Program-made: the position numbers and the translations under genes
Shown: in pieces, positions 1-64,000 of the stretch
Position numbering within the stretch: the first letter of the stretch is position 1
Layout: every line of letters starts with the position of its first letter
The notes under the pieces: model-generated
What the model was told of the DNA's origin: nothing
Database searches by the model: none
Seen by the model: the letters and a program-made list of their open reading frames with translations, nothing else
Assembly (NCBI GenBank): GCA_020632925.1
Contig: JACKER010000007.1
Span: forward strand, 116,910 to 180,909
DNA length: 64,000 bases
Direction of reading: 5' to 3'
DNA from: Alphaproteobacteria bacterium
Lineage (GTDB): Bacteria; Myxococcota_A; UBA796; GCA-2862545

Positions 1-287
1 TGGTCACAGGTGTTGTTGCCGTGGCGCAGGCTGACGCCCGTGTGGAAGGGTTCCCCCGGCGTGGCGGCCCAGGCCTGCGACGGATCGGGTCCGTGGCAGG
101 TGGCACAGCCCACACCGATGGGGGTCCCGTGCACGTCGGTACGCGAGGTGTCGACGACGCCGAGGGTGGTTGGCGCCACGATCGTCGTCGCGTACGTGGG
201 CGGACCTTCGATCGGCGCAGCGAAGGCTCGATCGGGGTCGCTGAAGCCCCGGTCGCACGCGACCAGCAGGAGCAGGGCGGGGGACAT
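1..287 (-). CDS. cytochrome c family lipoprotein (CxxCH); the 3' end runs past the window edge
   Basis: The reverse complement from the ATG at 287..285 reads MSPALLLLVACDRGF (lipobox LVAC), then ...GVGCATCHGPDP, which is a CxxCH heme-binding motif. There is no stop before position 1. Its ATG overlaps the TGA of the upstream porin gene (TGATG). It is absent from the ORF track because it is truncated. Confidence 0.5.
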   Translation of the reverse strand, partial: MSPALLLLVACDRGFSDPDRAFAAPIEGPPTYATTIVAPTTLGVVDTSRTDVHGTPIGVGCATCHGPDPSQAWAATPGEPFHTGVSLRHGNNTCD

Positions 288-1816
288 CAGAACTTCACCA
301 GGAACTCGGTCTTGAGCTCCCAGGCGGCGTCGTCGGTGTCGGTGTTGCCGTTGACGACCTTGAGCGCCGCGTCGCCCGGCTGGAACCAACCCCACAGGAG
401 CTTGACCGACACGTCGTCGTAGATCCAGAGGGTGCCGTTGGCGTCGACCTCCCAGCCCAGATCGCTGCTGCCCTCGCCCGTGGGCACGCCCGCAGCGTCG
501 AACCCGCGAACGGGTTGGGTGGTCGCGAGGTACGCCCCCACGACCTCGAGGCGGAGCTGGTCGACGGGCTTGGCGCCCACCTTCAGCGCGCCCACGAGCG
601 TGTTCTCGAGCTCGCGGTAGCCGCGGGAGACGGGGGAGCCGAGCCCCTGGGGGCTGATGCCCTGCACGTCGGGCATCACCGAGTCCTCCCACACGTTGAG
701 CAGCGGGAAGAAGCCCTGCGTCGAGACCTTGTTCACGTTGCCGCGGCCGCTCGTGACGTCGTCGTCGCCGGAACCAGCGCCGCCGAGCAATCCCAGGTCG
801 AGCTTCACGCCCGGATCGAGGTAGACGGTGCCCTCGCCGTACAGGTTCCAGCCGAACAGGTCGCCGTCGTTGACGTCCATCTGGCCGAGCCCGGTGTCGG
901 CGTTGTCGACGCGGTCCTTGCCGGTGAGGACGTCCGCCTCGGCCTTGTACCCGACCAGCCCGTTCACCTTGCCCTCGCCGGAGAGCCCGAAGGTCCACAG
1001 CTCGTTCACGTTGGGCGAGAAGCGCGACTCGGCGTACCCGAGGCCGTTCGGGAAGTGTGACCAGTCGTCGGCGATGACGTCGCGGTAGAAGAGCGCGAAC
1101 GCCTCGCCCTTGTGGAACGTCTTCGTGGACGGCTTCTCTCCGCTGCGATCGCGGAGGTCGTAGCGGGCCTTCAGGCCGAACAGGTCCGCGTCGGAGGTGT
1201 TCTCGGCGGTGTCCGACATCAGCGCGCCGGACGGGGTCGTGAGAGCACCCCGCCCCTCCGAGACCTTCGCCCACGACAGGTCGAAGCCGAGCTGGTCGAT
1301 GGCGTCGACGCTGACGACGACACCGTCGAGGTCCTCGTCCAGCACCAGGCGATGTCCGGCGAGGAAGGGCTGCCGGCCTGCCTGCACCTTGACCGGCCCG
1401 ACCTCGAACCAGGCGGCGGCGGTGTCGAGGTGGACGCCGTAGTTGGTGTCCTTGTTCCCGAACAGCGAGTCGACGTTGTACGCCGCGCTGTTGACGACGG
1501 CGCCGGTCGCGGGGTCGATGGCCGAGACCTGTTGCGTGTTGGGGCTGTTGTCGAGGCCCCACCAGCCCTGTGCGGCGTCGACCTGGGCGACGATGCCGTA
1601 GTGCTCGCGGCTGACCGCGCCGCGGACCCGGAGCATCTGGACGACGTACGACGCGTCGTCGAGCGGGTGGTCCTTCCCGAACAGGAAGTTGTGTTGGGAC
1701 AGGCCCCAGGCGGTGTACAGGCCCGAGAGCTTCACCTGGGTCTTCGGGGTCTCCTCGGCGGCGTCCGCGGCGGCGGTGGGGTTGAGGAAGGTGGTGGCGA
1801 GCAGCAGGGGTGACAT
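287..1816 (-). CDS. outer-membrane beta-barrel porin-like protein
   Basis: 509 aa. It has an N-terminal signal peptide (MSPLLLATTFLNPTAAADAA). The composition is Gly/Asn/Asp/Tyr-rich with alternating hydrophilic and hydrophobic residues, typical of a beta-barrel. The C-terminus ends ...WELKTEFLVKF, with the terminal Phe typical of outer-membrane barrels. It is not Arg-rich, unlike the overlapping junk frames. Confidence 0.55.
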   Translation of the reverse strand: MSPLLLATTFLNPTAAADAAEETPKTQVKLSGLYTAWGLSQHNFLFGKDHPLDDASYVVQMLRVRGAVSREHYGIVAQVDAAQGWWGLDNSPNTQQVSAIDPATGAVVNSAAYNVDSLFGNKDTNYGVHLDTAAAWFEVGPVKVQAGRQPFLAGHRLVLDEDLDGVVVSVDAIDQLGFDLSWAKVSEGRGALTTPSGALMSDTAENTSDADLFGLKARYDLRDRSGEKPSTKTFHKGEAFALFYRDVIADDWSHFPNGLGYAESRFSPNVNELWTFGLSGEGKVNGLVGYKAEADVLTGKDRVDNADTGLGQMDVNDGDLFGWNLYGEGTVYLDPGVKLDLGLLGGAGSGDDDVTSGRGNVNKVSTQGFFPLLNVWEDSVMPDVQGISPQGLGSPVSRGYRELENTLVGALKVGAKPVDQLRLEVVGAYLATTQPVRGFDAAGVPTGEGSSDLGWEVDANGTLWIYDDVSVKLLWGWFQPGDAALKVVNGNTDTDDAAWELKTEFLVKF

Positions 1817-1967
1817 CTCGTTCTCCGGACCTCAACGTCCGCAAAACGTGTGCCACTCGTTGTCTATGACCTGGTATCTCGATCATCCGAGACCATTTTA
1901 AAGGAGTCCTGTATCCGTTGTGTGCGTTGACACATCGGGTCGCGTCCTCTCGCACAACACGGGCGGA

Positions 1968-2483
1968 TCAGAGCGCGCGAGCCAGGGTCTGAACCACCCC
2001 CGCCAGGAGGAGGGCACGCGAGGGCCAGATCCACCAGGAGCCTCCCTGCTCCGGCTCGCCCGGGGCGGCGAGGGCGACCAGGCCCACACCCACCAGCCCT
2101 GCGTCCGCGTACGCGGCTGCCCCGCGTGACGCATCCAGCGTGAGCACCGACCCGACGCCGATCCCACCGATCACCCAGCCCGACGCGGTGAGGAGCAGCC
2201 CGCCGGACCACCGCCGGAGAGTCGCCGCCAACGCCACGCCGAGGAGCCAACCGACGGACGCCGTGGCGAGGGGATGGAGGGAACCCGCCGCCCATCCTCC
2301 ACCGGCGGCGACCGCGGCCACCACCGGGAAGGACCACGGCGGGACCGGGGTGTGCGGAGAGTCCGACGGCAACGGAGCCTCCATCGTGGCCTCGTGGTCG
2401 GTCTCGGTCGTCGGCTCCATCGGCAGGAGCTCTTCGGGCGCAGGGTGGGGGGTCGACGCAGGATCGAGGTTCTCGGAGCGCAT
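1968..2483 (-). CDS. hypothetical membrane protein
   Basis: The start was moved to the internal ATG (MRSENLDP...), which is preceded by GGAGGTGGAGGTG. There is an acidic/Pro N-terminal region followed by 3-4 hydrophobic helices (VVAAVAAGGGWAAG, WLLGVALAATL, WVIGGIGVGSVL, LVGVGLVALAA). Confidence 0.4.
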   Translation of the reverse strand: MRSENLDPASTPHPAPEELLPMEPTTETDHEATMEAPLPSDSPHTPVPPWSFPVVAAVAAGGGWAAGSLHPLATASVGWLLGVALAATLRRWSGGLLLTASGWVIGGIGVGSVLTLDASRGAAAYADAGLVGVGLVALAAPGEPEQGGSWWIWPSRALLLAGVVQTLARAL

Positions 2484-2669
2484 CGGGCACCTCCACCTCC
2501 ACGATGACCGGCGCGCGCGATCGGCGCGTCCGTCGTTCGTCGGACCCATCGTCAACGTTGGACGATCCTCGATATGCAGGGGGAGGTCACGCTCCCCGAG
2601 ATGCTGCGCCGGGGAGCGCGGCAGACGTGGGAGGACCGGGTCCGCGTGGTGGGACGAGGACTGACGCGG

Positions 2670-3350
2670 CTACGGCACGCCGTAGAAGCCCCACATCGTC
2701 GCGACCGGGTCGCTCTCGATGCCGAAGTCGGCCAGCGCCTTCCAGGGGTACTCCGGAGCGGCGCTGTTGCTCCAGAAGCTGTTCAGGCCCTGCGTGTCGC
2801 AGGTGAACAGGCAGGAGGCGTGCCCATCGCGGCATCCGCTGGGCGCTCCGACCATCTCCACCGCCACGTAGAGCGCTTCGCCAGGTCCGACGCCGATCGC
2901 GTGCGGGAGCACCAGGTCGATGCGTCGGACGTCGCCCGTCGCAGGATCGGCGGGCACCGTCACGCGGAACTCCTCGACCGGATCGGCCGGCGGAGGCTGG
3001 TTCGCGTCCGCGACGAACAGGAACACGTCGTGCGCGGACGCGCTGTCGCAGACGAAGGGCTCGGTCGGGTCGGGGACGCCCTCGGTGAGGAAGTAGGTCA
3101 CGCCCTTGACCGAGAACGGGGTGGTCGGGGGCACGATCCGGATCGCGGTGTAGTGGCCCTCCTCACCCTCGCACGCGTGGAGGTTGCTGTGGTTGGCGCA
3201 GGTGCGCTCCACGCTCGAGCTGGCGGTGTCCGACTCCGGCGGGATCGGTGCCACGTCCAGCGTCCACTCGCTCCGGACGTCGAGCGACTGGGCGAGGGCC
3301 TGGGCGGGCGCGAGGGCGAAGAGGGAGAACGCGAGCGGACGTACGACCAT
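2670..3350 (-). CDS. secreted hypothetical protein (Cys-containing)
   Basis: The start is MVVRPLAFSLFALAPAQALAQS (a Sec signal ending AxA), preceded by AAAGGAGCCCC. The mature part contains 8 Cys. It lies immediately downstream of the peptidase-like gene. Confidence 0.55.
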   Translation of the reverse strand: MVVRPLAFSLFALAPAQALAQSLDVRSEWTLDVAPIPPESDTASSSVERTCANHSNLHACEGEEGHYTAIRIVPPTTPFSVKGVTYFLTEGVPDPTEPFVCDSASAHDVFLFVADANQPPPADPVEEFRVTVPADPATGDVRRIDLVLPHAIGVGPGEALYVAVEMVGAPSGCRDGHASCLFTCDTQGLNSFWSNSAAPEYPWKALADFGIESDPVATMWGFYGVP

Positions 3351-3417
3351 GGGGCTCCTTTTGCCGTGCCACTCCGATGGTGGCGCGACATGCCCGGGTG
3401 TCAACATCCACCCATCG

Positions 3418-5022
3418 TCAGGGAGCCGCTTCCTCGGGGACCTTCGGGGCCGCACGACGGAAGATGAGCGCGTAGTTGCCGAAGTTCTTCGAGCCCGCCT
3501 GGTCGTCCGACATGTTGTACGACTCGCCCTTGCGCTCGTTGGCGTCCGGGTTCTGCGCCCTCGCGACCTTCCAGTCCTCCTTGTCCTTGAGGTTCGCCTG
3601 GTTCTTCAGGTCGCGCGTCGTCCCCTTGGTGGCGAACGCGTCGCCGCCCTTGTTCTTTCGGTAGTTCGGGTTGATCCAACCATACGGGTCGTCGATCGTG
3701 AGTCCGTCCTTCCGCGAGGCGTCCTGGACGCTGACGATGTGCGTGGCGTTGCTGCGCGTGCCCTTGTGGCGCAGGCTCATCATGACCGCGCCGCCCTCCG
3801 TGAGCGCGTCGTTCATGTCCGTCTTCACGTCGGCGTAGTTCGTGTTGGAGATGAACGTCCGCTCGGCTGTGGGGCGCTTGTCGGCGTCGGGCTCGATCTT
3901 CGCGAGGATGTCGTTCGCGCGGCCCGCGACCTCGGTGTTCGGGATCTTGTTGAGGTGCAGCAGGAAGGCCAGCTGGTCTTCCATCTGCGCGTTGTCCGAG
4001 AAGTCCTTGGCGATGGCCTCGCGCTCCTTCGCACTCGTGTTGCCGCCGCGGAGCTGCTGGTAGGCCTTCCCCTTGGTGTTGGCCTTCAGGTACGTCGCCA
4101 CCGCGCTCTCGTAGTACTCCTTCGGCAGCTCGATCTTGTCCATGCCGCCGGCGGCCTCGACGTCGATCTTGTTCTCCTTGACGTACTTCGCCTTCAGGTC
4201 GCGCTCGATGGCCGAGGTCACGCTCTCCCGGCCGTAGCCCAGCCGCTCCAGCGCCATCGAGAAGGCGGTCACGTTGCAGGTCGCCTCGGGTGACGCGAGG
4301 TTGTCGGACTGGGTGCGGTACTGCGGCACGCCGAGCCGCGAGTTCCAGTCGACGTTCGAGTAGAGCGAGCCCTCGACCTTCGCGTTGGGATCGGTCTCGC
4401 CCAGCTGGCGGCGCGGGATCGCCTGGGGCACCTCGAGCTGCTTGATGAGCGGTCGGATCGCGCTGATGAGCTCGGGCGGGACGTACCCGTCCTTCGGGGC
4501 GCCGGTCGGCGCGTCCTTGTCGGGGCCCGTCCCCATCGCCCACAGATCGGTGAACTTCCCGTTGTTCAACCGGCTGCTCACGTCGCCGACCTGGCGCAGC
4601 AGGCTCTCGATGCGCTTGGCCTGCTCCTCCGGGGGCAGCGCCTGGATCTCCATCGCCCGCACGCCCAGGTACTCCTTGAAGTCCCCGATGAACTTCGGCC
4701 GCGTCGTGGGCTCCTTGGGCTCGGTGTAGACCTCGGGCATCTTCGGCAGCTTGGTCGGGTCGCCGAACACGGAGCCCGCCCAGGGCTTCCACGCCGCGTC
4801 CGGCCCGCCGATGGTCGTGGGCAACAGGCCGGCCCAGCTCGTGTCCCCGAGCGCGGGCATCTTCACCGCCGCGTCCGTCAGCAGGCTCGGCAGCAGCGGT
4901 GGTGTCGGTGGGAGCGCGCCGGCCGCGTCCGTGTTCGACACGGCCTGGTCCGGTTTCGGGACGTCGTCGGTCTTCTCGGGGCGCTCCACGTCCTTGACGG
5001 GGGTCGCCTGCTGCTTGGCCAT
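3418..5022 (-). CDS. C39-like papain-fold cysteine peptidase domain protein (no signal peptide)
   Basis: 534 aa with normal composition (Lys/Asp/Glu-rich), which contrasts with the overlapping Arg-rich 559-aa frame. Putative catalytic residues: Cys in EATCNVTAFSMALERLGYG (compare the C39-family pattern C-G-x-x-S/A-L-x-M), His in NATHIVSVQD, and the following DDPYG. The N-terminal 120 aa are Pro/Lys-rich and look disordered. Confidence 0.5.
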   Translation of the reverse strand: MAKQQATPVKDVERPEKTDDVPKPDQAVSNTDAAGALPPTPPLLPSLLTDAAVKMPALGDTSWAGLLPTTIGGPDAAWKPWAGSVFGDPTKLPKMPEVYTEPKEPTTRPKFIGDFKEYLGVRAMEIQALPPEEQAKRIESLLRQVGDVSSRLNNGKFTDLWAMGTGPDKDAPTGAPKDGYVPPELISAIRPLIKQLEVPQAIPRRQLGETDPNAKVEGSLYSNVDWNSRLGVPQYRTQSDNLASPEATCNVTAFSMALERLGYGRESVTSAIERDLKAKYVKENKIDVEAAGGMDKIELPKEYYESAVATYLKANTKGKAYQQLRGGNTSAKEREAIAKDFSDNAQMEDQLAFLLHLNKIPNTEVAGRANDILAKIEPDADKRPTAERTFISNTNYADVKTDMNDALTEGGAVMMSLRHKGTRSNATHIVSVQDASRKDGLTIDDPYGWINPNYRKNKGGDAFATKGTTRDLKNQANLKDKEDWKVARAQNPDANERKGESYNMSDDQAGSKNFGNYALIFRRAAPKVPEEAAP

Positions 5023-5125
5023 GGATCACCTCGGAGGAGTCGAGGATCTCCAGTGTCCTCTCGCCGTCCGCAGAATGCAACGCGTCGCGACCCGTTCGCG
5101 GAGCGACACGTCATGACCGAGGTCG

Positions 5126-5788
5126 TCAGCCCGCGGTCGTCGCTTCCGCGTCCAGCGTGGCCATCGCGGACGGTGCGAGCCGTGGGTAGTGGCGGCGCCA
5201 GGCAGCGACCATCGCGTCGAATGGGATCTCGGCGTGGCTCCCGTGGTCCTCGACGTACTCCATGAAGCGCGTGTCGCGGTCGTACTCCTGGAAGATCGCG
5301 TCGCGCTCGCCGTCCCACTCGAGCGGGGAGACGCCGAGGCGCTCGCAGAGCTCCGCGTTGAACGCAGGCGTCGTGGCGACCCAGCGGCCGTCGAGGAAGA
5401 GCTCGGTGTACCCGTGGAACACGAGCAGGTCGGTGCCGAGGTACGCCTCGAGCTTCGCGGTGCCGACGTGGTTGCGGACGTTCGCGAAGTGCAGCCGGCT
5501 CGGGATGCCGAGCGCGCGCGCGGCCGCGGCCAGCAGGAGCGCCTTGTCGATGCAGTGCCCACCGCGGTCGCCGGGGCGCGAGAGCACCTCGCTCGCGAGG
5601 TACCCCTCGGGCTCGAGCGCGATCCGGTAGGGGTTGTACCGCCAGCCGTCGCGCACGGCATAGAACAACGCCACCGCCGAGGCCTTCGGGTCCCCGCGGT
5701 CGTACCGACGAGCGAAGGCCACGATCTCGGGGTGGTCGCTGTCCACGTAGCGGTTCGGCCGCAGGTAGACCGGGTCCAGATCCGTCAT
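5126..5788 (-). CDS. transglutaminase-like superfamily protein
   Basis: The real start is MTDLDPVYL at 5788, within the 402-aa ORF; the upstream part of that ORF is Arg/Gly junk. The core motif is GDRGGHCIDKALLLAAAARALGIPSRLHFANV (transglutaminase-like Cys and following helix). An RBS GGGAGG lies upstream. Its ATG overlaps the TGA of the pirin gene (ATGA). Confidence 0.65.
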   Translation of the reverse strand: MTDLDPVYLRPNRYVDSDHPEIVAFARRYDRGDPKASAVALFYAVRDGWRYNPYRIALEPEGYLASEVLSRPGDRGGHCIDKALLLAAAARALGIPSRLHFANVRNHVGTAKLEAYLGTDLLVFHGYTELFLDGRWVATTPAFNAELCERLGVSPLEWDGERDAIFQEYDRDTRFMEYVEDHGSHAEIPFDAMVAAWRRHYPRLAPSAMATLDAEATTAG

Positions 5789-6726
5789 CCGCCCACCAAC
5801 CTCCCCGAGCGGTAGTCCGCCCAGGCCTGGCGGATCTCCTCCTCGGTGTTCATCACGAAGGGGCCGCCGCGCGCCACGGGCTCCCCGATCGGTGCGCCCG
5901 CGACCAGCAGGAGGCGGCCGGCACCCGTCGCGCGCACCTCCTCGCCGTCGGAGAGGATGGCCAACGAGCCAGGCGCCACCGGCGTCCCCGCGATGACCGG
6001 CGCCCCGGAGATGCCCGCGACGAACGCCGTGTGCCCCGCCGGGACCTCCAGCGCGAGCTCCCCGCCCTCCTCGACCGTGACGTCGAGCACGGTGGGCTTC
6101 ACGACCACGCCGTCCACCGGTCCGGTGACGCCGCCGACGTTCCCCGCGAGGACACGGGCCGTGGCGTCGCCGACGTCGACGGTGGGGACATCGCCCGCCT
6201 GCATGTCCTGGTACCGCGGCGGGTCCCACTTGCGGGCGGCGGGCAGGTTCACCCAGAGCTGGAAGCCGCGCATCCGGCCCTCGACGGGTTCGGGCATCTC
6301 CGAGTGGACGATGCCTCGCCCGGCGGTCATCCACTGGATGCAGCCGGGCAGCAGGCGGCCGTGGTTGCCGACCGAGTCCTCGTGGACGACCGCGCCGTCG
6401 AGCAGGATGGTGACGGTCTCGAAGCCGCGGTGCGGGTGGTCCGGGAAGCCCTTCACGTAGTCGGCGGGGTCGTCGCTGCCGAACTCGTCGAGCAGCAGGA
6501 AGGGGTCGAGCAGGGACAGCTCGCGGCTGCCGAGCAGTCGGCGGAGCTTCACGCCCGCGCCGTCCCGGGTGAACGCCCCCGACACCGTCCGAGCCACGGT
6601 CCGCGCGGTGCGTCGGCGAACCGGGGGAGGGGACGCGCCGAGCAGCAGCGGCGCACCGAGCGCCAGCGGCCCGGCGACGGCGGCGGCACCGACGAGCAGG
6701 TGGCGCCTGGCGAGGGGGGACGACAT
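5785..6726 (-). CDS. pirin-family protein with a Tat-type signal peptide
   Basis: Pirin motifs are present: HPHRGFETVTILLDGAVVHEDS and the cupin His residues. The start was set at MSSPLARRHLLVGAAAVAGPLALGAPLLLGAS, which has an RR motif, a hydrophobic h-region and AxA. The upstream 82 codons of the ORF (SASVSASLSA...) are the antisense reading of a 12-bp tandem repeat and are excluded. Confidence 0.75.
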   Translation of the reverse strand: MSSPLARRHLLVGAAAVAGPLALGAPLLLGASPPPVRRRTARTVARTVSGAFTRDGAGVKLRRLLGSRELSLLDPFLLLDEFGSDDPADYVKGFPDHPHRGFETVTILLDGAVVHEDSVGNHGRLLPGCIQWMTAGRGIVHSEMPEPVEGRMRGFQLWVNLPAARKWDPPRYQDMQAGDVPTVDVGDATARVLAGNVGGVTGPVDGVVVKPTVLDVTVEEGGELALEVPAGHTAFVAGISGAPVIAGTPVAPGSLAILSDGEEVRATGAGRLLLVAGAPIGEPVARGGPFVMNTEEEIRQAWADYRSGRLVGG

Positions 6727-6733
6727 CGGCTCA

Positions 6734-7378
6734 GTGTATCCTGGCTCCGTGCTGCCCTGGATGCTGGCGCTGTGGTCCTGCGAAGCCGACACGGTCGTCG
6801 ACGGCACGCTCGTGGCGTCCGACGCCGACACGGACGCGGACACCGACGCGGACAGCGACGCCGACACGGACGCGGACAGCGACGCCGACACGGACGCGGA
6901 CACCGACACCGCGGTCCACACCGGGCCCGTCCTGCCGGCGCCGGACTGGTCGCTCGCGGACGTGAACGACACCTCGCCCAGCTACGCGCAGCAGGTCAGC
7001 CCCCGCGACGAGCTCCTCAAGGTCAGCGGCTGGTACTTCACGCACGCCACGTGAAGCTACTGCCGCTCCCAGTATGGGAAGCTCCAGCAACTCCAGAACG
7101 AGCTCGACGCGGCCCACCCCGGTGAGGTGGCGCTGCTCGCCGTCAACCAGGCCGGTCAGGAGTCGGGCGTGCCCGTGATGGCCGCGCTCGGCGACCTCCC
7201 GCTGCTCCAGGACACCGTCGAGGTCGACGCCTGGGGGGCCTGGGGCGCGACCTGGCGGGACGTCGTGATCCTCGACGGGGACAACCTGGTGGTGGGGGTC
7301 TACAACCTGACGAGCCACGACCTGAACGACCCCGCGAACTACGCGGAGCTCGAGGCGATGCTGCTCAGCGCGCGATGA
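6734..7378 (+). CDS. TlpA/ResA-like thiol:disulfide oxidoreductase, candidate selenoprotein (in-frame TGA at 7052..7054 read as Sec, giving a UxxC motif)
   Basis: ORFs 6569..7054 and 7127..7378 are in the same frame, separated only by the TGA at 7052..7054. The joined translation has thioredoxin-fold architecture: PAPDWSLADVNDTSPSYAQQVSPRDELLKVSGWYFTHAT-[TGA]-SYCRSQYGKLQQLQNELDAAHPGEVALLAVNQAG...TWRDVVILDGDNLVVGVYN. The TGA sits exactly where the first Cys of WCxxC falls. The N-terminus has a short hydrophobic/Cys segment (VLPWMLALWSC) plus the (DADT)n linker. The start is uncertain (GTG 6734 or ATG 6761). Confidence 0.5.
6821..6910. repeat. 12-bp tandem repeat (GACACGGACGCG / GACAGCGACGCC), about 7 units; it encodes (DADT/DADS)n in the + frame
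   Basis: The period is directly visible. It translates to DADTDADTDADSDADTDADSDADTDADTD inside the TlpA-like gene, and to SASVSASLSA in the antisense frame. Confidence 0.7.
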
Positions 7379-8204
7379 AGGCCGTGACCTCCATCGTGGT
7401 GTAGAGCACCCAGTGCAGCAGGAAGGAGGGCCACGCGCTCTTTGCCCGCCAGCACAGCCAGCCCATCAGGATGCCGCCGAACCAGCTCGAGATCATCTCG
7501 GGCTCGGGCTTGTGCTGGTGCAGCAGGAAGAACGGGTACGCCTGGATCACGATCGCCGCGACGGGCCCGAGCGTCCGCCCGAGGCCGAAGAGCATGAAGC
7601 CCCGGTAGTAGTACTCCCAGCAGAACATGTAGACGCCCATCGCGAGCTCGTACTGGATCAGGGCGACCACGCTGGTCCGCGCGGGCTTGTACCGCGGGTA
7701 GAACTGCGCGAACTCGGGGAACATCCAGACCACGATCGGGATGCAGACGAGGATCGCGACGAGCAGGATGCCGACGGGCCGCGACCACCAGCGGACGTCG
7801 CCGAGACCGAGGCCCCAGGCGCTCCATGGGACCTTCCCGCGCGCCATCGCCGCCACCACCATCAGGACGCCGACCGCCGCACCCAGAGCCAGCGAGGTGG
7901 GGTCGTCCTTGAGCCACGCCTTGCCCGCCGGGTGGTACGCCCAGATCAGCGCGGGCGCCATGGCGGACGCGACGCCGACGCCAGCGAGCCCCATCGCGAG
8001 CGGGTCGCTGCTGTCGTGGACCACGGCCGCCCAGGTCGGCAGCACCAGGAACACGATGAGGGCCAGCGCCGGCAGGATCACGAGGTGCGCGGGTGGGCCG
8101 TACAGGTCGTAGTGGAGCTGCGAGTACGCCGCGACCGTCGCGAGGAACAGCATCCACGCGTGTTGTCTCGTCCAACCCCAGAGCTCGCGAACGGTCTCGA
8201 TCAT
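7365..8204 (-). CDS. CPBP family intramembrane glutamic endopeptidase (CAAX protease-like)
   Basis: Polytopic membrane protein with motifs CWEYYYRGF (EExxxR-like), AYPFFLLHQH (FxxxH) and WPSFLLHWVLYT (second His). Confidence 0.75.
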   Translation of the reverse strand: MIETVRELWGWTRQHAWMLFLATVAAYSQLHYDLYGPPAHLVILPALALIVFLVLPTWAAVVHDSSDPLAMGLAGVGVASAMAPALIWAYHPAGKAWLKDDPTSLALGAAVGVLMVVAAMARGKVPWSAWGLGLGDVRWWSRPVGILLVAILVCIPIVVWMFPEFAQFYPRYKPARTSVVALIQYELAMGVYMFCWEYYYRGFMLFGLGRTLGPVAAIVIQAYPFFLLHQHKPEPEMISSWFGGILMGWLCWRAKSAWPSFLLHWVLYTTMEVTAFIAR

Positions 8205-8593
8205 GGTCGCGCAGCATGACCGCCGACGCCGGACCGCGCTATACTGAACAGGTGTTCACTTGGTCGGCGAGGTGGATCGTGCGGTGGGACACGAACGAGG
8301 GGCGTCACACCTGCGTGTTGCCGGGAGGCATCGTCGCTCATGCTGTGCGGAGCACGGTCGGCTGGGAGGTGCTGGTCCCCGCGGCCGGCGTGCACGAGTT
8401 CGTCCGCAACCCGGCGCTCGTGACCTGGATCTCCGCGCGACCCGTGATCGAGCGCGTGATCCGTGCGAGGCTGCACGGCGAGGATCCGCACGGGCTGTGA
8501 CCGATCGCGGATCGCGACGACGAATCGCGACGTGGATCGAATGTCCGAGACGGGCGCACGTCGATGGTCACATCAGCGGACGGGAGGTGAGGA

Positions 8594-9658
8594 ATGGGTC
8601 GCAACATCAGCCTGGTGCTCGGCATCTCGATGATGACGCTCGCGGGGTGCGAGGTCATCCAGCAGGCGCTGGCGAGCTTGTCCGAGATCGAGCTGCTCGG
8701 CGTCGTCCCGGACCAGAACTTCTCGAACACGGGCACCGCCGGATACGGCAAGGTCCGGTTCGCCATCGGTGGCCGTGACGACCTCGGCCAGGCGCTGGCG
8801 CCCTTCGCCGACGAGATCGAGATCACCTCGGACGACGGCCAGAACGTCGACGAGACCCCGGGCGATCAGGTCGATGGGCACACCGCGGGCTCCTTCCTGT
8901 TCCTCGTGGACGGCTCGGGATCGACCGAGGCGGACCTGACCTGCGACGGCTGCCCCACCGACCCGAACCGCCTGCGCGTCGAGGCGACCAAGGCGCTCGC
9001 GCAGGAGCTCGGCTACTGCGGCGGCGGCTGGCGCATGTCGCTGATGGAGTTCGGCGGGTACCCGGACAACGGCTTCTCCGCGACCCACGTGCTGTCCGAC
9101 TGGACGACCGACGACGACGCGCTCGAGGCCGCCGCCGACGGGCTCTCCTCGTACTCGACCACCCCCCTGTGGGACTCGCTGTACGAGACGCTCGACGCGC
9201 TCGCCGCGGACGAGCCGACCGGGACGACGACCGTGGCCGACTCGGGCATCGACCTGGGCGGCGAGCGCGGCCGCGGGCTGGTGGTCGCGAGCGACGGCAC
9301 GGACAACGTCTCCAGCCACACGATCGACGACGTGGTGGCCAAGGCGACCTCGCTCGGCATCCCCGTGCACGCGATCGGCTTCGGCCCCGCGTCGGACTCG
9401 GACGCGAACCCGAACGACCTCGCCGTCCAGGCGCTGCAGAAGCTGGCCGGCGCGACCGGCGGGACCTACGGCTTCGTCTCCACGGTCGAGGACCTGCCCG
9501 CCCTGACGACCGCCATCGCCGGCGCGATGTGCGGCGGGTACACCGAGGTCGAGGGCACCTTCGACGAGCCGCCCCCCTCGGGCGACACCGTCACGGGCTC
9601 GCTGCGCCTGAAGGGAGCCCCCTCCATCGGCGTGCCCTACACCTTCCGCGCCCCCTGA
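8594..9658 (+). CDS. vWA domain lipoprotein
   Basis: Signal peptide with lipobox: MGRNISLVLGISMMTLAGC. RBS GGGAGGTGAGGA. Contains the vWA MIDAS motif LFLVDGSGST. Confidence 0.75.
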   Translation: MGRNISLVLGISMMTLAGCEVIQQALASLSEIELLGVVPDQNFSNTGTAGYGKVRFAIGGRDDLGQALAPFADEIEITSDDGQNVDETPGDQVDGHTAGSFLFLVDGSGSTEADLTCDGCPTDPNRLRVEATKALAQELGYCGGGWRMSLMEFGGYPDNGFSATHVLSDWTTDDDALEAAADGLSSYSTTPLWDSLYETLDALAADEPTGTTTVADSGIDLGGERGRGLVVASDGTDNVSSHTIDDVVAKATSLGIPVHAIGFGPASDSDANPNDLAVQALQKLAGATGGTYGFVSTVEDLPALTTAIAGAMCGGYTEVEGTFDEPPPSGDTVTGSLRLKGAPSIGVPYTFRAP

Positions 9659-10156
9659 TCAGAACGCGTTGGTGTTGACGACGATCTGCACGGGCGTGAG
9701 GACGGTGGCGCCGGTCGGGTCGACCGTGAGGTCGGCGATGGCGTAGGCGGGCCAGCTCTGGCTCGCCGACGCGCAGTCCGACGCGCAGAGGAAGACGGCC
9801 ACGTCGATCTCGTCGGGCTCGATGCCCTCGAGCGGGTCGCTCCCCGGGAAGTAGTCGATCTCGTCGGGCTCGATGCCGACGAGCGCCTGGCCGTTCGGGT
9901 CGATGCCGATGATGGCGTCGGCGGTGAACGGCGAGCCGTGCACGGTGGCGACGAGGTCGCCGGCGCGGTCACGGGCCACGGTGACGCCGCTCCCGCCCGT
10001 GGGGTCGAGGGTCGGCTGGAACATCAGCGAGATGCCGCCGGGGTCGAACGTGCTGGTGCTGGTCATGGTGCTGGTGTCGCACCGCACGTAGAAGGCCTCC
10101 TTGGGCTTCGAGCCGGCGTGGGCGGAGGTGGCGAGCAGGGCGAGGGCGAAGGTCAT
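9659..10156 (-). CDS. secreted hypothetical protein
   Basis: The start was moved to MTFALALLATSAHAGS (Sec signal), preceded by AAAGGAGC. The C-terminus ends ...VVNTNAF. Confidence 0.5.
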   Translation of the reverse strand: MTFALALLATSAHAGSKPKEAFYVRCDTSTMTSTSTFDPGGISLMFQPTLDPTGGSGVTVARDRAGDLVATVHGSPFTADAIIGIDPNGQALVGIEPDEIDYFPGSDPLEGIEPDEIDVAVFLCASDCASASQSWPAYAIADLTVDPTGATVLTPVQIVVNTNAF

Positions 10157-10525
10157 GGTGAGCTCCTTTCGGTTGTGCTCACCGTCATCGCAGGAGCCGT
10201 GCCCGGCGGATTCCAAGGATTCCGCAGGTTCATCCGTTGGGGCGGTGCGCGGTCATGCGCGGGCGCGCGTGCACCGAGCGTGACGCGCGAGCCGTTCCAG
10301 TTACTCCGGCCGATTCTCGGCCTCCGCGGCCCGCAGTCGCGGGCCTTGACGAAGAGCCTCCTCCCGACCGCCGCGCGCGAGAGCGGGGCGCAAGCGCCTT
10401 TTTCCGCCCTCGCGCACGACAACCGGGAGTCGATTCGTCCGCCGGCGGCCGAGGGTCTCGACGGCCTTCGCGCCGTCCACTCCAGGACGGACCGGCATCA
10501 GAACGGGAAGGGAAGGGAAGGGGGA

Positions 10526-10598
10526 CGGTTCGTACGGGATTCGAACCCGTGATCTCCCACGTGACAGGCGGGCGTCCGTACCACTGGACCAACGAACC
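10526..10598 (-). tRNA. tRNA-Asp (anticodon GTC)
   Basis: The reverse complement is GGTTCGTTGGTCCAGTGGTAGGACGCCCGCCTGTCACGTGGGAGATCACGGGTTCGAATCCCGTACGAACCG. It shows a 7-bp acceptor stem, D and T arms, the GGTTCGAATCC T-loop, and the anticodon loop CTGTCAC. CCA is not encoded. Confidence 0.85.
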
Positions 10599-11169
10599 AG
10601 AAGCAATCACGAAGCAAACGATGCAGACGGGTGCGCCCACCGCCATCCGTGATGGATGACGTCGAAACACGGGCCCGGAAACGAAAAACCCCCGGGTCCA
10701 TCGTCGGAGCCGGGGGCTTCTGCGCGATCGGAGGCCGATCGTCGCGTCACGCACCCGAGTCCGGGACGGACCCGCTGGTATCTCGGTCCGCCGCGGGGAA
10801 GCGGAGGCCGGGCTGCGGCACGAGGTGGTAGGCGTTCGTCATGGTTGGAGGGGTAAGCCGATGGGGATCGCCTGTCCAGGAGATCGTGTAGATTTCTCGT
10901 GAGTTGGCCTCACACGGTCTTTTGTAGGAATGTGCTTGCCGGATCCGAGTCGAACGGGCTAGCTCCAGACCATGCTGGTGATCCCCGCCATCGCTCCGTC
11001 GACGCTCGCGTGCACCTCCTCGTGCTCGTGGGATTCGACCGTGGTGTCGGGGGGCTGACCAGCATGCTGCGCCCCCGGCACGGACGCCGGGGTGCCACCG
11101 CCTCCTGGTCTCCGTGTCGGTGGTGCGGATCCACCACCAACCACCCTCTCAGGAGGACGGAGGCCCGTG

Positions 11170-12345
<1,176 letters not shown>

Positions 12346-12381
12346 AGCACAGGGGCTCGGGGGCTTCGCGCTCCCGAGCTC

Positions 12382-13686
12382 CTACCGCTGCCAGCACCAG
12401 TTGGTGGAGGTGGTGCAGTGGTCGCGGACGTAGGCGCTGTACGAGCAGCTGCCCGAACCGCAGTTGTACCCCGGGTTGCCGGCGGGCTCGAGCTTGTAGT
12501 CCTCGGCGGCGCCCTGGCCGCTGCAGTACCGCGAGTCGCCCCAGCCAGACAGGTACGCCCGCTGGTTCACCGACGTGTTGCTGGTCGAGCAGTGGTAGTC
12601 CGTGGGCTGGCCGCCGAAGAGCAGGGCGCACGCGTCCAGGCAGCTGTACACCGGCGGATCCGTCGTCCAGTCCGGACCGTCGCCCACGAGGAAGGAGCCG
12701 ATCGGGCCGCACCGCGGGTCGACGCCGTCGCAGTTCTGGTCGATGCCGTCCTCGCAGATCTCGCGAGCGCCCGGGTACCGCGTGGGGTCGGTGTCGGCGC
12801 AGTCGAGCCCGCCCGTCGCGCTCACGAGGTCGCCACCGGGGTACGAGCACTGGACGACCACGGCGTCACCCGCGCCGAAGCCGTCGCCATCGAGGTCGCG
12901 CAGCCAGCCCGCCACCTCGTACACGTCGGGATCGTCGTCGTCGCAGTCCGACCCGTCCTCCGACAGGCCGGGCCCGAGCTCGCAGGCCTTCACGGTGCTG
13001 CCGGGTCGGCCGTACCCGTCTCCGTCCTCGTCCTCGTAGAAGGTGTCGACGATGAAGGAGGCGTCGTTGTCGTCGCAGTCGCCACCCGTGGCGGTCCATC
13101 CGCTCGGGGGCAGGCAGGCGCGGCGGGTGATGTCGGGGTTACCGGCGCCGTCGCGGTCCGCGTCCCGGTAATAGACGATCATCGAGTCCGGATCGGTGTC
13201 GTCGTCGTCGTCGTCCACGAACCCGTCGCAGTCGTCGTCCCCGTTCCCGCAGCGCTCGACCGCCTCGGGGTTCACGTCCGGCTTCGTGTCGTCGCAGTCG
13301 AGGTCGTTGTCGACGAAGCCGTCCGGCGCCTTGCAGGCGAGCAGGCTCTGGTACGCCCCACCGAAGCCGTCGCCGTCCTCGTCGATCCAGAACTGGTCGA
13401 GCTTGGGCAGCCCCTGGTCGATCGACCCGTCGCAGTCGTCGTCGATCCCGTTGCACGCTTCCTTGGTGTCGGGGTTCCGCTCCGGGTCGGTGTCGTCGCA
13501 GTCGAGCGGTTGGTCCACCTGTCCCGCCTCGAGGGCGCACACCTTGCCCAGCGACGCGCCGCCGAAGCCGTCGCCATCGTCGTCCGCCCAGGCGTCGATC
13601 GTGGGCAGGCAGGCGGGTTCGGGCTGCGCGCAGCTGGCTGCGAACAGACCGGATCCAACGAGGAGCAGCAGGGTCGAGATCCGCAT
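12382..13686 (-). CDS. lipoprotein with MopE-like putative metal-binding repeats
   Basis: Lipobox LFAASC. Repeated DxDGDGFG...DCDDTDPxxNP...CNGxDDDCDG modules, and a Cys-rich C-terminus. Confidence 0.7.
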   Translation of the reverse strand: MRISTLLLLVGSGLFAASCAQPEPACLPTIDAWADDDGDGFGGASLGKVCALEAGQVDQPLDCDDTDPERNPDTKEACNGIDDDCDGSIDQGLPKLDQFWIDEDGDGFGGAYQSLLACKAPDGFVDNDLDCDDTKPDVNPEAVERCGNGDDDCDGFVDDDDDDTDPDSMIVYYRDADRDGAGNPDITRRACLPPSGWTATGGDCDDNDASFIVDTFYEDEDGDGYGRPGSTVKACELGPGLSEDGSDCDDDDPDVYEVAGWLRDLDGDGFGAGDAVVVQCSYPGGDLVSATGGLDCADTDPTRYPGAREICEDGIDQNCDGVDPRCGPIGSFLVGDGPDWTTDPPVYSCLDACALLFGGQPTDYHCSTSNTSVNQRAYLSGWGDSRYCSGQGAAEDYKLEPAGNPGYNCGSGSCSYSAYVRDHCTTSTNWCWQR

Positions 13687-13693
13687 GGAAGCA

Positions 13694-15031
13694 CTATACC
13701 GTGGGTCGGCCCTCGGGTGAGCGGCCGAGTCGCTGGACCAGCTCGCGGTGGGCGTCCCGCGTGAGCGGCGGCAACCACACCGCCCCGATGGCCGCGAGCA
13801 CCAGGACGACGGCCGGCACCGGACCGATCAGCACGCGGATGGCCAGCTGCGCGAGCTCGGGCTGCGTCGCCGCCCCCTCGGTGTACCCCGCGGCCTGCAG
13901 TCCCAGCCCCAGGCCCCACAGCGCCATGGCGGTCGCCAGCTTCTCGAGGAAGGTCATCACGCCGTAGAAGGCGCCCGCCCGGTCCAGCCCCTGCTCGGCG
14001 CGATCGAGCTCGACCACGTCCGGGAGCATGGACCAGGGCAGGACGTGCGCCGCCGCGACGCCCGGACCCACCAACGTGGCGATGCACAGGGCCGCGGTCG
14101 CAGCCCCCTGGGGAACGGCCGCGAGCAGCAGCATCACGAACGCCCAGCTGCCCACGAGCGCGGCGTACGCGAGGTGCTTCTCGCGCCGCGCCGCGAGCCA
14201 CACCACCCCCGGGATGCACGCCAGCGCCGACAGCTGGATCGCCGCGAACGTGGCGTCGAGCAGCTCCGGGTGCCGCAGGTGGTGCTCGACGTAGAAGGGG
14301 ACCAGCGCGGAGAGCACGGCGATGCTCGACCATGCGGCGAGGAAGAGCGCGCTCGTCCTGCGGAACGCCTGGTTGCCCAGGACCGACCACATGCTCCCCG
14401 TGTGCGGCGTGACCTCGCCGGGCACGTCGCGTCCGGCGGTGGCGACGACGCTGATCGCGAGGGGCACGAGCATGACCACGGCCAGCAGGACGCCCGCCAG
14501 GCGCCACGAGCCCCAGGGCTGGCCGAGGACGACGGGCAGGCCGACGCCCGCGACGATGCCGCCGACCATGGACCAGCCCATGCGCGCGGCGTTGAGGCGG
14601 GTGCGCTCGTCGTAGTCGGTGGTGAGCGCGGGCGTCAGCGCGCCGTACGGGACGACGACCGCGGTGTACGCCGTGTTGTACGCCAGGAGCAGCCCCGTGT
14701 ACGCCGCCGCTGCGACCGTGCCCTGCAGCGGAAGCCCCCACCACAGCGACGCGAAGAACACGGCGAAGGGCACCGCACCGAGCGCGATCCACGGGCGGCG
14801 TGCGCCCCAGGACGTGCGGGTGGCGTCGGACATCCGGCCCACCACCGGATCGCTCACGGCGTCCCACAGCTTGCCCACCATCAGCACCGAGCCTGCGGTC
14901 GCGGGCGACAGCCCCGCCGCGTCGACCAGGTACTTCAGGAGGAAGAACATCACCGACGTGTTCGCGACGGCCAGCGCCAACGCTGCCGAGCCGTAGCCGT
15001 GTCGCACGGCAGGGGGGAGCCGCTCGCTCAT
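13694..15031 (-). CDS. MFS transporter, glycoside-pentoside-hexuronide (GPH) family-like
   Basis: Start MSERLPP with RBS GGAGGT. Motif GKLWDAVSDPVVGRMSDATRTSWGARRPW (GPH signature D..D..G..DRT...G.RRPW). 12 TM segments are predicted by eye. Confidence 0.75.
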   Translation of the reverse strand: MSERLPPAVRHGYGSAALALAVANTSVMFFLLKYLVDAAGLSPATAGSVLMVGKLWDAVSDPVVGRMSDATRTSWGARRPWIALGAVPFAVFFASLWWGLPLQGTVAAAAYTGLLLAYNTAYTAVVVPYGALTPALTTDYDERTRLNAARMGWSMVGGIVAGVGLPVVLGQPWGSWRLAGVLLAVVMLVPLAISVVATAGRDVPGEVTPHTGSMWSVLGNQAFRRTSALFLAAWSSIAVLSALVPFYVEHHLRHPELLDATFAAIQLSALACIPGVVWLAARREKHLAYAALVGSWAFVMLLLAAVPQGAATAALCIATLVGPGVAAAHVLPWSMLPDVVELDRAEQGLDRAGAFYGVMTFLEKLATAMALWGLGLGLQAAGYTEGAATQPELAQLAIRVLIGPVPAVVLVLAAIGAVWLPPLTRDAHRELVQRLGRSPEGRPTV

Positions 15032-15146
15032 GGGGTGACCTCCGCTGAGGTCCGATGCAGGCTCCGTGCCTGCCGACCCACCATCCATCGTCGCCGATCG
15101 ACGACGATCCGGGGCAGGGCTGTCCCCGATGGGTGACGACGGGCGA

Positions 15147-17414
15147 TCATGCAGCTCCGATGGGTGCCGGGACCTCGGACACCAGCCGGAAGCTCACGAA
15201 GCTGTAGCGGAAGCCCGGCTGCACACCCGACCGGCACGCGCAGCGCAGGTCGTCGGCGTCGTCTCCCCAGGTGCCCCCACGGAGCACCATCTGGCCTTCG
15301 TCGAACATGGACGCGGTCCACTCGCGCATGCCGCCCGCCAGGTCCTTCACGCCGTAGACCGAGGTGTCGACGGGGTATCGGCCCACCGGCCATGGGCGCG
15401 GAGCACCCGGGCGCGACCGTCGCATGTGGGCGTAGGTCGGGTCGAAGCCGTCCCCCCAGGGGTAGCTGCGGCCGTCGACCCCGCGCGCCGCCTTCTCCCA
15501 CTCCTCCTCGGTCAGCAGCCGGACCGGGCGCCCGTGTCGCTCGCCGAACCACGAGGCGTAGGCCTGCGCGTCCGACAGGTCGATCGCGGTGATCGGCCAG
15601 TCCGGCTCCCAACCCGGGGGCAGGTGCCAGCGCTCGCCGTCGTGCTGGAAGAAGCCCCGCTCGCCCCCGAACAGCCCGACCTCGCCGGGGACGTGGCGGC
15701 GCGCGGCCTCGAGGTCCAGGTCGTCGAGGAAGCTGAGCCAGTCGACGGATCGGACGCAGGTCCGCATCACGAACCGGTCGCCGATGGACGGTGAGCACGG
15801 ATCGAGGGGCTGGCGGGCACGCGGATCGCCGCCCATGCGGAACGGGCCCGCGGGGACCTGGCAGAAGTCCGCGCCGACCTCTTCGGGCCGGTAGAGGCGG
15901 ATCGTGCTCCGCTGGTGCTGCATCCGCTCGAGCAGCAGGGGCACCCGCGCCGTCGCCATCCCCTCCGCCTGGATCTCCAGCAGGTAGGAGCCTGGCGGCA
16001 GCGGGTGCCGCTCGAGCGGGAGCCGGACCCGCTCGACGGGTTCGGGGAACAGCCGTCCGTCGCGAGGGACGAAGCGGAAGACCTCGGCCGTGGCGCCCGG
16101 CGCGGAGGCGTCGAGGGACACCGTCGCGGGGGCGGAGAGCTGGCGGCCGTAGCGCCCATCGTCGTACCGCAGCACGCGCGCCGTGCTGACCGCGACCTCG
16201 GCGGGATCCTGGTTCTGCTCGCCGCGTCGCAGACGCTCCCACCACGCCTCGGCCTGCAGCGCGCGCGGCTCGGGCTCGTCGGGCAGCAGCGCCGCGGCGA
16301 CGGTCGCGCTCTCGGCAGCGGTGATCCACTCGTCGAGGCTCTCCTCCTGCAACGCGCGCGCACGCTCCTCCGCCTCCCAGGCGGGCCGCTTCTGCTCGAT
16401 CGGCGCGTGGCCCGGCACGCGGCTCGCCAGCACCACCGCGACCTGCCGCTCCTGCTGCGCCCGACGGTCGAGCTCGCGGTACGACTCGAGCGCGTGGCGG
16501 GAGGTGTCCATCCGTTCGGTGGCGGCGGCACGACGGCGAGCCTCCTCCGCGGCTCCGGTGAGCACGGCGTCCAGCCGGCGACCGAGCTCGTCCGCGGTGG
16601 GGCGACCCCGCGGGTCGGGCGCGAGCGCGGCGGCGACGAGCGCGTCGAGCTCGGTGTCCACCGTCACCAGCGTGGACAGCCGCGGCGCCGCCTGCTCCCG
16701 CCACGACGCCAGGTGCTCGCCGAGCGTGGCGTCGCCCATCCGCACGCGCAGCGGCCGCAGGGCCACGACCTCCCAGAGCAGCGCCCCCAGCGACCACACG
16801 TCGCCCGCCGAGGTGGGGGGCTCGCCGCGCAAGCGCTCGGGGGCCGCGTGTGCGGGCTCGCTCTCGCCGCCTTCCGCCGAGCCCCAGTCGAGCAGGAAGG
16901 GGTCACCCGAGTCCGCGAGTGCGACGTTCCCCGGGTGCAGATCGCCGTGCACCAGCCCGAGCTCGTGGGCGCGCGCGACCGCGTCCACCAGGACCCGCGC
17001 CTGGGCGAGCCGGCGGGCGAGCGGCCAGTCGCCGTGGTCGCGGGTCGTGCGGGCGAGACGCTGGGCCAGCGTCGTCCGGGGCGCGAGCCGGAGCTCGAGG
17101 CAGAGCAGCCCGCCCGCCGCCGCGATCCGGTGGACCGGGAGCACGGCGGGGTGGGCCAGGCGCGCTGCCGTCCGTGCCTCGCGCAGCAGCGCCTCTCGCG
17201 CGGCCGCGCCACCGTCGGGACGCGCGATCTTCACGGCCACCTCGCGGTCCAGGAGCGGATCGTGCGCCCGGTACACCCAGCCCGTCCCTCCACGCGCGAT
17301 CAGCTCGACCACGCGCAGACCGAGGTCCGCGGGGAAGGCGGGTGCGTCCGGGTGCTCCACGCCCTCGCCACCCGCGCCGGGCACGAGACGGTCGAGCAGG
17401 TCGTCGAAGCCCAT
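15147..17414 (-). CDS. Ser/Thr protein kinase fused to a formylglycine-generating enzyme (FGE/SUMF1) domain
   Basis: Kinase motifs VAVKIAR, HGDLHPGNV, DWGSAEGG. C-terminal FGE-sulfatase domain (YGVKDLAGGMREWT, RGGTWGDDADDLRCACR). The start was set at MGFDDLL, whose ATG overlaps the TGA of the upstream EBP gene (TGATG). Confidence 0.75.
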   Translation of the reverse strand: MGFDDLLDRLVPGAGGEGVEHPDAPAFPADLGLRVVELIARGGTGWVYRAHDPLLDREVAVKIARPDGGAAAREALLREARTAARLAHPAVLPVHRIAAAGGLLCLELRLAPRTTLAQRLARTTRDHGDWPLARRLAQARVLVDAVARAHELGLVHGDLHPGNVALADSGDPFLLDWGSAEGGESEPAHAAPERLRGEPPTSAGDVWSLGALLWEVVALRPLRVRMGDATLGEHLASWREQAAPRLSTLVTVDTELDALVAAALAPDPRGRPTADELGRRLDAVLTGAAEEARRRAAATERMDTSRHALESYRELDRRAQQERQVAVVLASRVPGHAPIEQKRPAWEAEERARALQEESLDEWITAAESATVAAALLPDEPEPRALQAEAWWERLRRGEQNQDPAEVAVSTARVLRYDDGRYGRQLSAPATVSLDASAPGATAEVFRFVPRDGRLFPEPVERVRLPLERHPLPPGSYLLEIQAEGMATARVPLLLERMQHQRSTIRLYRPEEVGADFCQVPAGPFRMGGDPRARQPLDPCSPSIGDRFVMRTCVRSVDWLSFLDDLDLEAARRHVPGEVGLFGGERGFFQHDGERWHLPPGWEPDWPITAIDLSDAQAYASWFGERHGRPVRLLTEEEWEKAARGVDGRSYPWGDGFDPTYAHMRRSRPGAPRPWPVGRYPVDTSVYGVKDLAGGMREWTASMFDEGQMVLRGGTWGDDADDLRCACRSGVQPGFRYSFVSFRLVSEVPAPIGAA

Positions 17415-18955
17415 CACTCCCACCGCGTCAGCAGGCGGTGCAGCCACTGGCGGCTCACGCCGAGCCGCTCGGCCGCGCGCGTCCGGTGCCCGTCCTCAGC
17501 CCGCAGCGCCGCCTCCACCATCTTGCGCTGGAAGGCCTCGGTCGCAGCGAGCAGATCGGTCGGCGGAGCCACGTCCTCCTCGGGCTGCGCGGTGGCGGGG
17601 GCCACGCCCAGGTGCTCCGGGCCGACCGCGTCCGCACGCGCAGCCATCGAGCGCGCGAGCCCCTGGCGCAGCACGTTCTCGAGCTCGCGCACGTTGCCCG
17701 GCCAGCCCCGCGAGGACAGCTCGTCGAGCGCCGCGTCGGTGATGCGCACGCGCCGTCCCCCCGGGACCTCCTCCGCGGCCTTCGCCAGCAGGTGCCGAGC
17801 GAGATCGGGGACGTCGGACCGGCGGTCGCGCAGCGGTGGCGTGCGCAGGACGCAGGCGGCGAGGCGGTAGTAGAGATCCTCGCGGAACGACCCGCGGGTC
17901 TCGGCACTCTCGAGATCCCGGAGCGTGGCAGCCACGATCCGGCCCTCGAAGCGCTGCTCGCGCGCGCCGCCGACCGGCTCGAAGGTACGCTCCTGGAGCA
18001 GGCGCAGCAGCTTGACCTGCAGCCGAGGCGCGAGCTCGCCGACCTCGTCGAGGAACAACGTCCCCCGGCCGGTGCGCGCGACCAGGCCCTCGTGGCGGCG
18101 GTCGGCGCCGGTGAACGCACCGCGCTCGTGCCCGAACAGCGTGCTCTCCGCGAGCTCGTCGGGGATGGCGCCGCAGTTGACGGCGACGAAGGGTTCGGCG
18201 GCGCGGGGCGACAGGCGGTGCAGGGCGCGCGCGACGAGCTCCTTGCCCGTGCCGCTCTCCCCGAGCACCAGGACCGGCCAGGGCATCGCGGCGAAGGCGC
18301 GGATCCCGTCGTAGAGCTCGCCCATCGCCGGGCTCTCGCCCACCAGCCCCTCGACCGGCTCGATCGCGCGTCGCGCCACGGACGCCGAGCGGGGCTCGAG
18401 GAAGGGCGCGGCCAGGCGGCACAGCGCGGTCAGGCGGTACCGCGCGTCCAGCACGAAGCGACCCGGGTGGTCCGGATCCTGGAGGTAGAGCACGCCACGG
18501 CGACCCAGCGGGATGCAGCCGACGGAGCGCGTCGTGAGGGCCCGGAGGCTCTCCGAGGCAGCGAAGCGCGCGTCGCTGGCGGCGTCGTCGGTCCACACGG
18601 CGCGCCCTTCCCTGGCCGCGCGCGCGATCACCGTGTTCGAGATCTCGCCCGGCGCGGGCAGCTCCACGCCGTCGCCCGCGAAGGCCCGGAAGCTGGCGCG
18701 TCCACGCTCCAGATCGCCCGACCAGGTCACCGCCCACGCGAACGGCGCCTCCGTGAGCTGGCGCGCCTCGCGGACGAGCAGGCCGAGCACCTCGGCGGGC
18801 CCCGCGCAGCGGACCAGGGGGGCGAGACGGTCCTGGGCCCACGCGACGGCGTCGGTGGCGCGGAGCAGGCGCCTCACATCGTCGGCGACCTCCTCGAACA
18901 AGTCGGGGGCGCGGACCTGGAGCGAGAGCAGGGACGGGGGGAGATCCGAGGACAT
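17414..18955 (-). CDS. sigma54-dependent transcriptional regulator (GAF + AAA+ + Fis-HTH)
   Basis: The start is set at MSSDLPP; the first 338 codons of the 851-aa ORF are Arg/Ser junk. It has an N-terminal GAF-like domain, GESGTGKE, the GAFTGA motif, and a C-terminal HTH (GVSRQWLHRLL). Confidence 0.75.
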   Translation of the reverse strand: MSSDLPPSLLSLQVRAPDLFEEVADDVRRLLRATDAVAWAQDRLAPLVRCAGPAEVLGLLVREARQLTEAPFAWAVTWSGDLERGRASFRAFAGDGVELPAPGEISNTVIARAAREGRAVWTDDAASDARFAASESLRALTTRSVGCIPLGRRGVLYLQDPDHPGRFVLDARYRLTALCRLAAPFLEPRSASVARRAIEPVEGLVGESPAMGELYDGIRAFAAMPWPVLVLGESGTGKELVARALHRLSPRAAEPFVAVNCGAIPDELAESTLFGHERGAFTGADRRHEGLVARTGRGTLFLDEVGELAPRLQVKLLRLLQERTFEPVGGAREQRFEGRIVAATLRDLESAETRGSFREDLYYRLAACVLRTPPLRDRRSDVPDLARHLLAKAAEEVPGGRRVRITDAALDELSSRGWPGNVRELENVLRQGLARSMAARADAVGPEHLGVAPATAQPEEDVAPPTDLLAATEAFQRKMVEAALRAEDGHRTRAAERLGVSRQWLHRLLTRWE

Positions 18956-19046
18956 CGCGGCATGGTCGGCCCAACTCGACCGGTTGTCAACGATGGGAGA
19001 CAACCAGCGGGCACGGGCCTTGCTTGGTGACCGGCAGGAGGTCGAT

Positions 19047-20177
19047 GTGTCCATCCGAGTCCGCGAGGTCGAGAGCGCCGCCGATCGGGAGCGATTCCTG
19101 GAGCTGCCCCGTCGCCTGCACGCCGACGATCCGGCCTGGGTGGGGCCGCCCGTGGCGTGGCTCCGGCGCCGCCTGGCCCCGAGCAACCCGTTCTTCGACG
19201 ACGCTGAGCTGAAGCTGTTCCTGGCGGAGCGAGGCGGCGAGGTGGTGGGCACCATCTCGGTCCTCCGCGACCGGAGGCACGAGGAGCACCGCGGCGAGGC
19301 GGTGGCGTTCTTCGGCTTCTTCGAGTGCGTCGACGATCCCGCCGTGGCCGAGGCGCTGTTCGACCGGGCGCGGGCCGTCGCGCGTGGCTGGGGTGCCTCG
19401 GTGCTTCGCGGGCCGCGCGATCTGTCGCGCGTGGAGCACGTCGGGCTCACGATCGAGGGGCACGACGTGCCGCCGCCCATGCTCGCGGGCCACCACCCCG
19501 CGTGGTACCGCCCGCTCGTCGAGGGGCAGGGCTTCCAGAAGCACCACGACCACCTGGCGTACGAGACGCCGGTGATCGGCCCCGACGGCGAGCGCCGGGA
19601 GCTCCCGCGGATGCTCGCCCGCCAGGCGCGGATGTGCCGCCTGCCGGGGCTCGAGATCCAGCGAGCGCGCTGGCGCCGCCTCGGACGCGACCTGTCCGCG
19701 GCCCACGAGGTGTTCGTCGAGGCCTTCCGCGACGTGCCGGAGAACACGCCGATGCCCAAGGCGCAGTTCCTGGCGTTGGGTCGCGCCTTCCTCCTCGTGA
19801 GCGATACGCGCATGATGCAGCTGGCGACGGTCGACGGGCGGGTCGCCGGGTTCGCGCTGTGCTTCCCCGAGCTCAACGAGGCGCTGGCGGCCGGCCGGGG
19901 ACGGCGGGGCCTGCTGGGCGCGGCGCGCGCGGTCCTCGGGCTGCGGCGGGTGCGGACGGCGAGCTTCAAGCTGCTCGGCGTGCTCCCGGAACACCGTCGA
20001 TCGGGGCTGTATGCTCGGCTCGTGGCCGAGGCGATCGAGGGCGTCCGCCAGGCGGGCTACGAGCGGCTCGAGGCCTCGCTGATCGACGAACGGAACCGCC
20101 CTATGCGCCACATCGTCGAGGCAGCGGGCATGACGGTCTACAAGCGGTACCGGGTGTACGAGCAGCCCCTGGCCTGA
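19047..20177 (+). CDS. GNAT-fold acyltransferase-like protein
   Basis: GTG start preceded by AGGAGGTCGAT. 376 aa. A conserved acyl-CoA N-acyltransferase-like core (LPEHRRSGLYARLVAEAI). Divergent from the EBP gene. Confidence 0.55.
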   Translation: MSIRVREVESAADRERFLELPRRLHADDPAWVGPPVAWLRRRLAPSNPFFDDAELKLFLAERGGEVVGTISVLRDRRHEEHRGEAVAFFGFFECVDDPAVAEALFDRARAVARGWGASVLRGPRDLSRVEHVGLTIEGHDVPPPMLAGHHPAWYRPLVEGQGFQKHHDHLAYETPVIGPDGERRELPRMLARQARMCRLPGLEIQRARWRRLGRDLSAAHEVFVEAFRDVPENTPMPKAQFLALGRAFLLVSDTRMMQLATVDGRVAGFALCFPELNEALAAGRGRRGLLGAARAVLGLRRVRTASFKLLGVLPEHRRSGLYARLVAEAIEGVRQAGYERLEASLIDERNRPMRHIVEAAGMTVYKRYRVYEQPLA

Positions 20178-20184
20178 GCGCGGC

Positions 20185-21090
20185 TCACTCGGTCGCGCGG
20201 CCCCGTCCGGCCAGCCGGCGGAGCTCCTCGGGCACCACGGACGGGTCGGTGGAGGGGAGGGGACGTCGGCGGTTCAGCTCGTCGACGACGTGCTCCGCAC
20301 GCTCCCGGGTGTCGAGCGGGACGGTCGCGGCGTCGGTGGTCAGGAGCACGGCGCGCGCACCCTCCTCGCCGACCTCGAGCCGGATGTCGCGGATCGTGGA
20401 CCAGGGGATCCGGCGGCCCGTGCCGGGGTCGACGCCGATCCGGTCGATGACGACCGAGCGCCGCGGCAACAACGCGCTGGCGCCCAGCGCGAGCGAGGCG
20501 AGCACCAGGACGGCCACGATCCGGGAACCTCCGACCCAGCCCAGCTGTGCTGCGCCGATCGATGCGAGCGCGACCAGGACGTAGGCCCACAGCGCCCAAC
20601 GGGTCCAGGGGTGGCGGGACATCGCGAGCCGCTCGGGCGGTGGTGCCGCCGTCGGGACCGCGGGAGGCTCGGGGTCGGGTGCCGGGACCTCCTGTCCGCG
20701 GACCCTGCGGGCCCGGGCGCCGATCGCGTCCGCGATCCAGCGGAGCTGGGCAGCACAGCGCTCGCGCTCCTCGGGCCGCTGCCCCTCGTGGGTGTACGTG
20801 CCGAGTGCCTCGCGGCCACCGTTGAGGCGGAGCGCCCACATCCACGTGCGGTCCCCTCGCTCTTCGATCACGCCGCGCGCGAGGCGGTCCAGGTGGATCC
20901 GTAGCTCCCGGTCACCGGGTCCGCGCACGAACAGGTGCTCGCGACGGACCTCGATCCGCACGGGCCGGGCGGTCGTGTGGTCCCACAGGTAGAACCAGAA
21001 TCCGTCGGGGTCCTCCTCGAGCTGACCGAGCGTCTGCTCGGGCGCGCTTCGCCGCGACCAGGGATCCGTCCCACCCATCCGCGCGATCAT
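20185..21090 (-). CDS. membrane protein, paralog A of 23963..25132 (possible bacterial PH-like domain after two TM helices)
   Basis: 301 aa. A soluble N-terminal domain, two hydrophobic helices (WALWAYVLVALASIGAAQLGW, IVAVLVLASLALGASALL), and a C-terminal domain. Clear paralogy to the protein at 23963..25132, for example RWIADAIGARARRVRG vs QWIAEALTARAQHARG, and IPWSTIRDIRLE vs IRWSEVGAIELR. Confidence 0.5.
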   Translation of the reverse strand: MIARMGGTDPWSRRSAPEQTLGQLEEDPDGFWFYLWDHTTARPVRIEVRREHLFVRGPGDRELRIHLDRLARGVIEERGDRTWMWALRLNGGREALGTYTHEGQRPEERERCAAQLRWIADAIGARARRVRGQEVPAPDPEPPAVPTAAPPPERLAMSRHPWTRWALWAYVLVALASIGAAQLGWVGGSRIVAVLVLASLALGASALLPRRSVVIDRIGVDPGTGRRIPWSTIRDIRLEVGEEGARAVLLTTDAATVPLDTRERAEHVVDELNRRRPLPSTDPSVVPEELRRLAGRGRATE

Positions 21091-21094
21091 GCCC

Positions 21095-21670
21095 TCAGGG
21101 CGCGATGGCGGTCACGTCGAAGTCGACGCTCGCGTCGGTCTCCCCCGGGATGGCCGACAGCCCCTCGGTCGCGACGGTGTCCGCGAGGTCCGCGGTCTTC
21201 TGCGGGACGCCGCCCTGGAGCGGCAGGTGGCGCAGGGTCACCGTGAGCACGCCCGTCCCGGACGCCTGGGGGGTGACCTCGGCGCTCAGGCCCACGGGGA
21301 AGCCGTTGTCGTCGGTGTCGGCGTACGCGATGTCCAGCAGCCCGTCGACCGCGGTCCCGGTGAAGAACACCTGGTGCTGGTCGGACTCCTCCGCCACCTC
21401 GGTGGTGACGTCATCGGTCGGATCGGAGAGCTCGTCGAGGAAGCTCACGGACAGGTCCCAGGTCTCGCCGACACCGAGCTCGATCGGGTCGATTACGGGA
21501 GAACCGTCGTTCTCCGGGTCCGCCCACGTCGCCTCGACGGTGTTGCCGGAGGTCTGGCCGACGAACGTGAGCGTCACCGTCGTGATCACCTCCTGCTCGT
21601 TGTCCTCGGTCGGGTTGCTCACGTCGGAGCAGGCGGCCAGCAGCAGCGCGGCCAGCAGGGCGCGGTTCAT
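21095..21670 (-). CDS. lipoprotein
   Basis: MNRALLAALLLAACSD lipobox. Acidic/Thr-rich mature protein. 12 nt downstream of the TonB-dependent receptor. Confidence 0.55.
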   Translation of the reverse strand: MNRALLAALLLAACSDVSNPTEDNEQEVITTVTLTFVGQTSGNTVEATWADPENDGSPVIDPIELGVGETWDLSVSFLDELSDPTDDVTTEVAEESDQHQVFFTGTAVDGLLDIAYADTDDNGFPVGLSAEVTPQASGTGVLTVTLRHLPLQGGVPQKTADLADTVATEGLSAIPGETDASVDFDVTAIAP

Positions 21671-21682
21671 CTCGTCTCCAGG

Positions 21683-23806
21683 TCAGAAGTCCATGCCGAG
21701 GCGGAGGCGGACCTCGCGGCCCGGCTCGTCGGCGGAGTAGCGGAGGAGGCTCGTGTACTCGCGGTACCGGGCGTCGAGCAGGTTGTTGCCCTCCACCCCC
21801 ACGCGCAGCAGGTCGTGGCCCACGGGCACCTCGGCGCTCGCGGAGGCTCCGACGAGCACGTAGCCGTCGGGCGGCGGCGCGAGGTCCACGTCTTCGTCGA
21901 CGTGGGTCTGGCGGGCGACCCAGGTCACGTTCGCCTGCACGACGGCCTCGTCGAAGCCGCGGATGCGGGGGCGCCCGAGCAGCGCGCCGCGCACGCGGTC
22001 GGGTGGGATCATCACCAGCCCCGCGCCGGTCGCGAGATCGACGGCCCGCACGATGGCGACGCTGGTGGTCGCGCCGATCACCTCGTCGGGCAGCAGCTCG
22101 ACCTGGCCGTCCCCGCCGTAGAACATCGCGTCGATCGGCCGGAAGTCGTAGCGCGGGTACGCGCCCCGGATGGTCACGTCGAACGCTGGCGAGCCGTCCG
22201 GGCCGAGCGCGGGCGCGAAGTAGATGTAGTTCTGGATCAGGTTGCCGTAGACCGAGCCCTCGCCGCGCAGCCAGCGCAGGTCCCAGCCCAGGGTGGGGGA
22301 GGCGCCCCAGGTGGTCTCCACGCCGAGCGAGGGGTCGCCGAGCGCATAGACCGGCGAGGTCGGGGCGCTCCCGTTCATGTACTGCTCGTCCGCGTTCGGG
22401 AAGCGGTTCGCCGACGACAGGTCGAGGCGGGTCTCGATCTGCTCGCTCGGCCGCCAGAGCGCTCCGAGGGACAGGCTGCCGCCGGTCCACGCCGAGTTGC
22501 ACCGGACCGAGGTGTCGCCCGGTGCACAGTCGTCGGGTGCCAGCGTTCCGCGGTCGACGTGCCGGGAGAACGCGTCCTGCGTGAGGAAGGCCTGCCGAGC
22601 GAGGTGGTCGACCCGCGCCCCGGCCTCGATCACGACCTCGTGCACGTGCCAGCGCTCGATGGCGAACAGGCCGCCCGACAGGGCGCGGTAGTTGGGGATC
22701 AGCGGCAGCCCGGCGTACACGTTCTCCTGGAAGGAGGCGTCGAAGCCGATGCCGCCCTCGTGCGTGCCCTCGCCGAGCACGTGCGCGCCGTGGCCCAGCC
22801 AGCCGTCCAGGCTGTGGGTGCGCAGGACGAAGTCGTACTGGGCGCCCGCGGCGTCGCCACCGCGCACCGGCTCGGCCTCCTGTCGGTGATCGAGCTGGAA
22901 CGCGTAGGTGAGCTGGAGGCTGCCGCTGCCGACCGGGAACGCCCCGCGCAGGAGCGCCAGGTCGTGGGCCACCTGCTGGTAGGGCCGATCGATCGTGTAG
23001 CTCGTGGTCCAGCTCTCGCTGCCCACGGGGACGGGGTCGTCCAGGCGGTCGAGGAAGTCGTCGGGGCTCTCCGCACCCACGCAGTAGCAGACGCCGCCGA
23101 GGAAGTCGTAGTGCCGCCAGGACGCCGTGATGGTCGACATGCCGATGCGCGCGGCCACCGTGCCGCCCAGGTTCCACGTGATCGACGCCGTGTTGCCGAG
23201 CACGTAGTCGGGCGTGTGCAGCGCCGCCCCGCGCCCGTAGTTGCCCTCGAGCCGGAAGGTCAGGCCCGGCGCCTTCGCGAGCACCCCGTCCACGCGGCCC
23301 GCCGCCACCCCGCGCCACCCGTTGGACACGCCCACGAGCTGCACCTTGCCGCCCAGCCCCACCTCGTCGCGCAGCGGAGGAGGCTCCACGAGGACCACGC
23401 CGCCGATCGCGTCGGGACCGTAGCGGACACCCGCCGCGCCCTTCACGACGTCGATCTTGCCGGCGGCGAAGGGGTCGATCTCGGTGGCGTGGTCCTGGCC
23501 CCACTTCTGGCTCTCGTGCCGCACGCCGTCGAAGAGCACGAGCAGGCGGCGCTCGGTCTGGCCGCGGAGGATGGGCTTGGTGTTGTCGCCGTTCCCGCGT
23601 GCGGCGACGACCCCCGGGACGGCGGCCACCGCTTCGGCGAGGTCGGAGCCCGCCTCCTTCGCCAGCGCCCCTTCGTCCAGCGTGGTGCGCGCGTGCGTGT
23701 CCTCCTCGGCGGCCGAGCGACCCTCGACGACGATCTCCTCGACGTCGTCCAGATCCTCGTCCGTCGAGGGCTCCTCCGCCCACGCCACGGCCATCCACCA
23801 GAGCAC
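21683..23806 (-). CDS. TonB-dependent outer-membrane receptor
   Basis: Plug domain motifs (EEIVVEG, TTLDEGAL, VPGV, NTKPILRGQ, RLLVLFDGVR). 22-strand barrel-like composition. C-terminal ...RLRLGMDF. Confidence 0.8.
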   Translation of the reverse strand: MLWWMAVAWAEEPSTDEDLDDVEEIVVEGRSAAEEDTHARTTLDEGALAKEAGSDLAEAVAAVPGVVAARGNGDNTKPILRGQTERRLLVLFDGVRHESQKWGQDHATEIDPFAAGKIDVVKGAAGVRYGPDAIGGVVLVEPPPLRDEVGLGGKVQLVGVSNGWRGVAAGRVDGVLAKAPGLTFRLEGNYGRGAALHTPDYVLGNTASITWNLGGTVAARIGMSTITASWRHYDFLGGVCYCVGAESPDDFLDRLDDPVPVGSESWTTSYTIDRPYQQVAHDLALLRGAFPVGSGSLQLTYAFQLDHRQEAEPVRGGDAAGAQYDFVLRTHSLDGWLGHGAHVLGEGTHEGGIGFDASFQENVYAGLPLIPNYRALSGGLFAIERWHVHEVVIEAGARVDHLARQAFLTQDAFSRHVDRGTLAPDDCAPGDTSVRCNSAWTGGSLSLGALWRPSEQIETRLDLSSANRFPNADEQYMNGSAPTSPVYALGDPSLGVETTWGASPTLGWDLRWLRGEGSVYGNLIQNYIYFAPALGPDGSPAFDVTIRGAYPRYDFRPIDAMFYGGDGQVELLPDEVIGATTSVAIVRAVDLATGAGLVMIPPDRVRGALLGRPRIRGFDEAVVQANVTWVARQTHVDEDVDLAPPPDGYVLVGASASAEVPVGHDLLRVGVEGNNLLDARYREYTSLLRYSADEPGREVRLRLGMDF

Positions 23807-23962
23807 CCGCTGCCCTCCACGCGGCGAGGGTAGTCACCGGGGTGTGCGCCGGCGCGTGACACGTTGTCCCGCCAATGGATCCATCGGTGGCGGATCATGC
23901 GCTTGTAACGTCGCGTTACGGGCCGCCATGCACCCGCTGGGGTGCGGCGGGATGTCGCAGGC

Positions 23963-25132
23963 TCAGTCGTCTTCGGGCGGTCGTGGCGGGGGGGCCACCG
24001 GGACGGCGGCAGCGGGGATCCTCGCCACGGGACGCCGCATCGGGGCCGGCTGGAGGTCGGGACCGCGGGGTAGCTTCGTGAGGGCCCGCAGGGCCTCGGG
24101 CACTTCGGAGGCGTCGCTGCTCACCAGCCGTCGACGTCGCTCCATCTCGCCTGCGAGCCAGCGGAGGTGGTCCTCGGTCGGGTAGTACTCCCGCCGCCCA
24201 CCGATCGCGAAGGCGACCACGAGCTCGCCTCCGTCGACGCGGTGGAGCACCAGCTGCCGCTGGCGCAGCCCGTTGACGGGCACGCTACCCGGGTCGCGCA
24301 GCTCGATGGCACCCACCTCGGACCAACGGATCCGGGTTGTTCCGTACCGGCTCACGCTCAGACCGACGAGGTCCATCACCAGTCGGTGGCGCCGGGGGTA
24401 GAGCAGCGTGAGGAACCCGAGTCCCATCCCCAACGTCGACGGGAGCGCGCACGGGCCGAAGCCCCCGTCGATCACCAGGGTGGAGAGGACGGCGAGGGCA
24501 TAGCCGCCGACGAAGAGCGCGAGGGCTGCGCCGCACCCGATCAGCACCTCCCTGGGCCAGGCGGCGAGCTCGACCGTCAGCTTCTCGCCCTGGTCCGTCA
24601 CCGCCATGGCGCTGCGGGCGCCGGTCGCCGCGCGGACCCGGTCCTCGGCGAGCGGATCCGAGGGCCGCACGACCTCACCCCTGGCGTGTTGCGCCCGGGC
24701 GGTGAGCGCTTCCGCGATCCACTGGTAGGACCTGGCCGCCCGCTCCTCCGACGACTTTCGCTTGCGCGGGGCCCAGTGCAGCGTGCCGATCGTGTGGTCG
24801 GGACGGTCGGGGTCGACGAAGGTCACCACGAACCGTCCGGTGCGGATCTTTTGTCCGCGCGCGAACACCACCCGCTGCACCTCGGCCAGGTCGACGTCGC
24901 AGGGCTCCTGGTCGTCCAGGAGGGCCGGGGTGACGACGAGCCGTCCGTGGTGGACGTCGAGTCGGGTGTAGTGGTCCTCGACGACGACCTTCCGTCCGGC
25001 GAGGAGACCGAGCACACCCACGTCGCTCGGCGCGGTCGACAGGTAGAGGAAGAAGCCGAGGGGGTCGTCCTCGTGGCGTCCGAGCGTGCGGTCGGGTGCG
25101 TTGCCGACGAGCCAGGGGTCGAGGGCCGTCAC
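23963..25132 (-). CDS. membrane protein, paralog B of 20185..21090
   Basis: The start was set at GTG (VTALDPWLVGNAPDRTLG), which aligns with MIARMGGTDPW of paralog A. Same architecture of two TM helices plus a C-terminal domain. It begins 2 nt after the stop of the upstream MopE-like lipoprotein. Confidence 0.45.
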   Translation of the reverse strand: MTALDPWLVGNAPDRTLGRHEDDPLGFFLYLSTAPSDVGVLGLLAGRKVVVEDHYTRLDVHHGRLVVTPALLDDQEPCDVDLAEVQRVVFARGQKIRTGRFVVTFVDPDRPDHTIGTLHWAPRKRKSSEERAARSYQWIAEALTARAQHARGEVVRPSDPLAEDRVRAATGARSAMAVTDQGEKLTVELAAWPREVLIGCGAALALFVGGYALAVLSTLVIDGGFGPCALPSTLGMGLGFLTLLYPRRHRLVMDLVGLSVSRYGTTRIRWSEVGAIELRDPGSVPVNGLRQRQLVLHRVDGGELVVAFAIGGRREYYPTEDHLRWLAGEMERRRRLVSSDASEVPEALRALTKLPRGPDLQPAPMRRPVARIPAAAVPVAPPPRPPEDD

Positions 25133-25134
25133 CG

Positions 25135-26844
25135 TCAGTGCCGGTCGTACCCGCTGGCCCAGAAGGCGACGTTGTACGAGGTCCGCACGGAGTTCCCGTT
25201 GGGCGGGCTGTAGTCCAGCATCGAGCTCACGAGCACGCCGCGGTAGCTGCCGCTGTCGTACCCGACCAGGACGTTGAGCCCGTCCGTCGATTGCATCACG
25301 ATCTCGGCGCCGGGCAGCAGCGCTCCGCTCCAAACGCCGTTCACCCGCTGCGCGTAGGGGTGGCTGTCGAGCTGGTACGACGCGGGCAGGCCGAACGCGA
25401 CGGGGTGGTCGGGCTCGAGCACGTTCACGGTGGTCTGGCAGGAGATGTAGTTCGGGTTGAGGGCGGTGCGGTCCACGCCCATGAGGTCGGCGACGGCGCT
25501 GTTGTCGGTGGCCGAGTAGTCGATGAGGTAGGTCATCACCAGGCCGCCGTGCCCACCCTCCACGAACGCGCGGATCGCGTCGGTCTGGGCCGCGGAGTAC
25601 CGCACGCCGGGGCCGGCGGGGTTCGGCGACCAGAGCACGGTCGCGCCGCTGTTGATCATGGTGGGCAGATCGATCGTCCGGATGTCGACCGCGCGCGCCG
25701 GGCAGTCGCCGTACAGCGCCCAGTCGCGCTGCAGCTCGTCCCACACACCGGAGACGCTGGTGGCGGCGTTGTTCCCGGGCAGGACCCCGATGATCACCTC
25801 GACGCAGGGGTTGCAGTCCTCCCCGTCGCAGTCGGAGTCGATCAGGTCGTCGCACTCGTCGGGTGCCGTGGGGTGGATGGTGATGTCGGCGTCGTCGCAG
25901 TCCCGCTCGACCTCTGCGACATAGCTCGCGTCGGGCGGGTGGCAGCTCGGGCCCGAGATGGGCGCGCTCCCCCAGCCGTCCCCGTCGTGATCCTGGCGCC
26001 AGATCACGTCCTCGAACACGCTGGGGTCGCGGTCGTCGCAGTCGTCGCCGGTCGCGACGTACCGCTGCGGGCGCACGCAGGCGAGCTCCGTGGTGTCGGC
26101 GTCGCCGTGCCCGTCGCGATCGAGGTCGCGGTACCAGGTGGTCGCGGTCAGCAGGTCGAGCGAGTCGTCGTCGTCGTCCGCCAGGTCGTCGCAGTCGTCG
26201 TCCTGCCCGCCGTTGCAGACCTCCTCGGCGCCCGGCCGCACCTCGGGATCGGCGTCGTCGCAGTCGCTGCCGTCGAGCACGTACCCACGGGGCAGGCGGC
26301 AGCGGCGCACGAACGTGTCGCGGTCGCCGAAGCCGTCGAGATCGTCGTCCACGAAGTAGCTGGTGAGGCTCTCGGGATCGAGATCGTCGTCATCCTCGTC
26401 GTAGAACCCGTCACAGTCCTCGTCGGCACCACCGCAGACCTCGCTCGCCTCCGGGTTCGTCGCCGGGTCGTCGTCATCGCAGTCGGTGGCGTCCTGCACC
26501 CAGTCGGGGCCGGGCTTCTTGCAGGCGAGCTCGCTCGGGAAGGGGAAGCCGAAGCCGTCGCCGTCGCGGTCCTGATACCACTGGCGGACGGGCTGGTCCT
26601 CGTCGATCACCCCGTCGCAGTCGTCGTCCACGCCGTTGCAGAGCTCCTTGCTGTCCGGGTTGAGCTCGGGATCGGCGTCGTCGCAGTCGAGCGGGTTGGT
26701 GACCTGGCCCGCCTCGAGCGCGCAGACCATGCCGGCGTCGGCGGAGCCGTATCCGTCGCCGTCCTCGTCGAGCCAGGCGTGCACGTCGGCGTGGCAGGGC
26801 GGGGAAGGACGCTCGCACGAGAACAGGAGGAAGACCGGGATCAT
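25135..26844 (-). CDS. lipoprotein with MopE-like putative metal-binding repeats and a C-terminal globular domain
   Basis: Lipobox LLFSC. At least 6 DxDGDG...CDDxDP...CNGxDDDCDG modules. C-terminal region of about 230 aa (GGHGGLVMTYLIDY...). Confidence 0.65.
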   Translation of the reverse strand: MIPVFLLFSCERPSPPCHADVHAWLDEDGDGYGSADAGMVCALEAGQVTNPLDCDDADPELNPDSKELCNGVDDDCDGVIDEDQPVRQWYQDRDGDGFGFPFPSELACKKPGPDWVQDATDCDDDDPATNPEASEVCGGADEDCDGFYDEDDDDLDPESLTSYFVDDDLDGFGDRDTFVRRCRLPRGYVLDGSDCDDADPEVRPGAEEVCNGGQDDDCDDLADDDDDSLDLLTATTWYRDLDRDGHGDADTTELACVRPQRYVATGDDCDDRDPSVFEDVIWRQDHDGDGWGSAPISGPSCHPPDASYVAEVERDCDDADITIHPTAPDECDDLIDSDCDGEDCNPCVEVIIGVLPGNNAATSVSGVWDELQRDWALYGDCPARAVDIRTIDLPTMINSGATVLWSPNPAGPGVRYSAAQTDAIRAFVEGGHGGLVMTYLIDYSATDNSAVADLMGVDRTALNPNYISCQTTVNVLEPDHPVAFGLPASYQLDSHPYAQRVNGVWSGALLPGAEIVMQSTDGLNVLVGYDSGSYRGVLVSSMLDYSPPNGNSVRTSYNVAFWASGYDRH

Positions 26845-26870
26845 AGGGGGGAGTCTACCCGGCCGTTCCG

Positions 26871-27383
26871 CTACTTGGGAGGGGGTAGTTTCTGGAGCTT
26901 GCGCTGGAGCGTGCGACGGTGCAGTCCGAGGCGGCGAGCGGCTTCGGAGATGTTGCCACCACAGGCCTGCAGCACCCCGAGGATGTGGTCGCGCTCCACC
27001 TGGTCGAGGTTCTCCGAGGGGAGCGGGAGCAGCGCGTCGCGCAGGGCCTCCACGATCTGCCGTCCGGACAGGGGCTTGGTCCGGAAGTCGACGGCGCCGG
27101 CGCGCATGGCCTCCACCGCCGTCGGGATCGTGCCGTGGCCGGAGAGCATCACGCAGCGGCAGGCAGGTGCCCGCTCGGCGAGGAGGCGGACCACGTCGAG
27201 CCCGTCACCGTCCTGCAGCTTCAGGTCCACGAGGGCGAGATCGGGGAGCTGGGCCGCGAGAGCCCCCGTCGCCTCTGCGAGTCCGGAGACGAGCACGGGC
27301 TTGAAGCCGGAGCGCCGCAAGGTGTTCCCGAGCGCGCTGCGGAAGTCCGCGTCGTCCTCGACGACCAGCACCGTGTGGCTCAC
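26871..27383 (-). CDS. response regulator, RegA/ActR/PrrA-like (REC + Fis-type HTH)
   Basis: GTG start overlapping the TGA of the kinase gene (GTGA). REC motifs (VLVVEDD, DLALVDLKLQDGDG). C-terminal HTH ISEAARRLGLHRRTLQRKLQK. Confidence 0.8.
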   Translation of the reverse strand: MSHTVLVVEDDADFRSALGNTLRRSGFKPVLVSGLAEATGALAAQLPDLALVDLKLQDGDGLDVVRLLAERAPACRCVMLSGHGTIPTAVEAMRAGAVDFRTKPLSGRQIVEALRDALLPLPSENLDQVERDHILGVLQACGGNISEAARRLGLHRRTLQRKLQKLPPPK

Positions 27384-28549
27384 GCGACCCTCCTCATGCG
27401 GAGGATGGCCGTAGCGCCCCTGGGCTCGGACGGCACGAGCTGCACGCTGCCACCGACGGACTCCGCGAAGCCCCGCGCGACGAAGAGACCCAACCCGGTG
27501 CTTCCCCAACCGCTGCGGAACGGCTCGCCCGCGCGCTCCGGTGGCTCGTCCCCGAGTCCGTGCCCGTCGTCCTGGATCCGCACCTCGAGCTCGTCGTCGC
27601 CCGCGGCGCCGGCGGTGACCCGGACGTGGGTGGCACCAGCGCGCCGGGCGTTGTCGAGCGTGACCCACAGGGCGCCGCGCCAGCCGTCCTCGCCGCCGCG
27701 GACCTCCATGCCGGGGCAGGCCTCCACGTCGACGGCCACCTCGGGGGCCGAGCGCCGCCACTCCTCCACCCAACCCACCAGGTCGACCGCGCAGTGCTCA
27801 CCGGTGCCGCCACGGCCCCGCAGGCGGTCGAGCAGCGCGCCACACCGCTCCACCTGGCGCAACATCGCGGCGGTCTCGGGCTCGTCCGCGCGCTCCTCGA
27901 GCAGCAGCTGCAGCGTGCCGAGCGGGGTGCCGAGCTCGTGCGCCACGCCGGCGGCCAGGGTGCCCAGGGCCGCCAGCCGCTCGGTGGTCGCGCGCTGGCG
28001 CTCTTCCACGGCCTCCTGCTCCCGTCGCTCGCGCAGCTCGGTCGACAGGCGGGTGACGACCCAGGTGATGGCGACGGCGGCGAGGACGAAGGTCGCGAGG
28101 TGCCCGAGGAGATGTGCGCCCGACAGCGGCTCGAGCCCACTGTCCGGCGCGAACACGACGACCGCCTGCAGCGCGACGGCTCCCGCGGTCGCCACCCACG
28201 CGCGTCGAGCGGGGAGCGCCACCGCCAGCAGCGCCACGTAGATGAGCCCGGTCGCCGCCAGCGGGTTGTGGGCGCCCCCGGACAGCAGGAGGACCACGGT
28301 GAGCGCGACCAGATCGACCACCGAGTGCCGCACCACGGCCGCCTCGCCCACCTCGCGCGCGCGCGTCCACAGCGTCTCGCCCACGTCGAGGACGACCAGG
28401 GCCGCCAGGAAGGCCACGAGCGCGGGCGGATGGAGGTGCAGCCCGGTCCCTGCCTCCGCGAGCAGCAACAGGACCACCTGGATCGCGATCCAGCTCCGAC
28501 GGGTGCGCACGAGCCACCGGAGCGCCAGGTCGTGGTTGGAGCCCGTCAT
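27380..28549 (-). CDS. sensor histidine kinase, RegB/PrrB-like (polytopic membrane + HisKA + HATPase)
   Basis: Start MTGSNHDLALRW. Its ATG overlaps the upstream TGA (ATGA). About 6 TM helices. H-box AAGVAHELGTPLGTL. N/G boxes (DDGHGLGDE, GLGLFVARG). Confidence 0.75.
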   Translation of the reverse strand: MTGSNHDLALRWLVRTRRSWIAIQVVLLLLAEAGTGLHLHPPALVAFLAALVVLDVGETLWTRAREVGEAAVVRHSVVDLVALTVVLLLSGGAHNPLAATGLIYVALLAVALPARRAWVATAGAVALQAVVVFAPDSGLEPLSGAHLLGHLATFVLAAVAITWVVTRLSTELRERREQEAVEERQRATTERLAALGTLAAGVAHELGTPLGTLQLLLEERADEPETAAMLRQVERCGALLDRLRGRGGTGEHCAVDLVGWVEEWRRSAPEVAVDVEACPGMEVRGGEDGWRGALWVTLDNARRAGATHVRVTAGAAGDDELEVRIQDDGHGLGDEPPERAGEPFRSGWGSTGLGLFVARGFAESVGGSVQLVPSEPRGATAILRMRRVA

Positions 28550-29289
28550 CCCAGGCCGAACCAGGCGCCGAGCAGCCCTCCCAGCGCGGACAGGGCCGCC
28601 ATCCCGACCCCGACGGCCACCATGCCGCCGACCAGCACGAACACGATCGTCCGTTCCCGGCGCTTCGCTGCCTCCTGCCTGGCCACGAGCTCGTCGCGCA
28701 TCGCGAACACGCCGTGCTTGAGCCGTCGGCGGGCCACGGCACCGGCCTCGACGTGGTCCGACAGGCGCACGGTGGCACCGCAGTGCGTGCAGGTCAGCTG
28801 GACGCGGTGGTCGTCGGGGACGTCGTTGTGCGCGCCGCAGCTCGGGCAGTCCAGCCCCTCGGCGACCAACCGCTTCAGTGCCTCGTTCTCCGCCACCTGC
28901 CGCGCCATGTCGAGCTGGAGCCGCTCGGCGTCGTCGATGTAGGCCGACACGGGCCAGGTCCGGTCGCAGGCCTCGCACCGCACCTGCTTCGCCGTGAGGT
29001 CCAGCGGGACGTCGACCGTCTGGCCGCACTTCAGACAGGGCATGGGGCGGACGGCGGTGCTCTCGTCCTCGAGCTTGGGCGCGGTGGCGATGCTGGCCGG
29101 GTCGAAGGGCTGTTGCACCGCCTCGTTCATCCAACCCACCAGCGCGTCGACCGAGCGGGAGGCCCCGTCGGCGAGCTCGGCCGTCCGCAGCTCCTGGTGG
29201 CAGGACACGCACGTGAAGGTCCCCGTGCGGAGATCTTCGGGCAACGGGTTGCTGGTGCCGCAGGAGGGGCAGGCGAGGGTCTGGCTCAT
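28546..29289 (-). CDS. zinc-ribbon protein with C-terminal membrane anchor (4 x CxxC pairs)
   Basis: MSQTLACPSCG...CVSCH, CLKCG...CEAC, CPSCG...CTHCG; C-terminal TM IVFVLVGGMVAVGVGMAALSALGGLLGAWF. ATGA overlap with the upstream regulator gene. Confidence 0.6.
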   Translation of the reverse strand: MSQTLACPSCGTSNPLPEDLRTGTFTCVSCHQELRTAELADGASRSVDALVGWMNEAVQQPFDPASIATAPKLEDESTAVRPMPCLKCGQTVDVPLDLTAKQVRCEACDRTWPVSAYIDDAERLQLDMARQVAENEALKRLVAEGLDCPSCGAHNDVPDDHRVQLTCTHCGATVRLSDHVEAGAVARRRLKHGVFAMRDELVARQEAAKRRERTIVFVLVGGMVAVGVGMAALSALGGLLGAWFGLG

Positions 29290-30752
29290 GGGGGGCTCCG
29301 GCGCAGCCCGAGGGAGGCGAGCTTGCGCTTCACGGTGTTCCGGTCGACCTCGAGCGCCCGCGCGGTGGCGCTGATGTTGCCGCCGGTCGCCGCCCACGCG
29401 TTCCGCACCGCCTGCTGCTCGGCGTCCGCCAGCACGTCGGCCAACGGGCGCACGCCATCGGCGGTCGGCGTCGACGCGGGACGTATCCCGCGGAGCTCGG
29501 GCGACAGGTCCTCGAGCGTGACCCGGCCCTCGGCGAACACGCACCAGCGCACGACCTCGGCCCGCAGCTCGCGTACGTTCCCGGGCCAGCGCCAGGCGGC
29601 GAGACGCGCCCAGGCGTCGGCGGCGACGGGCAGCTCGGGGCGGCCCTGCTCCTCGAGGAAGCGCGCGACGAGCGCGGGCAGGTCGTCGACGCGCTCGCGA
29701 AGCGGCGGCACCTGCAGCACCACGCCCGACAGGCGGTACCAGAGGTCCTCGCGGAAGCGCCCGCGGTCCACCTCCGCCTTCAGGTCCCGATGCGTCGCGC
29801 ACACGAGGCGCACGTCGACCTTCACGTCCTGTTCGCCGCCGAGGCGCCGCAGCTCGCCCTCCTGGAGCACGCGGAGGAGGCCGACCTGCACCCGCGCGGA
29901 GAGCTCGCCGACCTCGTCGAGGAAGAGCGTGCCCTTGTGCGCGAGCTCGAACAGGCCCCGTCGGCGGGCGCTGGCGCCGGTGAACGCCCCGGCCTCGTGG
30001 CCGAAGAGCTCACTCGCGAGCAGCCCGTCGTCGAAGGCGCCGCCGTTGCAGGCCACGAACGGCCCCTTCGCGCGGGGGCTCGCCTCGTGGATCGCGCGTG
30101 CGACGAGCTCCTTGCCGGTCCCGGTCTCGCCGTGCACCAGCACCGGCACGTCGGTCGGCGCCACCCGGAGCATCCGCGAGCGCAGCGTGCGCATCGCCGC
30201 CGACTCGCCGACCATCCCGTGGCGCACGACCCCGTCCGCCCGCAGGCGCACGACCTCCTCGCGCAGCGCGCGGATCTCCGGGAAGCCCTCGACCGGCATG
30301 CGCACGACGCGCACGGGGTGCGGGTGGGGCACGGGCACGAAGCGCGCGGGCACGACCTGCAGCATGCGCGCGGGCAACAAGCCGCTCTCGACCAGGATCA
30401 CCCACAGGGTCTGCGCCTGCGGCGTACCGGCGGAGAGCAGCACGTCGAGCCCCTCGGCGCCGCGCAGCTCCTCGACCAGCGGCCGCACCGCGGCGAAGAG
30501 CTGCTCGTGGTCCGACGGGTCGGTCAGCGGCACCGCGCGCAGCTCGACGGTGCAGCCGAGCGCCTCGGCCTCGCGCTTCAGCTCCCGACCGCCGCGGAGG
30601 CCCGCCTCGGGGACCAGCACCAGGACGCGATAGTAGCGCTCGTGGTCCAGCAGGCGCAGCACCGGGCCGCGGTCCTGCTCGGGGCGAGGGCCGTGGTGGG
30701 CGGGCGGCGGGCCCGCGCCGCGATCGGTCCAGGTGAGGAGCGTGCGGCTCAC
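29286..30752 (-). CDS. rtcR: RtcR-like sigma54-dependent regulator (N-terminal CARF-like domain + AAA+ + HTH)
   Basis: GTG start overlapping the TGA of the MVP gene (GTGA). The N-terminal 170 aa align with the E. coli RtcR CARF domain: DHEQLFAAVRPLVEELRG and LDVLLSAGTPQAQTLWVILVESGLLPARMLQV, compare DYLIHITTGTHVAQICWFLLAEARYLPARLIQ. This is followed by GETGTGKE, GAFTGA, and a C-terminal HTH. The upstream part of the 1265-aa ORF is junk. Confidence 0.75.
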   Translation of the reverse strand: MSRTLLTWTDRGAGPPPAHHGPRPEQDRGPVLRLLDHERYYRVLVLVPEAGLRGGRELKREAEALGCTVELRAVPLTDPSDHEQLFAAVRPLVEELRGAEGLDVLLSAGTPQAQTLWVILVESGLLPARMLQVVPARFVPVPHPHPVRVVRMPVEGFPEIRALREEVVRLRADGVVRHGMVGESAAMRTLRSRMLRVAPTDVPVLVHGETGTGKELVARAIHEASPRAKGPFVACNGGAFDDGLLASELFGHEAGAFTGASARRRGLFELAHKGTLFLDEVGELSARVQVGLLRVLQEGELRRLGGEQDVKVDVRLVCATHRDLKAEVDRGRFREDLWYRLSGVVLQVPPLRERVDDLPALVARFLEEQGRPELPVAADAWARLAAWRWPGNVRELRAEVVRWCVFAEGRVTLEDLSPELRGIRPASTPTADGVRPLADVLADAEQQAVRNAWAATGGNISATARALEVDRNTVKRKLASLGLRRSPP

Positions 30753-33253
30753 GCCTCGTCGTTGCCCTTGATGCGCTCGAGGACGCCGGCCAGCGGGGTG
30801 CCCGCGAACATCTTGTCCACGACCTCCACGAAGTTCCGGCCGCCGACGATCTGCTGCACGCTGAGCGCCTCGGCGACCTTCACCAGGGTCTCCTCGTGCG
30901 ACAGGGCGAGCAGCGCCTCGGAGAACCCGCCCTGGGCGGCCTCGAAGCGCGCGACCACCGCGTCCACCTCGGCCTTGAGCGCGGCCAGCTTCAGCTCCTG
31001 GTCCACGCGGGAGAGCGCCTGACGCTGCTCGTGGGTCGCCTTCTCGCGGACGAGCTGCCCCTCGTGCTCGACGGCGATCGCGGCCACCTTCGCGGTGTTG
31101 GCCTCCTGCCGCCGCTGGTGCTGCTGGACCTCGCCCGCGAGCGCCGCCAGCGCGACCGAGAGCTTGGCCTTCGCCTGCTCGATCTCGAGCTCTGCCAGGC
31201 GGGTCTGCGTCGCCGTACGGGCCTCGGCCATGGAACGCGCGATGCCCTCCTGCTGCTGCGTGACCTCGAGGCTGCGCTCGGCGCGGAGCAGCGTGATCGA
31301 GGACTCGACCGCCTCGTGCTGGGCCTGGGCGAGGAGCGTCGCGATGCGGTCGTCGTCGATGCCGACCTCCAGCACCTCCACGTCCGTCACCACCATCCCG
31401 TTCTCCGCGAAGCGCATGCCGGGGCGCGGCGAGCCCTCGGACGCCTTGCCGAGGATGCCGTCCCGCACGATGTCGACGGCCTGCTTGTAGAACTGCTCGA
31501 CCGGCAGCTTTTTGATCTGGCCCTTGAGCACGCTGCGGACGTGGTCGCAGAGCAGCTTCACGTAGTTCTCGACCTCGAACCACTTCTCGGACTCGCCCGT
31601 GAAGTTCACGCGGAGGCTGTACTCGAGCGTGATGCGCACGTGGTCGGCGGTCTCGACCTCGCAGGTGTCGCCGACGCGGTTGTTGAGCACCCGCAGGAAG
31701 GACGTGCGCAGCAGCCGGTCGGTGGACTTGGGGCGGCCGGTCGACAGCTCGAGGATCTCGAGCGTCTCGTCGTACTCGAGCAACAGGTTGCGCGGGCCGA
31801 CCTCGACGCGGCGGTTGCCGCTCTTGTCGACGACCATCACCGCGTACCCCACCCAGACGTTGACGTTGGGCACGCCCTCGAACTTGGTGTTGAACACGAT
31901 GGTGCGGGGCTGGGTGTACGAGCTGCCGCGCTCGACCACGTCGCCGACCATCGCGGGCACGTCGCGGCTCACGGCGGAGGCGTCCATGGCGACCGACTGC
32001 GACGCGGGCAGCGGCGCCTTGCCCCCGCGCTGCTGCTGCTGGACGCGGTTCGCGCGCTGGTAGTCGCCCTCGCTGACCACCCCGGCGCGCGTGGTGGGCG
32101 CGGCGTCCGCGAGGCGGCGGAGCTGGCGGTTGTACGTCAGCGCCTCGTCGTTGCCCGGGTACCAGGTCTCGCACTCGCGGTCGGACAGGATGCGGCGGAC
32201 GATGACCTCGTCGACGGGGTTGGGCAGCAGCATGAGCGGCCCGCGCGCCATGTGGATGGCGCCCGTCTTGCGGTTCATCACGTAGCGGGCCTCGCCGGCG
32301 GGCACGGCGGTCGCGAAGTGCTTGTCGCGCCCGTCGTAGCGGACCAGGCTGTGCTCCTCGCGCGGGAAGTAGATGGCGGCGTCCTTGCCCGTCAGGAAGA
32401 TCTCGTCGCCTTCCTTGTACGCCTTCCCACCGTCCTCGTAGGGCGCGATGATCTTGATGTGGAGCCCCTGGATCTCGTTGAGCTCCACGGCGCGGAACTT
32501 CCGGTGCTGGTCCTTCTGGATGAAGGTCTCGGTAGGCTCGGGGAACACGACCTGCGGGCCGCGCTCGTACCGCTTCTTGCCGTTCTGATCCACCAGGATG
32601 CAGTACTCGAGGCGCTCCAGGGTGAGGGCGTCGCGCACGTACAGCCCGTCGTCGTCGGCGACCACCCCGACACCGGTGGGCGGGATGTAGAAGCTCACGT
32701 CGGTGCCCTTGATGATGAGCAGCTTGCCGACGGTCAGGTCCTGCGGAGCCTGCGCGACGGGCGCCTCGGGAGCGCCGTCGCCGGCGGGCTTGATGACGGC
32801 CTTGCCCCAGTTCTTGCGCGCCTCGTCCTCGTTGTAGACCCGGACCAGCAGGTACTGGTTGGACCGGAGGTGGTGGCCCTGGACGAGCTTGACGATCTGC
32901 CCGGGCCACAGCGCGAAGCTGCACGGGCCGTTGATGTTGATCTTGCGACCGACCTCGAGATCGGGCGACGGGTAGACGCCGCCGAACGGCGGGTGGTCGT
33001 TCTTCGTCGAGGGGTTCTTGAGGGTGAGGTAGTAGCCCTCGGGCGCGATGGCGATCTGCTGCACGGCCTCCTCGAGCCCGCACGGCTCGAAGTGCTTGGT
33101 GCCGGCGTCGAAGCGGACGGGCCGCTCCTGGGCGGTCGGGTTGATCACCGTGGGCCCGGTGTACGTCTTGACGATGCCCTTGGTGACGTCCTGCATGTAG
33201 GCGTACTCGCTGGGCGCGAGCACGAGGTCCCGCTTCTGCGCGCGATCGTCCAT
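30749..33253 (-). CDS. major vault protein (MVP) homolog, full length (N-terminal repeats, shoulder, cap-helix coiled coil)
   Basis: 834 aa starting at MDDRAQKRDLVLAPSEYAYMQDVTKGIVKTYTGPTVINPTAQERPV, compare human MVP [39 protein letters not shown]. Shoulder region LELSTGRPKSTDRLLRTSFLRVLNNRVGDTCEVETADHVRITLEYSLRVNF, compare [50 protein letters not shown]. C-terminal Ala/Glu/Gln-rich coiled coil of about 150 aa. RBS GGGAGAACCACG. Confidence 0.8.
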   Translation of the reverse strand: MDDRAQKRDLVLAPSEYAYMQDVTKGIVKTYTGPTVINPTAQERPVRFDAGTKHFEPCGLEEAVQQIAIAPEGYYLTLKNPSTKNDHPPFGGVYPSPDLEVGRKININGPCSFALWPGQIVKLVQGHHLRSNQYLLVRVYNEDEARKNWGKAVIKPAGDGAPEAPVAQAPQDLTVGKLLIIKGTDVSFYIPPTGVGVVADDDGLYVRDALTLERLEYCILVDQNGKKRYERGPQVVFPEPTETFIQKDQHRKFRAVELNEIQGLHIKIIAPYEDGGKAYKEGDEIFLTGKDAAIYFPREEHSLVRYDGRDKHFATAVPAGEARYVMNRKTGAIHMARGPLMLLPNPVDEVIVRRILSDRECETWYPGNDEALTYNRQLRRLADAAPTTRAGVVSEGDYQRANRVQQQQRGGKAPLPASQSVAMDASAVSRDVPAMVGDVVERGSSYTQPRTIVFNTKFEGVPNVNVWVGYAVMVVDKSGNRRVEVGPRNLLLEYDETLEILELSTGRPKSTDRLLRTSFLRVLNNRVGDTCEVETADHVRITLEYSLRVNFTGESEKWFEVENYVKLLCDHVRSVLKGQIKKLPVEQFYKQAVDIVRDGILGKASEGSPRPGMRFAENGMVVTDVEVLEVGIDDDRIATLLAQAQHEAVESSITLLRAERSLEVTQQQEGIARSMAEARTATQTRLAELEIEQAKAKLSVALAALAGEVQQHQRRQEANTAKVAAIAVEHEGQLVREKATHEQRQALSRVDQELKLAALKAEVDAVVARFEAAQGGFSEALLALSHEETLVKVAEALSVQQIVGGRNFVEVVDKMFAGTPLAGVLERIKGNDEA

Positions 33254-33275
33254 CGTGGTTCTCCCGTGGTTTCGG

Positions 33276-34823
33276 CTAACGGGTGATCGCGACACCGGCG
33301 ACGAGCCCGAGGACGCCCCCCAGCGCGAGCCCGACGGAGAGGCCGACGGCGACCCAGCCCGCCGGGATGCCGCGTGGTTCCGTGGAGATCACGCCCTGCT
33401 CGCGGAGGAAGTCGCCGAGGGAGCGGGTCTCGTTGAAGGAGCGCTCGATCTTGAGCAGTCGCTCGGCGGTGCGCGGCCGCTGGCTGATCGTGAGCGCGAG
33501 CTGGGGGAGGAGCTGCGTGAAGTCCTCGCGCATCGACGGCCCGAACAGCCGGCGGCGGAGGATGGCGCCGGTGATCGTGCGGACCTCGGCGGCCCCGTCG
33601 AGGTCGGGGCAGTAGCGCAGGACGATGCCCTCGACGATGGTGAGGTTGCGCAGGACGACGAACAGGTCGGACTGGGCGCTCATGTGGTAGCTGGCGCCGA
33701 CGCGCATGCCGGCGATGAGCTGCTCGGTGATGCGGTGGTCGCCGATCCGCCCACCCTCGCCGCCGGCCGCGAGGACGGCGCGCAGATCCCGCTTGAGGGC
33801 GACCTGGTCCACCCCCGGCTCGGGGCGGAAGACCTGGACGAAGGCCTCGACGGCGTCGTCGTAGCGACGGGAGGCCTGGCAGAAGACGACCTCGAGCATC
33901 TTGTCGCGCAGCGCCCTCGGGAGCTGGGCGTGCAGGCCGAAGTCGACGAGCCCGATGCGCCCCGCGGGCTCGAGGATGAGGTTGCCGGGGTGGGTGTCGC
34001 CGTGGACGAAGCCGTGCTCGTAGCACATGGAGAGCTGAAGCCGGAGCATGGAGCGGCAGAAGGCCTCGGGGTCGTAGCCGAGGGCCTGGAGCGCCTGGGG
34101 TGTGCCGACGTCGGAGAGCTTGGTGCCCTCGAGCCAGGACATGACGAGCAGGTGCGGCGTACACAGGTGCGAGACGACGGTGGGGACGACGAACTCGGGC
34201 AGCGTGGTGAGGACCTCGTCGAACCGGTCGATGGCGCGGGCCTCGGCGAGGAAGTCGAGCTCACCACGGGCGCGGGCGGCGTACTCCTCGGCGACGCGGT
34301 GGACCATGGCGCGGTGGTAGGGCGGCACGAGGCGGTCGATGAAGCCGGAGAGCGTGAGGAGCGTGTCGAGGTCGGACAGCAGGGACTCCTCGAGCCCCGG
34401 GCGCTGGACCTTGACGGCGACCTCGAGGCCTCCGTCGCGCAGCGTGGCTCGGTAGACCTGGGCGATGGAGGCGGCGGCGACGGGGGACTCGCCGAAGGAC
34501 GCGAAGACCTCGTCGAGGGGGCGTCCGAGCTCGCGCTCGACGATCTGGCGCGCCGTGTCGGTGGGGAAGGGCTCGACGGAGGACTGGAGCTTCCCGAGCT
34601 CTTCGGTGAAGGTCTCGCCGAACAGATCGACCCGCGTGGAGAGCATCTGGCCGAACTTCACGAAGGTGGGGCCGAGGCGCTCGAGGGTCCTGCGGAGGCG
34701 GACGGCCGTGTCGGCGTCGCTGCGCGCGGGCTCGTCGGGCTTCTCGGTGGGTGACTCGGTGAGCCAGCCGAGGCCTTCCTCGAGCAGGACCTTCGTGATC
34801 GTGGCGACGCGTGCGAGCTTCAT
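33276..34823 (-). CDS. UbiB/ABC1 (ADCK) family atypical protein kinase with C-terminal TM segment
   Basis: The start MKLARVATI lies within the 1171-aa ORF; the upstream part is junk. Motifs TFVKFGQMLSTRVDLFGETF, AVKVQRPG, HGDTHPGNL, VDFG. C-terminal hydrophobic helix. It is 22 nt upstream of the MVP start. Confidence 0.75.
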   Translation of the reverse strand: MKLARVATITKVLLEEGLGWLTESPTEKPDEPARSDADTAVRLRRTLERLGPTFVKFGQMLSTRVDLFGETFTEELGKLQSSVEPFPTDTARQIVERELGRPLDEVFASFGESPVAAASIAQVYRATLRDGGLEVAVKVQRPGLEESLLSDLDTLLTLSGFIDRLVPPYHRAMVHRVAEEYAARARGELDFLAEARAIDRFDEVLTTLPEFVVPTVVSHLCTPHLLVMSWLEGTKLSDVGTPQALQALGYDPEAFCRSMLRLQLSMCYEHGFVHGDTHPGNLILEPAGRIGLVDFGLHAQLPRALRDKMLEVVFCQASRRYDDAVEAFVQVFRPEPGVDQVALKRDLRAVLAAGGEGGRIGDHRITEQLIAGMRVGASYHMSAQSDLFVVLRNLTIVEGIVLRYCPDLDGAAEVRTITGAILRRRLFGPSMREDFTQLLPQLALTISQRPRTAERLLKIERSFNETRSLGDFLREQGVISTEPRGIPAGWVAVGLSVGLALGGVLGLVAGVAITR

Positions 34824-34858
34824 GGGACGGCAGTATGCACCGGGGTGTAGAGTGGAAC

Positions 34859-35155
34859 ATGCGCCGAATGTCCACTCTCCTCCTCCTCCTGACCGCCTGC
34901 GGCGGCGAGACCACCCCGACCGAGACCATGTCGGACGCCTGCGCATGGGAGGAGGAGCGCGGGACGTGCCCGAGCTGCTCGGACGGGGAGGTGACCTGCA
35001 CGCTCGACGGGGTGGAGGTGACCTCGGGCACCTGCGGGAGCTGCCAGGTGCTGTGGAAGCTGGCGTCGGAGCTGTGCGCGGCGGGCAGCGACGTGACGAC
35101 CGAGGAGATCGAGGGCGCCGACTGCACGGACCCCACCTGGTCGACCTCCGACTGA
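34859..35155 (+). CDS. small Cys-rich lipoprotein
   Basis: MRRMSTLLLLLTACGG lipobox. 12 Cys in 98 aa. The start is only about 35 nt from the divergent UbiB-like start, so the start or the gene reality is uncertain. Confidence 0.4.
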   Translation: MRRMSTLLLLLTACGGETTPTETMSDACAWEEERGTCPSCSDGEVTCTLDGVEVTSGTCGSCQVLWKLASELCAAGSDVTTEEIEGADCTDPTWSTSD

Positions 35156-35211
35156 GGGTCGCGGTCCGGGGTTCGCCCGGCAGGATGGCACCGAGGGCGG
35201 CGTGCAGTCCC

Positions 35212-35480
35212 GGGGGGATGGCCGGGCAAGGTGGCCCCTGTGCAACACACGGCGTGCGCCGACGGGGGGATGGCCGGGCAAGGTGGCCCCTGTGCAACAC
35301 GCAGCGTGCACCGACGGGGGGATGGCCGGGCAAGGTGGCTCCTGTGCAACACACGGCGTGCAGTTCCGGGGGGATGGCCGGGCAAGGTGGCTCCTGTGCA
35401 ACACACGGCGTGCAGCCCTGGGGGGATGGCCGGGCAAGGTGGGGTGGATGCAACGCGCCGCGAGGCAAGGTGCCCCTCGT
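35212..35480. repeat. REP-like tandem array, block 1: 5 direct copies of a 52-bp unit (consensus about ATGGCCGGGCAAGGTGGCCCCTGTGCAACACACGGCGTGCACCGACGGGGGG)
   Basis: Exact 52-nt periodicity (unit A residues at 35218, 35270, 35322, 35374, 35426). 46 nt are conserved plus about 6 variable nt. The fifth copy is degenerate and carries an insertion. 52 is not a multiple of 3, so the region is non-coding. Confidence 0.8.
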
Positions 35481-35607
35481 GCAACACGCGGCGTCGGGAG
35501 CTGACGGACCAACGCCAGGTCTGGTGCGGTCTTGCTTCCCGGGTGCCTCAGATCCGGGCCTTCCGGTTGCATTGGGGTGCCCTTGCCTCCCCGACGGTTG
35601 CACCGAC

Positions 35608-35865
35608 GGGGGGATGGCCGGGCAAGGTGGCTCCTGTGCAACACGCGGCGTGCACCCCCGCGGGGATGGCCGGGCAAGGTGGCCCCAGTGCAACACACGG
35701 CGTGCACCGACGGGCGGATGGCCGGGCAAGGTGGCCCCTGTGCAACAGGCGGCGTGCACCCAGGGGGGGATGGCCGGGCAAGGTGGCCCCTGTGCAACAC
35801 ACGGCGTGCGCACGCACGGGGATGGCCGGGCATGGTGGCCCTTGTGCAACACGACATGGAGCAGG
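35608..35865. repeat. REP-like tandem array, block 2: 5 more copies of the same 52-bp unit
   Basis: Unit starts at 35614, 35666, 35718, 35770, 35822. Separated from block 1 by about 130 bp of unique sequence. Immediately upstream of the RAYT gene. Confidence 0.8.
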
Positions 35866-35999
35866 CGGGGAAGCCCGACCGGGCAGGACGTCCTGGAAGG
35901 CGCGGCTTCCCCGCCGTCCGTCACTTCGACGGACGTCGGTCGGTCGGTCACGGACCAACCTGGGTGATCCGCGGTCCGTGGGTTGCATCGTCGCCCACC

Positions 36000-36779
36000 A
36001 TGTTCCATCTCGTCGCACGCAGCGCCGACGGGCGCTTCCTGTTCCGCACCTGGGTCGAGGGCCTCGCGCTCTGGCGGCGTGTCCTCCGTGTCGCGCCGCG
36101 CACCGTCGCGCTCGTCGTCATGCCCGACCACCTCCACCTGCTCCACGCCTCCGACAACCGGCTCGAGCTCGCGCAGGCCCTCTCCGGGTACGCGCGGTGG
36201 CGCAACCGAGCGCGAGGCGAGCGCGGGCGCGTCTTCGAGCCACTGCCGTCGGCCATTCCCATCGGTACGGGCGACAAGCGGTCGCGCGCCATCCGCTACG
36301 TCCACCTCAACCCGTGCCGCGCTCGGCTCGTGTCCGATCCGCTCGCGTGGCCGCTCTCCACCCATCGGGACGCCCTCGGCCTGGCCCTCCCCGCAGCCAT
36401 CCGCGCTCACGCCGACCCCGAGGACTTCCATCGCTACGTCTCCTCCGATCCCAGCGTGAACGTCGATGGCACCGAGCTCCCGAAGGCCGGCGAAGCACCC
36501 GATCCGGAGCGGGTGCTCCAGGCGATCTCCGCCCTCACCCGAACCCCGGTCGCCCAGCTCCGGTGCAAGGGCCCCGCGCGCAATCTCCTCGTCGGCGCCA
36601 TGCGCGAGCTCTGTCCCGAGCAGCCGGTCTCGCAGGTCCATCGCACGACCGCCTGGCGTCGTCGCTCGATCGGGGTCCCGACGGATCGTGTGGTCTCGGT
36701 CCTCGCCGATCCCCGGTTCGCTCCGCTCCAGCACGGAGATCTCCGGGCGGGGTGGCGGGAGTACCGCCAGCATCGATGA
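36000..36779 (+). CDS. REP-associated tyrosine transposase (IS200/IS605 TnpA-like HUH enzyme, RAYT)
   Basis: MFHLVARSADGRFLF...VALVVMPDHLHLLHAS (HuH motif) and RSRAIRYVHLNPCRARLV (catalytic Tyr motif). No IS ends and no tnpB. Flanked by the 52-bp repeat array. Confidence 0.7.
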   Translation: MFHLVARSADGRFLFRTWVEGLALWRRVLRVAPRTVALVVMPDHLHLLHASDNRLELAQALSGYARWRNRARGERGRVFEPLPSAIPIGTGDKRSRAIRYVHLNPCRARLVSDPLAWPLSTHRDALGLALPAAIRAHADPEDFHRYVSSDPSVNVDGTELPKAGEAPDPERVLQAISALTRTPVAQLRCKGPARNLLVGAMRELCPEQPVSQVHRTTAWRRRSIGVPTDRVVSVLADPRFAPLQHGDLRAGWREYRQHR

Positions 36780-36780
36780 T

Positions 36781-36840
36781 CGATTCATCATGATGCATCA
36801 CGCATCATCGTCGGGATGATGTCTGGTGCATCAGGCTCGG
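36781..36840. promoter_or_regulatory. cluster of overlapping CATCA/TGATG inverted repeats (candidate enhancer/operator)
   Basis: tcgattCATCATGATGCATCAcgCATCATCgtcggGATGATGtcTGGTGCATCAgg: CATCATGATG and TGATGCATCA are perfect palindromes; CATCATC...GATGATG are 7-bp arms. Located 25-85 bp upstream of the sigma54 -24 element. GC is locally lower. Confidence 0.35.
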
Positions 36841-36863
36841 CCGAAACGCCAGGTTCCCCCATG

Positions 36864-36880
36864 TTGGCACGCCCGCTGCT
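36864..36880 (+). promoter_or_regulatory. sigma54 (-24/-12) promoter upstream of rtcB
   Basis: TTGGCACGCCCGCTGCT matches TGGCACG-N4-TTGCW, with GG at 36866-7, GC at 36878-9 and correct 12-nt spacing. Confidence 0.6.
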
Positions 36881-36892
36881 GTAGTGGCTGGC

Positions 36893-38080
36893 ATGGAACA
36901 CGAGACGAACATGGTGGTGCTGGACGGGGAGGGCGTCGTCATCGAGCCCGCGGCCGTCGATCAGCTCGCGCGGGTCGCCGCGCTGCCGGGGTGCGCCCGG
37001 GCGGTGGGGCTGCCGGACCTCCACCCGGGACCCGGGCTCCCGATCGGCGCTGCGGCGGCGATCGACGAGATCCGCCCCGAGCTGGTGGGCAGCGACGCGG
37101 GCTGCGGTGTGCGGCTGCTGGTCGCCGATCGCTTCAAGGTCACCGGCGACGCCCTCGAGCGCCGGGTCCGCGAGGCGACCGACGAGCCGCCGCTCCCCGA
37201 GGTCGACGCCGAGGAGGCGCTGGCCGCCGTGTGGGCCGAGGGCCCGGCGGCGCTCGCGAACGTCGCGGGGGTGCCCGACGAGCTGGCCGCACTGGCCTCG
37301 CTCGAGCCCCTCGACCCGTACCTGCACCGCGCGCTCCCCGAGGAGATGCTCTGGTCGGCCGGCTCGCTCGGCTCCATCGGCGGCGGCAACCACTTCGGCG
37401 AGCTGTCCGAGGTCGTCTCCGTCGTCGACGCGCCGGCCGCCGCGCGGATCGGGCTTCGGCGGGGGAGCGCGGTGGTGATGGTGCACAGCGGGTCGCGCGG
37501 CCTCGGGCGGATGCTCGCGGGTCGCCACGCCCACCCCCTCACGGACCCTGCGGCCTACCTCGAGGAGCTCGAGGGCTGCGTGCGCTTCGCCCGCGCCAAC
37601 CGGCTCGTCGTCGCGTGGAGGCTCGCTCGCGCCGCAGGGGTCGCCCGCGCCAGCAAGGTCGTGGGGACGCTCGACCTCGTCCACAACACGGTCGTCCGCT
37701 CGGGCGAGCGCTGGGTCCACCGCAAGGGGGCCGCGCCCGCCGAGGCCGACCAGCTCACGGTGGTGCTCGGCAGCCGCGGGGCGCACTCCTGGCTCATGTG
37801 CGGGGCGGGCTGCGAGGACGCGCTGTGCAGCGTGGCGCACGGGGCCGGACGGCGGATCACGCGCGGTGACGCCAAGGGCCACGTCCGCAGCCGCTACCGC
37901 CGGAGCGAGCTCACCCGCACCGCCACCGGCACGCGGGTGGTCTGCGACGACACCGATCTCCTCTACGAGGAGCACCCCGACTGCTACAAGTCCATCGAGG
38001 CCGTCGTCGACGTGCTCGAGGTCCGCGGCGTCGCCCGTCGGGTCGCCGCGTTGCGGCCGCTCGTGACGGTGAAGCGGTGA
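36893..38080 (+). CDS. rtcB: RtcB-family RNA ligase (PrfH-associated RtcB2 type)
   Basis: Motifs GCGVRLL, GGGNHFGEL, VHSGSRGLG, HNTVV, HGAGR. ORF-track start is GTG 36884; I prefer the ATG at 36893 or the ATG at 36911 because the sigma54 transcription start should fall near 36890. The stop overlaps the prfH start (GTGA). Confidence 0.8.
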   Translation: MEHETNMVVLDGEGVVIEPAAVDQLARVAALPGCARAVGLPDLHPGPGLPIGAAAAIDEIRPELVGSDAGCGVRLLVADRFKVTGDALERRVREATDEPPLPEVDAEEALAAVWAEGPAALANVAGVPDELAALASLEPLDPYLHRALPEEMLWSAGSLGSIGGGNHFGELSEVVSVVDAPAAARIGLRRGSAVVMVHSGSRGLGRMLAGRHAHPLTDPAAYLEELEGCVRFARANRLVVAWRLARAAGVARASKVVGTLDLVHNTVVRSGERWVHRKGAAPAEADQLTVVLGSRGAHSWLMCGAGCEDALCSVAHGAGRRITRGDAKGHVRSRYRRSELTRTATGTRVVCDDTDLLYEEHPDCYKSIEAVVDVLEVRGVARRVAALRPLVTVKR

Positions 38081-38673
38081 GCGTCGAGCTGCTGGTCACC
38101 AGCGGCGACGGCCCCCTCGAGGTGCGGTGGTTCGTGGCCGCGCTCGTGGAGGCGCTCGCCGAGCGCTTCGCCGTGCTCGACCGGACGGTCACGGGCCCGG
38201 AGGACGCGCCGTACTCGGTGGTGCTCCAGGTGGCCGACGAGCGAGTGGGCGACTGGCTCGGCACGCACGCGCTCTACCGCCCGAGCGAGCGCCGACGGGG
38301 ACGCAGCCGCTGGTACGTCGGTGTGAGCGCGCTGCCCCCCGTACCCTCGGCACCCGAGGTCGATCCGGCCGATGTGGAGGTCCGCACGATGCGGGGCGGC
38401 GGACCGGGCGGGCAGGCCGTGAACACGACCGCGTCGGCGGTGGTCGCCGTGCACCGCCCCAGCGGCGTGTCCGTGCGCATCCAGGACGAGCGCAGCCAGC
38501 ACCAGAACCGCCGTCGCGCGCTCGAGCGGCTGGCGGTCGCGCTGGCGCGGAGGGCGGAGGCGGCGTCGGGGGTGGTGGAGCGGAGCCGCTGGCTGCGGCG
38601 GCACCAGGTGGTGCGGGGCGATCCGGTTCGCCGCTGGCGGGACGACCGCGGGCGGCTGGTGGAGGAGCGATGA
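38077..38673 (+). CDS. prfH: peptide chain release factor H (PrfH, RF2-like GGQ protein)
   Basis: MRGGGPGGQAVNTTASAVVAVHRPSGVSVRIQDERSQHQNRRRALERL carries the GGQ motif in a truncated RF2-like fold. Genetic linkage to RtcB is the known rtcB2-prfH pairing. Confidence 0.75.
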   Translation: MSVELLVTSGDGPLEVRWFVAALVEALAERFAVLDRTVTGPEDAPYSVVLQVADERVGDWLGTHALYRPSERRRGRSRWYVGVSALPPVPSAPEVDPADVEVRTMRGGGPGGQAVNTTASAVVAVHRPSGVSVRIQDERSQHQNRRRALERLAVALARRAEAASGVVERSRWLRRHQVVRGDPVRRWRDDRGRLVEER

Positions 38674-39122
38674 GGGACGACATGCGCGACGTGCTGATCA
38701 CCCGCGGACGGCGCGGCGGGGACTGGCGCAAGCCGGGGCGGAAGCGGCCGCTCGAGGATCTCCCGCTGCGCGAGCCCATGATGCGCGGTGGAACGAAGTT
38801 CTTCGACGATCACCTCGGCCCGCTCAAGCGCTTCCTGGCCTCCCGCGTGGGGCGTCCGTGGGACGAGGTGTGGAGCGAGCTCACGCAGCACCTCGACCGC
38901 CGCGGCTTGCTCCAGGAGCACGTCTTCGTCCACCTCAAGCAGATGGTCGTGACGGAGGTGGTGGTCAAGGACGGCGTGCTCGGGTGCATGGGCTATCGAG
39001 GTTGGTACCCCCTGCACTCCGGCCGATGGCGGAACAGCTACTTCGTCGACCCGGCGACCTCGCGCCTCGAGCGCGCCCCCGACCGTCGCGTCGGCCGAGT
39101 GACGACTTCGAAAGAAGGATGA
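38670..39122 (+). CDS. hypothetical protein (third gene of the rtcB-prfH operon)
   Basis: The ATG overlaps the prfH TGA (ATGA). 150 aa, basic, normal composition (MRDDMRDVLITRGRRGGDWRKPGRKRPLEDL...). No recognisable domain. Confidence 0.45.
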   Translation: MRDDMRDVLITRGRRGGDWRKPGRKRPLEDLPLREPMMRGGTKFFDDHLGPLKRFLASRVGRPWDEVWSELTQHLDRRGLLQEHVFVHLKQMVVTEVVVKDGVLGCMGYRGWYPLHSGRWRNSYFVDPATSRLERAPDRRVGRVTTSKEG

Positions 39123-39181
39123 GGCGCGCTGGGCGATCGCGTACCGCCGATGGTACACACCTCGTCTACCCGGGAGGTCTC

Positions 39182-40492
39182 ATGCGTCGAGCAGTGGTGG
39201 TGCTGGTGCTGGCGGGGTGCGCGGACTCGGTCGAGGACACGGCGATGTTCGAGGTGGGGCCGATGCCTGACGCGATGGTCGAAGGTGCCGACGTGGTGAG
39301 CCTCCGCAGCGGGCTGACCCTCGAGGTCCCGGCGATGCTCGGTCGCGGCACCACCGAAGAGGTCGTGGTCAGCGGCCTGGCACCCAACGAGCAGGTCAAC
39401 GTGTTCTTCTCGACCGCCGGCGTGGGCGCGGGTCCGTGTCCCGCGGCGATGGGCGGGCATTGCTTCGACATCGTGGGGCCGGTGCAGCCGCTCGGCACGC
39501 CGACGGCCGGTGCGGACGGCATCGCGCGTCTGCAGGTCCCCATCGGTGCCAACGTCCCCATCGGCACGAGCGCGGGTGTCCAGGCGGTCGCGATCCGCGG
39601 GCTCGGAGGCGTCCAGACCGTCACCAGCAACCCGGTGGTGACCACGGTGACCCGCCAGCGAACCGACACGTTCAACCACTTCCCCGCCTCCCTCGACCTG
39701 TTGTTCGTCATCGACGACTCCTGCTCGATGGCGGAGGAGCAGGCCCAGCTCGTGACCAGCTTCTCGTCGTTGCTGCCGGTCCTGGCGGGCTTCTCGATGG
39801 ACTACCACGTGGGTGTCGTGACCACCGACATGACGGCGCGCGACGAGCGCGGGCGGCTGCGCGAGGACGCGGGTGGTGACCGCTGGATCGAGCCGTCCGA
39901 TGCCAACCAGGCCGTGAAGTTCGCCCAGATGGCGGACGTGGGCACCTCCGGCTCCACGGACGAGGAGGGCTTCGGCGCGATGATCGCGTCCATCAACGAC
40001 TTCGGGAACACGTACAACGCCGGGTTCCGCCGCGACGACGCCCAGTACTCGGTCGTCGTGGTCTCGGACGAGAACGAGCACAGCACGTTCATCTCGGTCG
40101 ATGATGCCGCCAACTTCCTCCACAACCAGGAGACGTACACCGGCGACGCGACGTTCACGTCGATCGTCACGCCGCTGGCGGGCTGCCCGACCGGTGACGA
40201 GCCGGGCGACAAGTACCTCGGCCTCACGAACAGCGTGGGCGGTGAGAAGGTCTCGATCTGCGCCTCCAACTACGCGCCCACCCTGCTGCAGCTGTCGCAG
40301 CGGTGGTGGACGAGCGACCCGTTCGAGCTGACGCGGGCACCGCTCGATCCGTCCACGATGGACGTGACCGTCAACGGCACGCCCGTCGACGCCGACGACT
40401 GGGTCTGGGACGCGGAGATGGGGACCGTGAGGTTCACCAACGGCTTCGCGCCGGCGGCGGGCAGCTCGGTTCGTGTCACCTACTTCTGGTAG
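39182..40492 (+). CDS. vWA domain lipoprotein
   Basis: MRRAVVVLVLAGCADS lipobox with RBS GGGAGGT. MIDAS motif DLLFVIDDSCSMAEEQAQL. 436 aa. Ends ...VRVTYFW. Confidence 0.7.
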   Translation: MRRAVVVLVLAGCADSVEDTAMFEVGPMPDAMVEGADVVSLRSGLTLEVPAMLGRGTTEEVVVSGLAPNEQVNVFFSTAGVGAGPCPAAMGGHCFDIVGPVQPLGTPTAGADGIARLQVPIGANVPIGTSAGVQAVAIRGLGGVQTVTSNPVVTTVTRQRTDTFNHFPASLDLLFVIDDSCSMAEEQAQLVTSFSSLLPVLAGFSMDYHVGVVTTDMTARDERGRLREDAGGDRWIEPSDANQAVKFAQMADVGTSGSTDEEGFGAMIASINDFGNTYNAGFRRDDAQYSVVVVSDENEHSTFISVDDAANFLHNQETYTGDATFTSIVTPLAGCPTGDEPGDKYLGLTNSVGGEKVSICASNYAPTLLQLSQRWWTSDPFELTRAPLDPSTMDVTVNGTPVDADDWVWDAEMGTVRFTNGFAPAAGSSVRVTYFW

Positions 40493-40507
40493 GCGTGCTC
40501 TTCCCGG

Positions 40508-40546
40508 GGCGATCGGCTTGTAAGTAACGAATGCTCACTACGTGAG
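40508..40546. terminator. hairpin between convergent genes (possible bidirectional terminator)
   Basis: CTTGTAAGtaacgaatgctcactacgtgagagatgCTTACAGG has imperfect inverted arms CTTGTAAG/CTTACAGG. It is locally AT-richer and sits between the stops at 40492 (+) and 40553 (-). No clean U-tract. Confidence 0.3.
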
Positions 40547-40552
40547 AGATGC

Positions 40553-42448
40553 TTACAGGCCGTACCGCTCGATCATGCGGTACAGCGTGCTCCGCGCGAT
40601 GCCGAGGGCGTCCGCGGCGGCTGCGCGGCTCGGATGGAGCGCCAGCGCGCGCCGCAGCGCCTCGACCCGCTGCTCCTCGAGCGGAGCCACCTCCGCCGGA
40701 GCCCCGCCGTAGCCGAGCTCGGGGGGCAGGTGGTCCACGCACAGCTCGGGCTCGCCGTCGGCCATGGCCAGCGCGTGCATCAGCGTCATGCGCAGCTCGC
40801 GGACGTTGCCCGGCCAGTCGTGCGCCCGCAGGCGCGCCAGGGCCGCTTCGGACAGCCGCGGGGCGGCGCCCTCCGACAGCCGGTGCAAGAGGTGCTCACT
40901 CAGCGAGGCGAGATCGGTGCGTTCGCGCAGGGGGGGCAGGCCGAGCACGCCGCCGCGGATGCGGAAGAACAGGTCCTGGCGGAAGGCGCCGCTGCGCACG
41001 CGGTCCGGCAGGTCGCGGCAGGTGGCGGAGATCAGGCGGACGTTGGCCCGCCGCGGGCGTGGGTCGCCGAGCCGCTGGTAGGTCCCGTCCTCCAGGAAGC
41101 GCAGGAGCATCGCCTGGAGCCGGGGCGTCATCTCCGCGATCTCGTCCAGGAACAGCGTGCCCCCGTCTGCCGCCGCGAGGTGGCCGTCGCGGCCCTTGGG
41201 CGAGGCGCCGGTGAACGCGTTGGGCGCGTGGCCGAAGAGCTCGGACTCCAGCAGGGCCTCGGGGAGCGCGCCGCAGTTCACGACGACCAGCGGCCGGTCC
41301 GCGCGGGGGCTCGCGCCGTGGATCGCGCGCGCCAGGAGCTCCTTGCCCGTGCCGGTCTCCGCGAGGAGCAGGATCGGCAGGGGGCTGCGGGCGAGGCGTG
41401 CGGCGGTCGCGAGCGAGGCGCGGAGCCGGTCGTCCTCGCCGTGGATGGCGGAGAACGGCGAGCAGCTGGGGTCGCGCCGGTCGCCGACCAGCACCCCGGC
41501 GGTGGCGGGCTCGAGCAGCACGAGCGCCGCCACGACCTCGCCCTGCCAGGTCTCCGCAGGCTCGAACGACGCACGGCAGCCCGCCCAGGGCCCGACCTCG
41601 AGGATCTGCCGCCGACCCAGGCGCGAGGACACCGCCGCCCAGTCCATCCCCAGGCAGGAACGCAGGTCCGTCGTCCCGAGCGAGGCGGCAGCGCGCGTGT
41701 TGGCGGCGCGGACCCGGTCGCCACGCTCGACCACCAGCGCGGGACCCGGGTGCGCCTCGAGCACGCGGCGCAGCAGCTCCTGGCTCGCCGACACGCCGCC
41801 GCTCGCGCGCAGCACGGACTCGATCGCGCGCGCCGTCGCCATGAGCGTCACGGGCACCACCGGATCGAGCCCGGTGTGGAACGAGGTCGCGTCCAGCACG
41901 CCTACCACCCGGCCCAGTGGATCGCGCAGCGGCGTCGCCCAGCACGCGAGCGCGTGGTTCGTACGGGCCCAGTGGGCGGCACCGCGGACGGCGACGGGTC
42001 CACCCTCGACCAGCGCCGTGCCGATCGCGTTGGTCCCACGGATCGACTCGCTCCACTCCGCGCCCGCGATCAGGCGCACCCGCGAGGCCTCCTCCGCGAA
42101 CCCACCGCCCGCGAGCGCTCGGACGACCACCCCGTCGGCGTCCGCGAGCAGCAGGCTGAAGTCGCGCTCGGCGAAGGCAGCGGCCGCCGCGTCGAGCACG
42201 TCGGGGGCGGCGTGCAGCAGGGGCTCGACGCGATCGGTGCGCTCACGCAGCTCTCGCCCGCTGATCACGCGCTCGTCTGCCCGATCCGGGTCCGCGCCCG
42301 CGGTGCGCGCCCGCTCCCAGCGCGTCCGGACGGCACCCAGCGACGTGGGCAGCGCGAGGCCGTGGCGGAACCGTCGCCACGCCGCACCGTCCGTCACCAG
42401 GTCCAGCAAGCCGCCCACGCGCACCCTCGGTCGTCGGGATGTCCGCAT
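40553..42448 (-). CDS. AcoR-like sigma54-dependent transcriptional activator (GAF/sensor + AAA+ + HTH)
   Basis: 631 aa. [14 protein letters not shown]-like (NAFTGA), a C-terminal HTH ([15 protein letters not shown]), and an N-terminal sensory region typical of the AcoR family. Divergent from the aldehyde dehydrogenase gene. Confidence 0.75.
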
Positions 42449-42509
42449 CGTATCCCGAGTGTTCGACGTGTCCGGGATCGGGACGCGACAGTGTCCCGTT
42501 GTGGGACAC
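42433..42509. promoter_or_regulatory. inverted-repeat cluster (candidate UAS for the AcoR-like activator)
   Basis: TCGGGATgtccgcatcgtATCCCGA (7-bp arms) and GTGTCCCgttgtGGGACAC (7-bp arms), plus GTCCGGGATCGGGAC, all 40-130 bp upstream of the sigma54 promoter. Confidence 0.35.
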
Positions 42510-42549
42510 CACCTCGCGATCCTCGGCGTATGTCCGTGTCCCGGTCCCC

Positions 42550-42565
42550 TGGTCCGAGGGTTGCT
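42550..42565 (+). promoter_or_regulatory. sigma54 (-24/-12) promoter for the aldehyde dehydrogenase gene
   Basis: TGGTCCGAGGGTTGCT: GG at 42551-2, GC at 42563-4, 12-nt spacing, TTGC -12 box. The RBS AGGAGGT and the ATG at 42591 follow. Confidence 0.55.
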
Positions 42566-42590
42566 TTGCTCCAGGCCCCAGGAGGTACCG

Positions 42591-44111
<1,521 letters not shown>

Positions 44112-44120
44112 GAGCCGGCC

Positions 44121-44510
44121 GTGGACGAGCCGCGGCGGGTCGACGCCACGGACGCGGCGTTGGCGCTGATCCGGGAGCTGGTGGAGGAGCACGGACCCGT
44201 GTTGTTCCACCAGTCCGGCGGCTGCTGCGACGGGAGCGCGCCGATGTGCTTCCCGCGCAGCGAGTTCCGGATCGGCGCCAACGACGTGCTCCTCGGCGAG
44301 ATCGGAGGAGCGGAGGTGTGGATCGGGGGCCGTCAGTACGAGGTGTGGGCCCACACGGCACTCGTCATCGACGTGGTACCGGGGAGGGGAGCGGGCTTCT
44401 CGCTCGAGGCGCCCCGTGGTGTTCGGTTCGTGACGCGGTCGCGGGTGATGGGTGAGCAGGAGCTCTGCGCGTTGCCTGCGCCGGTTCGAGGGTCGGACCG
44501 CGACGGGTAG
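44121..44510 (+). CDS. DUF779 family protein
   Basis: LFHQSGGCCDGSAPMCF signature. Immediately downstream of the aldehyde dehydrogenase gene, which is the usual pairing. Confidence 0.65.
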   Translation: MDEPRRVDATDAALALIRELVEEHGPVLFHQSGGCCDGSAPMCFPRSEFRIGANDVLLGEIGGAEVWIGGRQYEVWAHTALVIDVVPGRGAGFSLEAPRGVRFVTRSRVMGEQELCALPAPVRGSDRDG

Positions 44511-44531
44511 CGAGGTCGTGTCTGGTCGGCT

Positions 44532-45926
44532 TCAACCCAGCCGTGCGGCCCCGAGGTCCACGATCGCAGCACCTCTGAACACCAGGAACCCGTCGGGGCG
44601 CAGCAGCAGCGCCTCGGCGTCCCCGTAGACCGCGCGGACGGCGGGCTCGTCGGGGAGGGGAGCCCACCGCGCCCAGGCGGGCACGGGCTGCTCGCGTCTG
44701 GAGAGCAGGGTCGGGGCCGAGCGGGTCGGGTCCAGCAGCCACCCGCCGCCCTCCAGCGCCACGTCCACGGCGCGCAGACCGGCGCGCACCGTGCCTCCGG
44801 ACGCGCGGTCCGTCCCGGGGACGCGCACGTCGGCCCCGATGGTCCAGCGGGCGACGGTGACCGGCGCGAGGCGTGGGGCGAGACGCGCGATCGGCGTCCG
44901 CAGCGCACCCACGGGGAGCGACAGCGCCATGGCCGCGCCGAAGGCCTGCAGGACGTTCCACCGCGCGGCGGGCCGGCGGTGGCGGAGGTAGCCGTCGAGC
45001 GCGTCCTCCAGACCGTGACGCACGGCGAGCACCAGGCGCCACGCGAGGTCCGCGGCATCCGTCAGCCCCGTGTTCATGCCGTGCCCGCCGACCGGCGCGT
45101 GCAGGTGGGCCGCGTCGCCCGCGAGCAGCACCCGCCCCTTGCGCCAGCGGGACGCCCAGCGAGCGTGCAGGCGGAACGGCGAGCTCCAGCGCACCCCGAG
45201 CGGGCTCGGCGCCAGCGGGTCACGCGCTCTCACCAGGTCGGGCACGTCCTCGGGGCCCGCGCCGCTCGGCAAGGCCGCCACCCAGCGCTCGCCCTCGCGC
45301 AGGGGGATTCGCATCGCCAGCCCGCGCCCGGTCACGATCTCCGCCCGCGGGTCGTCCGTCGGCGGCAGGTCCACGTCCGCGAGCGCCCAGCCCTCGCGCG
45401 TCACGCCGCGCAGCCTCGCGCCGATGGCCTCGCGCACGACGCTCGAAGCCCCGTCGCAGCCGACGACCCAGGTCCCCGCGAAGCGCGCGCGCTCCCCGCC
45501 CACCACCGCCTCGACCGACGGCGCGTCCACGTCCACCGCCACCACGTCCGCACCGCGCACGATGGTCACGCCGGCGGCCCGCGCGTGGCCCTCGAGCACG
45601 GCCTCCAGCTCGGGTTGCGGAAGCGCCAGCGACCACGGCCAGCGCCCGGGGGCGACTCGGGTGTCGACCTCGGCCACCAGCCGATCGCGGTGGCGGTGTC
45701 GCGCGCCGAACATCGGCCGCCCTGCCGCGAGGTCCGCCTCCGTCACCCCGGCGCACGCCAGCCCCTCCAGCACCGGGCCGTGCACGTGGCTCGCCTTCGG
45801 TCGCGGATCGGGTGCCGCGCTCCGCTCGAGCACGGTGACCGCGAGCCCCGCTCGTCCCAGCGCGGACCCCAGCGCCAGCCCCACCGGACCGCCGCCCACC
45901 ACCAGCACGTCGATCGCGTCTGCCAC
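44532..45926 (-). CDS. FAD-dependent monooxygenase (UbiH/PHBH-like)
   Basis: The GTG start gives VADAIDVLVVGGGPVGLALGSALGRAGLAVTVLER (dinucleotide-binding GxGxxG). GDAAHLHAPVGGHGMNTGLTDAADLAWRL (second FAD motif). The upstream part of the ORF is junk. Confidence 0.65.
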   Translation of the reverse strand: MADAIDVLVVGGGPVGLALGSALGRAGLAVTVLERSAAPDPRPKASHVHGPVLEGLACAGVTEADLAAGRPMFGARHRHRDRLVAEVDTRVAPGRWPWSLALPQPELEAVLEGHARAAGVTIVRGADVVAVDVDAPSVEAVVGGERARFAGTWVVGCDGASSVVREAIGARLRGVTREGWALADVDLPPTDDPRAEIVTGRGLAMRIPLREGERWVAALPSGAGPEDVPDLVRARDPLAPSPLGVRWSSPFRLHARWASRWRKGRVLLAGDAAHLHAPVGGHGMNTGLTDAADLAWRLVLAVRHGLEDALDGYLRHRRPAARWNVLQAFGAAMALSLPVGALRTPIARLAPRLAPVTVARWTIGADVRVPGTDRASGGTVRAGLRAVDVALEGGGWLLDPTRSAPTLLSRREQPVPAWARWAPLPDEPAVRAVYGDAEALLLRPDGFLVFRGAAIVDLGAARLG

Positions 45927-46029
45927 GGCGTCCTCGTAGCTCGCGCAGAAAGTTCTGCAGGGTCCGCGACCCGATCTCGTGGGAGGGACGAGGCGCCACG
46001 TCCGGCGCCCTCCGACCCAGGAGGAAGCG

Positions 46030-47442
46030 ATGTCCCCGACCCCCCTCGTCACGTTCTGGGTGGCCCTGTCCACCCCCGCGAGCGCGCAGTCCGTGTTCCT
46101 CCACTACGACTTCGACGGCGCGGGCGTCACCTCGGCGGGCCACGTCTTCGCCGACGACTCGGGGAACGGCAACGACGGGGTGCTCGTGGACAACGGCACG
46201 CTCGACAACGGCGCCTACGTGACCAGCCCGGCGGCCTTCGGGCAGGCGTGGAACGACCCGGGGGAGGGGAGCCTGGCCGACGGCGACCGGGTGGACCTGT
46301 CCGTCCCGTACACCCCCGACGCCTCGACGCCGTGGACGGTGTCCTTCTGGATGGACATGTACGGCGGCGCGGTCCGTCCGCTCTTCGACCCCGCCACGCA
46401 GGACGACGAGCTCTATGTGCGCGCCGACAGCGTGAGCGAGGTCAGCTTGCGGCTCGGCGGCCAGGGAACCGTGATCTGGGACACGGCGGGCATCGTGAAC
46501 CAGCGGTCCTTCGCGCATTACGCGCTGGTCGCCGATCCCGGCGGCATCGTGGGCGTGGACCAGGACGGCGACGGGCTGGACGACCACGTCGCGCTCTACG
46601 TCGACGGCGTGCTGATGGCGACGACCTCCACGGGCCTCTCCAGCTACGCGACCCCGGTGACCATGACCGCCATCGGCGACGGGAGCGCGAACAACGTCTT
46701 CGCGCGCGAGTCGGCCGGGATCTACGACGAGCTCTGGGTGGTCGACGGGTTCGCGATGGGCGCCGGCGCCGTCTGGCAGCTCCACAAGCGCAACCACGTG
46801 TGCTGGTCCACGAGCGACGGCGACGGGGTCCCGGACGACTGCGACGTGTGTCCGTCGGAGGATGCGTCTCACTGCGACCCCGACGCGAACGGGTGCATCG
46901 ACGACGCCGACAGCGACGGGCTGCTCGACTGCGAGGAGGACCTGAACGGCGACGACGTCTACGACGAGGACACCGACCTCGACGGCGTCCCGGACTACCT
47001 GGACGACGACGACGACGGCGACGGCATCCCCACGCTCGACGAGGACCCGGACGCCGACGGCGACTACCTCGAGCACGACAGCGACAGCGACGGCATCCCG
47101 AACTACCTCGACGACTGGAACGCGCGGATCTCGGCCTCGGTCACCGCCGGTGTGCCGAGCGAGCTCGTGGTCACCGACGCGCCCCCGGGCTCGACGGTCG
47201 TGTTCCTCCGCGCGTGGCAGCCCGGCTTCTGGTACCAGTGTTTCCCCGGTCCCCTGGGGCCCTGCCTCGGCCTGCGCAACCCCACCGTCGTCGACGTGGT
47301 CACCACGCCCGAGAGCGGCATCGCCACCACCACGTTCACGCTCCCCGCCCAGACCGCCGGCCTCGTCGGCTACGTCCAGGCCGCCATCTCCGACCCGTCG
47401 CAGAACCAGGTGACCCAGATCCTCCAGGTGACCGTCCAGTAG
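46030..47442 (+). CDS. secreted protein with LamG/concanavalin-like domain and thrombospondin type-3-like Ca-binding Asp repeats
   Basis: Start at MSPTPLVTFWVALSTPASAQS (Sec signal) with RBS CAGGAGGAAGCG. The C-terminal half carries multiple DxDxDGxxD motifs (DSDGDGVPDDCD, DDDGDGIPTLDEDPDADGD). Confidence 0.6.
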   Translation: MSPTPLVTFWVALSTPASAQSVFLHYDFDGAGVTSAGHVFADDSGNGNDGVLVDNGTLDNGAYVTSPAAFGQAWNDPGEGSLADGDRVDLSVPYTPDASTPWTVSFWMDMYGGAVRPLFDPATQDDELYVRADSVSEVSLRLGGQGTVIWDTAGIVNQRSFAHYALVADPGGIVGVDQDGDGLDDHVALYVDGVLMATTSTGLSSYATPVTMTAIGDGSANNVFARESAGIYDELWVVDGFAMGAGAVWQLHKRNHVCWSTSDGDGVPDDCDVCPSEDASHCDPDANGCIDDADSDGLLDCEEDLNGDDVYDEDTDLDGVPDYLDDDDDGDGIPTLDEDPDADGDYLEHDSDSDGIPNYLDDWNARISASVTAGVPSELVVTDAPPGSTVVFLRAWQPGFWYQCFPGPLGPCLGLRNPTVVDVVTTPESGIATTTFTLPAQTAGLVGYVQAAISDPSQNQVTQILQVTVQ

Positions 47443-47445
47443 CGT

Positions 47446-48360
47446 TCATCGACTGCGGGTAGAATGCGCGCCATGGTCGCAGAACGTGGCGTTCACGAGC
47501 GGTTCTCGCGGCGGCTCACGTCGGATGGCCGTGGCCCGTTCGACCGCCGCCCTCAGCTCGTCATCGCCGATCTGCCGGTAGTACCTGAGCATCGTGGCGA
47601 CCGAGTGCCCGGTCACTGCCGCCGCAACGCTCGGATCGACGCCGGAGCGGAGCATCCGGGTGACGACCATGCGACGGAGCCCGTGGGGTGTGAACCGGCG
47701 TACGCCCGCCGCGTCGCACGCCTCCAGCAGTCGCCGCTCCAGCGCCTGGACGGGTGCGACGGTCGTTCGTCCTCTGCCGCGGCGCCCGGCCCCTTCCAGG
47801 GCGAACAGGGGAGAATCGTCCACGCTCGACCGCCCGCGCAACAGCTCAGCGGTGCCTCCGTCGAGCGGGACCCGGCGTCGCCCTGTCTTCGATGCGCCTA
47901 CGGCCCGCCCGAACACGACCCAGCCGGCGTGCTCGTCGAGGTCCGACGCTCGCAGGCGCACGACCTCACCCACTCGAGCCCCCGTCCGAGCCATGACCAG
48001 CGCCGCCAGCCACCAGTCGTCCCGTGGCATGGCGTCGATGGCTCGGAGTGCCTCCTCGAGGGTCGGCGTCCGGTGGTTGTGGGTGTGCTGCTGCCCGTCG
48101 ATGCGGACGCGCGGCACCCGGAGTCCGAGCGCTGCGCCGAGGAGGCCGGTCCGCTGTGCCCAACGGAAGGCCATCGCGGCCACCCGGAGCTCGTACGCGA
48201 TGGTGCGCGGTGCGATGCCTGCCTGCCGACGGCGATCGACGATGGGTGTGAGGTCGGCCGTCGCGTCGTGGATCTCGATGTCCGGCTCGGCGAGCAACAT
48301 CCGCGCCACTCGGGCGTACCCGACCTTGGTCCCGTCGGCGAGATCGACCCGTGCCTGCAT
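47446..48360 (-). CDS. tyrosine-type site-specific recombinase/integrase
   Basis: C-terminal catalytic region RFTPHGLRRMVVTRMLRSGVDPSVAAAVTGHSVATMLRYYRQ (H-x-x-R ... Y). ARTGARVGEVVRLRASDL contains box I Arg. The start is chosen at MQARVDLADG and is uncertain. Confidence 0.65.
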   Translation of the reverse strand: MQARVDLADGTKVGYARVARMLLAEPDIEIHDATADLTPIVDRRRQAGIAPRTIAYELRVAAMAFRWAQRTGLLGAALGLRVPRVRIDGQQHTHNHRTPTLEEALRAIDAMPRDDWWLAALVMARTGARVGEVVRLRASDLDEHAGWVVFGRAVGASKTGRRRVPLDGGTAELLRGRSSVDDSPLFALEGAGRRGRGRTTVAPVQALERRLLEACDAAGVRRFTPHGLRRMVVTRMLRSGVDPSVAAAVTGHSVATMLRYYRQIGDDELRAAVERATAIRREPPREPLVNATFCDHGAHSTRSR

Positions 48361-48474
48361 GTACGCGAGCCATGGAGGCAGGATGAAGTGGAACACGAGG
48401 CTCTCCAGGGTCGGCGTGAACAGTCGTTCGCCACACGACACCGGAGCAGCTGGAGGCCATCCGCGCTGAACGGG

Positions 48475-49659
48475 GAATATGAAGAGTATCACCCGTTGGG
48501 GACGACCTCCTGGTGGGCGACCGACGGCGGGACGGAGGTGTCGGCCAAGAGGTACCGATACACGGGGAAGGAACGGGATGACGAGACGGGGCTCGGGTAC
48601 CACGGTGCCAGATACTATGCGGCTTGGCTGGGGAGGTGGGAGAGGCCTGATCCGATAGGACTAGAGGGCGGTGGGGTGAACAGGCTCGCCTACGTCCGCA
48701 ATCGTCCCGTCGCCCTTCGCGACTCTACGGGTCTAGAACCTGAGCCGACGCTCTCAATCACAGACCTCTACAATGCAGCAGCCACCAACGATCTCAGCAG
48801 CCTTCCCGATTCATTCGTTGGGGCGCAAGACGTCATCGATCTGATCTCGATGCTGGACGCCGCGCCAACCGAGCGAGCCGCCTACCGTGCGGATCTGGAC
48901 GGAGAGCTGAGCGGCCAGGCTTCGGAGTATTCTCAGGTCGACCGAGAGAAGGGTATCGCAGCCCTCCTAATGGTTGATTCCCGTGGCCTAGCCGTTTCTG
49001 ACGCGTCCCTGTCCGAAGTGTTTCAGGGGTCCGCATATTCGGAAGGCAACCGTGGTGGTTCAGTCGCAGACGCGCAATACGATGCAGCCGCCGACTCCAT
49101 GCCATCCCCAGAGATCACTGATCCCAGTGCCGTGGGCCCGTGGCTTCGGACGATTGTCCGAGGCCATACGCATGGCGATCCATCGCATCAGCCCAAACGC
49201 AGGAGAGCCAAGGTTTTTGGCGCATCAGGGGGCGATCTCTACAACCACTTCACTTTCGGTGCGGAAATGCGGTTCGTTGTGGACGATAGAAATCCCGCGG
49301 AAGGAGGTACGGTCTTGGTTCTTTCGAACGCCGGAAGTGTGTATGAACAACTCGGCGGGGATACGAGTTCGTCAAGGCAGCGGCGCGTCGTCCATCGCAT
49401 GCAAGTGCGCGTAAAGAGTATCGTGGGCTCACTCGCCGATATTAACGCCAGAGATGCCGCAACGCTCCTTGCGAATACCGTTGGTGGACGTGTATACGCA
49501 AGCGACAGTTCACCGCAACTGGGACGCTTCGAGGTCGCACGGCCATATGAGCAACTCTCGGAGGCGTCGGAGCAGGTGAGTGATGCCATCGCTAGGTACG
49601 CCACCACGATGCAACGGGCTCAGCTGCGTATCCAACGGATTCAGGGAGCAGGTCGGTGA
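48475..49659 (+). CDS. orphan RHS repeat-associated core C-terminal fragment + variable toxin domain (5'-truncated rhs-CT module)
   Basis: EYEEYHPLG...AKRYRYTGKERDDETGLGYHGARYYAAWLGRWERPDPIGLEGGGVNRLAYVRNRPVALRDSTGLEP is the conserved end of RHS/YD cores (RYYDP...GRW..DPIGL). It is followed by about 330 aa of unrelated sequence that fits a polymorphic toxin tip. The upstream core is missing. Possible internal GTG start at 48538. GC is visibly lower than in flanking DNA. Confidence 0.55.
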   Translation, partial: EYEEYHPLGTTSWWATDGGTEVSAKRYRYTGKERDDETGLGYHGARYYAAWLGRWERPDPIGLEGGGVNRLAYVRNRPVALRDSTGLEPEPTLSITDLYNAAATNDLSSLPDSFVGAQDVIDLISMLDAAPTERAAYRADLDGELSGQASEYSQVDREKGIAALLMVDSRGLAVSDASLSEVFQGSAYSEGNRGGSVADAQYDAAADSMPSPEITDPSAVGPWLRTIVRGHTHGDPSHQPKRRRAKVFGASGGDLYNHFTFGAEMRFVVDDRNPAEGGTVLVLSNAGSVYEQLGGDTSSSRQRRVVHRMQVRVKSIVGSLADINARDAATLLANTVGGRVYASDSSPQLGRFEVARPYEQLSEASEQVSDAIARYATTMQRAQLRIQRIQGAGR

Positions 49660-50249
49660 GTTCGTGGGAGTCCACTACTGTCGCAGTCTCTGTGGTTGTC
49701 GATGGCCGCGCGGTTGTTCGTGTTGAACACGACAAATGCATGGTCATGGAGGCACGGAGTGTTCCACGATTCATGGATGACCCACTTGCTGCGGTAAATG
49801 TGACGCGTGTATTGCCATTCTTCAATGGCATGCGCGGTTCGTTTGTGACTCTGGGCCTCTTGTCGCCAGACTCCCACAATTCAGCCCGAGAGGTATCGCT
49901 GGCAGTTGCGCAGCTTGGAATGCGGCATGGATGGCTAGATGGTGTGGCATGGCTCAATGTAGCTCCAGTCATGCAGCAGTGTGACTGGGGAGCGTTGTAC
50001 GGGACACCACCGGCCATCCTCTTTGGCACCGCCACACGCCGACAGCGCGCGGCACTCCTGACGATACTGGAGGCGTCGCTCGTCTCACGACGACCTGGTT
50101 TGGCATTCGAGCAGCTCGACTGGGGGATCGAGATTCATCACGGGACACAGCACCTTCCGCCATTTTGGGACTGTCGCCGGCAGGATGATGCGTGCTCAGA
50201 CGTCATGGCCATGCTTGGCCTGCTTCAGGATCCTCCGTGGATTCCATAG
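49656..50249 (+). CDS. putative cognate immunity protein of the orphan RHS toxin
   Basis: GTG start overlapping the toxin TGA (GTGA). 197 aa. Low GC with normal composition. Position typical of rhsI. No recognisable domain. Confidence 0.4.
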   Translation: MSSWESTTVAVSVVVDGRAVVRVEHDKCMVMEARSVPRFMDDPLAAVNVTRVLPFFNGMRGSFVTLGLLSPDSHNSAREVSLAVAQLGMRHGWLDGVAWLNVAPVMQQCDWGALYGTPPAILFGTATRRQRAALLTILEASLVSRRPGLAFEQLDWGIEIHHGTQHLPPFWDCRRQDDACSDVMAMLGLLQDPPWIP

Positions 50250-50454
50250 GGACACCGCTGCTAATGCGGCATCACTCGGGACCGAGTGAACGCGCCAGAC
50301 GAATATCACCTATTCTCCATACTTTACGATTGGACCCGGCGGGCTTGAAGTTGCACCGCGGAGGACGCGGAGAGCGCGGAGGTCGGACGGAGGTAGAGCA
50401 GATGCTGCTCGTGACTGCGCACCTACCAGGTCTCCAGCGGACGACGTCGTGAGG

Positions 50455-50500
50455 GCCCTGTTCTCCGCGTCCTCCGCGTCCTCCGCGGTGAATCCACCGA
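50455..50500. repeat. direct repeat copy 1 (about 45 bp: CTGTTCTCCGCGTCCTCCGCGTCCTCCGCGGTGAATCCACCGAG)
   Basis: About 93% identical to the copy at 50607..50655. Both lie between the low-GC islet and the ECF sigma gene. Confidence 0.5.
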
Positions 50501-50606
50501 GAACCCCACGCACCACATCTCTACGCAACGATCTCGAGCGCCTGCTGGTGACCAACAGGCCCGCCATGGGCGACAGGGCTGCTCCTCCCCCTCTACTGTC
50601 GGGATG

Positions 50607-50655
50607 TGCCCGTTCTCCGTGTCCTCTGCGTCCTCCGCGGTGAATCCACCGAGCA
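50607..50655. repeat. direct repeat copy 2 (CCGTTCTCCGTGTCCTCTGCGTCCTCCGCGGTGAATCCACCGAG)
   Basis: See copy 1. It ends about 45 nt upstream of the ECF sigma start codon. Confidence 0.5.
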
Positions 50656-50701
50656 TCTCCACATGGGTCCGTCTCGGTCCGCGCCGTGATACCCCTCGCC
50701 G

Positions 50702-51199
50702 ATGAGCGACTCCCCCGTCGACGAGGACGTCTACGCCCTGCTGCGCTCGCTCGCGCGACGCATCCACGCCGAGCGCGGAGGTGGGCGGCACTCGCTGCAG
50801 CCGACGGAGCTCCTGCACGAGGCCTGGGCGCGGATCGCGGACGGGAACGCCCACTACCGGTCGCGGGAACACTTCGTCGCGCTCGCGGCGCGCGCCATGC
50901 GGCACGTGCTCGTGGACCGTGCCCGCGCCAGGCTGGCGGACAAGCGCGGTGGCGGTGCCGTGCCCACGACCCTGCGCGCCGTGGGCGTCAGCGACGACCC
51001 CGTGGACCTGCTCGCCGTCGACCAGGCGCTCACCGAGCTCGAGGCCAACGACGCCCGCGCCGCCGAGGTCGTGCAGCTCCGCGTCTTCGGCGGGCTCACG
51101 GTGGAGGAGGTCGCGGCGCACCTCGGGCTCGGCGAGCGAACGGTGTACGACAGCTGGCGCTTCGGGCGCGCGTTCCTCGTCCTGCGCCTGGGCGCGTAG
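50702..51199 (+). CDS. ECF-type sigma-70 family RNA polymerase sigma factor
   Basis: Region 2 (LLHEAWARIAD), region 4 (EVVQLRVFGGLTVEEVAAHLGLGERTVYDSWRFGRAFL). Confidence 0.8.
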   Translation: MSDSPVDEDVYALLRSLARRIHAERGGGRHSLQPTELLHEAWARIADGNAHYRSREHFVALAARAMRHVLVDRARARLADKRGGGAVPTTLRAVGVSDDPVDLLAVDQALTELEANDARAAEVVQLRVFGGLTVEEVAAHLGLGERTVYDSWRFGRAFLVLRLGA

Positions 51200-51211
51200 T
51201 ACCGTTGGGTC

Positions 51212-54200
51212 GTGGAGCCGGGTGCTTTCCAGCGTGCGCGTGACCTGTTCGCCCGCCTGGTCGACGACGACCCCGGTGAGCGGCTGGCCCGGCTGCACGC
51301 GACCTGTGACGACCCGGTCGTGCGCGGGCTCGTGGAGGGGCTGCTCGCGGCGGATGCGCAGAGCCGGCTGCTGCGGACCACGGCGGTCGGCGTCGGCGTG
51401 CTCCCAGCACCCGCGAGCGGCGTCTTCGGCACCTGGCGGCTCCACACCCAGGTCGGGACCGACCCGTACACGCGGACCTGGCTCGCGACCAGCGGCGACG
51501 GCGTGGCGGCGGTGCAGGTCATCGAGCGCTGGCCCGCGCTGAGCGAGACCCAGCGGGCACACCTCCGGCTGCGCCTCTCCGAGCTCGCGGCCATCGACCA
51601 CCCCGGCCTCCCGGGGCCGTACCGCCTGGTGGAGAGCAGCCAGCAGGCCGCTTGGGTCGGGCCTCCGCCGCAGGGGACGCCGGTGGCGCCCGACGAGCTC
51701 CGGGGGGTGGAGCTCCCCCGGTTCGTCGCCCAGATCGCCGAGCTCGTGGGCGCGCTGCACGAGCAGGGGTTCGCTCACGGCGGGCTCGCGGTCGCGTCCT
51801 TCCGGCGGCGCGGCGAGCGCTTCGTCGTCGACGGGTACGGCCCCCGGTCCGTGCTGGCCGCCGCGGGCGAGGCCACCGATCTCGCCGACCTCCACGCCCT
51901 GCTTCGACGGTGCGCCCTGCTGGCCGACGGGCGGTTCCGCGCGGGCATGGAGGCGCTGGCCGCGGAGGACGACGTGGGTTCGGCGGCGACGCTGGCCGCG
52001 AGACTGCGTCGGATCGAGTTCGGCACGGACACCGCCGACGTGCCAGCGCCGACGGCGCCTGGTTTCGTCGCCCACCTCCGGCAGCTGAACTTCACGGGGG
52101 ACCACGCGGGGGTGCTGGCGGAGGTCGAGGAGGCACGTGCGCGGGAAGGGGAGCAGCCGGCGCTGGTCGACCAGGAGGTGGTCGTCGCGCTGTGCTGGCT
52201 GCTGCGCATGGAGGAGGCGGAGACCCTCTCGGCGTCGGTGCTCGCGCGCACTCGCGCCGAGGGCGACGCGCTGGGCGAGGTCCAGATCCGCAGCGTCCGG
52301 AGCTTCCTCGCCAGTCACCGCGGTGACCACCAGGCGGGTCTGGGAGAGCTGGACGCGGCGTACGCGGCGCTGCACACCCTCGAGGAGGTCCCGCCCGGCG
52401 TCGAGGGCGCCCTGCTGCGCACGCGAGCGGGCGTCGTCGGTCCCGCGGGTCGGCATCGCGCGGCGCTGCGCGATCGTCGCCGGGCCGCGGACCTGCTGCT
52501 CGCGACGGAGACCCGGGGGCACCGCTCGCGTGGCGCCTTCCTCCGCGCCCAGCTGCTCCTGCAAGTGGGTGACCCGCTGGAGGCGGAGATCGCCGTCTCG
52601 GCCGCGGAGGCGCTGTTCGTCGCGCTCCCCGACCCCGCCGGTCAGGCCGACGCCCGCTACCTGCTCGCGAAGATCCACCTGCAGCGCGGCGCGAACGAGG
52701 CCGCCCTCAGCGCCGCCGAGGGATCGATCGAGGTCCTCGAGCGGCTCGGTCGCCCGCGGTTCGCGGTCAGCGCCATGATCACCGCCGCCATCGCCGCCCG
52801 GCGCGCCGGGCTCCCGGACCGCGCCAGGAGGTGGGCGGAGCGTGCGGGGGCGCTGTCCGAGCTCGACTGGGAGCGCGCGTCGATCGGGCTGCAGCTCGCG
52901 ATCCAGCGGCTCGTCGCCGGGGAGGTCGACGCGGCGCGGTCGCACGTCGAGCGGGCTCGGGGGACGGGCGGCCCGCCTGAGGCGGTGGCGGGCTGGGTGG
53001 CGCTGATGGAGCTGGCGTGCGCCGACCCCCATGATCCGGCGTGGAGTCAGCGCTTCCGGGCGGTGGCGGAGCGGCTGCGCCGCGACGCGGTGGCCGACGA
53101 GGACGTGGTGGACGTGCTGCTGCGCCTGACGGACGCAGCCCCGGCCGAGCTCCGACCCGTGGTGCTGGAGCTCGCCCTCGATCGCTGCACAGTCGCGACG
53201 GTCGGCGGCGCCGAGGCGCGGTGTCGACGCCGTCTGGTCGCGCTGGTCGCGGAGGGCGCCAGGCCCGTGATCGACGGGCTGGTGGTCGAGGAGACGCTCG
53301 GCCGCGGTGGGATGGGCGTGGTGCTCGGCGCGCGAGACCTGGAGTCCGGGGAGCGCGTCGCCATCAAGGTGATCGAGGGCGCGCTCCTCGATCGGGCCAC
53401 CGTGGAGAGCGAGATCCGCGCGGTCGCGGCGCTGGAGCACCCAGGCGTGGTCGCCGTCCGTGGCATGGGCACGCTCTCGGAGGTCGCCGCGCGCCTGGCG
53501 GGCCTGCCGGTGGGCGCGCCGTGGTTCGCGATGGAGCGGATCGACGGCGGATCGCTCGTTGCGGAGGTCGGGCGCACGGACGCTGCAGGACTGGTCGCCG
53601 TCGCGGAGCAGGTCCTGCGGACGCTCGCGCACGTCCACGCCCGCGGCCTGGTCCACCTCGACCTCAAGCCCGCCAACCTGCTGCGCGACCCCGAGCGGGG
53701 CGTGGTCCTCACCGACTTCGGCATCTCTCGCGCACGCACGGGGGAGGCGGGCGCGTTCGCGGGAGGGACCCCGGGCTACTGGGCGCCCGAGCAGGTCCTG
53801 TCGGGGGTGCTCGGGCCGTGGACCGATCTGTACGCCCTGGGGTGTACGCTGTGGGCGCTGTGCTCGGGCCGCCCCCCGCGCAAGCTCCACGGCGACCCGC
53901 TCCGCCCGTTGCCGGACACCGTCCCGCCGAGCCTCGCCCGCTGGCTGTCGCGGATGATCGAGCTCCACCCCGAGCGTCGGTTCCGTCGGGCGACCGACGC
54001 GCTCGCCGCCCTCGGTCGGGAGAGGACGCCCGCAGCTCCTCGGTCCTCGTCGCGCCCCCCGGTCACGCCGCGCCTCCTGCTGCTGCGAGAGCCGCCGATG
54101 GTCGGACGCCAGCGGCTGCGCGAGGAGCTCCTGGAGCTGGCGCGGGCAGCTGCGCCCCGGATCCACCTCGTGGGACCGTGGGGTGTCGGGAAGCGAAGGC

Positions 54201-54772
54201 TCGCGCGCTGGGTGGTCGAGGAAGGGCGCGAGGCGGGGTGGCTCGCCGATCCGGGCGCTCCCGACGGGTTCCCGGCGTGGCTCACGATCGCCCGCGACGG
54301 TGAGGGTCTCGTGGTGGGGGACATGACCGACGACGAGCTCGAGACGCTGGCCCGGTCGGGACTCGGGCTCGGACCCGCGCTGACCGACGTGTTGGTCGAG
54401 CGGGCGGCAGGGCGCCCCCGCTTCCTGGTGGCGGCGGCGGAGCTCGAGGTCCGTCGTGGCAACCTCCTGCCCGGTACCCGCGGCATCACCCGGATCCCCG
54501 ATCCACCCGATCCACTGCCGTCGACCCCCGACGAGCTCGCCGCCGCCTGGCTCGACCTCGCGGTGGGCCCGCGTCGGGGCGACCGCGCCGTCCAGCTGGA
54601 GGAGGCGGCCGCGAGGGATCCGATCCACCTCGACGACTGGCAGGCGGCCTGCGTGGCGCGAGATGCCGAGGGTGATCCTTCCTTCCTGCAAGGCCTCGTG
54701 GGGGCGGGTCTGCTCGTCCCCCGAGGTCTGGCCTGTTGGAGCTGGCGCGCGCGGTGGACCGTGCTAGGGTGA
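51212..54772 (+). CDS. large multidomain Ser/Thr protein kinase (N-terminal sigma-associated/TPR-like region, kinase domain, C-terminal P-loop NTPase-like region)
   Basis: 1186 aa. Kinase core GRGGMGVVLGA...VAIKV...HLDLKPANLL...DFGIS...APE. C-terminal LVGPWGVGKRRLARW (Walker A-like). Begins 13 nt after the ECF sigma stop. Confidence 0.7.
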   Translation: MEPGAFQRARDLFARLVDDDPGERLARLHATCDDPVVRGLVEGLLAADAQSRLLRTTAVGVGVLPAPASGVFGTWRLHTQVGTDPYTRTWLATSGDGVAAVQVIERWPALSETQRAHLRLRLSELAAIDHPGLPGPYRLVESSQQAAWVGPPPQGTPVAPDELRGVELPRFVAQIAELVGALHEQGFAHGGLAVASFRRRGERFVVDGYGPRSVLAAAGEATDLADLHALLRRCALLADGRFRAGMEALAAEDDVGSAATLAARLRRIEFGTDTADVPAPTAPGFVAHLRQLNFTGDHAGVLAEVEEARAREGEQPALVDQEVVVALCWLLRMEEAETLSASVLARTRAEGDALGEVQIRSVRSFLASHRGDHQAGLGELDAAYAALHTLEEVPPGVEGALLRTRAGVVGPAGRHRAALRDRRRAADLLLATETRGHRSRGAFLRAQLLLQVGDPLEAEIAVSAAEALFVALPDPAGQADARYLLAKIHLQRGANEAALSAAEGSIEVLERLGRPRFAVSAMITAAIAARRAGLPDRARRWAERAGALSELDWERASIGLQLAIQRLVAGEVDAARSHVERARGTGGPPEAVAGWVALMELACADPHDPAWSQRFRAVAERLRRDAVADEDVVDVLLRLTDAAPAELRPVVLELALDRCTVATVGGAEARCRRRLVALVAEGARPVIDGLVVEETLGRGGMGVVLGARDLESGERVAIKVIEGALLDRATVESEIRAVAALEHPGVVAVRGMGTLSEVAARLAGLPVGAPWFAMERIDGGSLVAEVGRTDAAGLVAVAEQVLRTLAHVHARGLVHLDLKPANLLRDPERGVVLTDFGISRARTGEAGAFAGGTPGYWAPEQVLSGVLGPWTDLYALGCTLWALCSGRPPRKLHGDPLRPLPDTVPPSLARWLSRMIELHPERRFRRATDALAALGRERTPAAPRSSSRPPVTPRLLLLREPPMVGRQRLREELLELARAAAPRIHLVGPWGVGKRRLARWVVEEGREAGWLADPGAPDGFPAWLTIARDGEGLVVGDMTDDELETLARSGLGLGPALTDVLVERAAGRPRFLVAAAELEVRRGNLLPGTRGITRIPDPPDPLPSTPDELAAAWLDLAVGPRRGDRAVQLEEAAARDPIHLDDWQAACVARDAEGDPSFLQGLVGAGLLVPRGLACWSWRARWTVLG

Positions 54773-54776
54773 ACAC

Positions 54777-55328
54777 ATGTTCACTACACGTGCGCTCGAG
54801 AGCGACGACTGGTCGGTCGTCGAGGGATTGTTCGGGACCAACGGCGCCTGCGGGGGCTGCTGGTGCATGTACTGGCGGCTCGCCCCGAAGGACTACGAGG
54901 CCGCGAAGGGCGAGGGGAACCGCTCCGCCTTCCGGGAGCTGGTCCGGTCGGGCCGCGCTCGGGGCGTGCTGGCCTTCGAGGGTGACGATGCCGTCGGTTG
55001 GTGCGCCGTCGGGCCGCGCGAGGATTTCGGTCGCATCGTGCGCCACCGGACGCTGGGTCGCGACGCGGCCGTGGGGACCTGGAGCGTGAACTGCTTCTTC
55101 GTACCGAGGGCGCACCGCGGGCGAGGCGTGGCGAAGGCGCTGCTCGACGCCGCCGTGGGCTTCGCTGGGGCGGGCGGCGCGTCCGAGCTCGAGGGGTATC
55201 CGGTGACCCCCAAGGACGGGAAGATGCCTGCCGCCTTCGCGTACACGGGGGTGGACGCGATGTTCGAAGGGGCGGGTTTCGCTCCGCTCGCGCGCGAGGG
55301 GCGCGCCATCTGGGTGCGCGCGGTGTAG
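54777..55328 (+). CDS. GNAT family N-acetyltransferase
   Basis: 183 aa. VAKALLDAAVGFA motif A-like. Compact acetyltransferase fold length. Confidence 0.65.
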   Translation: MFTTRALESDDWSVVEGLFGTNGACGGCWCMYWRLAPKDYEAAKGEGNRSAFRELVRSGRARGVLAFEGDDAVGWCAVGPREDFGRIVRHRTLGRDAAVGTWSVNCFFVPRAHRGRGVAKALLDAAVGFAGAGGASELEGYPVTPKDGKMPAAFAYTGVDAMFEGAGFAPLAREGRAIWVRAV

Positions 55329-55458
55329 CTTTCGTGACTTCGACGCTACTGCTACTGCTGCGCCACCAACACCACCTTCGTGCGCGGCCACGTCCCGTTC
55401 GCCTGCGTGTGGAACGCCGACTACGGCTGCGGCTGAACGGCCCCGGTATCATCCGGGC

Positions 55459-55980
55459 ATGCTCGATCTCGACTGGACGGCGGCGTGGTCCGCGGTCGCC
55501 CCGCACCTCGCCACCACCGCCGACGTGTTGGTCGGGCGCGTCTGCGGCGGCTCGTGCGCCGCGCTGTCGCTGATCGGCGGTGGTCTGGCGGCCTCGTACA
55601 ACTGGCGTCACGGCCAGACGCCGGCGTCGAAGCGCGCGGGCCTGCTCGTGCTGCTGCCCGCCTTCATCGTGGCGGCCTACGGGACCTGGTCGCTCCTGGC
55701 GCCGACCCCGGACCTCGATCCCTACGTGATCCGCGGACACGTCCAGGCGAAGCGCGCGCTCGGGCACGGGGCGATGGACGCGGTGATCGACGTCTTGGAG
55801 GCGGTCGAGGTGACGCCGGACGGCCCAGGCGCCCCGCGCCCGGAGCTGCTCGGCGTCCACGCCTTCGGGCTCGAGGAGGGGCTCGACGAACGCATCGCGC
55901 CCGACCAGGACGTCGTGCTTCTCTGCCACGTTGCCGACGCCTGCATCGGCACGATCGAGGACGGGAGTCCGCGCCCCTGA
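55459..55980 (+). CDS. hypothetical membrane protein
   Basis: Two hydrophobic segments (CAALSLIGGGLAA; LLVLLPAFIVAAYGTWSLL) followed by a soluble acidic domain. No motif. Confidence 0.35.
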   Translation: MLDLDWTAAWSAVAPHLATTADVLVGRVCGGSCAALSLIGGGLAASYNWRHGQTPASKRAGLLVLLPAFIVAAYGTWSLLAPTPDLDPYVIRGHVQAKRALGHGAMDAVIDVLEAVEVTPDGPGAPRPELLGVHAFGLEEGLDERIAPDQDVVLLCHVADACIGTIEDGSPRP

Positions 55981-55985
55981 GCTCC

Positions 55986-57064
55986 CTACGGTCCGAACAT
56001 GACCGCGATCCGCTGGTTGGGTACCGTGAACGCTCGGTCACCGAACCCGTCGCCGTTGAAGTCCCCGGCTGCGATCACCCATCCGATGCTGGCGTTGTTG
56101 GGCCCACCCCAGGTGGCCAACGGACCCGGCAGCGTCGGGATCACGTTGCCCGACCGCAGGACGCCGACGATGCCGGGCGTCACCGAGTTGGACGCCAGCA
56201 GATCGGCGAGCCCATCACCGTCCACGTCGGGTGACGCGACCCACCTGATCGGGGAACGGCCCAGTCCGCCGACCGGGATCGGTCCCAACGGTCCGCCGGG
56301 GGAGCCGTACACGATCGATTCGTCGGCCCAGAGGTCGCCGTAGCCGTCTCCGTTGAAGTCCGCGCTGGCCAGCTGGTCGTGGCTGGCGCGCCAGCTCCAG
56401 GTCGGATTGATTGCGACGAAGCCCGGTCGGCCCCGATGCACGTCCACGCGCGAGCTCAGCGCGATGGCCAGGTCATCGAGCCCGTCACCGTTGAGGTCGA
56501 CGAACGCCGGCACGCGACCAGCCGGCCCGTACCACTCGGGGATGCTGATCTGGTTGGTGAGCTGCGCCGAAGAATTGCCCACCAGGACGGTGCACTGACT
56601 GGTGCCGTACACGTAGCCATCACACACGGCGATGTCACCATATCCATCGCCATTGGTGTCGCCACTCGCCATGTGCGGCTGGTCGTCACCATCTGCCAGG
56701 CCGGACCATGCCACCACACTCTGGAGCCCGGACGGAGCGCCGCGGTACAGGTAGATGTTCCACAAGAAGTTCGCCCCTGTCCTGGAGGCGACGACCACGT
56801 CGTCCATGCCGTCGCGGTCCGCGTCCAGCGTGACCACCCCACCGAACGTGCGTCCCGCGCCCACGTTTTGTCGGACGGCACACTCGCCAGAGCCACGGGT
56901 CCTCCGTCGTACACTCGAATCGTCGAGCCCTGCAGGACCACCAGGTCGTCGTACCCGTCACCGTTCACGTCCGCCGCCGCCATCCACCCGGGGTAGCCAC
57001 CGCTGGTGACGAGCTGATCGGGTGCCGGCTTGATCGCTGACGCCGCCGCACAGAGAAAGAACAT
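55986..57064 (-). pseudogene. FG-GAP/VCBS-repeat beta-propeller protein, interrupted by a frameshift near 56860
   Basis: Two overlapping ORFs (55986..56864 and 56456..57106) together encode signal peptide MFFLCAAASA..., ADVNGDGYDDLVV, DADRDGMDDVVV, DTNGDGYGDIAV, DLNGDGLDDLAI, DFNGDGYGDLWA, DVDGDGLADLLA, DFNGDGFGDRAF. The frames join at ...VPSDK(T/N)...GAGRTFGG across the run GACAAAACGTGGG. Confidence 0.5.
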
Positions 57065-57109
57065 GGACCCTCCGCCAGACTGCAGGATGTCTGGACGTAC
57101 GGGCAACCG

Positions 57110-59569
57110 TCAACCGGAAAGTGCAGCCCTCCACCAATCACCATCGGCGTCGCGGCGCATGCGGTCGCCGGTGAGCACCCAGGCGTCGCCCTTCTCCACG
57201 GCCCCACGGAGGATCGGGGCGCCCTCGAGCTCGGGGTCACCCTCGTGCTCGACACCGAGCGACCGACCGGGCTCGATCCGCGCCAGCAGGAGCCCCGGCT
57301 CGTCGGGCTCACAGCGCGTGACCCGGCCGCGGGCGTCGAGCAGCGGCTGCCCGTCCGCGCCCTCGCGAGCCACCATCACCCAGGCCGAGCCCGGGAACGG
57401 GCGACCCACCGAGCCCGGCTTCGTGCCCTCCAGGTTCGCGAGCACCGCCGCGCCCGCGACCGAGGCGTGGAACTCGAGGATGCGCACGTCGCCGAAGCGC
57501 TCGCGCACGATTCGCCAGCTCTCGGCGTCCGCACCGCTCCCCACGAGCTGCCGCAGCGGGTGCTGGTGCTCGCCCTTGCGCCGCGGTGCCCGCGCGAGCT
57601 TGCGCAGCAACGCCCCGTCGTAGACCGCGACCGTCGACCCCGTGCGGCGGATCTGGTCCCAGAACGCGTCCACGTCGTCGCAGAACGCGAGCCGACTCCC
57701 GCCCACGAGCGCGCCGCCGCCCGCCACCAACAGCGCCAGGGGGTGGTGCAGCGGCAGCGCGCAGAGCATCGTGTCGCGCGGGGTGAGCTGGCAGGCGCCC
57801 GCCGTCACCAGCGCGCCGGTCGCCCAGCGCCGATGCGTGATCACCAGACGGTCGCGCACCGCCTGGCCGGTCCCAGTGGGCACCCCGGTCAGCACCATCA
57901 GACGGTCCGGCGCGAGCGCCTCGTTCCGGGCGACGGCTGCGCGCTGGGGGCGCCGGGCGATCAGCGCGTCGACGTCGAGCTCGCCCTCCGTCGGCTCCGC
58001 GTGCGGCCCGGCGATCACCGCGACCGCGCCGATGCGATCGATCGCGACCAGGACCGTGAGGTCGTCGGGGTGGTCGCGCAGCCGTAGCCGGAGCTCGTCG
58101 CCGGGCTTCACGCCGTCCGCCGCGAGCGCGTCCACGACCCGGTCCACGCGCCGGTCCACCTGACCCCAGGTCGCGGCGCGGCCCTGCCAGAGGAAGAACA
58201 CCTCGTCCGGGATCGCGCGGGCCTGCTCCGCCAGCGCCTGCCCCATGCCCACCCGGTCGGTCGCGCTCAGGCTCTCCAGGCGCGACAGCCGCGGGATCTC
58301 CCACCGCAGCGCGTGGAGCAGCCCCGCCGCCTCGACCGAGGCCGAGCCGAGCCGGTTCCACACACCGTCGAGCGCCTGGACCGACAGCTCGTACAGCCCC
58401 GACGCGTCGCCCTCGGCGGTCTCCACCTTGCGCTGGGTCGCCTGGTCGAGGGCCTCGGGCTTCGGTCCGACGCCGGAGCGCCACGCCACCCACTCCGCCG
58501 TCGTCGGCCAGCTGATCGTCAGCGCCCTGCTGCCGACGACGAGCCCGAAGTGCCCGGCGGCGAGCGTGACCTCGTGGATCTCCGCGCTCGGGGCGGCCTT
58601 GCGGATCGCGCGCACCGCCGGGGGACGCGCCATGTCGTCGCGGGTGCCGACGAAGCACAGGATCGGGCAGGTGATGTCCGCCAGCGAGACCGTACGGTCG
58701 GCGATCAGCAGGCCGCCGCGGGTCATCCGGTTCTCCACGACCACCCGGTCCACGAAGTCCTTGAACGCGGGGCCGGGCCAGGCCACGAACCCCTCGCCGC
58801 CGAGGAAGCGACGCGCCGGCTCGCGCTTCTCCAGGGCCTCGCGGTCGTGCAGCTTCCGGAAGAAGGTCCCGATCTGCTCGATCTCCTTGCGGGCGGCGAA
58901 CACCTTGAAGCCGGTCGACGTGATCGTGCCCGGCAGGCCCTCGAGCCCCTCGAGCGGGGTGTCGATCCCCGCGCGGACCCAGCGCAGCACCCGCTCGACC
59001 ACCGGGTCGGCGACCGGCACCGGCAGCATCTTGCGGACGTCGACGGGGCTGCCGAAGGTGACCAGCGACGCGATGCCCTCGCTGCGACGGAACGCGGCCG
59101 CCTGGTAGCAGAACATGCCGCCCTGGCTGTACCCGGCGAGGTGCACGTCCCGTCCCGTGGTGGCGCGGATGGTGTCCACGGCGCGGTCCACCGCGAGGAT
59201 GTGGTCGTCGAGCGTGCGCGCGAGCCCGCCCTCGCTGTGCTCGGGGGCGCCGAAGTCCAACAGCCACACGTCGAGGCCGAGCCGGGCGAGGAACGCGACC
59301 GCGGACAGCTCCGGCGAGATGTCGTAGACGTCGGCCGCGACCATCAGCGGGGGGACGAGCAGCAGGGGCTGGACCTGCCCCTTCAGCTCGGTGTCCTCGG
59401 CGCCGTACCGGCGGAGCTGGTGGATCCCGCCCCGCTCGACGACCTCGAAGCCTGCGTTGTACGGCGCCCCCAGCCGGCCGTGCCGCAGCAGGTCCCGAGC
59501 GTTGCGCGCGGCGTCGCGCATGGCGCCCAGCCGCTTCCGGAGTCGTGGCACGTACACCCCCGGTCGCAT
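57110..59569 (-). CDS. fusion protein: N-terminal alpha/beta hydrolase + C-terminal AMP-dependent synthetase/ligase-like domain
   Basis: GxSxG nucleophile elbow HLAGYSQGGMF in the N-terminal 350 aa. The C-terminal 450 aa resemble the acyl-CoA synthetase fold (GDELRL..., LTGDRMRRDADGDWW) but with a degenerate phosphate-binding loop. Confidence 0.55.
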   Translation of the reverse strand: MRPGVYVPRLRKRLGAMRDAARNARDLLRHGRLGAPYNAGFEVVERGGIHQLRRYGAEDTELKGQVQPLLLVPPLMVAADVYDISPELSAVAFLARLGLDVWLLDFGAPEHSEGGLARTLDDHILAVDRAVDTIRATTGRDVHLAGYSQGGMFCYQAAAFRRSEGIASLVTFGSPVDVRKMLPVPVADPVVERVLRWVRAGIDTPLEGLEGLPGTITSTGFKVFAARKEIEQIGTFFRKLHDREALEKREPARRFLGGEGFVAWPGPAFKDFVDRVVVENRMTRGGLLIADRTVSLADITCPILCFVGTRDDMARPPAVRAIRKAAPSAEIHEVTLAAGHFGLVVGSRALTISWPTTAEWVAWRSGVGPKPEALDQATQRKVETAEGDASGLYELSVQALDGVWNRLGSASVEAAGLLHALRWEIPRLSRLESLSATDRVGMGQALAEQARAIPDEVFFLWQGRAATWGQVDRRVDRVVDALAADGVKPGDELRLRLRDHPDDLTVLVAIDRIGAVAVIAGPHAEPTEGELDVDALIARRPQRAAVARNEALAPDRLMVLTGVPTGTGQAVRDRLVITHRRWATGALVTAGACQLTPRDTMLCALPLHHPLALLVAGGGALVGGSRLAFCDDVDAFWDQIRRTGSTVAVYDGALLRKLARAPRRKGEHQHPLRQLVGSGADAESWRIVRERFGDVRILEFHASVAGAAVLANLEGTKPGSVGRPFPGSAWVMVAREGADGQPLLDARGRVTRCEPDEPGLLLARIEPGRSLGVEHEGDPELEGAPILRGAVEKGDAWVLTGDRMRRDADGDWWRAALSG

Positions 59570-59602
59570 CCTACTCGTGGCACCGCCGCCTCCGGTGACC
59601 CG

Positions 59603-60307
59603 CTACGGCTCGACCGTGATGCCGAGCGCCATCACGAAGGGCAGCGGGACCCCCGAGTCCTCGAAGTCCAGGTAGAGCGGCCAGGCGAAGCCGAGGGAAC
59701 CCTCGAACGCGATCGGGGCGCTCCCGGGACCGATCCGGCCGATGGCGGCGCCCTCCATCAGTAGCCCCTGACCCATGCCGGTCCCGTCGGACTGCGCGTC
59801 GTGGATCAGGCCGTGCCAGGTGGGACCGATCTGGACGCCGGCCATGGCGTTGCCGTCGAAGCGGATGCCGCTCTCCCAGCGGACCGCACCCGTCATCAGC
59901 GTCCCCGAGTTGCGCCAGGACTCGGTCGTGGTCGTGGTGCCGCTGGTCGTGATCACCGACACGGACAGATCGGTGATGCCTCGGCTGTACCCGCCGCCGA
60001 CGGTGCCCGTCAGCCCCCAGTAGATGCTGTCCGTGAAGGCGCCGTAGCCGCCCACGCCAACGTTCCCGACCAGGTACATCCCCTGGCTCGTGTACCCGGC
60101 GAGCTGGGCGCCGCCGCGCATGGCGAAGTGGTCGGAGAGCGCGTAGGCGCCGTCCGCCTGCAGCCCGCCGGTCCCCCAGTGGCCGGCGATCTGGCTGTCG
60201 CCCTTCTCCTGGAGCAACGGGACGAAGGGCGCGGGCGGACGGTAGGCGGGCGCGCACCCCGCTGTGACGACGACCACCCACACCGACCAGGACACGACAC
60301 GAGACAT
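59603..60307 (-). CDS. Gly-rich lipoprotein
   Basis: The start is set at MSRVVSWSVWVVVVTAGC (lipobox). The mature part is Gly/Thr/Ser-rich with beta-strand-like periodicity. Confidence 0.5.
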   Translation of the reverse strand: MSRVVSWSVWVVVVTAGCAPAYRPPAPFVPLLQEKGDSQIAGHWGTGGLQADGAYALSDHFAMRGGAQLAGYTSQGMYLVGNVGVGGYGAFTDSIYWGLTGTVGGGYSRGITDLSVSVITTSGTTTTTESWRNSGTLMTGAVRWESGIRFDGNAMAGVQIGPTWHGLIHDAQSDGTGMGQGLLMEGAAIGRIGPGSAPIAFEGSLGFAWPLYLDFEDSGVPLPFVMALGITVEP

Positions 60308-60355
60308 GGAACCCCCGACGAGCGCCCTTCGACGCCGCCGGGGGCCCGGCATTCA

Positions 60356-61378
60356 TCACCGATCGACGTCGACGAAGAGCCTTCGGTAGCTCTGCCAGCG
60401 CGCCTCGGGCAGCGTGCCCTCCTCCACCGCCTCGAGCACGGCGCAGTCGGGCTCCGCGAGGTGGGTGCACCCCGAGAAGCCGCAGCCGACGGCGAGCTCC
60501 TCGAGGTCGGTGAAGGTGGCGCGCAGGTCCGCCCGCGTCGGCGCCCAGGGGGCGAACTGGCGGACCCCCGGCGTGTCGATGACGGTGGCCCCGCTCGGCA
60601 GCCGATGCAGGCGGCTCGTGGTGGTCGTGTGTCGCCCGCGGCCGTGATCGGCGAGCTCCCCGGCGAGCGCCTCGCTCCCCAGGGCGGCGACCAGGCTGGA
60701 CTTGCCCACGCCGGAGTGTCCGACGAAGGCGCCTCGCCCGTCACCCATGGCGTCGATCAGCGCTGGCAGCCCCTCGCCGGTCGCTGCGGACGCGCGGATC
60801 ACGGCGAGCCCGGCGCGCTCCCAGGGGACCACGACCTCGTCGACCCAGGCGCGGTCCTCCTCGTCGGCCTGGTCGATCTTGTTGACCACCACGATCGGCA
60901 CCGCGCCGCCATGGTGCACCGCCAGCAGGTAGCGGTCGATCAGCCTGGGGCGCAGCGGGGGATCGCTGGCCGAGCTCACGATGCCGACCCAGTCGACGTT
61001 CGCGACCACGACCTTGTGGTGGTGTCGGCTGTGTGGGGAGCCCCGGCACAGGCTGGTGCGCCGGGGGCCGAGGCGGAGCACGGTCGGGTTGTCGCCGATC
61101 GTGATCACCACGTCGTCTCCGGGTGCGGGCGGCTCACGAGCGATCAGGCTCGCGGGCAGCCGGCAGCTCAGGGTCTCGCCGCTCGGGAGCCAGACCTCGG
61201 CCTCGTGGCGCCACAGGCTCATCAGGATCCCACCGGCGGTGGGCAGATCGCGGGTGCTGCGTACGGACACGTCCGCCACGTACGGCTTGCGGCGCGCGCG
61301 CTTCGCGTCACGCCTGGAGGCGCGGTACCGCCAGGTACCGACGTCGTTGTCGTCGTCCAAGATGGACCTCGGGAACAA
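60356..61378 (-). CDS. rsgA: ribosome small-subunit-dependent GTPase A
   Basis: Circularly permuted GTPase order: VVVNKIDQ (G4) before FVGHSGVGKSSLVAAL (G1) and TTTTSRLHRLPSGATVIDTPGVRQF (G2/G3). Zn-finger CGFSGCTHLAEPDCAV. Basic N-terminus as in E. coli RsgA. Confidence 0.8.
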   Translation of the reverse strand: MFPRSILDDDNDVGTWRYRASRRDAKRARRKPYVADVSVRSTRDLPTAGGILMSLWRHEAEVWLPSGETLSCRLPASLIAREPPAPGDDVVITIGDNPTVLRLGPRRTSLCRGSPHSRHHHKVVVANVDWVGIVSSASDPPLRPRLIDRYLLAVHHGGAVPIVVVNKIDQADEEDRAWVDEVVVPWERAGLAVIRASAATGEGLPALIDAMGDGRGAFVGHSGVGKSSLVAALGSEALAGELADHGRGRHTTTTSRLHRLPSGATVIDTPGVRQFAPWAPTRADLRATFTDLEELAVGCGFSGCTHLAEPDCAVLEAVEEGTLPEARWQSYRRLFVDVDR

Positions 61379-61601
61379 TGGGGTGGTACGCCGGTCCTCG
61401 TGGACCGGTTCCGCCCTCTCCCGGAGCAGCCGCAGACCGCCTGCGCGCTACCCGACGCTCACGATCCGGGAGGGGTGCGACGGATGGACAGTGGCGCTCA
61501 TCTGGACCTCCTCTCGGCAGAAGTGACGTTCGGGCCGTAGCGCGGGAGGTCGGAGCGCGCAAGTCGGCTCCCTGAAGTGGTAGACCGTGCCCGGAGGTCC
61601 G

Positions 61602-62468
61602 ATGGACGCCGCGATCGTCACCTGCGCCCTGACGGGTGTGCTCACCGACCCCGCCCAGCACCACGTCCCCGTCACGCCCGAGGAGATGGCGCGGGAGGCG
61701 AAGGCCGCCTGGGACGCGGGCGCCACCGTGGTCCACCTGCACTACCGCCGCCAGGAGCCCGGCATGGGGCGCCTGCCGTCCTGGGAGCCCGAGGTCGCGG
61801 CGGCGATCGTGGACGCGATCCGCGACGCGGCGCCCGGCCTGCTGATCAACAGCTCCACGGGGGTGGTCGGGCCCGATCTGTCCGGCCCGCTCGGGGTCCT
61901 CGAGCGCACGAGGCCCGAGATCGCCGCGCTCAACGCGGGCTCGCTGAACTACCTGAAGGCCCGCTCGGACGGGCGCTGGGCCTGGCCGCCGCTGCTCTTC
62001 GACAACCCGGTCGACAAGATCGAGGCCTTCCTGTCGGCGATGGAGCGGCTCGGCATCGTGCCGGAGTGCGAGTGCTTCGACACCGGCATCGTCCGCAGCG
62101 TCGGCCTGCTGCGCCAGGTGGGCCTGCTGAAGGACCCGATCCACGTGTCGCTCGTGATGGGGGTGGCCTCGGGCATGCCGGCGGACCCGCGGTGGCTGCC
62201 GCTGCTCGTCGAGCACGTCCCCGAAGGGGCTCGCTGGCAGACGATCGGCATCGGGCGCGAGGAGGTCTGGGCCCTGCATCGTCGGGCCGCGGAGCTCGGC
62301 GGCGACGTGCGGACGGGCCTCGAGGACACGTTCTACCTGCCGGACGGGAGCCGAGCGACGAGCAACGGCCAGCTCGTGGAGGCGCTGGTGCGGACGCTGC
62401 GCGAGGTCGGGCGGGAGCCCGCGGACGCCGCCGGCGCGAGAGCCGCCTACGGCCTGCCCACCGCGTGA
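61602..62468 (+). CDS. 3-keto-5-aminohexanoate cleavage enzyme family (BKACE/DUF849)
   Basis: MDAAIVTCALTG... is the typical BKACE N-terminus. TIM-barrel length about 290 aa. RBS GGAGGT. The ORF-track GTG at 61587 is an alternative start. Confidence 0.7.
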   Translation: MDAAIVTCALTGVLTDPAQHHVPVTPEEMAREAKAAWDAGATVVHLHYRRQEPGMGRLPSWEPEVAAAIVDAIRDAAPGLLINSSTGVVGPDLSGPLGVLERTRPEIAALNAGSLNYLKARSDGRWAWPPLLFDNPVDKIEAFLSAMERLGIVPECECFDTGIVRSVGLLRQVGLLKDPIHVSLVMGVASGMPADPRWLPLLVEHVPEGARWQTIGIGREEVWALHRRAAELGGDVRTGLEDTFYLPDGSRATSNGQLVEALVRTLREVGREPADAAGARAAYGLPTA

Positions 62469-62477
62469 CGAGCCTGG

Positions 62478-62640
62478 GCCGGGCTACGGGCTACGGGCTA
62501 CAGCTTCGGGCTACAGGCTACAGGCTACAGGTTCGGGCTACAGGCTTTGGGCGGCTTCAGGCGGCTTCGGCCCACGCGCTACGGGCTTCGGGCTTCGGGT
62601 GGGCTACGGTTTCTTGATGCTTCGGGCTGGACTCTGGGAA
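62478..62640. repeat. tandem heptamer array (GGGCTAC/GGGCTTC/AGGCTAC units, about 20 copies)
   Basis: gggctacgggctacgggctacagcttcgggctacaggctacaggctacaggttcgggctacaggctttgggcggcttcaggcggcttcgg...gggcttcgggcttcgggtgggctacgg. Confidence 0.75.
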
Positions 62641-62892
62641 GGAACGTCTGCGGCGTGCCCCCCCATGAGGCTGCCGCTCCAGGACCGGCGCGGTCTGCTC
62701 CGTGTGGTCTGCTCCTCGATCGAGCCACGCGTGCCCGCGCATGCGTCGAAGCACGCCGCGTGGCCGCCGGTCCGCGCGCTCCCGGCCGCCTCATCCCGCC
62801 CGTTGCCTCCATCGAGGAGGGAAAGGACCCGCGGGCTTCATCACGGGCGCCCGCAGCTGTCGGCCATTCTTGCCGGGCATGGCGATCTTCGC

Positions 62893-62947
62893 CAGGTGCT
62901 GTAGCCCGTAGCCGGCCTGTAGCCTGTAGCCTGTAGCCCGAAGCTGT
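62893..62947. repeat. inverted copy of the heptamer array (GTAGCCC/GTAGCCT units)
   Basis: gtagcccgtagccggcctgtagcctgtagcctgtagcccgaagctgtggcccgtccgaagccc is the reverse complement of the 62478..62640 units. Together they form a long inverted repeat around a 250-bp centre. Confidence 0.7.
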
Positions 62948-62995
62948 GGCCCGTCCGAAGCCCTCGCCTTCCCTCCTGCTTCCGCCCCTGCGCGG

Positions 62996-63922
62996 TCAAC
63001 GGCGCTTGCCGCGCTTGCCCTTGCCCTCGCGAGGGGAGGGCGGCAGGGGCACGTTGGGCGCTGCGGCCTCTTCGAGCTCGATCGCGAACAGGTCCGTGAT
63101 CTCCGCCAGCGCGTCGATGTCCCGGCTGGTCTTGGGCGCCGCCCGCAGCGATGGGTGCGGCCAGGTGTGTCCGCCGCCGCTCACCTCGAGCAGCTCGACG
63201 GACGCCCCCTCGCAGCTCCAGCTGTGCCGCTTCACGCGGGTCTCGTCGCTGCCGTCGGTGTCCTCGAGCAGGTCCTCCTTCCGCGAGGACAGGTCGCAGT
63301 CGTTCTTCTTCGCGAACAGCTCCGCCGTCTCGCTGATCGACAGGTGGTCCTTGTCGCCCGTCCACAGCGTGACCTCGTCGTCGGTGCCGGCGATCACCAG
63401 CATCGGGGCCGGGAAGCCCGGGGCCTCGCACGTCTTGGCCGCCTCGCGCGACAACGCGGCACCGACCGGGGCGTACCCCTGGAAGGTCTTCGAGGACGAG
63501 GTCGCGCAGGCCAGCTCGAGCACGAGCCGCCCGCCCTCGCCCAGGCCGGCGACGTAGACCTGCTCGGGGTCGATGGGGTGGGCGCGGACCACCTGATCCA
63601 CCACGACCTCGATCCATGCGCGGTCGCCCTCGTCCTGCCAGGACTCGCCGAGCTCGATGTCGTTCCGGGGCTCGGGGTCGTCCCCGCGCTTGCGCTTGCC
63701 GGCCTTGCCCTCCGCGGGCTCCGTCGGGGGATGGCCGGGCTTGCCGCTCGGGAACAGGAAGGCCACGCCGCGGTCCATGAAGGGGGATGCGACGTTCGCG
63801 AACTTCCGCGCGTCGCTGTCCTCGCCGTGCAGCATCACGATCAGCGGCATCTTCTGGCCGTCGTTGCCGTCGGGCAGGTGCAGCCAGGCGGTCCGCTCCA
63901 GCGTGCCGATCCGCGTGTCCAC
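62996..63922 (-). CDS. alpha/beta-hydrolase esterase (PHB-depolymerase-like family); the N-terminus may extend toward the window edge
   Basis: LIVMLHGEDSD...GYAPVGAAL...VSGGGHTWP pattern of esterase/PHB-depolymerase-like hydrolases. C-terminal Lys/Arg-rich tail. The in-frame sequence upstream of 63922 is Pro-rich and open to the window end. Confidence 0.55.
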   Translation of the reverse strand: MDTRIGTLERTAWLHLPDGNDGQKMPLIVMLHGEDSDARKFANVASPFMDRGVAFLFPSGKPGHPPTEPAEGKAGKRKRGDDPEPRNDIELGESWQDEGDRAWIEVVVDQVVRAHPIDPEQVYVAGLGEGGRLVLELACATSSSKTFQGYAPVGAALSREAAKTCEAPGFPAPMLVIAGTDDEVTLWTGDKDHLSISETAELFAKKNDCDLSSRKEDLLEDTDGSDETRVKRHSWSCEGASVELLEVSGGGHTWPHPSLRAAPKTSRDIDALAEITDLFAIELEEAAAPNVPLPPSPREGKGKRGKRR

Positions 63923-64000
63923 CGGCTGGAGCTGTTGGCGGACCGGGACGGGAGGTGCGGGCGTGGGGGCGGGAGCGGGCTCCGGGTCCGGCGCGGGCGT

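Follow-up and report, generated by a model that had tools for sequence, protein, structure and literature searches.

The locus described here lies within a 64-kb stretch of DNA, the whole of which is referred to below as the window. An array of 52-bp repeats is followed at this locus by an inverted repeat, two conserved boxes, a predicted sigma-54 promoter and a gene of the RAYT/TIRYT-like Y1 HUH type. The features are listed below in the order of their coordinates in the window, with the grounds for the assignment in brackets where these are specific.

35159–35210, plus strand: degenerate 'unit 0', a shortened and diverged 52-bp copy which opens the array (in-register print-out; TRF start 35198)
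35211–35418, plus strand: block 1, four complete units (starts 35211, 35263, 35315, 35367)
35419–35494, plus strand: broken fifth unit and partial direct core copies, GGCAAGGTG..TGCAAC (nhmmer, print-out)
35504–35513, plus strand: second copy of Box 2, ACGGACCAAC, in the inter-block segment (read from sequence)
35566–35587, minus strand: the one inverted 22-nt unit core, GTTGCATTGGGGTGCCCTTGCC, located in the inter-block segment (complementarity to units)
35607–35858, plus strand: block 2, five head-to-tail units (starts 35607, 35659, 35711, 35763, 35815)
35864–35915, no strand: perfectly abutting inverted repeat that follows the array and precedes the promoter boxes (26-nt arms, 77% complementary)
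35915–35941, no strand: Box 1, near-palindrome GACGGACGTCGGTC (35928–35941), the left half of which also pairs with CGTCCGTC (35915–35922)
35950–35959, plus strand: Box 2, ACGGACCAAC, promoter-proximal conserved motif (alignment of 13 upstream regions)
35971–35988, plus strand: sigma-54-type promoter GCGGTCCGTGGGTTGCAT (−24 GG at 35973–35974, −12 GC at 35985–35986)
36000–36779, plus strand: RAYT/TIRYT-like Y1 HUH gene, 259 aa, with an N-terminal HUH/Tyr core (residues about 1–130) and a helical C-terminal domain

Organization of the 52-bp repeat array

The 52-bp repeat array at the locus is real and non-coding. Two arrays with a 52-bp period were recognized by TRF, at 35198–35442 (4.7 copies, 89% matches) and at 35599–35853 (4.9 copies, 86% matches), and the start-to-start distance of the units is exactly 52 inside each block, which bears out the exact period reported in the first-pass annotation. 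Nine full units are arranged head-to-tail (35211–35418 and 35607–35858), and besides them there are incomplete copies and a single core in inverted orientation. The same annotation had counted ten units split into five and five; this is correct for block 2, the last unit of which (35815) diverges past about position 44, at its 3′ end, whereas block 1 has four complete units and a fifth one broken after its first 24 nt (35419–35442). Each of the block 1 units was recovered by nhmmer with an E-value of about 1e-16 to 1e-17, their pairwise identity being 45–50 of 52 positions, and partial matches were obtained at 35421–35442 (E 2e-4) and 35464–35494 (E 4e-6). The segment between the blocks, previously taken for 130 bp of unique sequence, is actually 188 bp long (35419–35606) and contains two partial direct core copies and an inverted one, the latter (35566–35587) being 73–82% complementary to the unit cores of both blocks. 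The proposed division of the unit into 46 conserved and 6 variable nucleotides holds, with 16 of the 26 differences among eight units sitting in 10 junction positions.

The 33-nt core of the unit gave nine matches with at most two mismatches in the 64-kb window, every one of them at the array locus, at an expectation of 0 derived from shuffles, and nhmmer scanning of the window revealed no unit copy outside this locus. A search for the exact pattern in 185,579 species genomes, a set which does not include the source genome, gave 0 hits. A coding repeat was rejected in view of the period, 52 not being divisible by 3, and of the GC content, which is flat by codon position (0.71/0.71/0.73). A CRISPR array, with its spacers of about 25–40 nt, was rejected as well, the variable stretch here being just 5–6 nt and its variants recurring (ACCGA three times). 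Separately, a 16-nt match is present at 63725–63740, in apparently coding sequence, and is probably a matter of chance.

The array was shown to be neither a folded RNA nor a DNA hairpin. Single units, units in a shifted register and the dimer, folded on both strands, gave structures no more stable than those of shuffled sequences (z +0.2 to +1.8) and formed no hairpin; neither GTAG nor CTAC occurs in the consensus unit. The units had been called REP-like, and in the strict sense this name does not apply, the fold not exceeding that of shuffles, the GTAG head being absent and the 64 kb containing no further copy. A structured RNA, also suggested for the array, is not borne out, as Rfam contained no match at E ≤ 1 and the RNA fold of 35200–35620 (block 1 and the spacer) was weaker than those of shuffles (z +1.66). 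The hairpins formed in the window are weak (z −0.9 and −2.2), the second value being that of the fold of 35815–36010, in which the inverted repeat at 35864–35915 makes up the central stem. Two other candidate descriptions of the units were discarded. An alignment that treats them as the promoter/start region of the gene in inverted form (pattern TTGCA..CCACC.(A/T)TG..CCATC) looks neat but did not exceed shuffles (P 0.06–0.29 under four scoring schemes). Minus-strand sigma-54 promoters within the units were dismissed too, the spacing of their −24-like and −12-like elements being 3 nt too long.

The array had also been assigned to the promoter region upstream of MVP and its operon. However, this minus-strand ABC1-MVP operon starts at 34823, and a plus-strand lipoprotein ORF, a real one with GC3 of 0.92, intervenes between it and the array. 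Neither sigma-70 promoters nor intrinsic terminators were found in 34700–37000, and the sigma-54 promoter of rtcB noted earlier does exist (36864–36881).

The 259-aa protein and its predicted promoter

The 259-aa protein carries the HUH and tyrosine motifs ascribed to it previously, MPDHLHLL and RYVHLNP, whose residues H44, H46 and Y100 do not vary across 99 homologues, and has the TnpArep fold with the catalytic residues intact. Its gene neighbours the lipoprotein ORF and rtcB; the absence of tnpB among the neighbours and of a second gene copy in the 64-kb window agrees with the earlier view that the gene is not an insertion sequence. The protein scored 38.1 bits with the NCBIfam model NF047646 (REP_Tyr_transpos) against a cut-off of 80, and no Pfam family, including the Y1_Tnp, Bac_DnaA_C and HTH models, was matched at E ≤ 1. 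The C-terminal domain, predicted with confidence to be helical, displayed weak sequence matches (TetR HTH, E 0.042; DnaA domain IV, E 0.49) and a probability of 6% in the hhalign comparison with E. coli DnaA domain IV, while its HTH-like region has a 6-residue deletion in comparison with the family and lower model confidence. This domain is probably DNA-binding. The gene belongs to a clade of RAYT/TIRYT-like genes encoding proteins of roughly 265 aa with an additional helical C-terminal domain, which comprises 536 clusters at 50% identity and is missed by current HMMs; in the metagenome scan, generic RAYTs filled the matches listed, and at least two true family members were added.

The sigma-54 promoter of the gene itself had been overlooked in the first-pass annotation. 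Promoters were called by the consensus match at a fixed offset and by a scan with a family PWM. The one at 35971–35988 matches TGGCACGNNNNTTGCW in 9 of 12 positions, 13 nt ahead of the ATG (null P 0.0016 per locus), although its −24 element is weak (GGTCC). A score of at least 9 at the family-typical offset was registered in 11 of 15 family loci, that of the window included, where the −24/−12 promoter stands 12–14 nt ahead of the start codon. Since the −12 element is 13 nt from the ATG, a near-leaderless mRNA is predicted, and the conservation of the sigma-54 promoter implies that the predicted expression of the gene is signal-dependent, not constitutive.

Two boxes are conserved upstream in the family, GACGGACGTCGGTC and ACGGNCCAAC. 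The 14-mer of Box 1 forms a single exact site in the 64-kb window and is also found, as an aligned column block, upstream of the homologues in the loci L162, L163 and L172, whereas Box 2 at 35950–35959 aligns with ACGG..CAAC in L163, L007 and L162. The second copy of Box 2, in the inter-block segment, suggests that the upstream module was duplicated. Judging by their position and conservation, both boxes are candidate upstream activating sites. Two EBP genes are present in the window, and none is conserved beside the family gene among the family loci compared. No description of the sigma-54 promoter and Box 1/Box 2 of this family was encountered in the literature searched, including the available portions of PMC3733652 and PMC6006769.

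Repeat clusters beside related genes

That repeats adjoin genes of this kind, as the first-pass annotation had supposed, proved to be a family trait: gene-adjacent clusters of direct or inverted repeats, often in tandem and differing in sequence by lineage, were detected in 12 of 17 related loci. The repeat content of a flank exceeded the 95th percentile of control windows in these loci, with about 10% expected, a contrast that is inflated by the controls being mostly coding DNA. In L172, six direct and three inverted 31-nt units are located upstream of the gene and about five and three, respectively, downstream of it, and a related third cluster is found 5.7 kb away (E 7e-4 and 0.011). A 62-nt repeat is present in 3.1 copies in L164 and a 25-nt repeat in 4.8 copies in L005, while in L162 and L083 the repeats form 2+2 arrangements. 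Units occupy both sides of the gene in L163 and L172, and repeats lie downstream of it in L164, L083, L166 and L005. An inverted-unit pair beside the gene in L001 forms a hairpin (z −6.4), and comparable pairs exist in L004, L005 and L007; a putative second REPIN copy in L001, considered as a sign of dispersal, belongs to a segmental duplication (inverted, ~600 bp) and was left out of the count. Paralogues in one genome are each accompanied by different repeats (the pairs L003/L004 and L171/L173). The HMM of the window's unit found no match in 173 other loci (956 kb), which fits co-evolution of the unit with the adjacent protein. Short strings in common with L172 are ATGGCCGGG.

Interpretation of the locus and comparison with known systems

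Considering these data, we are somewhat inclined to regard the locus as REPtron/TIRtron-like, i.e., as a domesticated Y1 HUH nuclease gene with its own lineage-specific cognate repeat, amplified locally. According to this model, the cognate repeat would have expanded head-to-tail to 9–10 copies of 52 bp in the 5′ intergenic region of the gene, the 42–46-nt conserved core of the unit being a putative site bound and/or nicked by the neighbouring protein and the 6-nt junction presumably serving as an unconstrained linker. The protein may contact single-stranded DNA via the HUH core and, possibly, double-stranded DNA via the C-terminal domain. Growth of the array could have proceeded by local duplication, through either unequal recombination/slippage or HUH-catalysed strand transfer into the adjacent copy, and the upstream module (units, Box 2 and inverted core) may have been duplicated once as a whole, producing the 5+5 layout. 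The predicted expression of the protein, and hence any activity on the repeats, would need an enhancer-binding protein. Characterised Y1 enzymes recognise hairpins, and the hairpin-less unit found here counts against this model, as do the missing downstream inverted partner and GGGGWSAS motif, the scores of the protein under the curated HMM cut-offs, and the deletion and lower model confidence in its HTH-like region; in addition, no further unit copy in 64 kb testifies to dispersal, the hallmark of REP/TIR families. Going further, and in our opinion quite improbably, the protein might be a putative sigma-54-controlled ssDNA nuclease/ligase, not a relic transposase, which on an activator signal would excise, add or circularise units beside its own gene, so that the array would be its living product and substrate.

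Several other explanations have to be weighed against the REPtron/TIRtron-like one. The units may represent double-stranded enhancer or operator sites for the gene's sigma-54 promoter, acting either as UAS for an EBP or in titration/autoregulation via the HTH-like domain at the C-terminus of the protein. With a period of 52 bp, nearly five helical turns, the sites would all face the same side of the helix, the array is located 140–790 bp upstream of a family-conserved promoter of the type that requires upstream activator sites, and a conserved core with a free linker is what protein sites would show; the two EBP genes in the window and the weak HTH/DnaA-IV-like matches of the C-terminal domain point in the same direction. 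Such a role is nevertheless unlikely, as the repeats are wholly different between lineages and lie downstream of the gene in several relatives, no EBP gene is conserved beside the family gene, the two boxes, whose position is conserved, make better UAS candidates, and ten sites would far exceed known enhancers. We ascribe a rather small chance also to a neutral minisatellite, grown by replication slippage or unequal crossing-over and functionally unlinked to the gene. Although the exact head-to-tail period, the high unit identity, the restriction of the unit to this locus within 64 kb and its absence from the other loci examined, as well as the lack of structure in the unit and array folds, are consistent with it, repeat clusters recur in 12 of 17 independent family loci versus about 10% expected, those of L172 flank the gene on both sides, the segment separating the blocks contains a core copy in inverted orientation, and the variation is gathered in the 6-nt junction, which neither simple drift nor array-wide gene conversion would predict.

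A classical REP/BIME system, with the locus being a REPtron whose palindromic, high-copy and genome-dispersed REPs are mobilised by the adjacent RAYT, appears quite unlikely: neither the unit nor its dimer folds above the level of shuffles, whichever strand is taken, GTAG and CTAC are both absent from the unit, the units run head-to-tail whereas BIMEs alternate, zero extra copies occur in 64 kb while REP families typically have one every few kb, and the protein falls under the curated REP_Tyr_transpos cut-off. In its favour are the RAYT-like fold and motifs, the dispersed cluster of its own units in L172, and the tandem-reiterated REP clusters beside RAYT genes documented in PMC3733652 and PMC3333891. 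It is very hard to believe in an array of small structured RNAs, or in a structured UTR, whether its transcription comes from the lipoprotein gene or runs toward the RAYT-like gene. A plus-strand ORF does end 5′ of the array and no terminator is predicted between them, but against this reading stand the absence of an Rfam match at E ≤ 1, the fold of 35200–35620, worse than shuffles (z +1.66), the units without stable stems and the predicted sigma-54 start site downstream of the array.

Few domesticated transposases of bacteria are as common as RAYTs and their relatives, whose regulation and role in the cell have yet to be settled. The locus and its relatives add a well-defined and sizeable clade that current HMMs miss, and the conserved near-leaderless sigma-54 promoter with two boxes provides a testable regulatory handle. 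With the gene-adjacent tandem arrays of non-palindromic units, the range of possible Y1 targets extends past hairpin REPs. Should the protein prove to act on the arrays, the birth and amplification of REP-/TIR-type repeats could be studied at this locus as a simple model; if it does not, the array would be an ordinary minisatellite by a domesticated gene.

The protein shares with E. coli TnpArep (RAYT, PDB 4er8; Ton-Hoang 2012, PMC3333891; Messing 2012, PMC3479197) the HuH and Tyr motifs, YxHxNP being aligned, and the position of a single-copy chromosomal gene (single in the window in our case) beside clustered repeats. However, the two sequences are very distant (phmmer E 0.84, 16–22% identity), and the window protein is extended at its C-terminus by a further domain of about 120 aa. 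In contrast to the E. coli REP/BIME, the unit is 52 bp long, non-palindromic and without the GTAG head, and the nine full units have the same orientation and an exact 52-bp period instead of forming alternating REP pairs, with one inverted core copy. Similarity to the REPIN-RAYT systems (Bertels & Rainey 2011, PMC3116915; Bertels 2017, PMC5581495), for which the genome-wide abundance of flanking 16-mers is the operational criterion, consists in the domesticated appearance of the genes, the lineage-specific repeats and the folding of the relatives' inverted unit pairs into long hairpins, whereas the window has one inverted core copy versus ten direct ones and weak hairpins. Unlike IS200/IS605 TnpA, the window protein is twice as long, single-copy in the window, not accompanied by tnpB and not matched by Pfam Y1_Tnp, and its gene is not surrounded by paired subterminal left- and right-end hairpins.

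RAYT/TIRYT genes have at their flanks either REPs or inverted repeats of an unrelated kind, which are able to form dimers, clusters and tandem reiterations (PMC3733652), C-terminal HTH/Bac_DnaA_C-like domains are present in TnpAY1 subclass 2.1 (PMC6006769), and the TIRYT/TIRtron of Di Nocera et al. 2013 (PMC3733652) probably corresponds to this subclass according to Quentin et al. 2018 (PMC6006769). A TIRYT would be expected to carry a C-terminal HTH domain of the Bac_DnaA_C, HTH_23 or HTH_28-like type. The window protein is like TIRYT in being a Y1 HUH protein homologous to TnpArep, longer than it and supplied with an extra helical, possibly HTH-like, domain at the C-terminus, and unlike it in that the Pfam Bac_DnaA_C and HTH models remain undetected. 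The gene is like those of TIRtrons in being decorated by lineage-specific non-REP repeats, possibly as dimers or clusters, in having several paralogues per genome with different repeats each, and in the absence of tnpB. The 9–10-copy head-to-tail array on one side only differs from TIRtrons, as does the lack in the window of the downstream inverted partner and of GGGGWSAS, the majority type: no convincing inverted partner of the unit was found downstream of 36779, which departs from the canonical TIRtron layout, and the GGGGWSAS motif had no match in positions 24934–45742 of the window. A GGGGTGAC was observed upstream of the L172 gene.

Anatomy of the array and its surroundings

Two 52-bp arrays were delimited by Tandem Repeats Finder at 35198-35442 (4.7 copies) and 35599-35853 (4.9 copies), and a window scan with the 33-nt core returned nine matches with no more than two mismatches, all within the array locus, and none in shuffles. 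Unit start-to-start spacing is exactly 52 inside each block. The tandem array reported in the first-pass annotation is thus real, and its division of the unit into 46 conserved and 6 variable nucleotides is correct, as 16 of the 26 differences among eight units are located in ten junction positions. The 5+5 layout holds for block 2 and not for block 1, whose fifth unit is interrupted after 24 nt. Nor is the inter-block segment (188 bp) plain unique DNA, as had been supposed, since it contains partial direct unit copies and an inverted core 73-82% complementary to the unit cores of both blocks. The array is non-coding, because its period is no multiple of three and its GC by codon position is flat (0.71/0.71/0.73; GC3 of neighbouring genes, 0.87-0.96). 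On the top strand of 35211-35858 each unit carries five G-runs (GGGGGG, GG, GGG, GG, GG) inside 23 nt, so that two-tetrad G-quadruplexes would be conceivable there.

Features of the array locus (window positions)
about 34857-35155, +, lipoprotein ORF (lipobox LLTAC, GC3 0.92)
35211-35418, +, block 1, four complete units (in-register print-out)
35421-35442 and 35464-35494, +, partial direct unit copies between the blocks (nhmmer)
35504-35513, +, second copy of Box 2, between the blocks
35566-35587, -, 22-nt core, present once in inverted orientation, between the blocks
35607-35858, +, block 2, five units, the final one divergent at its 3' end
35928-35941, Box 1, near-palindrome GACGGACGTCGGTC (alignment of upstream regions)
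35950-35959, +, Box 2, ACGGNCCAAC (alignment of upstream regions)
35971-35988, +, predicted sigma-54 promoter of the RAYT-like gene, GCGGTCCGTGGGTTGCAT, 9/12 at the family offset
36000-36779, +, RAYT-like gene (ORF, 259 aa)
36864-36881, +, predicted rtcB sigma-54 promoter, TTGGCACGCCCGCTGCTG (family PWM scan)

The minus-strand ABC1-kinase, MVP-like and RtcR-like genes start at 34823, and the plus-strand lipoprotein ORF intervenes; the array follows the 3' end of the lipoprotein gene and precedes the RAYT-like gene, and therefore lies outside the MVP operon promoter, where it had originally been placed. Within 29289-38673 the RtcR-like sigma-54 activator (-) is set apart from rtcB-prfH (+) by the MVP-like gene, the ABC1 kinase, the lipoprotein ORF and the RAYT-like gene, and this split of the rtc module is unusual. 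The activator has a weak RtcR-domain match, slightly under the Pfam cut-off, and the MVP-like gene encodes a major vault protein shoulder domain; a bacterial vault-protein homologue thereby shares an operon with the RtcR-like activator.

The RAYT-like protein and the repeats beside its relatives

The RAYT-like protein matched no Pfam family at E <= 1, while NCBIfam REP_Tyr_transpos matches residues 34-120 with 38 bits, under its 80-bit cut-off. The sole PDB match by phmmer was TnpArep (E 0.84), which was reached at 2.7e-7 with a 99-sequence family profile; the AlphaFold model built on this family alignment is confident (pLDDT 94), and every one of the 99 homologues retains the HuH histidines and the tyrosine. 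Residues ~135-259 form an extra helical domain, for which HTH-type matches of the family profile are weak (TetR, E 0.04; DnaA domain IV, E 0.49) and hhalign against E. coli DnaA domain IV gave a probability of 6%. Six residues kept in 16/16 aligned relatives are deleted in the HTH-like C-terminal part of the window protein. The gene, whose GC3 (0.87) is below that of its neighbours (0.96), is single-copy within the 64-kb window; the small lipoprotein ORF precedes it and rtcB-prfH follows it, which bears out the absence of tnpB. A word-indexed search found 246 relatives, mostly in Myxococcota-type MAGs and metagenomes, and an exhaustive one 536 clusters at 50% identity (E <= 1e-30), so the family is sizeable.

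The comparison set comprised 16 loci with full-length family members (40-59% identity), and the genomic context of the family gene is conserved in none of them. At 12/17 loci at least one 450-bp flank exceeded in repeat content the 95th percentile of control windows drawn from these loci; the controls are mostly coding DNA, which qualifies the contrast. The flanking repeats are lineage-specific, with direct and inverted copies, and frequently tandem; some genomes hold two paralogues with differing repeats (L003/L004; L171/L173).

Repeats beside family genes at related loci (L handles)
L172, upstream: 31-nt units, six direct and three inverted
L172, downstream: 31-nt units, about five direct and three inverted
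L172, another intergenic region 5.7 kb away: further related cluster (nhmmer E 7e-4 and 0.011)
L164: 62-nt unit, 3.1 copies, downstream of the gene
L005: 25-nt unit, 4.8 copies
L162, L083: 2+2 arrangements
L001, L004, L005, L007: inverted pairs giving long hairpins (L001, z -6.4)

L172, with arrays of direct then inverted units on both gene sides (9577-9855, 10801-11050) and a related cluster of 2+3 units at 4150-4320, is the best comparator for studying dispersal. A second copy in L001 was rejected as dispersal, since it belongs to an inverted segmental duplication of ~600 bp (3575-4190 versus 5223-5846) adjoining the family gene; this duplication takes in both a pseudo-copy of the neighbouring gene and a long-hairpin element, with arms CGAACCGGACACCC..., and hints at rearrangement activity around family loci. 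On the upstream side of the family gene in L003, ~100 N (3602-3701; assembly gap or masked) separate two identical 55-nt repeats, and many contigs with family members are just 1-3 kb long; repeat clusters by family genes may often interrupt assembly from short reads and thus be under-reported.

Sigma-54 promoters and upstream boxes

An alignment of the 60 nt preceding family start codons contains a -24/-12 element, GGCAC-N5-(T)TGC. Promoters were scored, independently of this alignment, against the sigma-54 consensus TGGCACGNNNNTTGCW, reportedly that of Barrios et al. 1999, with a threshold of at least 9/12. Eleven of 15 family loci reach it, and in these the -12 C precedes the start codon by 12-14 nt, in most cases 13; at a random position the chance of this is 0.0016. 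The promoter before the RAYT-like gene has a weak -24 half; with 5.7 bits on the family PWM it ranks in the top 0.05% of positions across the window. Because of the promoter-to-ATG geometry, the transcript is predicted to begin 1-3 nt before the ATG, as a near-leaderless mRNA. Box 1 has a single exact site in the window and is identical in L162, L163 and L172, and the second copy of Box 2 between the blocks points to a single duplication of the upstream module as the source of the 5+5 layout. We found no publication linking RAYT/TIRYT genes with sigma-54.

The rtcB promoter is present, as first annotated, ~1 kb past the array on its downstream side; nothing connects the two, and rtcB neighbours the family gene in no relative. 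An unusually AT-rich stretch between the RAYT-like stop codon and this promoter contains a 19-nt inverted repeat (36791-36833; TGATGCATCACGCATCATC / GATGATGTCTGGTGCATCA, 84% complementary, 5-nt gap), which might bind RtcR or act as a terminator. Several very strong sigma-54 promoter-like sites, with family-PWM scores exceeding that of the rtcB promoter, occur at 19008(+) (CGGGCACGGGCCTTGCTT), 10205(-), 15072(-), 2826(-) and 1856(-); such promoters seem abundant in the window, which also holds a second EBP gene (40556-42448, -).

Possible origin of the array

Our preferred reading, which we hold to be somewhat probable, is that the units are cognate repeats of the adjacent Y1 enzyme, amplified locally, with sigma-54-controlled expression. 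The conserved core would be the enzyme's site and the junction a free linker; the array would have grown head-to-tail by unequal recombination, slippage or HUH-mediated strand transfer, and the enzyme would be produced only once some enhancer-binding protein activates its promoter. That the units are instead an enhancer/operator array for this promoter is unlikely, as repeat sequences change from lineage to lineage and some relatives have them on the downstream side of the gene; Boxes 1 and 2 are the better conserved UAS candidates. We give equally little credence to a neutral minisatellite, against which stand the family-wide recurrence of repeats beside the gene and the conservation of the core next to a variable linker.

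A strict REP/BIME, the label first attached to the unit, is still more doubtful. Single units, a shifted register and the dimer fold no better than dinucleotide shuffles on either strand (z +0.2 to +1.8), so the folding check proposed earlier revealed no hairpin; neither GTAG nor CTAC is present in the 52-bp unit, and the units run head-to-tail, not alternating. Searched with a nine-unit HMM, the rest of the 64-kb window yielded no further copy at E < 0.8 and 956 kb of other loci yielded none, and the unit had zero matches among 185,579 species (one representative genome each, the source genome not among them). The unit was therefore rejected as a REP in the defining sense. A structured RNA, also proposed at the outset, is very improbable, since the array has no Rfam match and folds worse than shuffles. 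The attractive idea that the units derive, in inverted orientation, from the promoter/start segment of the gene itself failed shuffle tests.

Considered as cognate repeats, the locus belongs with RAYT/TIRYT genes flanked by such repeats, a known kind, and the first-pass interpretation is supported in part. Di Nocera et al. (PMC3733652) describe TIRYT homologues of RAYTs flanked by non-REP inverted repeats, which may make dimers, clusters and moderately abundant families, and Quentin et al. (PMC6006769) define TnpAY1 subclass 2.1 by long proteins that carry HTH/Bac_DnaA_C-like domains at the C-terminus and have no typical REPs nearby. The repeats beside the relatives' genes agree with these descriptions. 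Compared with that template, however, the window locus has repeats on one gene side only (no convincing inverted partner was found downstream of the gene), lacks the GGGGWSAS motif (no match in 24934-45742) and shows unusually large head-to-tail amplification. Notable here are the non-palindromic 52-bp tandem amplification and, at the family level, the conserved putative sigma-54, near-leaderless promoter with its conserved upstream boxes. A 16-nt exact match to the unit start (CGGGGGATGGCCGGGC) at 63725-63740, 28 kb off and apparently coding, may be a coincidence (roughly estimated chance expectation, ~0.02).

Follow-up and report, generated by a model that had tools for sequence, protein, structure and literature searches.

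A foreign-looking islet of about 3 kb, in which a tyrosine recombinase gene lies beside the detached end of an RHS toxin gene and a small overlapping open reading frame (ORF), was found within the 64-kb stretch of DNA analyzed here (the window). In window coordinates, its features and those next to it are as follows.

47446 to 48396, − strand: tyrosine recombinase (integrase) gene, 316 aa as annotated (MCB9683552.1), with its stop codon at 47446-47448
48397 to 48468: spacer, about 72 nt long, that separates the integrase start codon from the start of RHS homology and from which the two genes diverge
48469 to 48500, + strand: cassette boundary and candidate recombination site, GGGAATATGAAGAGTATCACCCGTTGGGGACG, encoding (G)EYEEYHPLG
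48478 to 48738, + strand: RHS repeat-associated core end ("tip"), YEEYHPLG ... KRYRYTGKERDDETGL ... DPIGL ... DSTGL
48739 to 49659, + strand: C-terminal domain (CT) of 306 aa plus stop codon after the RHS cleavage motif, the presumed toxin/effector payload
49656 to 50249, + strand: 197-aa ORF, a putative immunity gene, whose GTG start overlaps the stop codon of the toxin gene (GTGA)
50250 to 50353: AT-rich tail, the right-hand end of the islet (GC of 0.60-0.63, reaching at least 0.70 after about 50550)
50354 to 50653: GC-rich repeat in three clustered copies, between the islet and an ECF sigma gene

The earlier note on this DNA had estimated by eye a drop in GC content from 48470 to about 50330, to about 55-60% against about 70% in the flanks. 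Computation in 300-nt windows bore this out, giving a GC content of 0.56-0.62 over approximately 48600-50400 versus 0.70-0.78 in both flanks, and the bin 49001-50000 (GC of 0.576) was the sole 1-kb bin below 0.65 in the 64 kb. A uniform profile, which would have spoken against a foreign origin, was thus not found, and GC by codon position falls in the islet genes as well: GC at third positions (GC3) is 0.91-0.98 in host genes, compared with 0.83 in the integrase gene, 0.74 in the RHS core end, 0.60 in the CT, and 0.59 in the 197-aa ORF, and the integrase gene is therefore mildly atypical too. On the left, a LamG-like host gene (GC3 of 0.97) ends 3 nt from the integrase stop codon. The junction of LamG-like gene, integrase gene, and tip is no assembly artifact, since window positions 47374-48608 recur with 100% identity in an independent ENA contig (L049, 1235 nt). 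On the right, the GC-rich repeat has one forward copy (50354-50386) and two reverse copies (50446-50501 and 50598-50653), with 88% identity in the 56-nt direct repeat and 93% in the inverted arms; it gave three matches in the window versus 0 expected, and the region folds with a z score of −4.1. These repeats were seen in none of the related loci and so are probably not part of the system. No flanking direct repeats (att sites) of at least 11 nt were found around the islet, and Rfam, promoter, and terminator scans yielded nothing relevant. A tRNA was considered as the integration target and rejected, the sole tRNA in the window being 37 kb away.

The integrase matched PF00589 (E value of 4.9e-16) and the phrog_1 integrase family (E value of 1.8e-41), and its matches to Xer-like NCBIfam models were all far below the cut-offs. 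Compared with over 60 homologues, which span 285-326 aa, it is full length, and its PF00589 catalytic domain carries the R-K-H-R-H-Y residues: in alignment A2, K170, R241, and H264 are invariant, and R141 (within ARTGAR), H238, and Y273 are nearly so. Its viral relatives were only distant ones, with 27-31% identity. In the spacer upstream of its start codon (48397-48468), we found no σ70-like promoter and no similarity to the equivalent spacers of three related loci (L052, L054, and L050). A conserved motif considered for the integrase-to-site spacers, GTGGTCGC(C)AC(Y)CCC, occurred in three loci only and was unconvincing.

The ORF at 48463-49659 on the + strand matched the full profile (1-76) of TIGR03696, Rhs_assc_core, at residues 9-91 (E value of 2.9e-22; 79 bits versus a cut-off of 32.5). 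The onset of the RHS core end is abrupt, at about 48469-48478, and the two autoproteolysis motifs with Asp, DPIGL and DSTGL, are preserved. The tip is 54-66% identical to the tips of six related loci (L052, L054, L019, L011, L018, and L050) and, in alignment A6, retains the residues of all 12 invariant columns, among them D85, which is the second motif's Asp; DPIGL, too, has its Asp, in a column that is not invariant. Neither tblastn with a 1222-aa RHS/Tc protein nor regular expressions for YD and DPxGL revealed further RHS-like sequence in the 64 kb, the fragment itself had no match to Pfam RHS_repeat, and no full-length rhs gene lies in the 47 kb upstream or the 14 kb downstream of the islet. 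TcA, TcB, and an RHS shell or cocoon are all missing from the window. With the YD/RHS repeat shell and the N-terminal secretion or delivery region absent, the RHS sequence is thus a fragment and not a full member of the family. These results agree with the earlier note, which had described a core end beginning mid-way with no upstream YD repeats and had quoted a peptide that is indeed present in the window's translation. Its own alternative, that the 5′ part of an RHS gene had been mistaken for the antisense of the integrase gene, did not hold: the upstream part of the long + strand ORF (47464-48460) is the antisense of the PF00589 integrase, and no RHS body was found. The boundary motif occurs once in the window. 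A search for a core-site architecture at the motif, with inverted arms and a spacer, gave nothing convincing; the candidate core around TGAGGAG had 4-7 of 8 matches in its inverted arms and was at best suggestive.

The tip and the CT form an intact frame of 398 codons, the CT being encoded in DNA of 59% GC. The CT had been put at 330 aa; we measured 306 aa after DSTGL. It was also said to be unrelated to anything recognized, and with this our searches concur: its only match among 5.8 billion word-indexed clusters and in an exhaustive phmmer search of 1.84 billion representatives was itself (P0001, MCB9683553.1), and nothing matched in Pfam, NCBIfam, PHROG, PADLOC, or PDB even at an E value of ≤10. 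Two motif assignments in the CT, E...HTH...SGGD as JAMM-like and GHTHGDPSH as the metallo-beta-lactamase HxHxDH motif, were dropped, as neither had profile support. The length of the 197-aa ORF and its GTGA overlap were as the earlier note had given them (GTG at 49656-49658, TGA at 49657-49659), and a GGGAG sequence lies 7 nt upstream of the GTG. Its GC by codon position (0.68/0.47/0.59) resembles that of the CT, and by our own estimate an open frame of this length would arise by chance with a probability of about 1e-3 per frame at the given composition. Its product had no homologue among the 5.8 billion clusters, no family or PDB match at permissive thresholds (Pfam, NCBIfam, PHROGs, PADLOC, and PDB), and no self match in a protein collection that includes both neighboring NCBI gene products. 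Single-sequence AlphaFold models of the CT (pLDDT of 37.6, unusable) and of the 197-aa protein (pLDDT of 37.3) gave no confident fold. Since neither protein has homologues or a usable structure model, the terms toxin and immunity are positional here: by its place behind the cleavage motif the CT is presumably toxic, and by its place behind the CT the 197-aa ORF would confer immunity.

The NCBI annotation gives a 423-aa protein from a GTG at 48391, which would suit a stand-alone toxin-antitoxin-like pair, its product made from an internal start and acting inside the producer. A precedent exists in an orphan Rhs of Salmonella (PMC7043789), and in both orphan tips of the related locus L007 the motif is preceded by the same conserved ATG leader. 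Nevertheless, the annotated N terminus is antisense to the 5′ end of the integrase gene and no promoter-like or terminator-like site was found, and we regard such a pair as extremely unlikely.

The pairing of integrase and tip recurs. Among 20 distinct loci with relatives of the integrase (45-63% identity), 13 had an RHS tip or remnant within 1 kb of the integrase gene, and three of the seven negative loci came without flanking sequence; no integrase below 40% identity had an adjoining RHS tip. Every tip starts at the common codons (E)EY[HF]P[YL]G, in the same column of alignment A6. Tips starting at this motif lie beside integrase homologues in L002, L005, L007 (three copies), L009, L011, L013, L018, L019, L020, L023, L050 (two copies), and L052 to L055, and the motif regular expression had no match elsewhere in the loci scanned. 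In some loci, the tip is co-directional and begins 71-187 nt after the integrase stop codon; in L052 and L054, it lies upstream and divergent, 120 nt away, in a geometry like that of the window; and in L050 and L007, toxin-antitoxin or Abi cargo separates the integrase from the divergent tips. At least six contigs (L002, L008, L013, L020, L023, L053, and L055) end 26-72 nt past the motif, as expected if the block is multicopy or polymorphic.

The tip-plus-CT frames are also intact in six relatives, and small ORFs occupy the equivalent position in six related cassettes (83-160 aa in five, up to 419 aa in L052). By their sequences, related cassettes look like toxins: the CT of L018 has a borderline EndoU nuclease match (E value of 1.3e-4), and that of L052 contains a HELTH motif. 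Furthermore, Tc-type toxin genes, TcA-like or, in L007, encoding an SpvB/TcdB/RHS protein, lie approximately 2-8 kb from the integrase gene in five loci (L002, L007, L013, L051, and L052).

The fixed boundary resembles an att junction, and in L007, L050, and L051 the integrase gene adjoins AbiE, HEPN/NTase toxin-antitoxin, and restriction-modification genes. An element whose integrase targets the RHS core end would leave such a scar, the insertion having disrupted an RHS gene and displaced its 3′ end, the tip. Across the integrase gene, however, the window has no RHS body but a LamG-like gene 3 nt away, and the same is true of L011, L009, and L052. In addition, outward-facing tips flank the integrase on both sides in L007 and L050, which is not the product of a simple insertion. 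We therefore consider an att-site scar distinctly unlikely. The same pairing at the same codon in many unrelated bacteria argues that the recombinase probably swaps tips and is not their accidental neighbor.

Three sets of relatives bear on such an exchange. L052 and L054 encode an identical integrase protein and differ on the integrase side by 2 mismatches in 2488 nt, whereas their tips differ by 39 mismatches in 243 nt and their CTs and downstream ORFs are unrelated (322 plus 419 aa versus 374 plus 237 aa). The switch from 99.9% identity to divergence maps inside GGGGTATGAGGAATACCA, and the breakpoint lies no more than about 14 nt from the truncation codon. L007 carries a full-length gene for a 2999-aa SpvB/TcdB_midN/RHS protein in addition to two orphan tips, and all three share a sharply bounded block of about 60 nt at approximately 100% identity that starts at the motif; downstream of the block, identity falls to 60-77%. 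The full-length gene has its site in the opposite orientation to the integrase-proximal orphan, so that inversion would swap tips in frame. Finally, in L005 and L006, an integrase-bearing segment of 5 kb is seen in both orientations; the inverted repeats that bound it are 147 nt long and begin at the motif. A crossover at the motif itself was rejected for this pair, the actual crossover lying in the distal 83 nt of the inverted repeat, where homologous recombination fits equally well.

The L005/L006 crossover, at the longest identical stretch, is just what homologous recombination predicts, and reactivation of orphan rhs genes by this route is documented for Salmonella and Escherichia coli (PMC3967940, PMC3150448). 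The window shows neither a partner gene nor a second site. The islet might thus be an ordinary orphan rhs-CT/immunity remnant that neighbors an integrase by chance and whose reactivation, if any, would be by RecA-dependent homologous recombination with a main rhs gene elsewhere. We think this unlikely in view of the adjacency in 13 of 20 distinct loci with a truncation codon that is always the same, the L052/L054 breakpoint within about 14 nt of that codon, and an identity block of only about 60 nt with sharp limits in L007. The earlier note had called the islet a classic orphan rhs-CT/rhsI cassette stranded next to an integrase. The cassette part stands, with a 5′-truncated tip bearing autoproteolysis motifs, a CT without detectable relatives, a small overlapping ORF, a foreign composition, and no full rhs gene in the window. 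The implied incidental neighborhood is not supported, because the pairing recurs in both orientations at the same codon and L052 and L054 exchanged there. Nor do the data support a classic orphan of the enterobacterial type, downstream of a main rhs gene and served by homologous recombination: the 64 kb hold no rhs gene, and the link with an integrase is recurrent.

We therefore consider it somewhat probable that the islet belongs to a recurrent module, a recombinase-associated store of swappable toxin tips. The module combines a gene for an Xer-like tyrosine recombinase with an adjoining RHS/Tc-type tip cassette, which comprises the last approximately 90 residues of the RHS core, including the autoproteolysis motifs, and continues into a polymorphic C-terminal payload and then a small ORF. 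The cassette start is always at the (E)EY[HF]P[YL]G codons, the beginning of the TIGR03696 domain, and the short motif sequence is our proposed crossover site of the recombinase. As a reserve of alternative toxin tips, the module would use site-specific recombination, through inversion or cassette integration, to fuse a stored tip in frame with the body of a full-length RHS or TcB-TcC gene that carries the same site. The islet's composition, the tip with its truncation point, the intact ORFs, the recurrence of the module, and the exchange breakpoint in relatives are seen directly in the sequences; that the recombinase catalyzes the exchange is what we infer from them. The window's own cassette is divergent and separated by about 72-82 nt from the start of the recombinase gene; with no full-length partner in the 64 kb, it is either a remnant or a reserve whose partner is elsewhere in the genome. 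In part, the boundary common to these loci may descend from a single ancestral junction; noncoding spacers would be diverged beyond recognition at 50% integrase identity.

Enterobacterial orphan rhs-CT/rhsI cassettes (Poole et al. 2011, PMC3150448; Koskiniemi et al. 2014, PMC3967940) share with the islet a 5′-truncated rhs with part of the core, a polymorphic toxin domain, a small immunity gene, and a GC content below that of the genome, and both are viewed as reserves of alternative toxins. However, the enterobacterial cassettes lie directly downstream of a full-length rhs gene, of which the window has none within 64 kb; their truncation points vary, in contrast to one fixed codon across many lineages; and they are mobilized by homologous recombination, whereas here a dedicated tyrosine recombinase is attached.

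The islet also resembles rAID-1 of Bacteroidales (Ross et al. 2019; 10.1101/471110; PMC12247911), in which an XerD-like tyrosine recombinase accompanies low-GC polymorphic-toxin cassettes with repeated intergenic motifs; recombinase and cassettes contrast in GC content in both, and both have been described as integron-like. The islet could accordingly be a defensive store of this type, with a recombinase that acquires cassettes, an immunity gene selected against competitors' toxins, and a tip and toxin that are carried along or decaying. Yet rAID-1 loci are arrays of co-directional orphan immunity genes without toxins, at least two such low-GC genes with a recombinase at least 44% identical to BF9343_RS08045 defining them (10.1101/471110), whereas the window has a single cassette that, though low in GC, is divergent and holds a toxin tip, and each related cassette carries an intact RHS tip and payload. 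No conserved intergenic motif was found. The 398-codon frame is intact here and its counterparts are intact in six relatives, and the tips, 54-66% identical, have kept all invariant residues, which speaks for their continued use as coding sequence. A defensive store therefore seems rather improbable to us. Moreover, rAID-1 was defined in Bacteroidales, whereas the hosts of the islet module are high-GC Myxococcota-like bacteria, in which the boundary lies inside coding sequence and each recombinase has one or two cassettes.

In shufflons and gene-altering inversions (R64 Rci/pilV; hsdS invertons; Milman et al. 2023, PMC9881135), a tyrosine recombinase likewise lies beside alternative 3′ segments that share a short repeat with an expressed gene. 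RHS or toxin genes had 0 occurrences in that survey of inversions. The design fits the architecture of L007, where inverted copies of the site would bound an invertible segment, and the two orientations of L005/L006. The window has a single motif copy and no inverted partner and thus does not itself display the shufflon design. As in integrons, the integrase gene points one way and the cassette abutting its 5′ side is transcribed the other way, but integrons have an IntI-type integrase and attC-bounded cassettes, whereas here the junction lies inside an ORF. Integron-integrase models scored far under their cut-offs (NF011946, 23.9 bits versus 435; TIGR02249, 22.7 versus 265), and no attC-like element was recognized in the window. 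Lastly, the hypervariable-region TcC proteins of Tc/ABC toxins have the same type of tip (EEYxPxG ... RYRYxGKExDxETGL ... DPxGL) with the payload after an aspartyl autoprotease motif, and TcA-like and SpvB/TcdB/RHS genes occur near relatives of the integrase; the TcA, TcB, and RHS shell of Tc complexes have no counterpart in the window. For TcC genes, downstream immunity genes or linked recombinases are not known. In the literature searched, with subscription journals sparsely covered, no description of recombinase-linked RHS tips was found, so that their absence from the record is unproven.

We tentatively suggest, as a possibility, that the module represents an undescribed programmed DNA rearrangement, a "toxin shufflon" or cassette system in which a clade of Xer-like recombinases, acting at a site at the RHS core start, would exchange the tips of giant RHS and Tc-type toxins as whole units of autoprotease, payload, and immunity gene; the one cassette stored in the window would then bring a payload with an entirely new fold. 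Its 306-aa payload and 197-aa partner, which have no detectable sequence relatives among 1.84 billion representatives and 5.8 billion clusters, respectively, are a candidate new toxin-immunity pair. Tc toxins are being explored for protein delivery, and an in-frame fusion site for arbitrary payloads on an RHS/Tc cage would be of practical interest. Homologous recombination with orphan cassettes is the usual explanation of how polymorphic toxins acquire and swap their payloads. If true, site-specific recombination by a dedicated enzyme at one fixed in-frame position would be a different, programmable route of payload exchange; it would tie RHS/Tc toxins to the logic of shufflons, integrons, and rAID loci and would account for the assembly breaks and the "stray" integrases found beside RHS fragments.

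Windowed composition analysis bore out the low-GC islet described in the earlier note. In 300-nt windows, GC fell to 0.56-0.62 across ~48600-50400, compared with 0.70-0.78 in the flanks, and when the entire 64 kb was divided into 1-kb bins, the sole bin below 0.65 was 49001-50000 (0.576). GC3 separated three classes, namely, host genes (0.91-0.98), the integrase (0.83), and the RHS core end (0.74) with the C-terminal domain (CT; 0.60) and the 197-aa ORF (0.59). The genes neighboring the islet are ordinary chromosomal genes, and an independent ENA contig is identical over the host-gene/integrase/tip junction. The main features are as follows:

Window 45979-47442, + strand: LamG/TSP3-repeat gene, host-like (GC3 0.97)
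Window 47446-48396, - strand: tyrosine recombinase (integrase) gene (PF00589, E=4.9e-16; PHROG integrase, 1.8e-41)
Window 47464-49659, + strand: long ORF, integrase antisense to ~48460, then RHS core end

The integrase, MCB9683552.1, is complete in length, as judged by >60 homologues, its catalytic residues are conserved in the alignment, and its stop lies 3 nt from that of the LamG/TSP3-repeat gene. The product of the latter gene is LamG-like (Laminin_G_3, 27.0 bits, slightly under the 27.6 cut-off), and its C terminus carries an Asp-rich repeat run resembling thrombospondin type 3 repeats, with 5 copies of a 31-nt repeat family at the DNA level. Antisense to the integrase (window 47464-48460, +), the reading frame is open for ~1 kb and runs on into the RHS tip. 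The resulting 731-aa ORF is spurious; the NCBI 423-aa product begins at GTG 48391, within this antisense stretch. The tip, i.e., the last ~90 residues of the RHS core, matches the complete TIGR03696 RHS core domain (E=2.9e-22), with the peptide order GEYEEYHPLG ... KRYRYTGKERDDETGL ... DPIGL ... DSTGL. Neither further RHS/YD sequence nor a full-length RHS gene was found in the 64-kb window, in agreement with the claim of a truncated core end without upstream YD repeats, and the motif at the tip start, (E)EY[HF]P[YL]G, occurs there in a single copy. The CT follows directly after DSTGL and comprises 306 aa, residues 93-398, instead of the 330 aa first estimated. The start of the 197-aa ORF overlaps the preceding stop (GTGA), as originally read, and is preceded at a distance of 7 nt by a Shine-Dalgarno sequence, GGGAG. 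Collectively, these data confirmed the initial observation, and the descriptive claims are solid.

Other elements of the window deserve mention. A GC-rich repeat with the core CCGCGGAGGACGCGGAGGACGCGGAG is present three times at window 50354-50653, once forward and twice in reverse; the copies include a 56-nt direct repeat of 88% identity, are confined to that one intergenic region of the window (against 0 expected by chance), and show strong folding (z=-4.1). This repeat, which is absent from every related locus, resembles a REP or MITE element. The next genes downstream of the islet form a sigma-kinase pair (window 50702-54772, +), in which a PF07638-type ECF sigma factor (E=1.8e-32) immediately precedes a 1186-aa protein containing a Ser/Thr kinase domain. 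At window 30749-33292 (-), an 847-aa protein contains Major Vault Protein domains (MVP_shoulder, E=6e-26; Vault_3, E=5.7e-8) and is a bacterial homologue of a eukaryotic vault component.

The view that the CT is unlike anything recognized held up, as its sole match among 5.8 billion clusters was its own record, MCB9683553.1 (labelled "MAG: Alphaproteobacteria bacterium"), and an exhaustive phmmer search against 1.84 billion representatives again returned only the CT itself. The 197-aa ORF had no match, itself included, in a collection containing both neighboring NCBI gene products. Searches of Pfam, NCBIfam, PHROGs, PADLOC, and PDB at permissive thresholds gave zero matches for either protein, and single-sequence AlphaFold models of both were unusable. 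On the basis of position, intact frames, and coding-like codon-position GC, the CT is a presumed toxin and the 197-aa ORF a putative immunity gene.

We collected the DNA surrounding relatives of the integrase and queried it with the window RHS tip. Of 20 distinct loci, 13 had a tip or remnant within 1 kb of the integrase, with 3 of the 7 tip-negative loci having too little flanking sequence, while zero tips were found in the searched contexts beside integrases of <40% identity. Every tip in the alignment starts at the same column, (E)EY[HF]P[YL]G, and the motif regex had zero matches elsewhere in the scanned loci. The reading of the islet as a stranded classic orphan cassette was therefore upheld only in part: the integrase appears not to be an accidental neighbor of the tip, and a chance orphan tip beside an unrelated integrase is improbable.

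Two geometries were observed. In nine loci (L005, L007, L009, L011, L013, L018, L019, L020, and L023), the tip is co-directional and lies 71-187 nt past the integrase stop, and L050 carries an additional degenerate co-directional tip starting ~100 nt past the integrase. In L052-L055, the tip is divergent, as in the window, and lies 120 nt upstream of the integrase start. Toxin-antitoxin or Abi cargo separates the upstream tips of L050 and L007 from the integrase; overall, the defence/addiction cargo between or beside integrases and tips comprises AbiEi/AbiEii, HEPN/nucleotidyltransferase, a restriction-modification pair, and PIN/MazE (L007 4429-5936; L050 9058-9829; L051 7412-9944; L011 5169-5815). 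One tip-less relative is followed directly past its stop by a 52-nt tandem repeat (L022 1643-1864; 4.3 copies, 92% matches). In relatives, each cassette has a tip, then a CT of ~230-330 aa, then a downstream ORF, whose length is 83-160 aa in five of these loci, 237 aa in L054, and 419 aa in L052. GC declines from integrase to tip to CT in 4 of the 5 cassettes measured. One CT gave a borderline EndoU-like match and another contains a HELTH motif. A stand-alone toxin-antitoxin-like pair is a very remote reading of the islet. In five loci, Tc-type toxin genes (TcA-like, or the SpvB/TcdB/RHS protein of L007) lie ~2-8 kb from the integrase. Beside integrase relatives, a TcA-like protein of ~3100-3200 aa is paired with a DUF2793 protein of 562-821 aa (L052 4299-13893; L051 1-4783), and the latter may be a conserved partner of those Tc-type complexes.

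Exchange at the motif is suggested by two loci encoding identical integrases, L052 and L054. Their DNA has 2 mismatches over the 2488 positions that run from the motif across the integrase and onward, against 39 over 243 in the tip, and neither the CT nor the downstream ORF of one locus is related to that of the other (322+419 aa versus 374+237 aa). The sequences first diverge in the His codon of GGGGTATGAGGAATACCA(T/C), at its third base. Beyond the cassettes, the distal flank is again common to both. The same sequence (L052 1-87 = L054 2275-2361) adjoins both distal ends, so the second cassette boundary may also be defined; this common sequence contains the start of a 109-aa gene and then an IS66 TnpB-like gene. 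In L007, two orphan tips and an SpvB/TcdB/RHS gene of full length (2999 aa) have in common a ~60-nt block of ~100% identity that includes the 16-nt palindrome CTTCCCATATGGGAAG; the first base of this block falls exactly at the motif, and identity past the block is just 60-77%. Because the copy in the full-length gene lies in the opposite orientation to that of the integrase-proximal orphan, an inversion would exchange the tips in frame. Contig ends lie 26-72 nt past the motif in at least 6 contigs, as expected of a multi-copy or polymorphic block.

A natural inversion polymorphism distinguishes L005 from L006, which are assemblies of one population: a 5-kb segment (an FG-GAP/MYXO-CTERM-like gene, a PDDEXK gene, and the integrase) occurs in both orientations. 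The segment is bounded by 147-nt inverted repeats starting at the motif (L005 1876-2022/6991-7137). The crossover lies in the distal 83 identical nt of the repeat and not at the motif, and the event is thus equally compatible with homologous recombination.

We propose that the module stores RHS/Tc toxin tips in association with a recombinase, which would act at the conserved sequence encoding the start of the core domain. A stored tip, with autoprotease motifs, payload, and immunity gene, would thereby be joined in frame to a full-length gene body with the same site, either by inversion where sites are inverted, as in L007, or through a cassette circle that is excised and then integrated. Exchange with the recombinase as the putative catalyst is moderately supported by comparative evidence; no convincing core site for the recombinase could be defined. 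The common tip boundary could be partly inherited from an ancestral junction; non-coding spacers would be saturated at 50% integrase identity. An att scar left by an element targeting RHS is a reading less probable still than chance adjacency.

Among known systems, orphan rhs-CT/rhsI cassettes (PMC3150448, PMC3967940) have content in common with the islet but lack its fixed boundary, its recombinase, and its location away from the main rhs gene. The rAID-1 loci of Bacteroidales (10.1101/471110, PMC12247911) likewise combine a recombinase with low-GC cassettes; however, they store immunity genes alone, in co-directional arrays, and we consider it unlikely that the islet is an rAID-like immunity store. 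By a membership test the islet is not an integron. Shufflons and gene-altering invertons resemble L007 in design, and a systematic survey of gene-altering inversions mentions neither RHS nor toxins (PMC9881135). No description of recombinase-linked RHS tips was found in the literature searched. The window cassette would be either a reserve, with its partner at another place on the chromosome, or a remnant left stranded.
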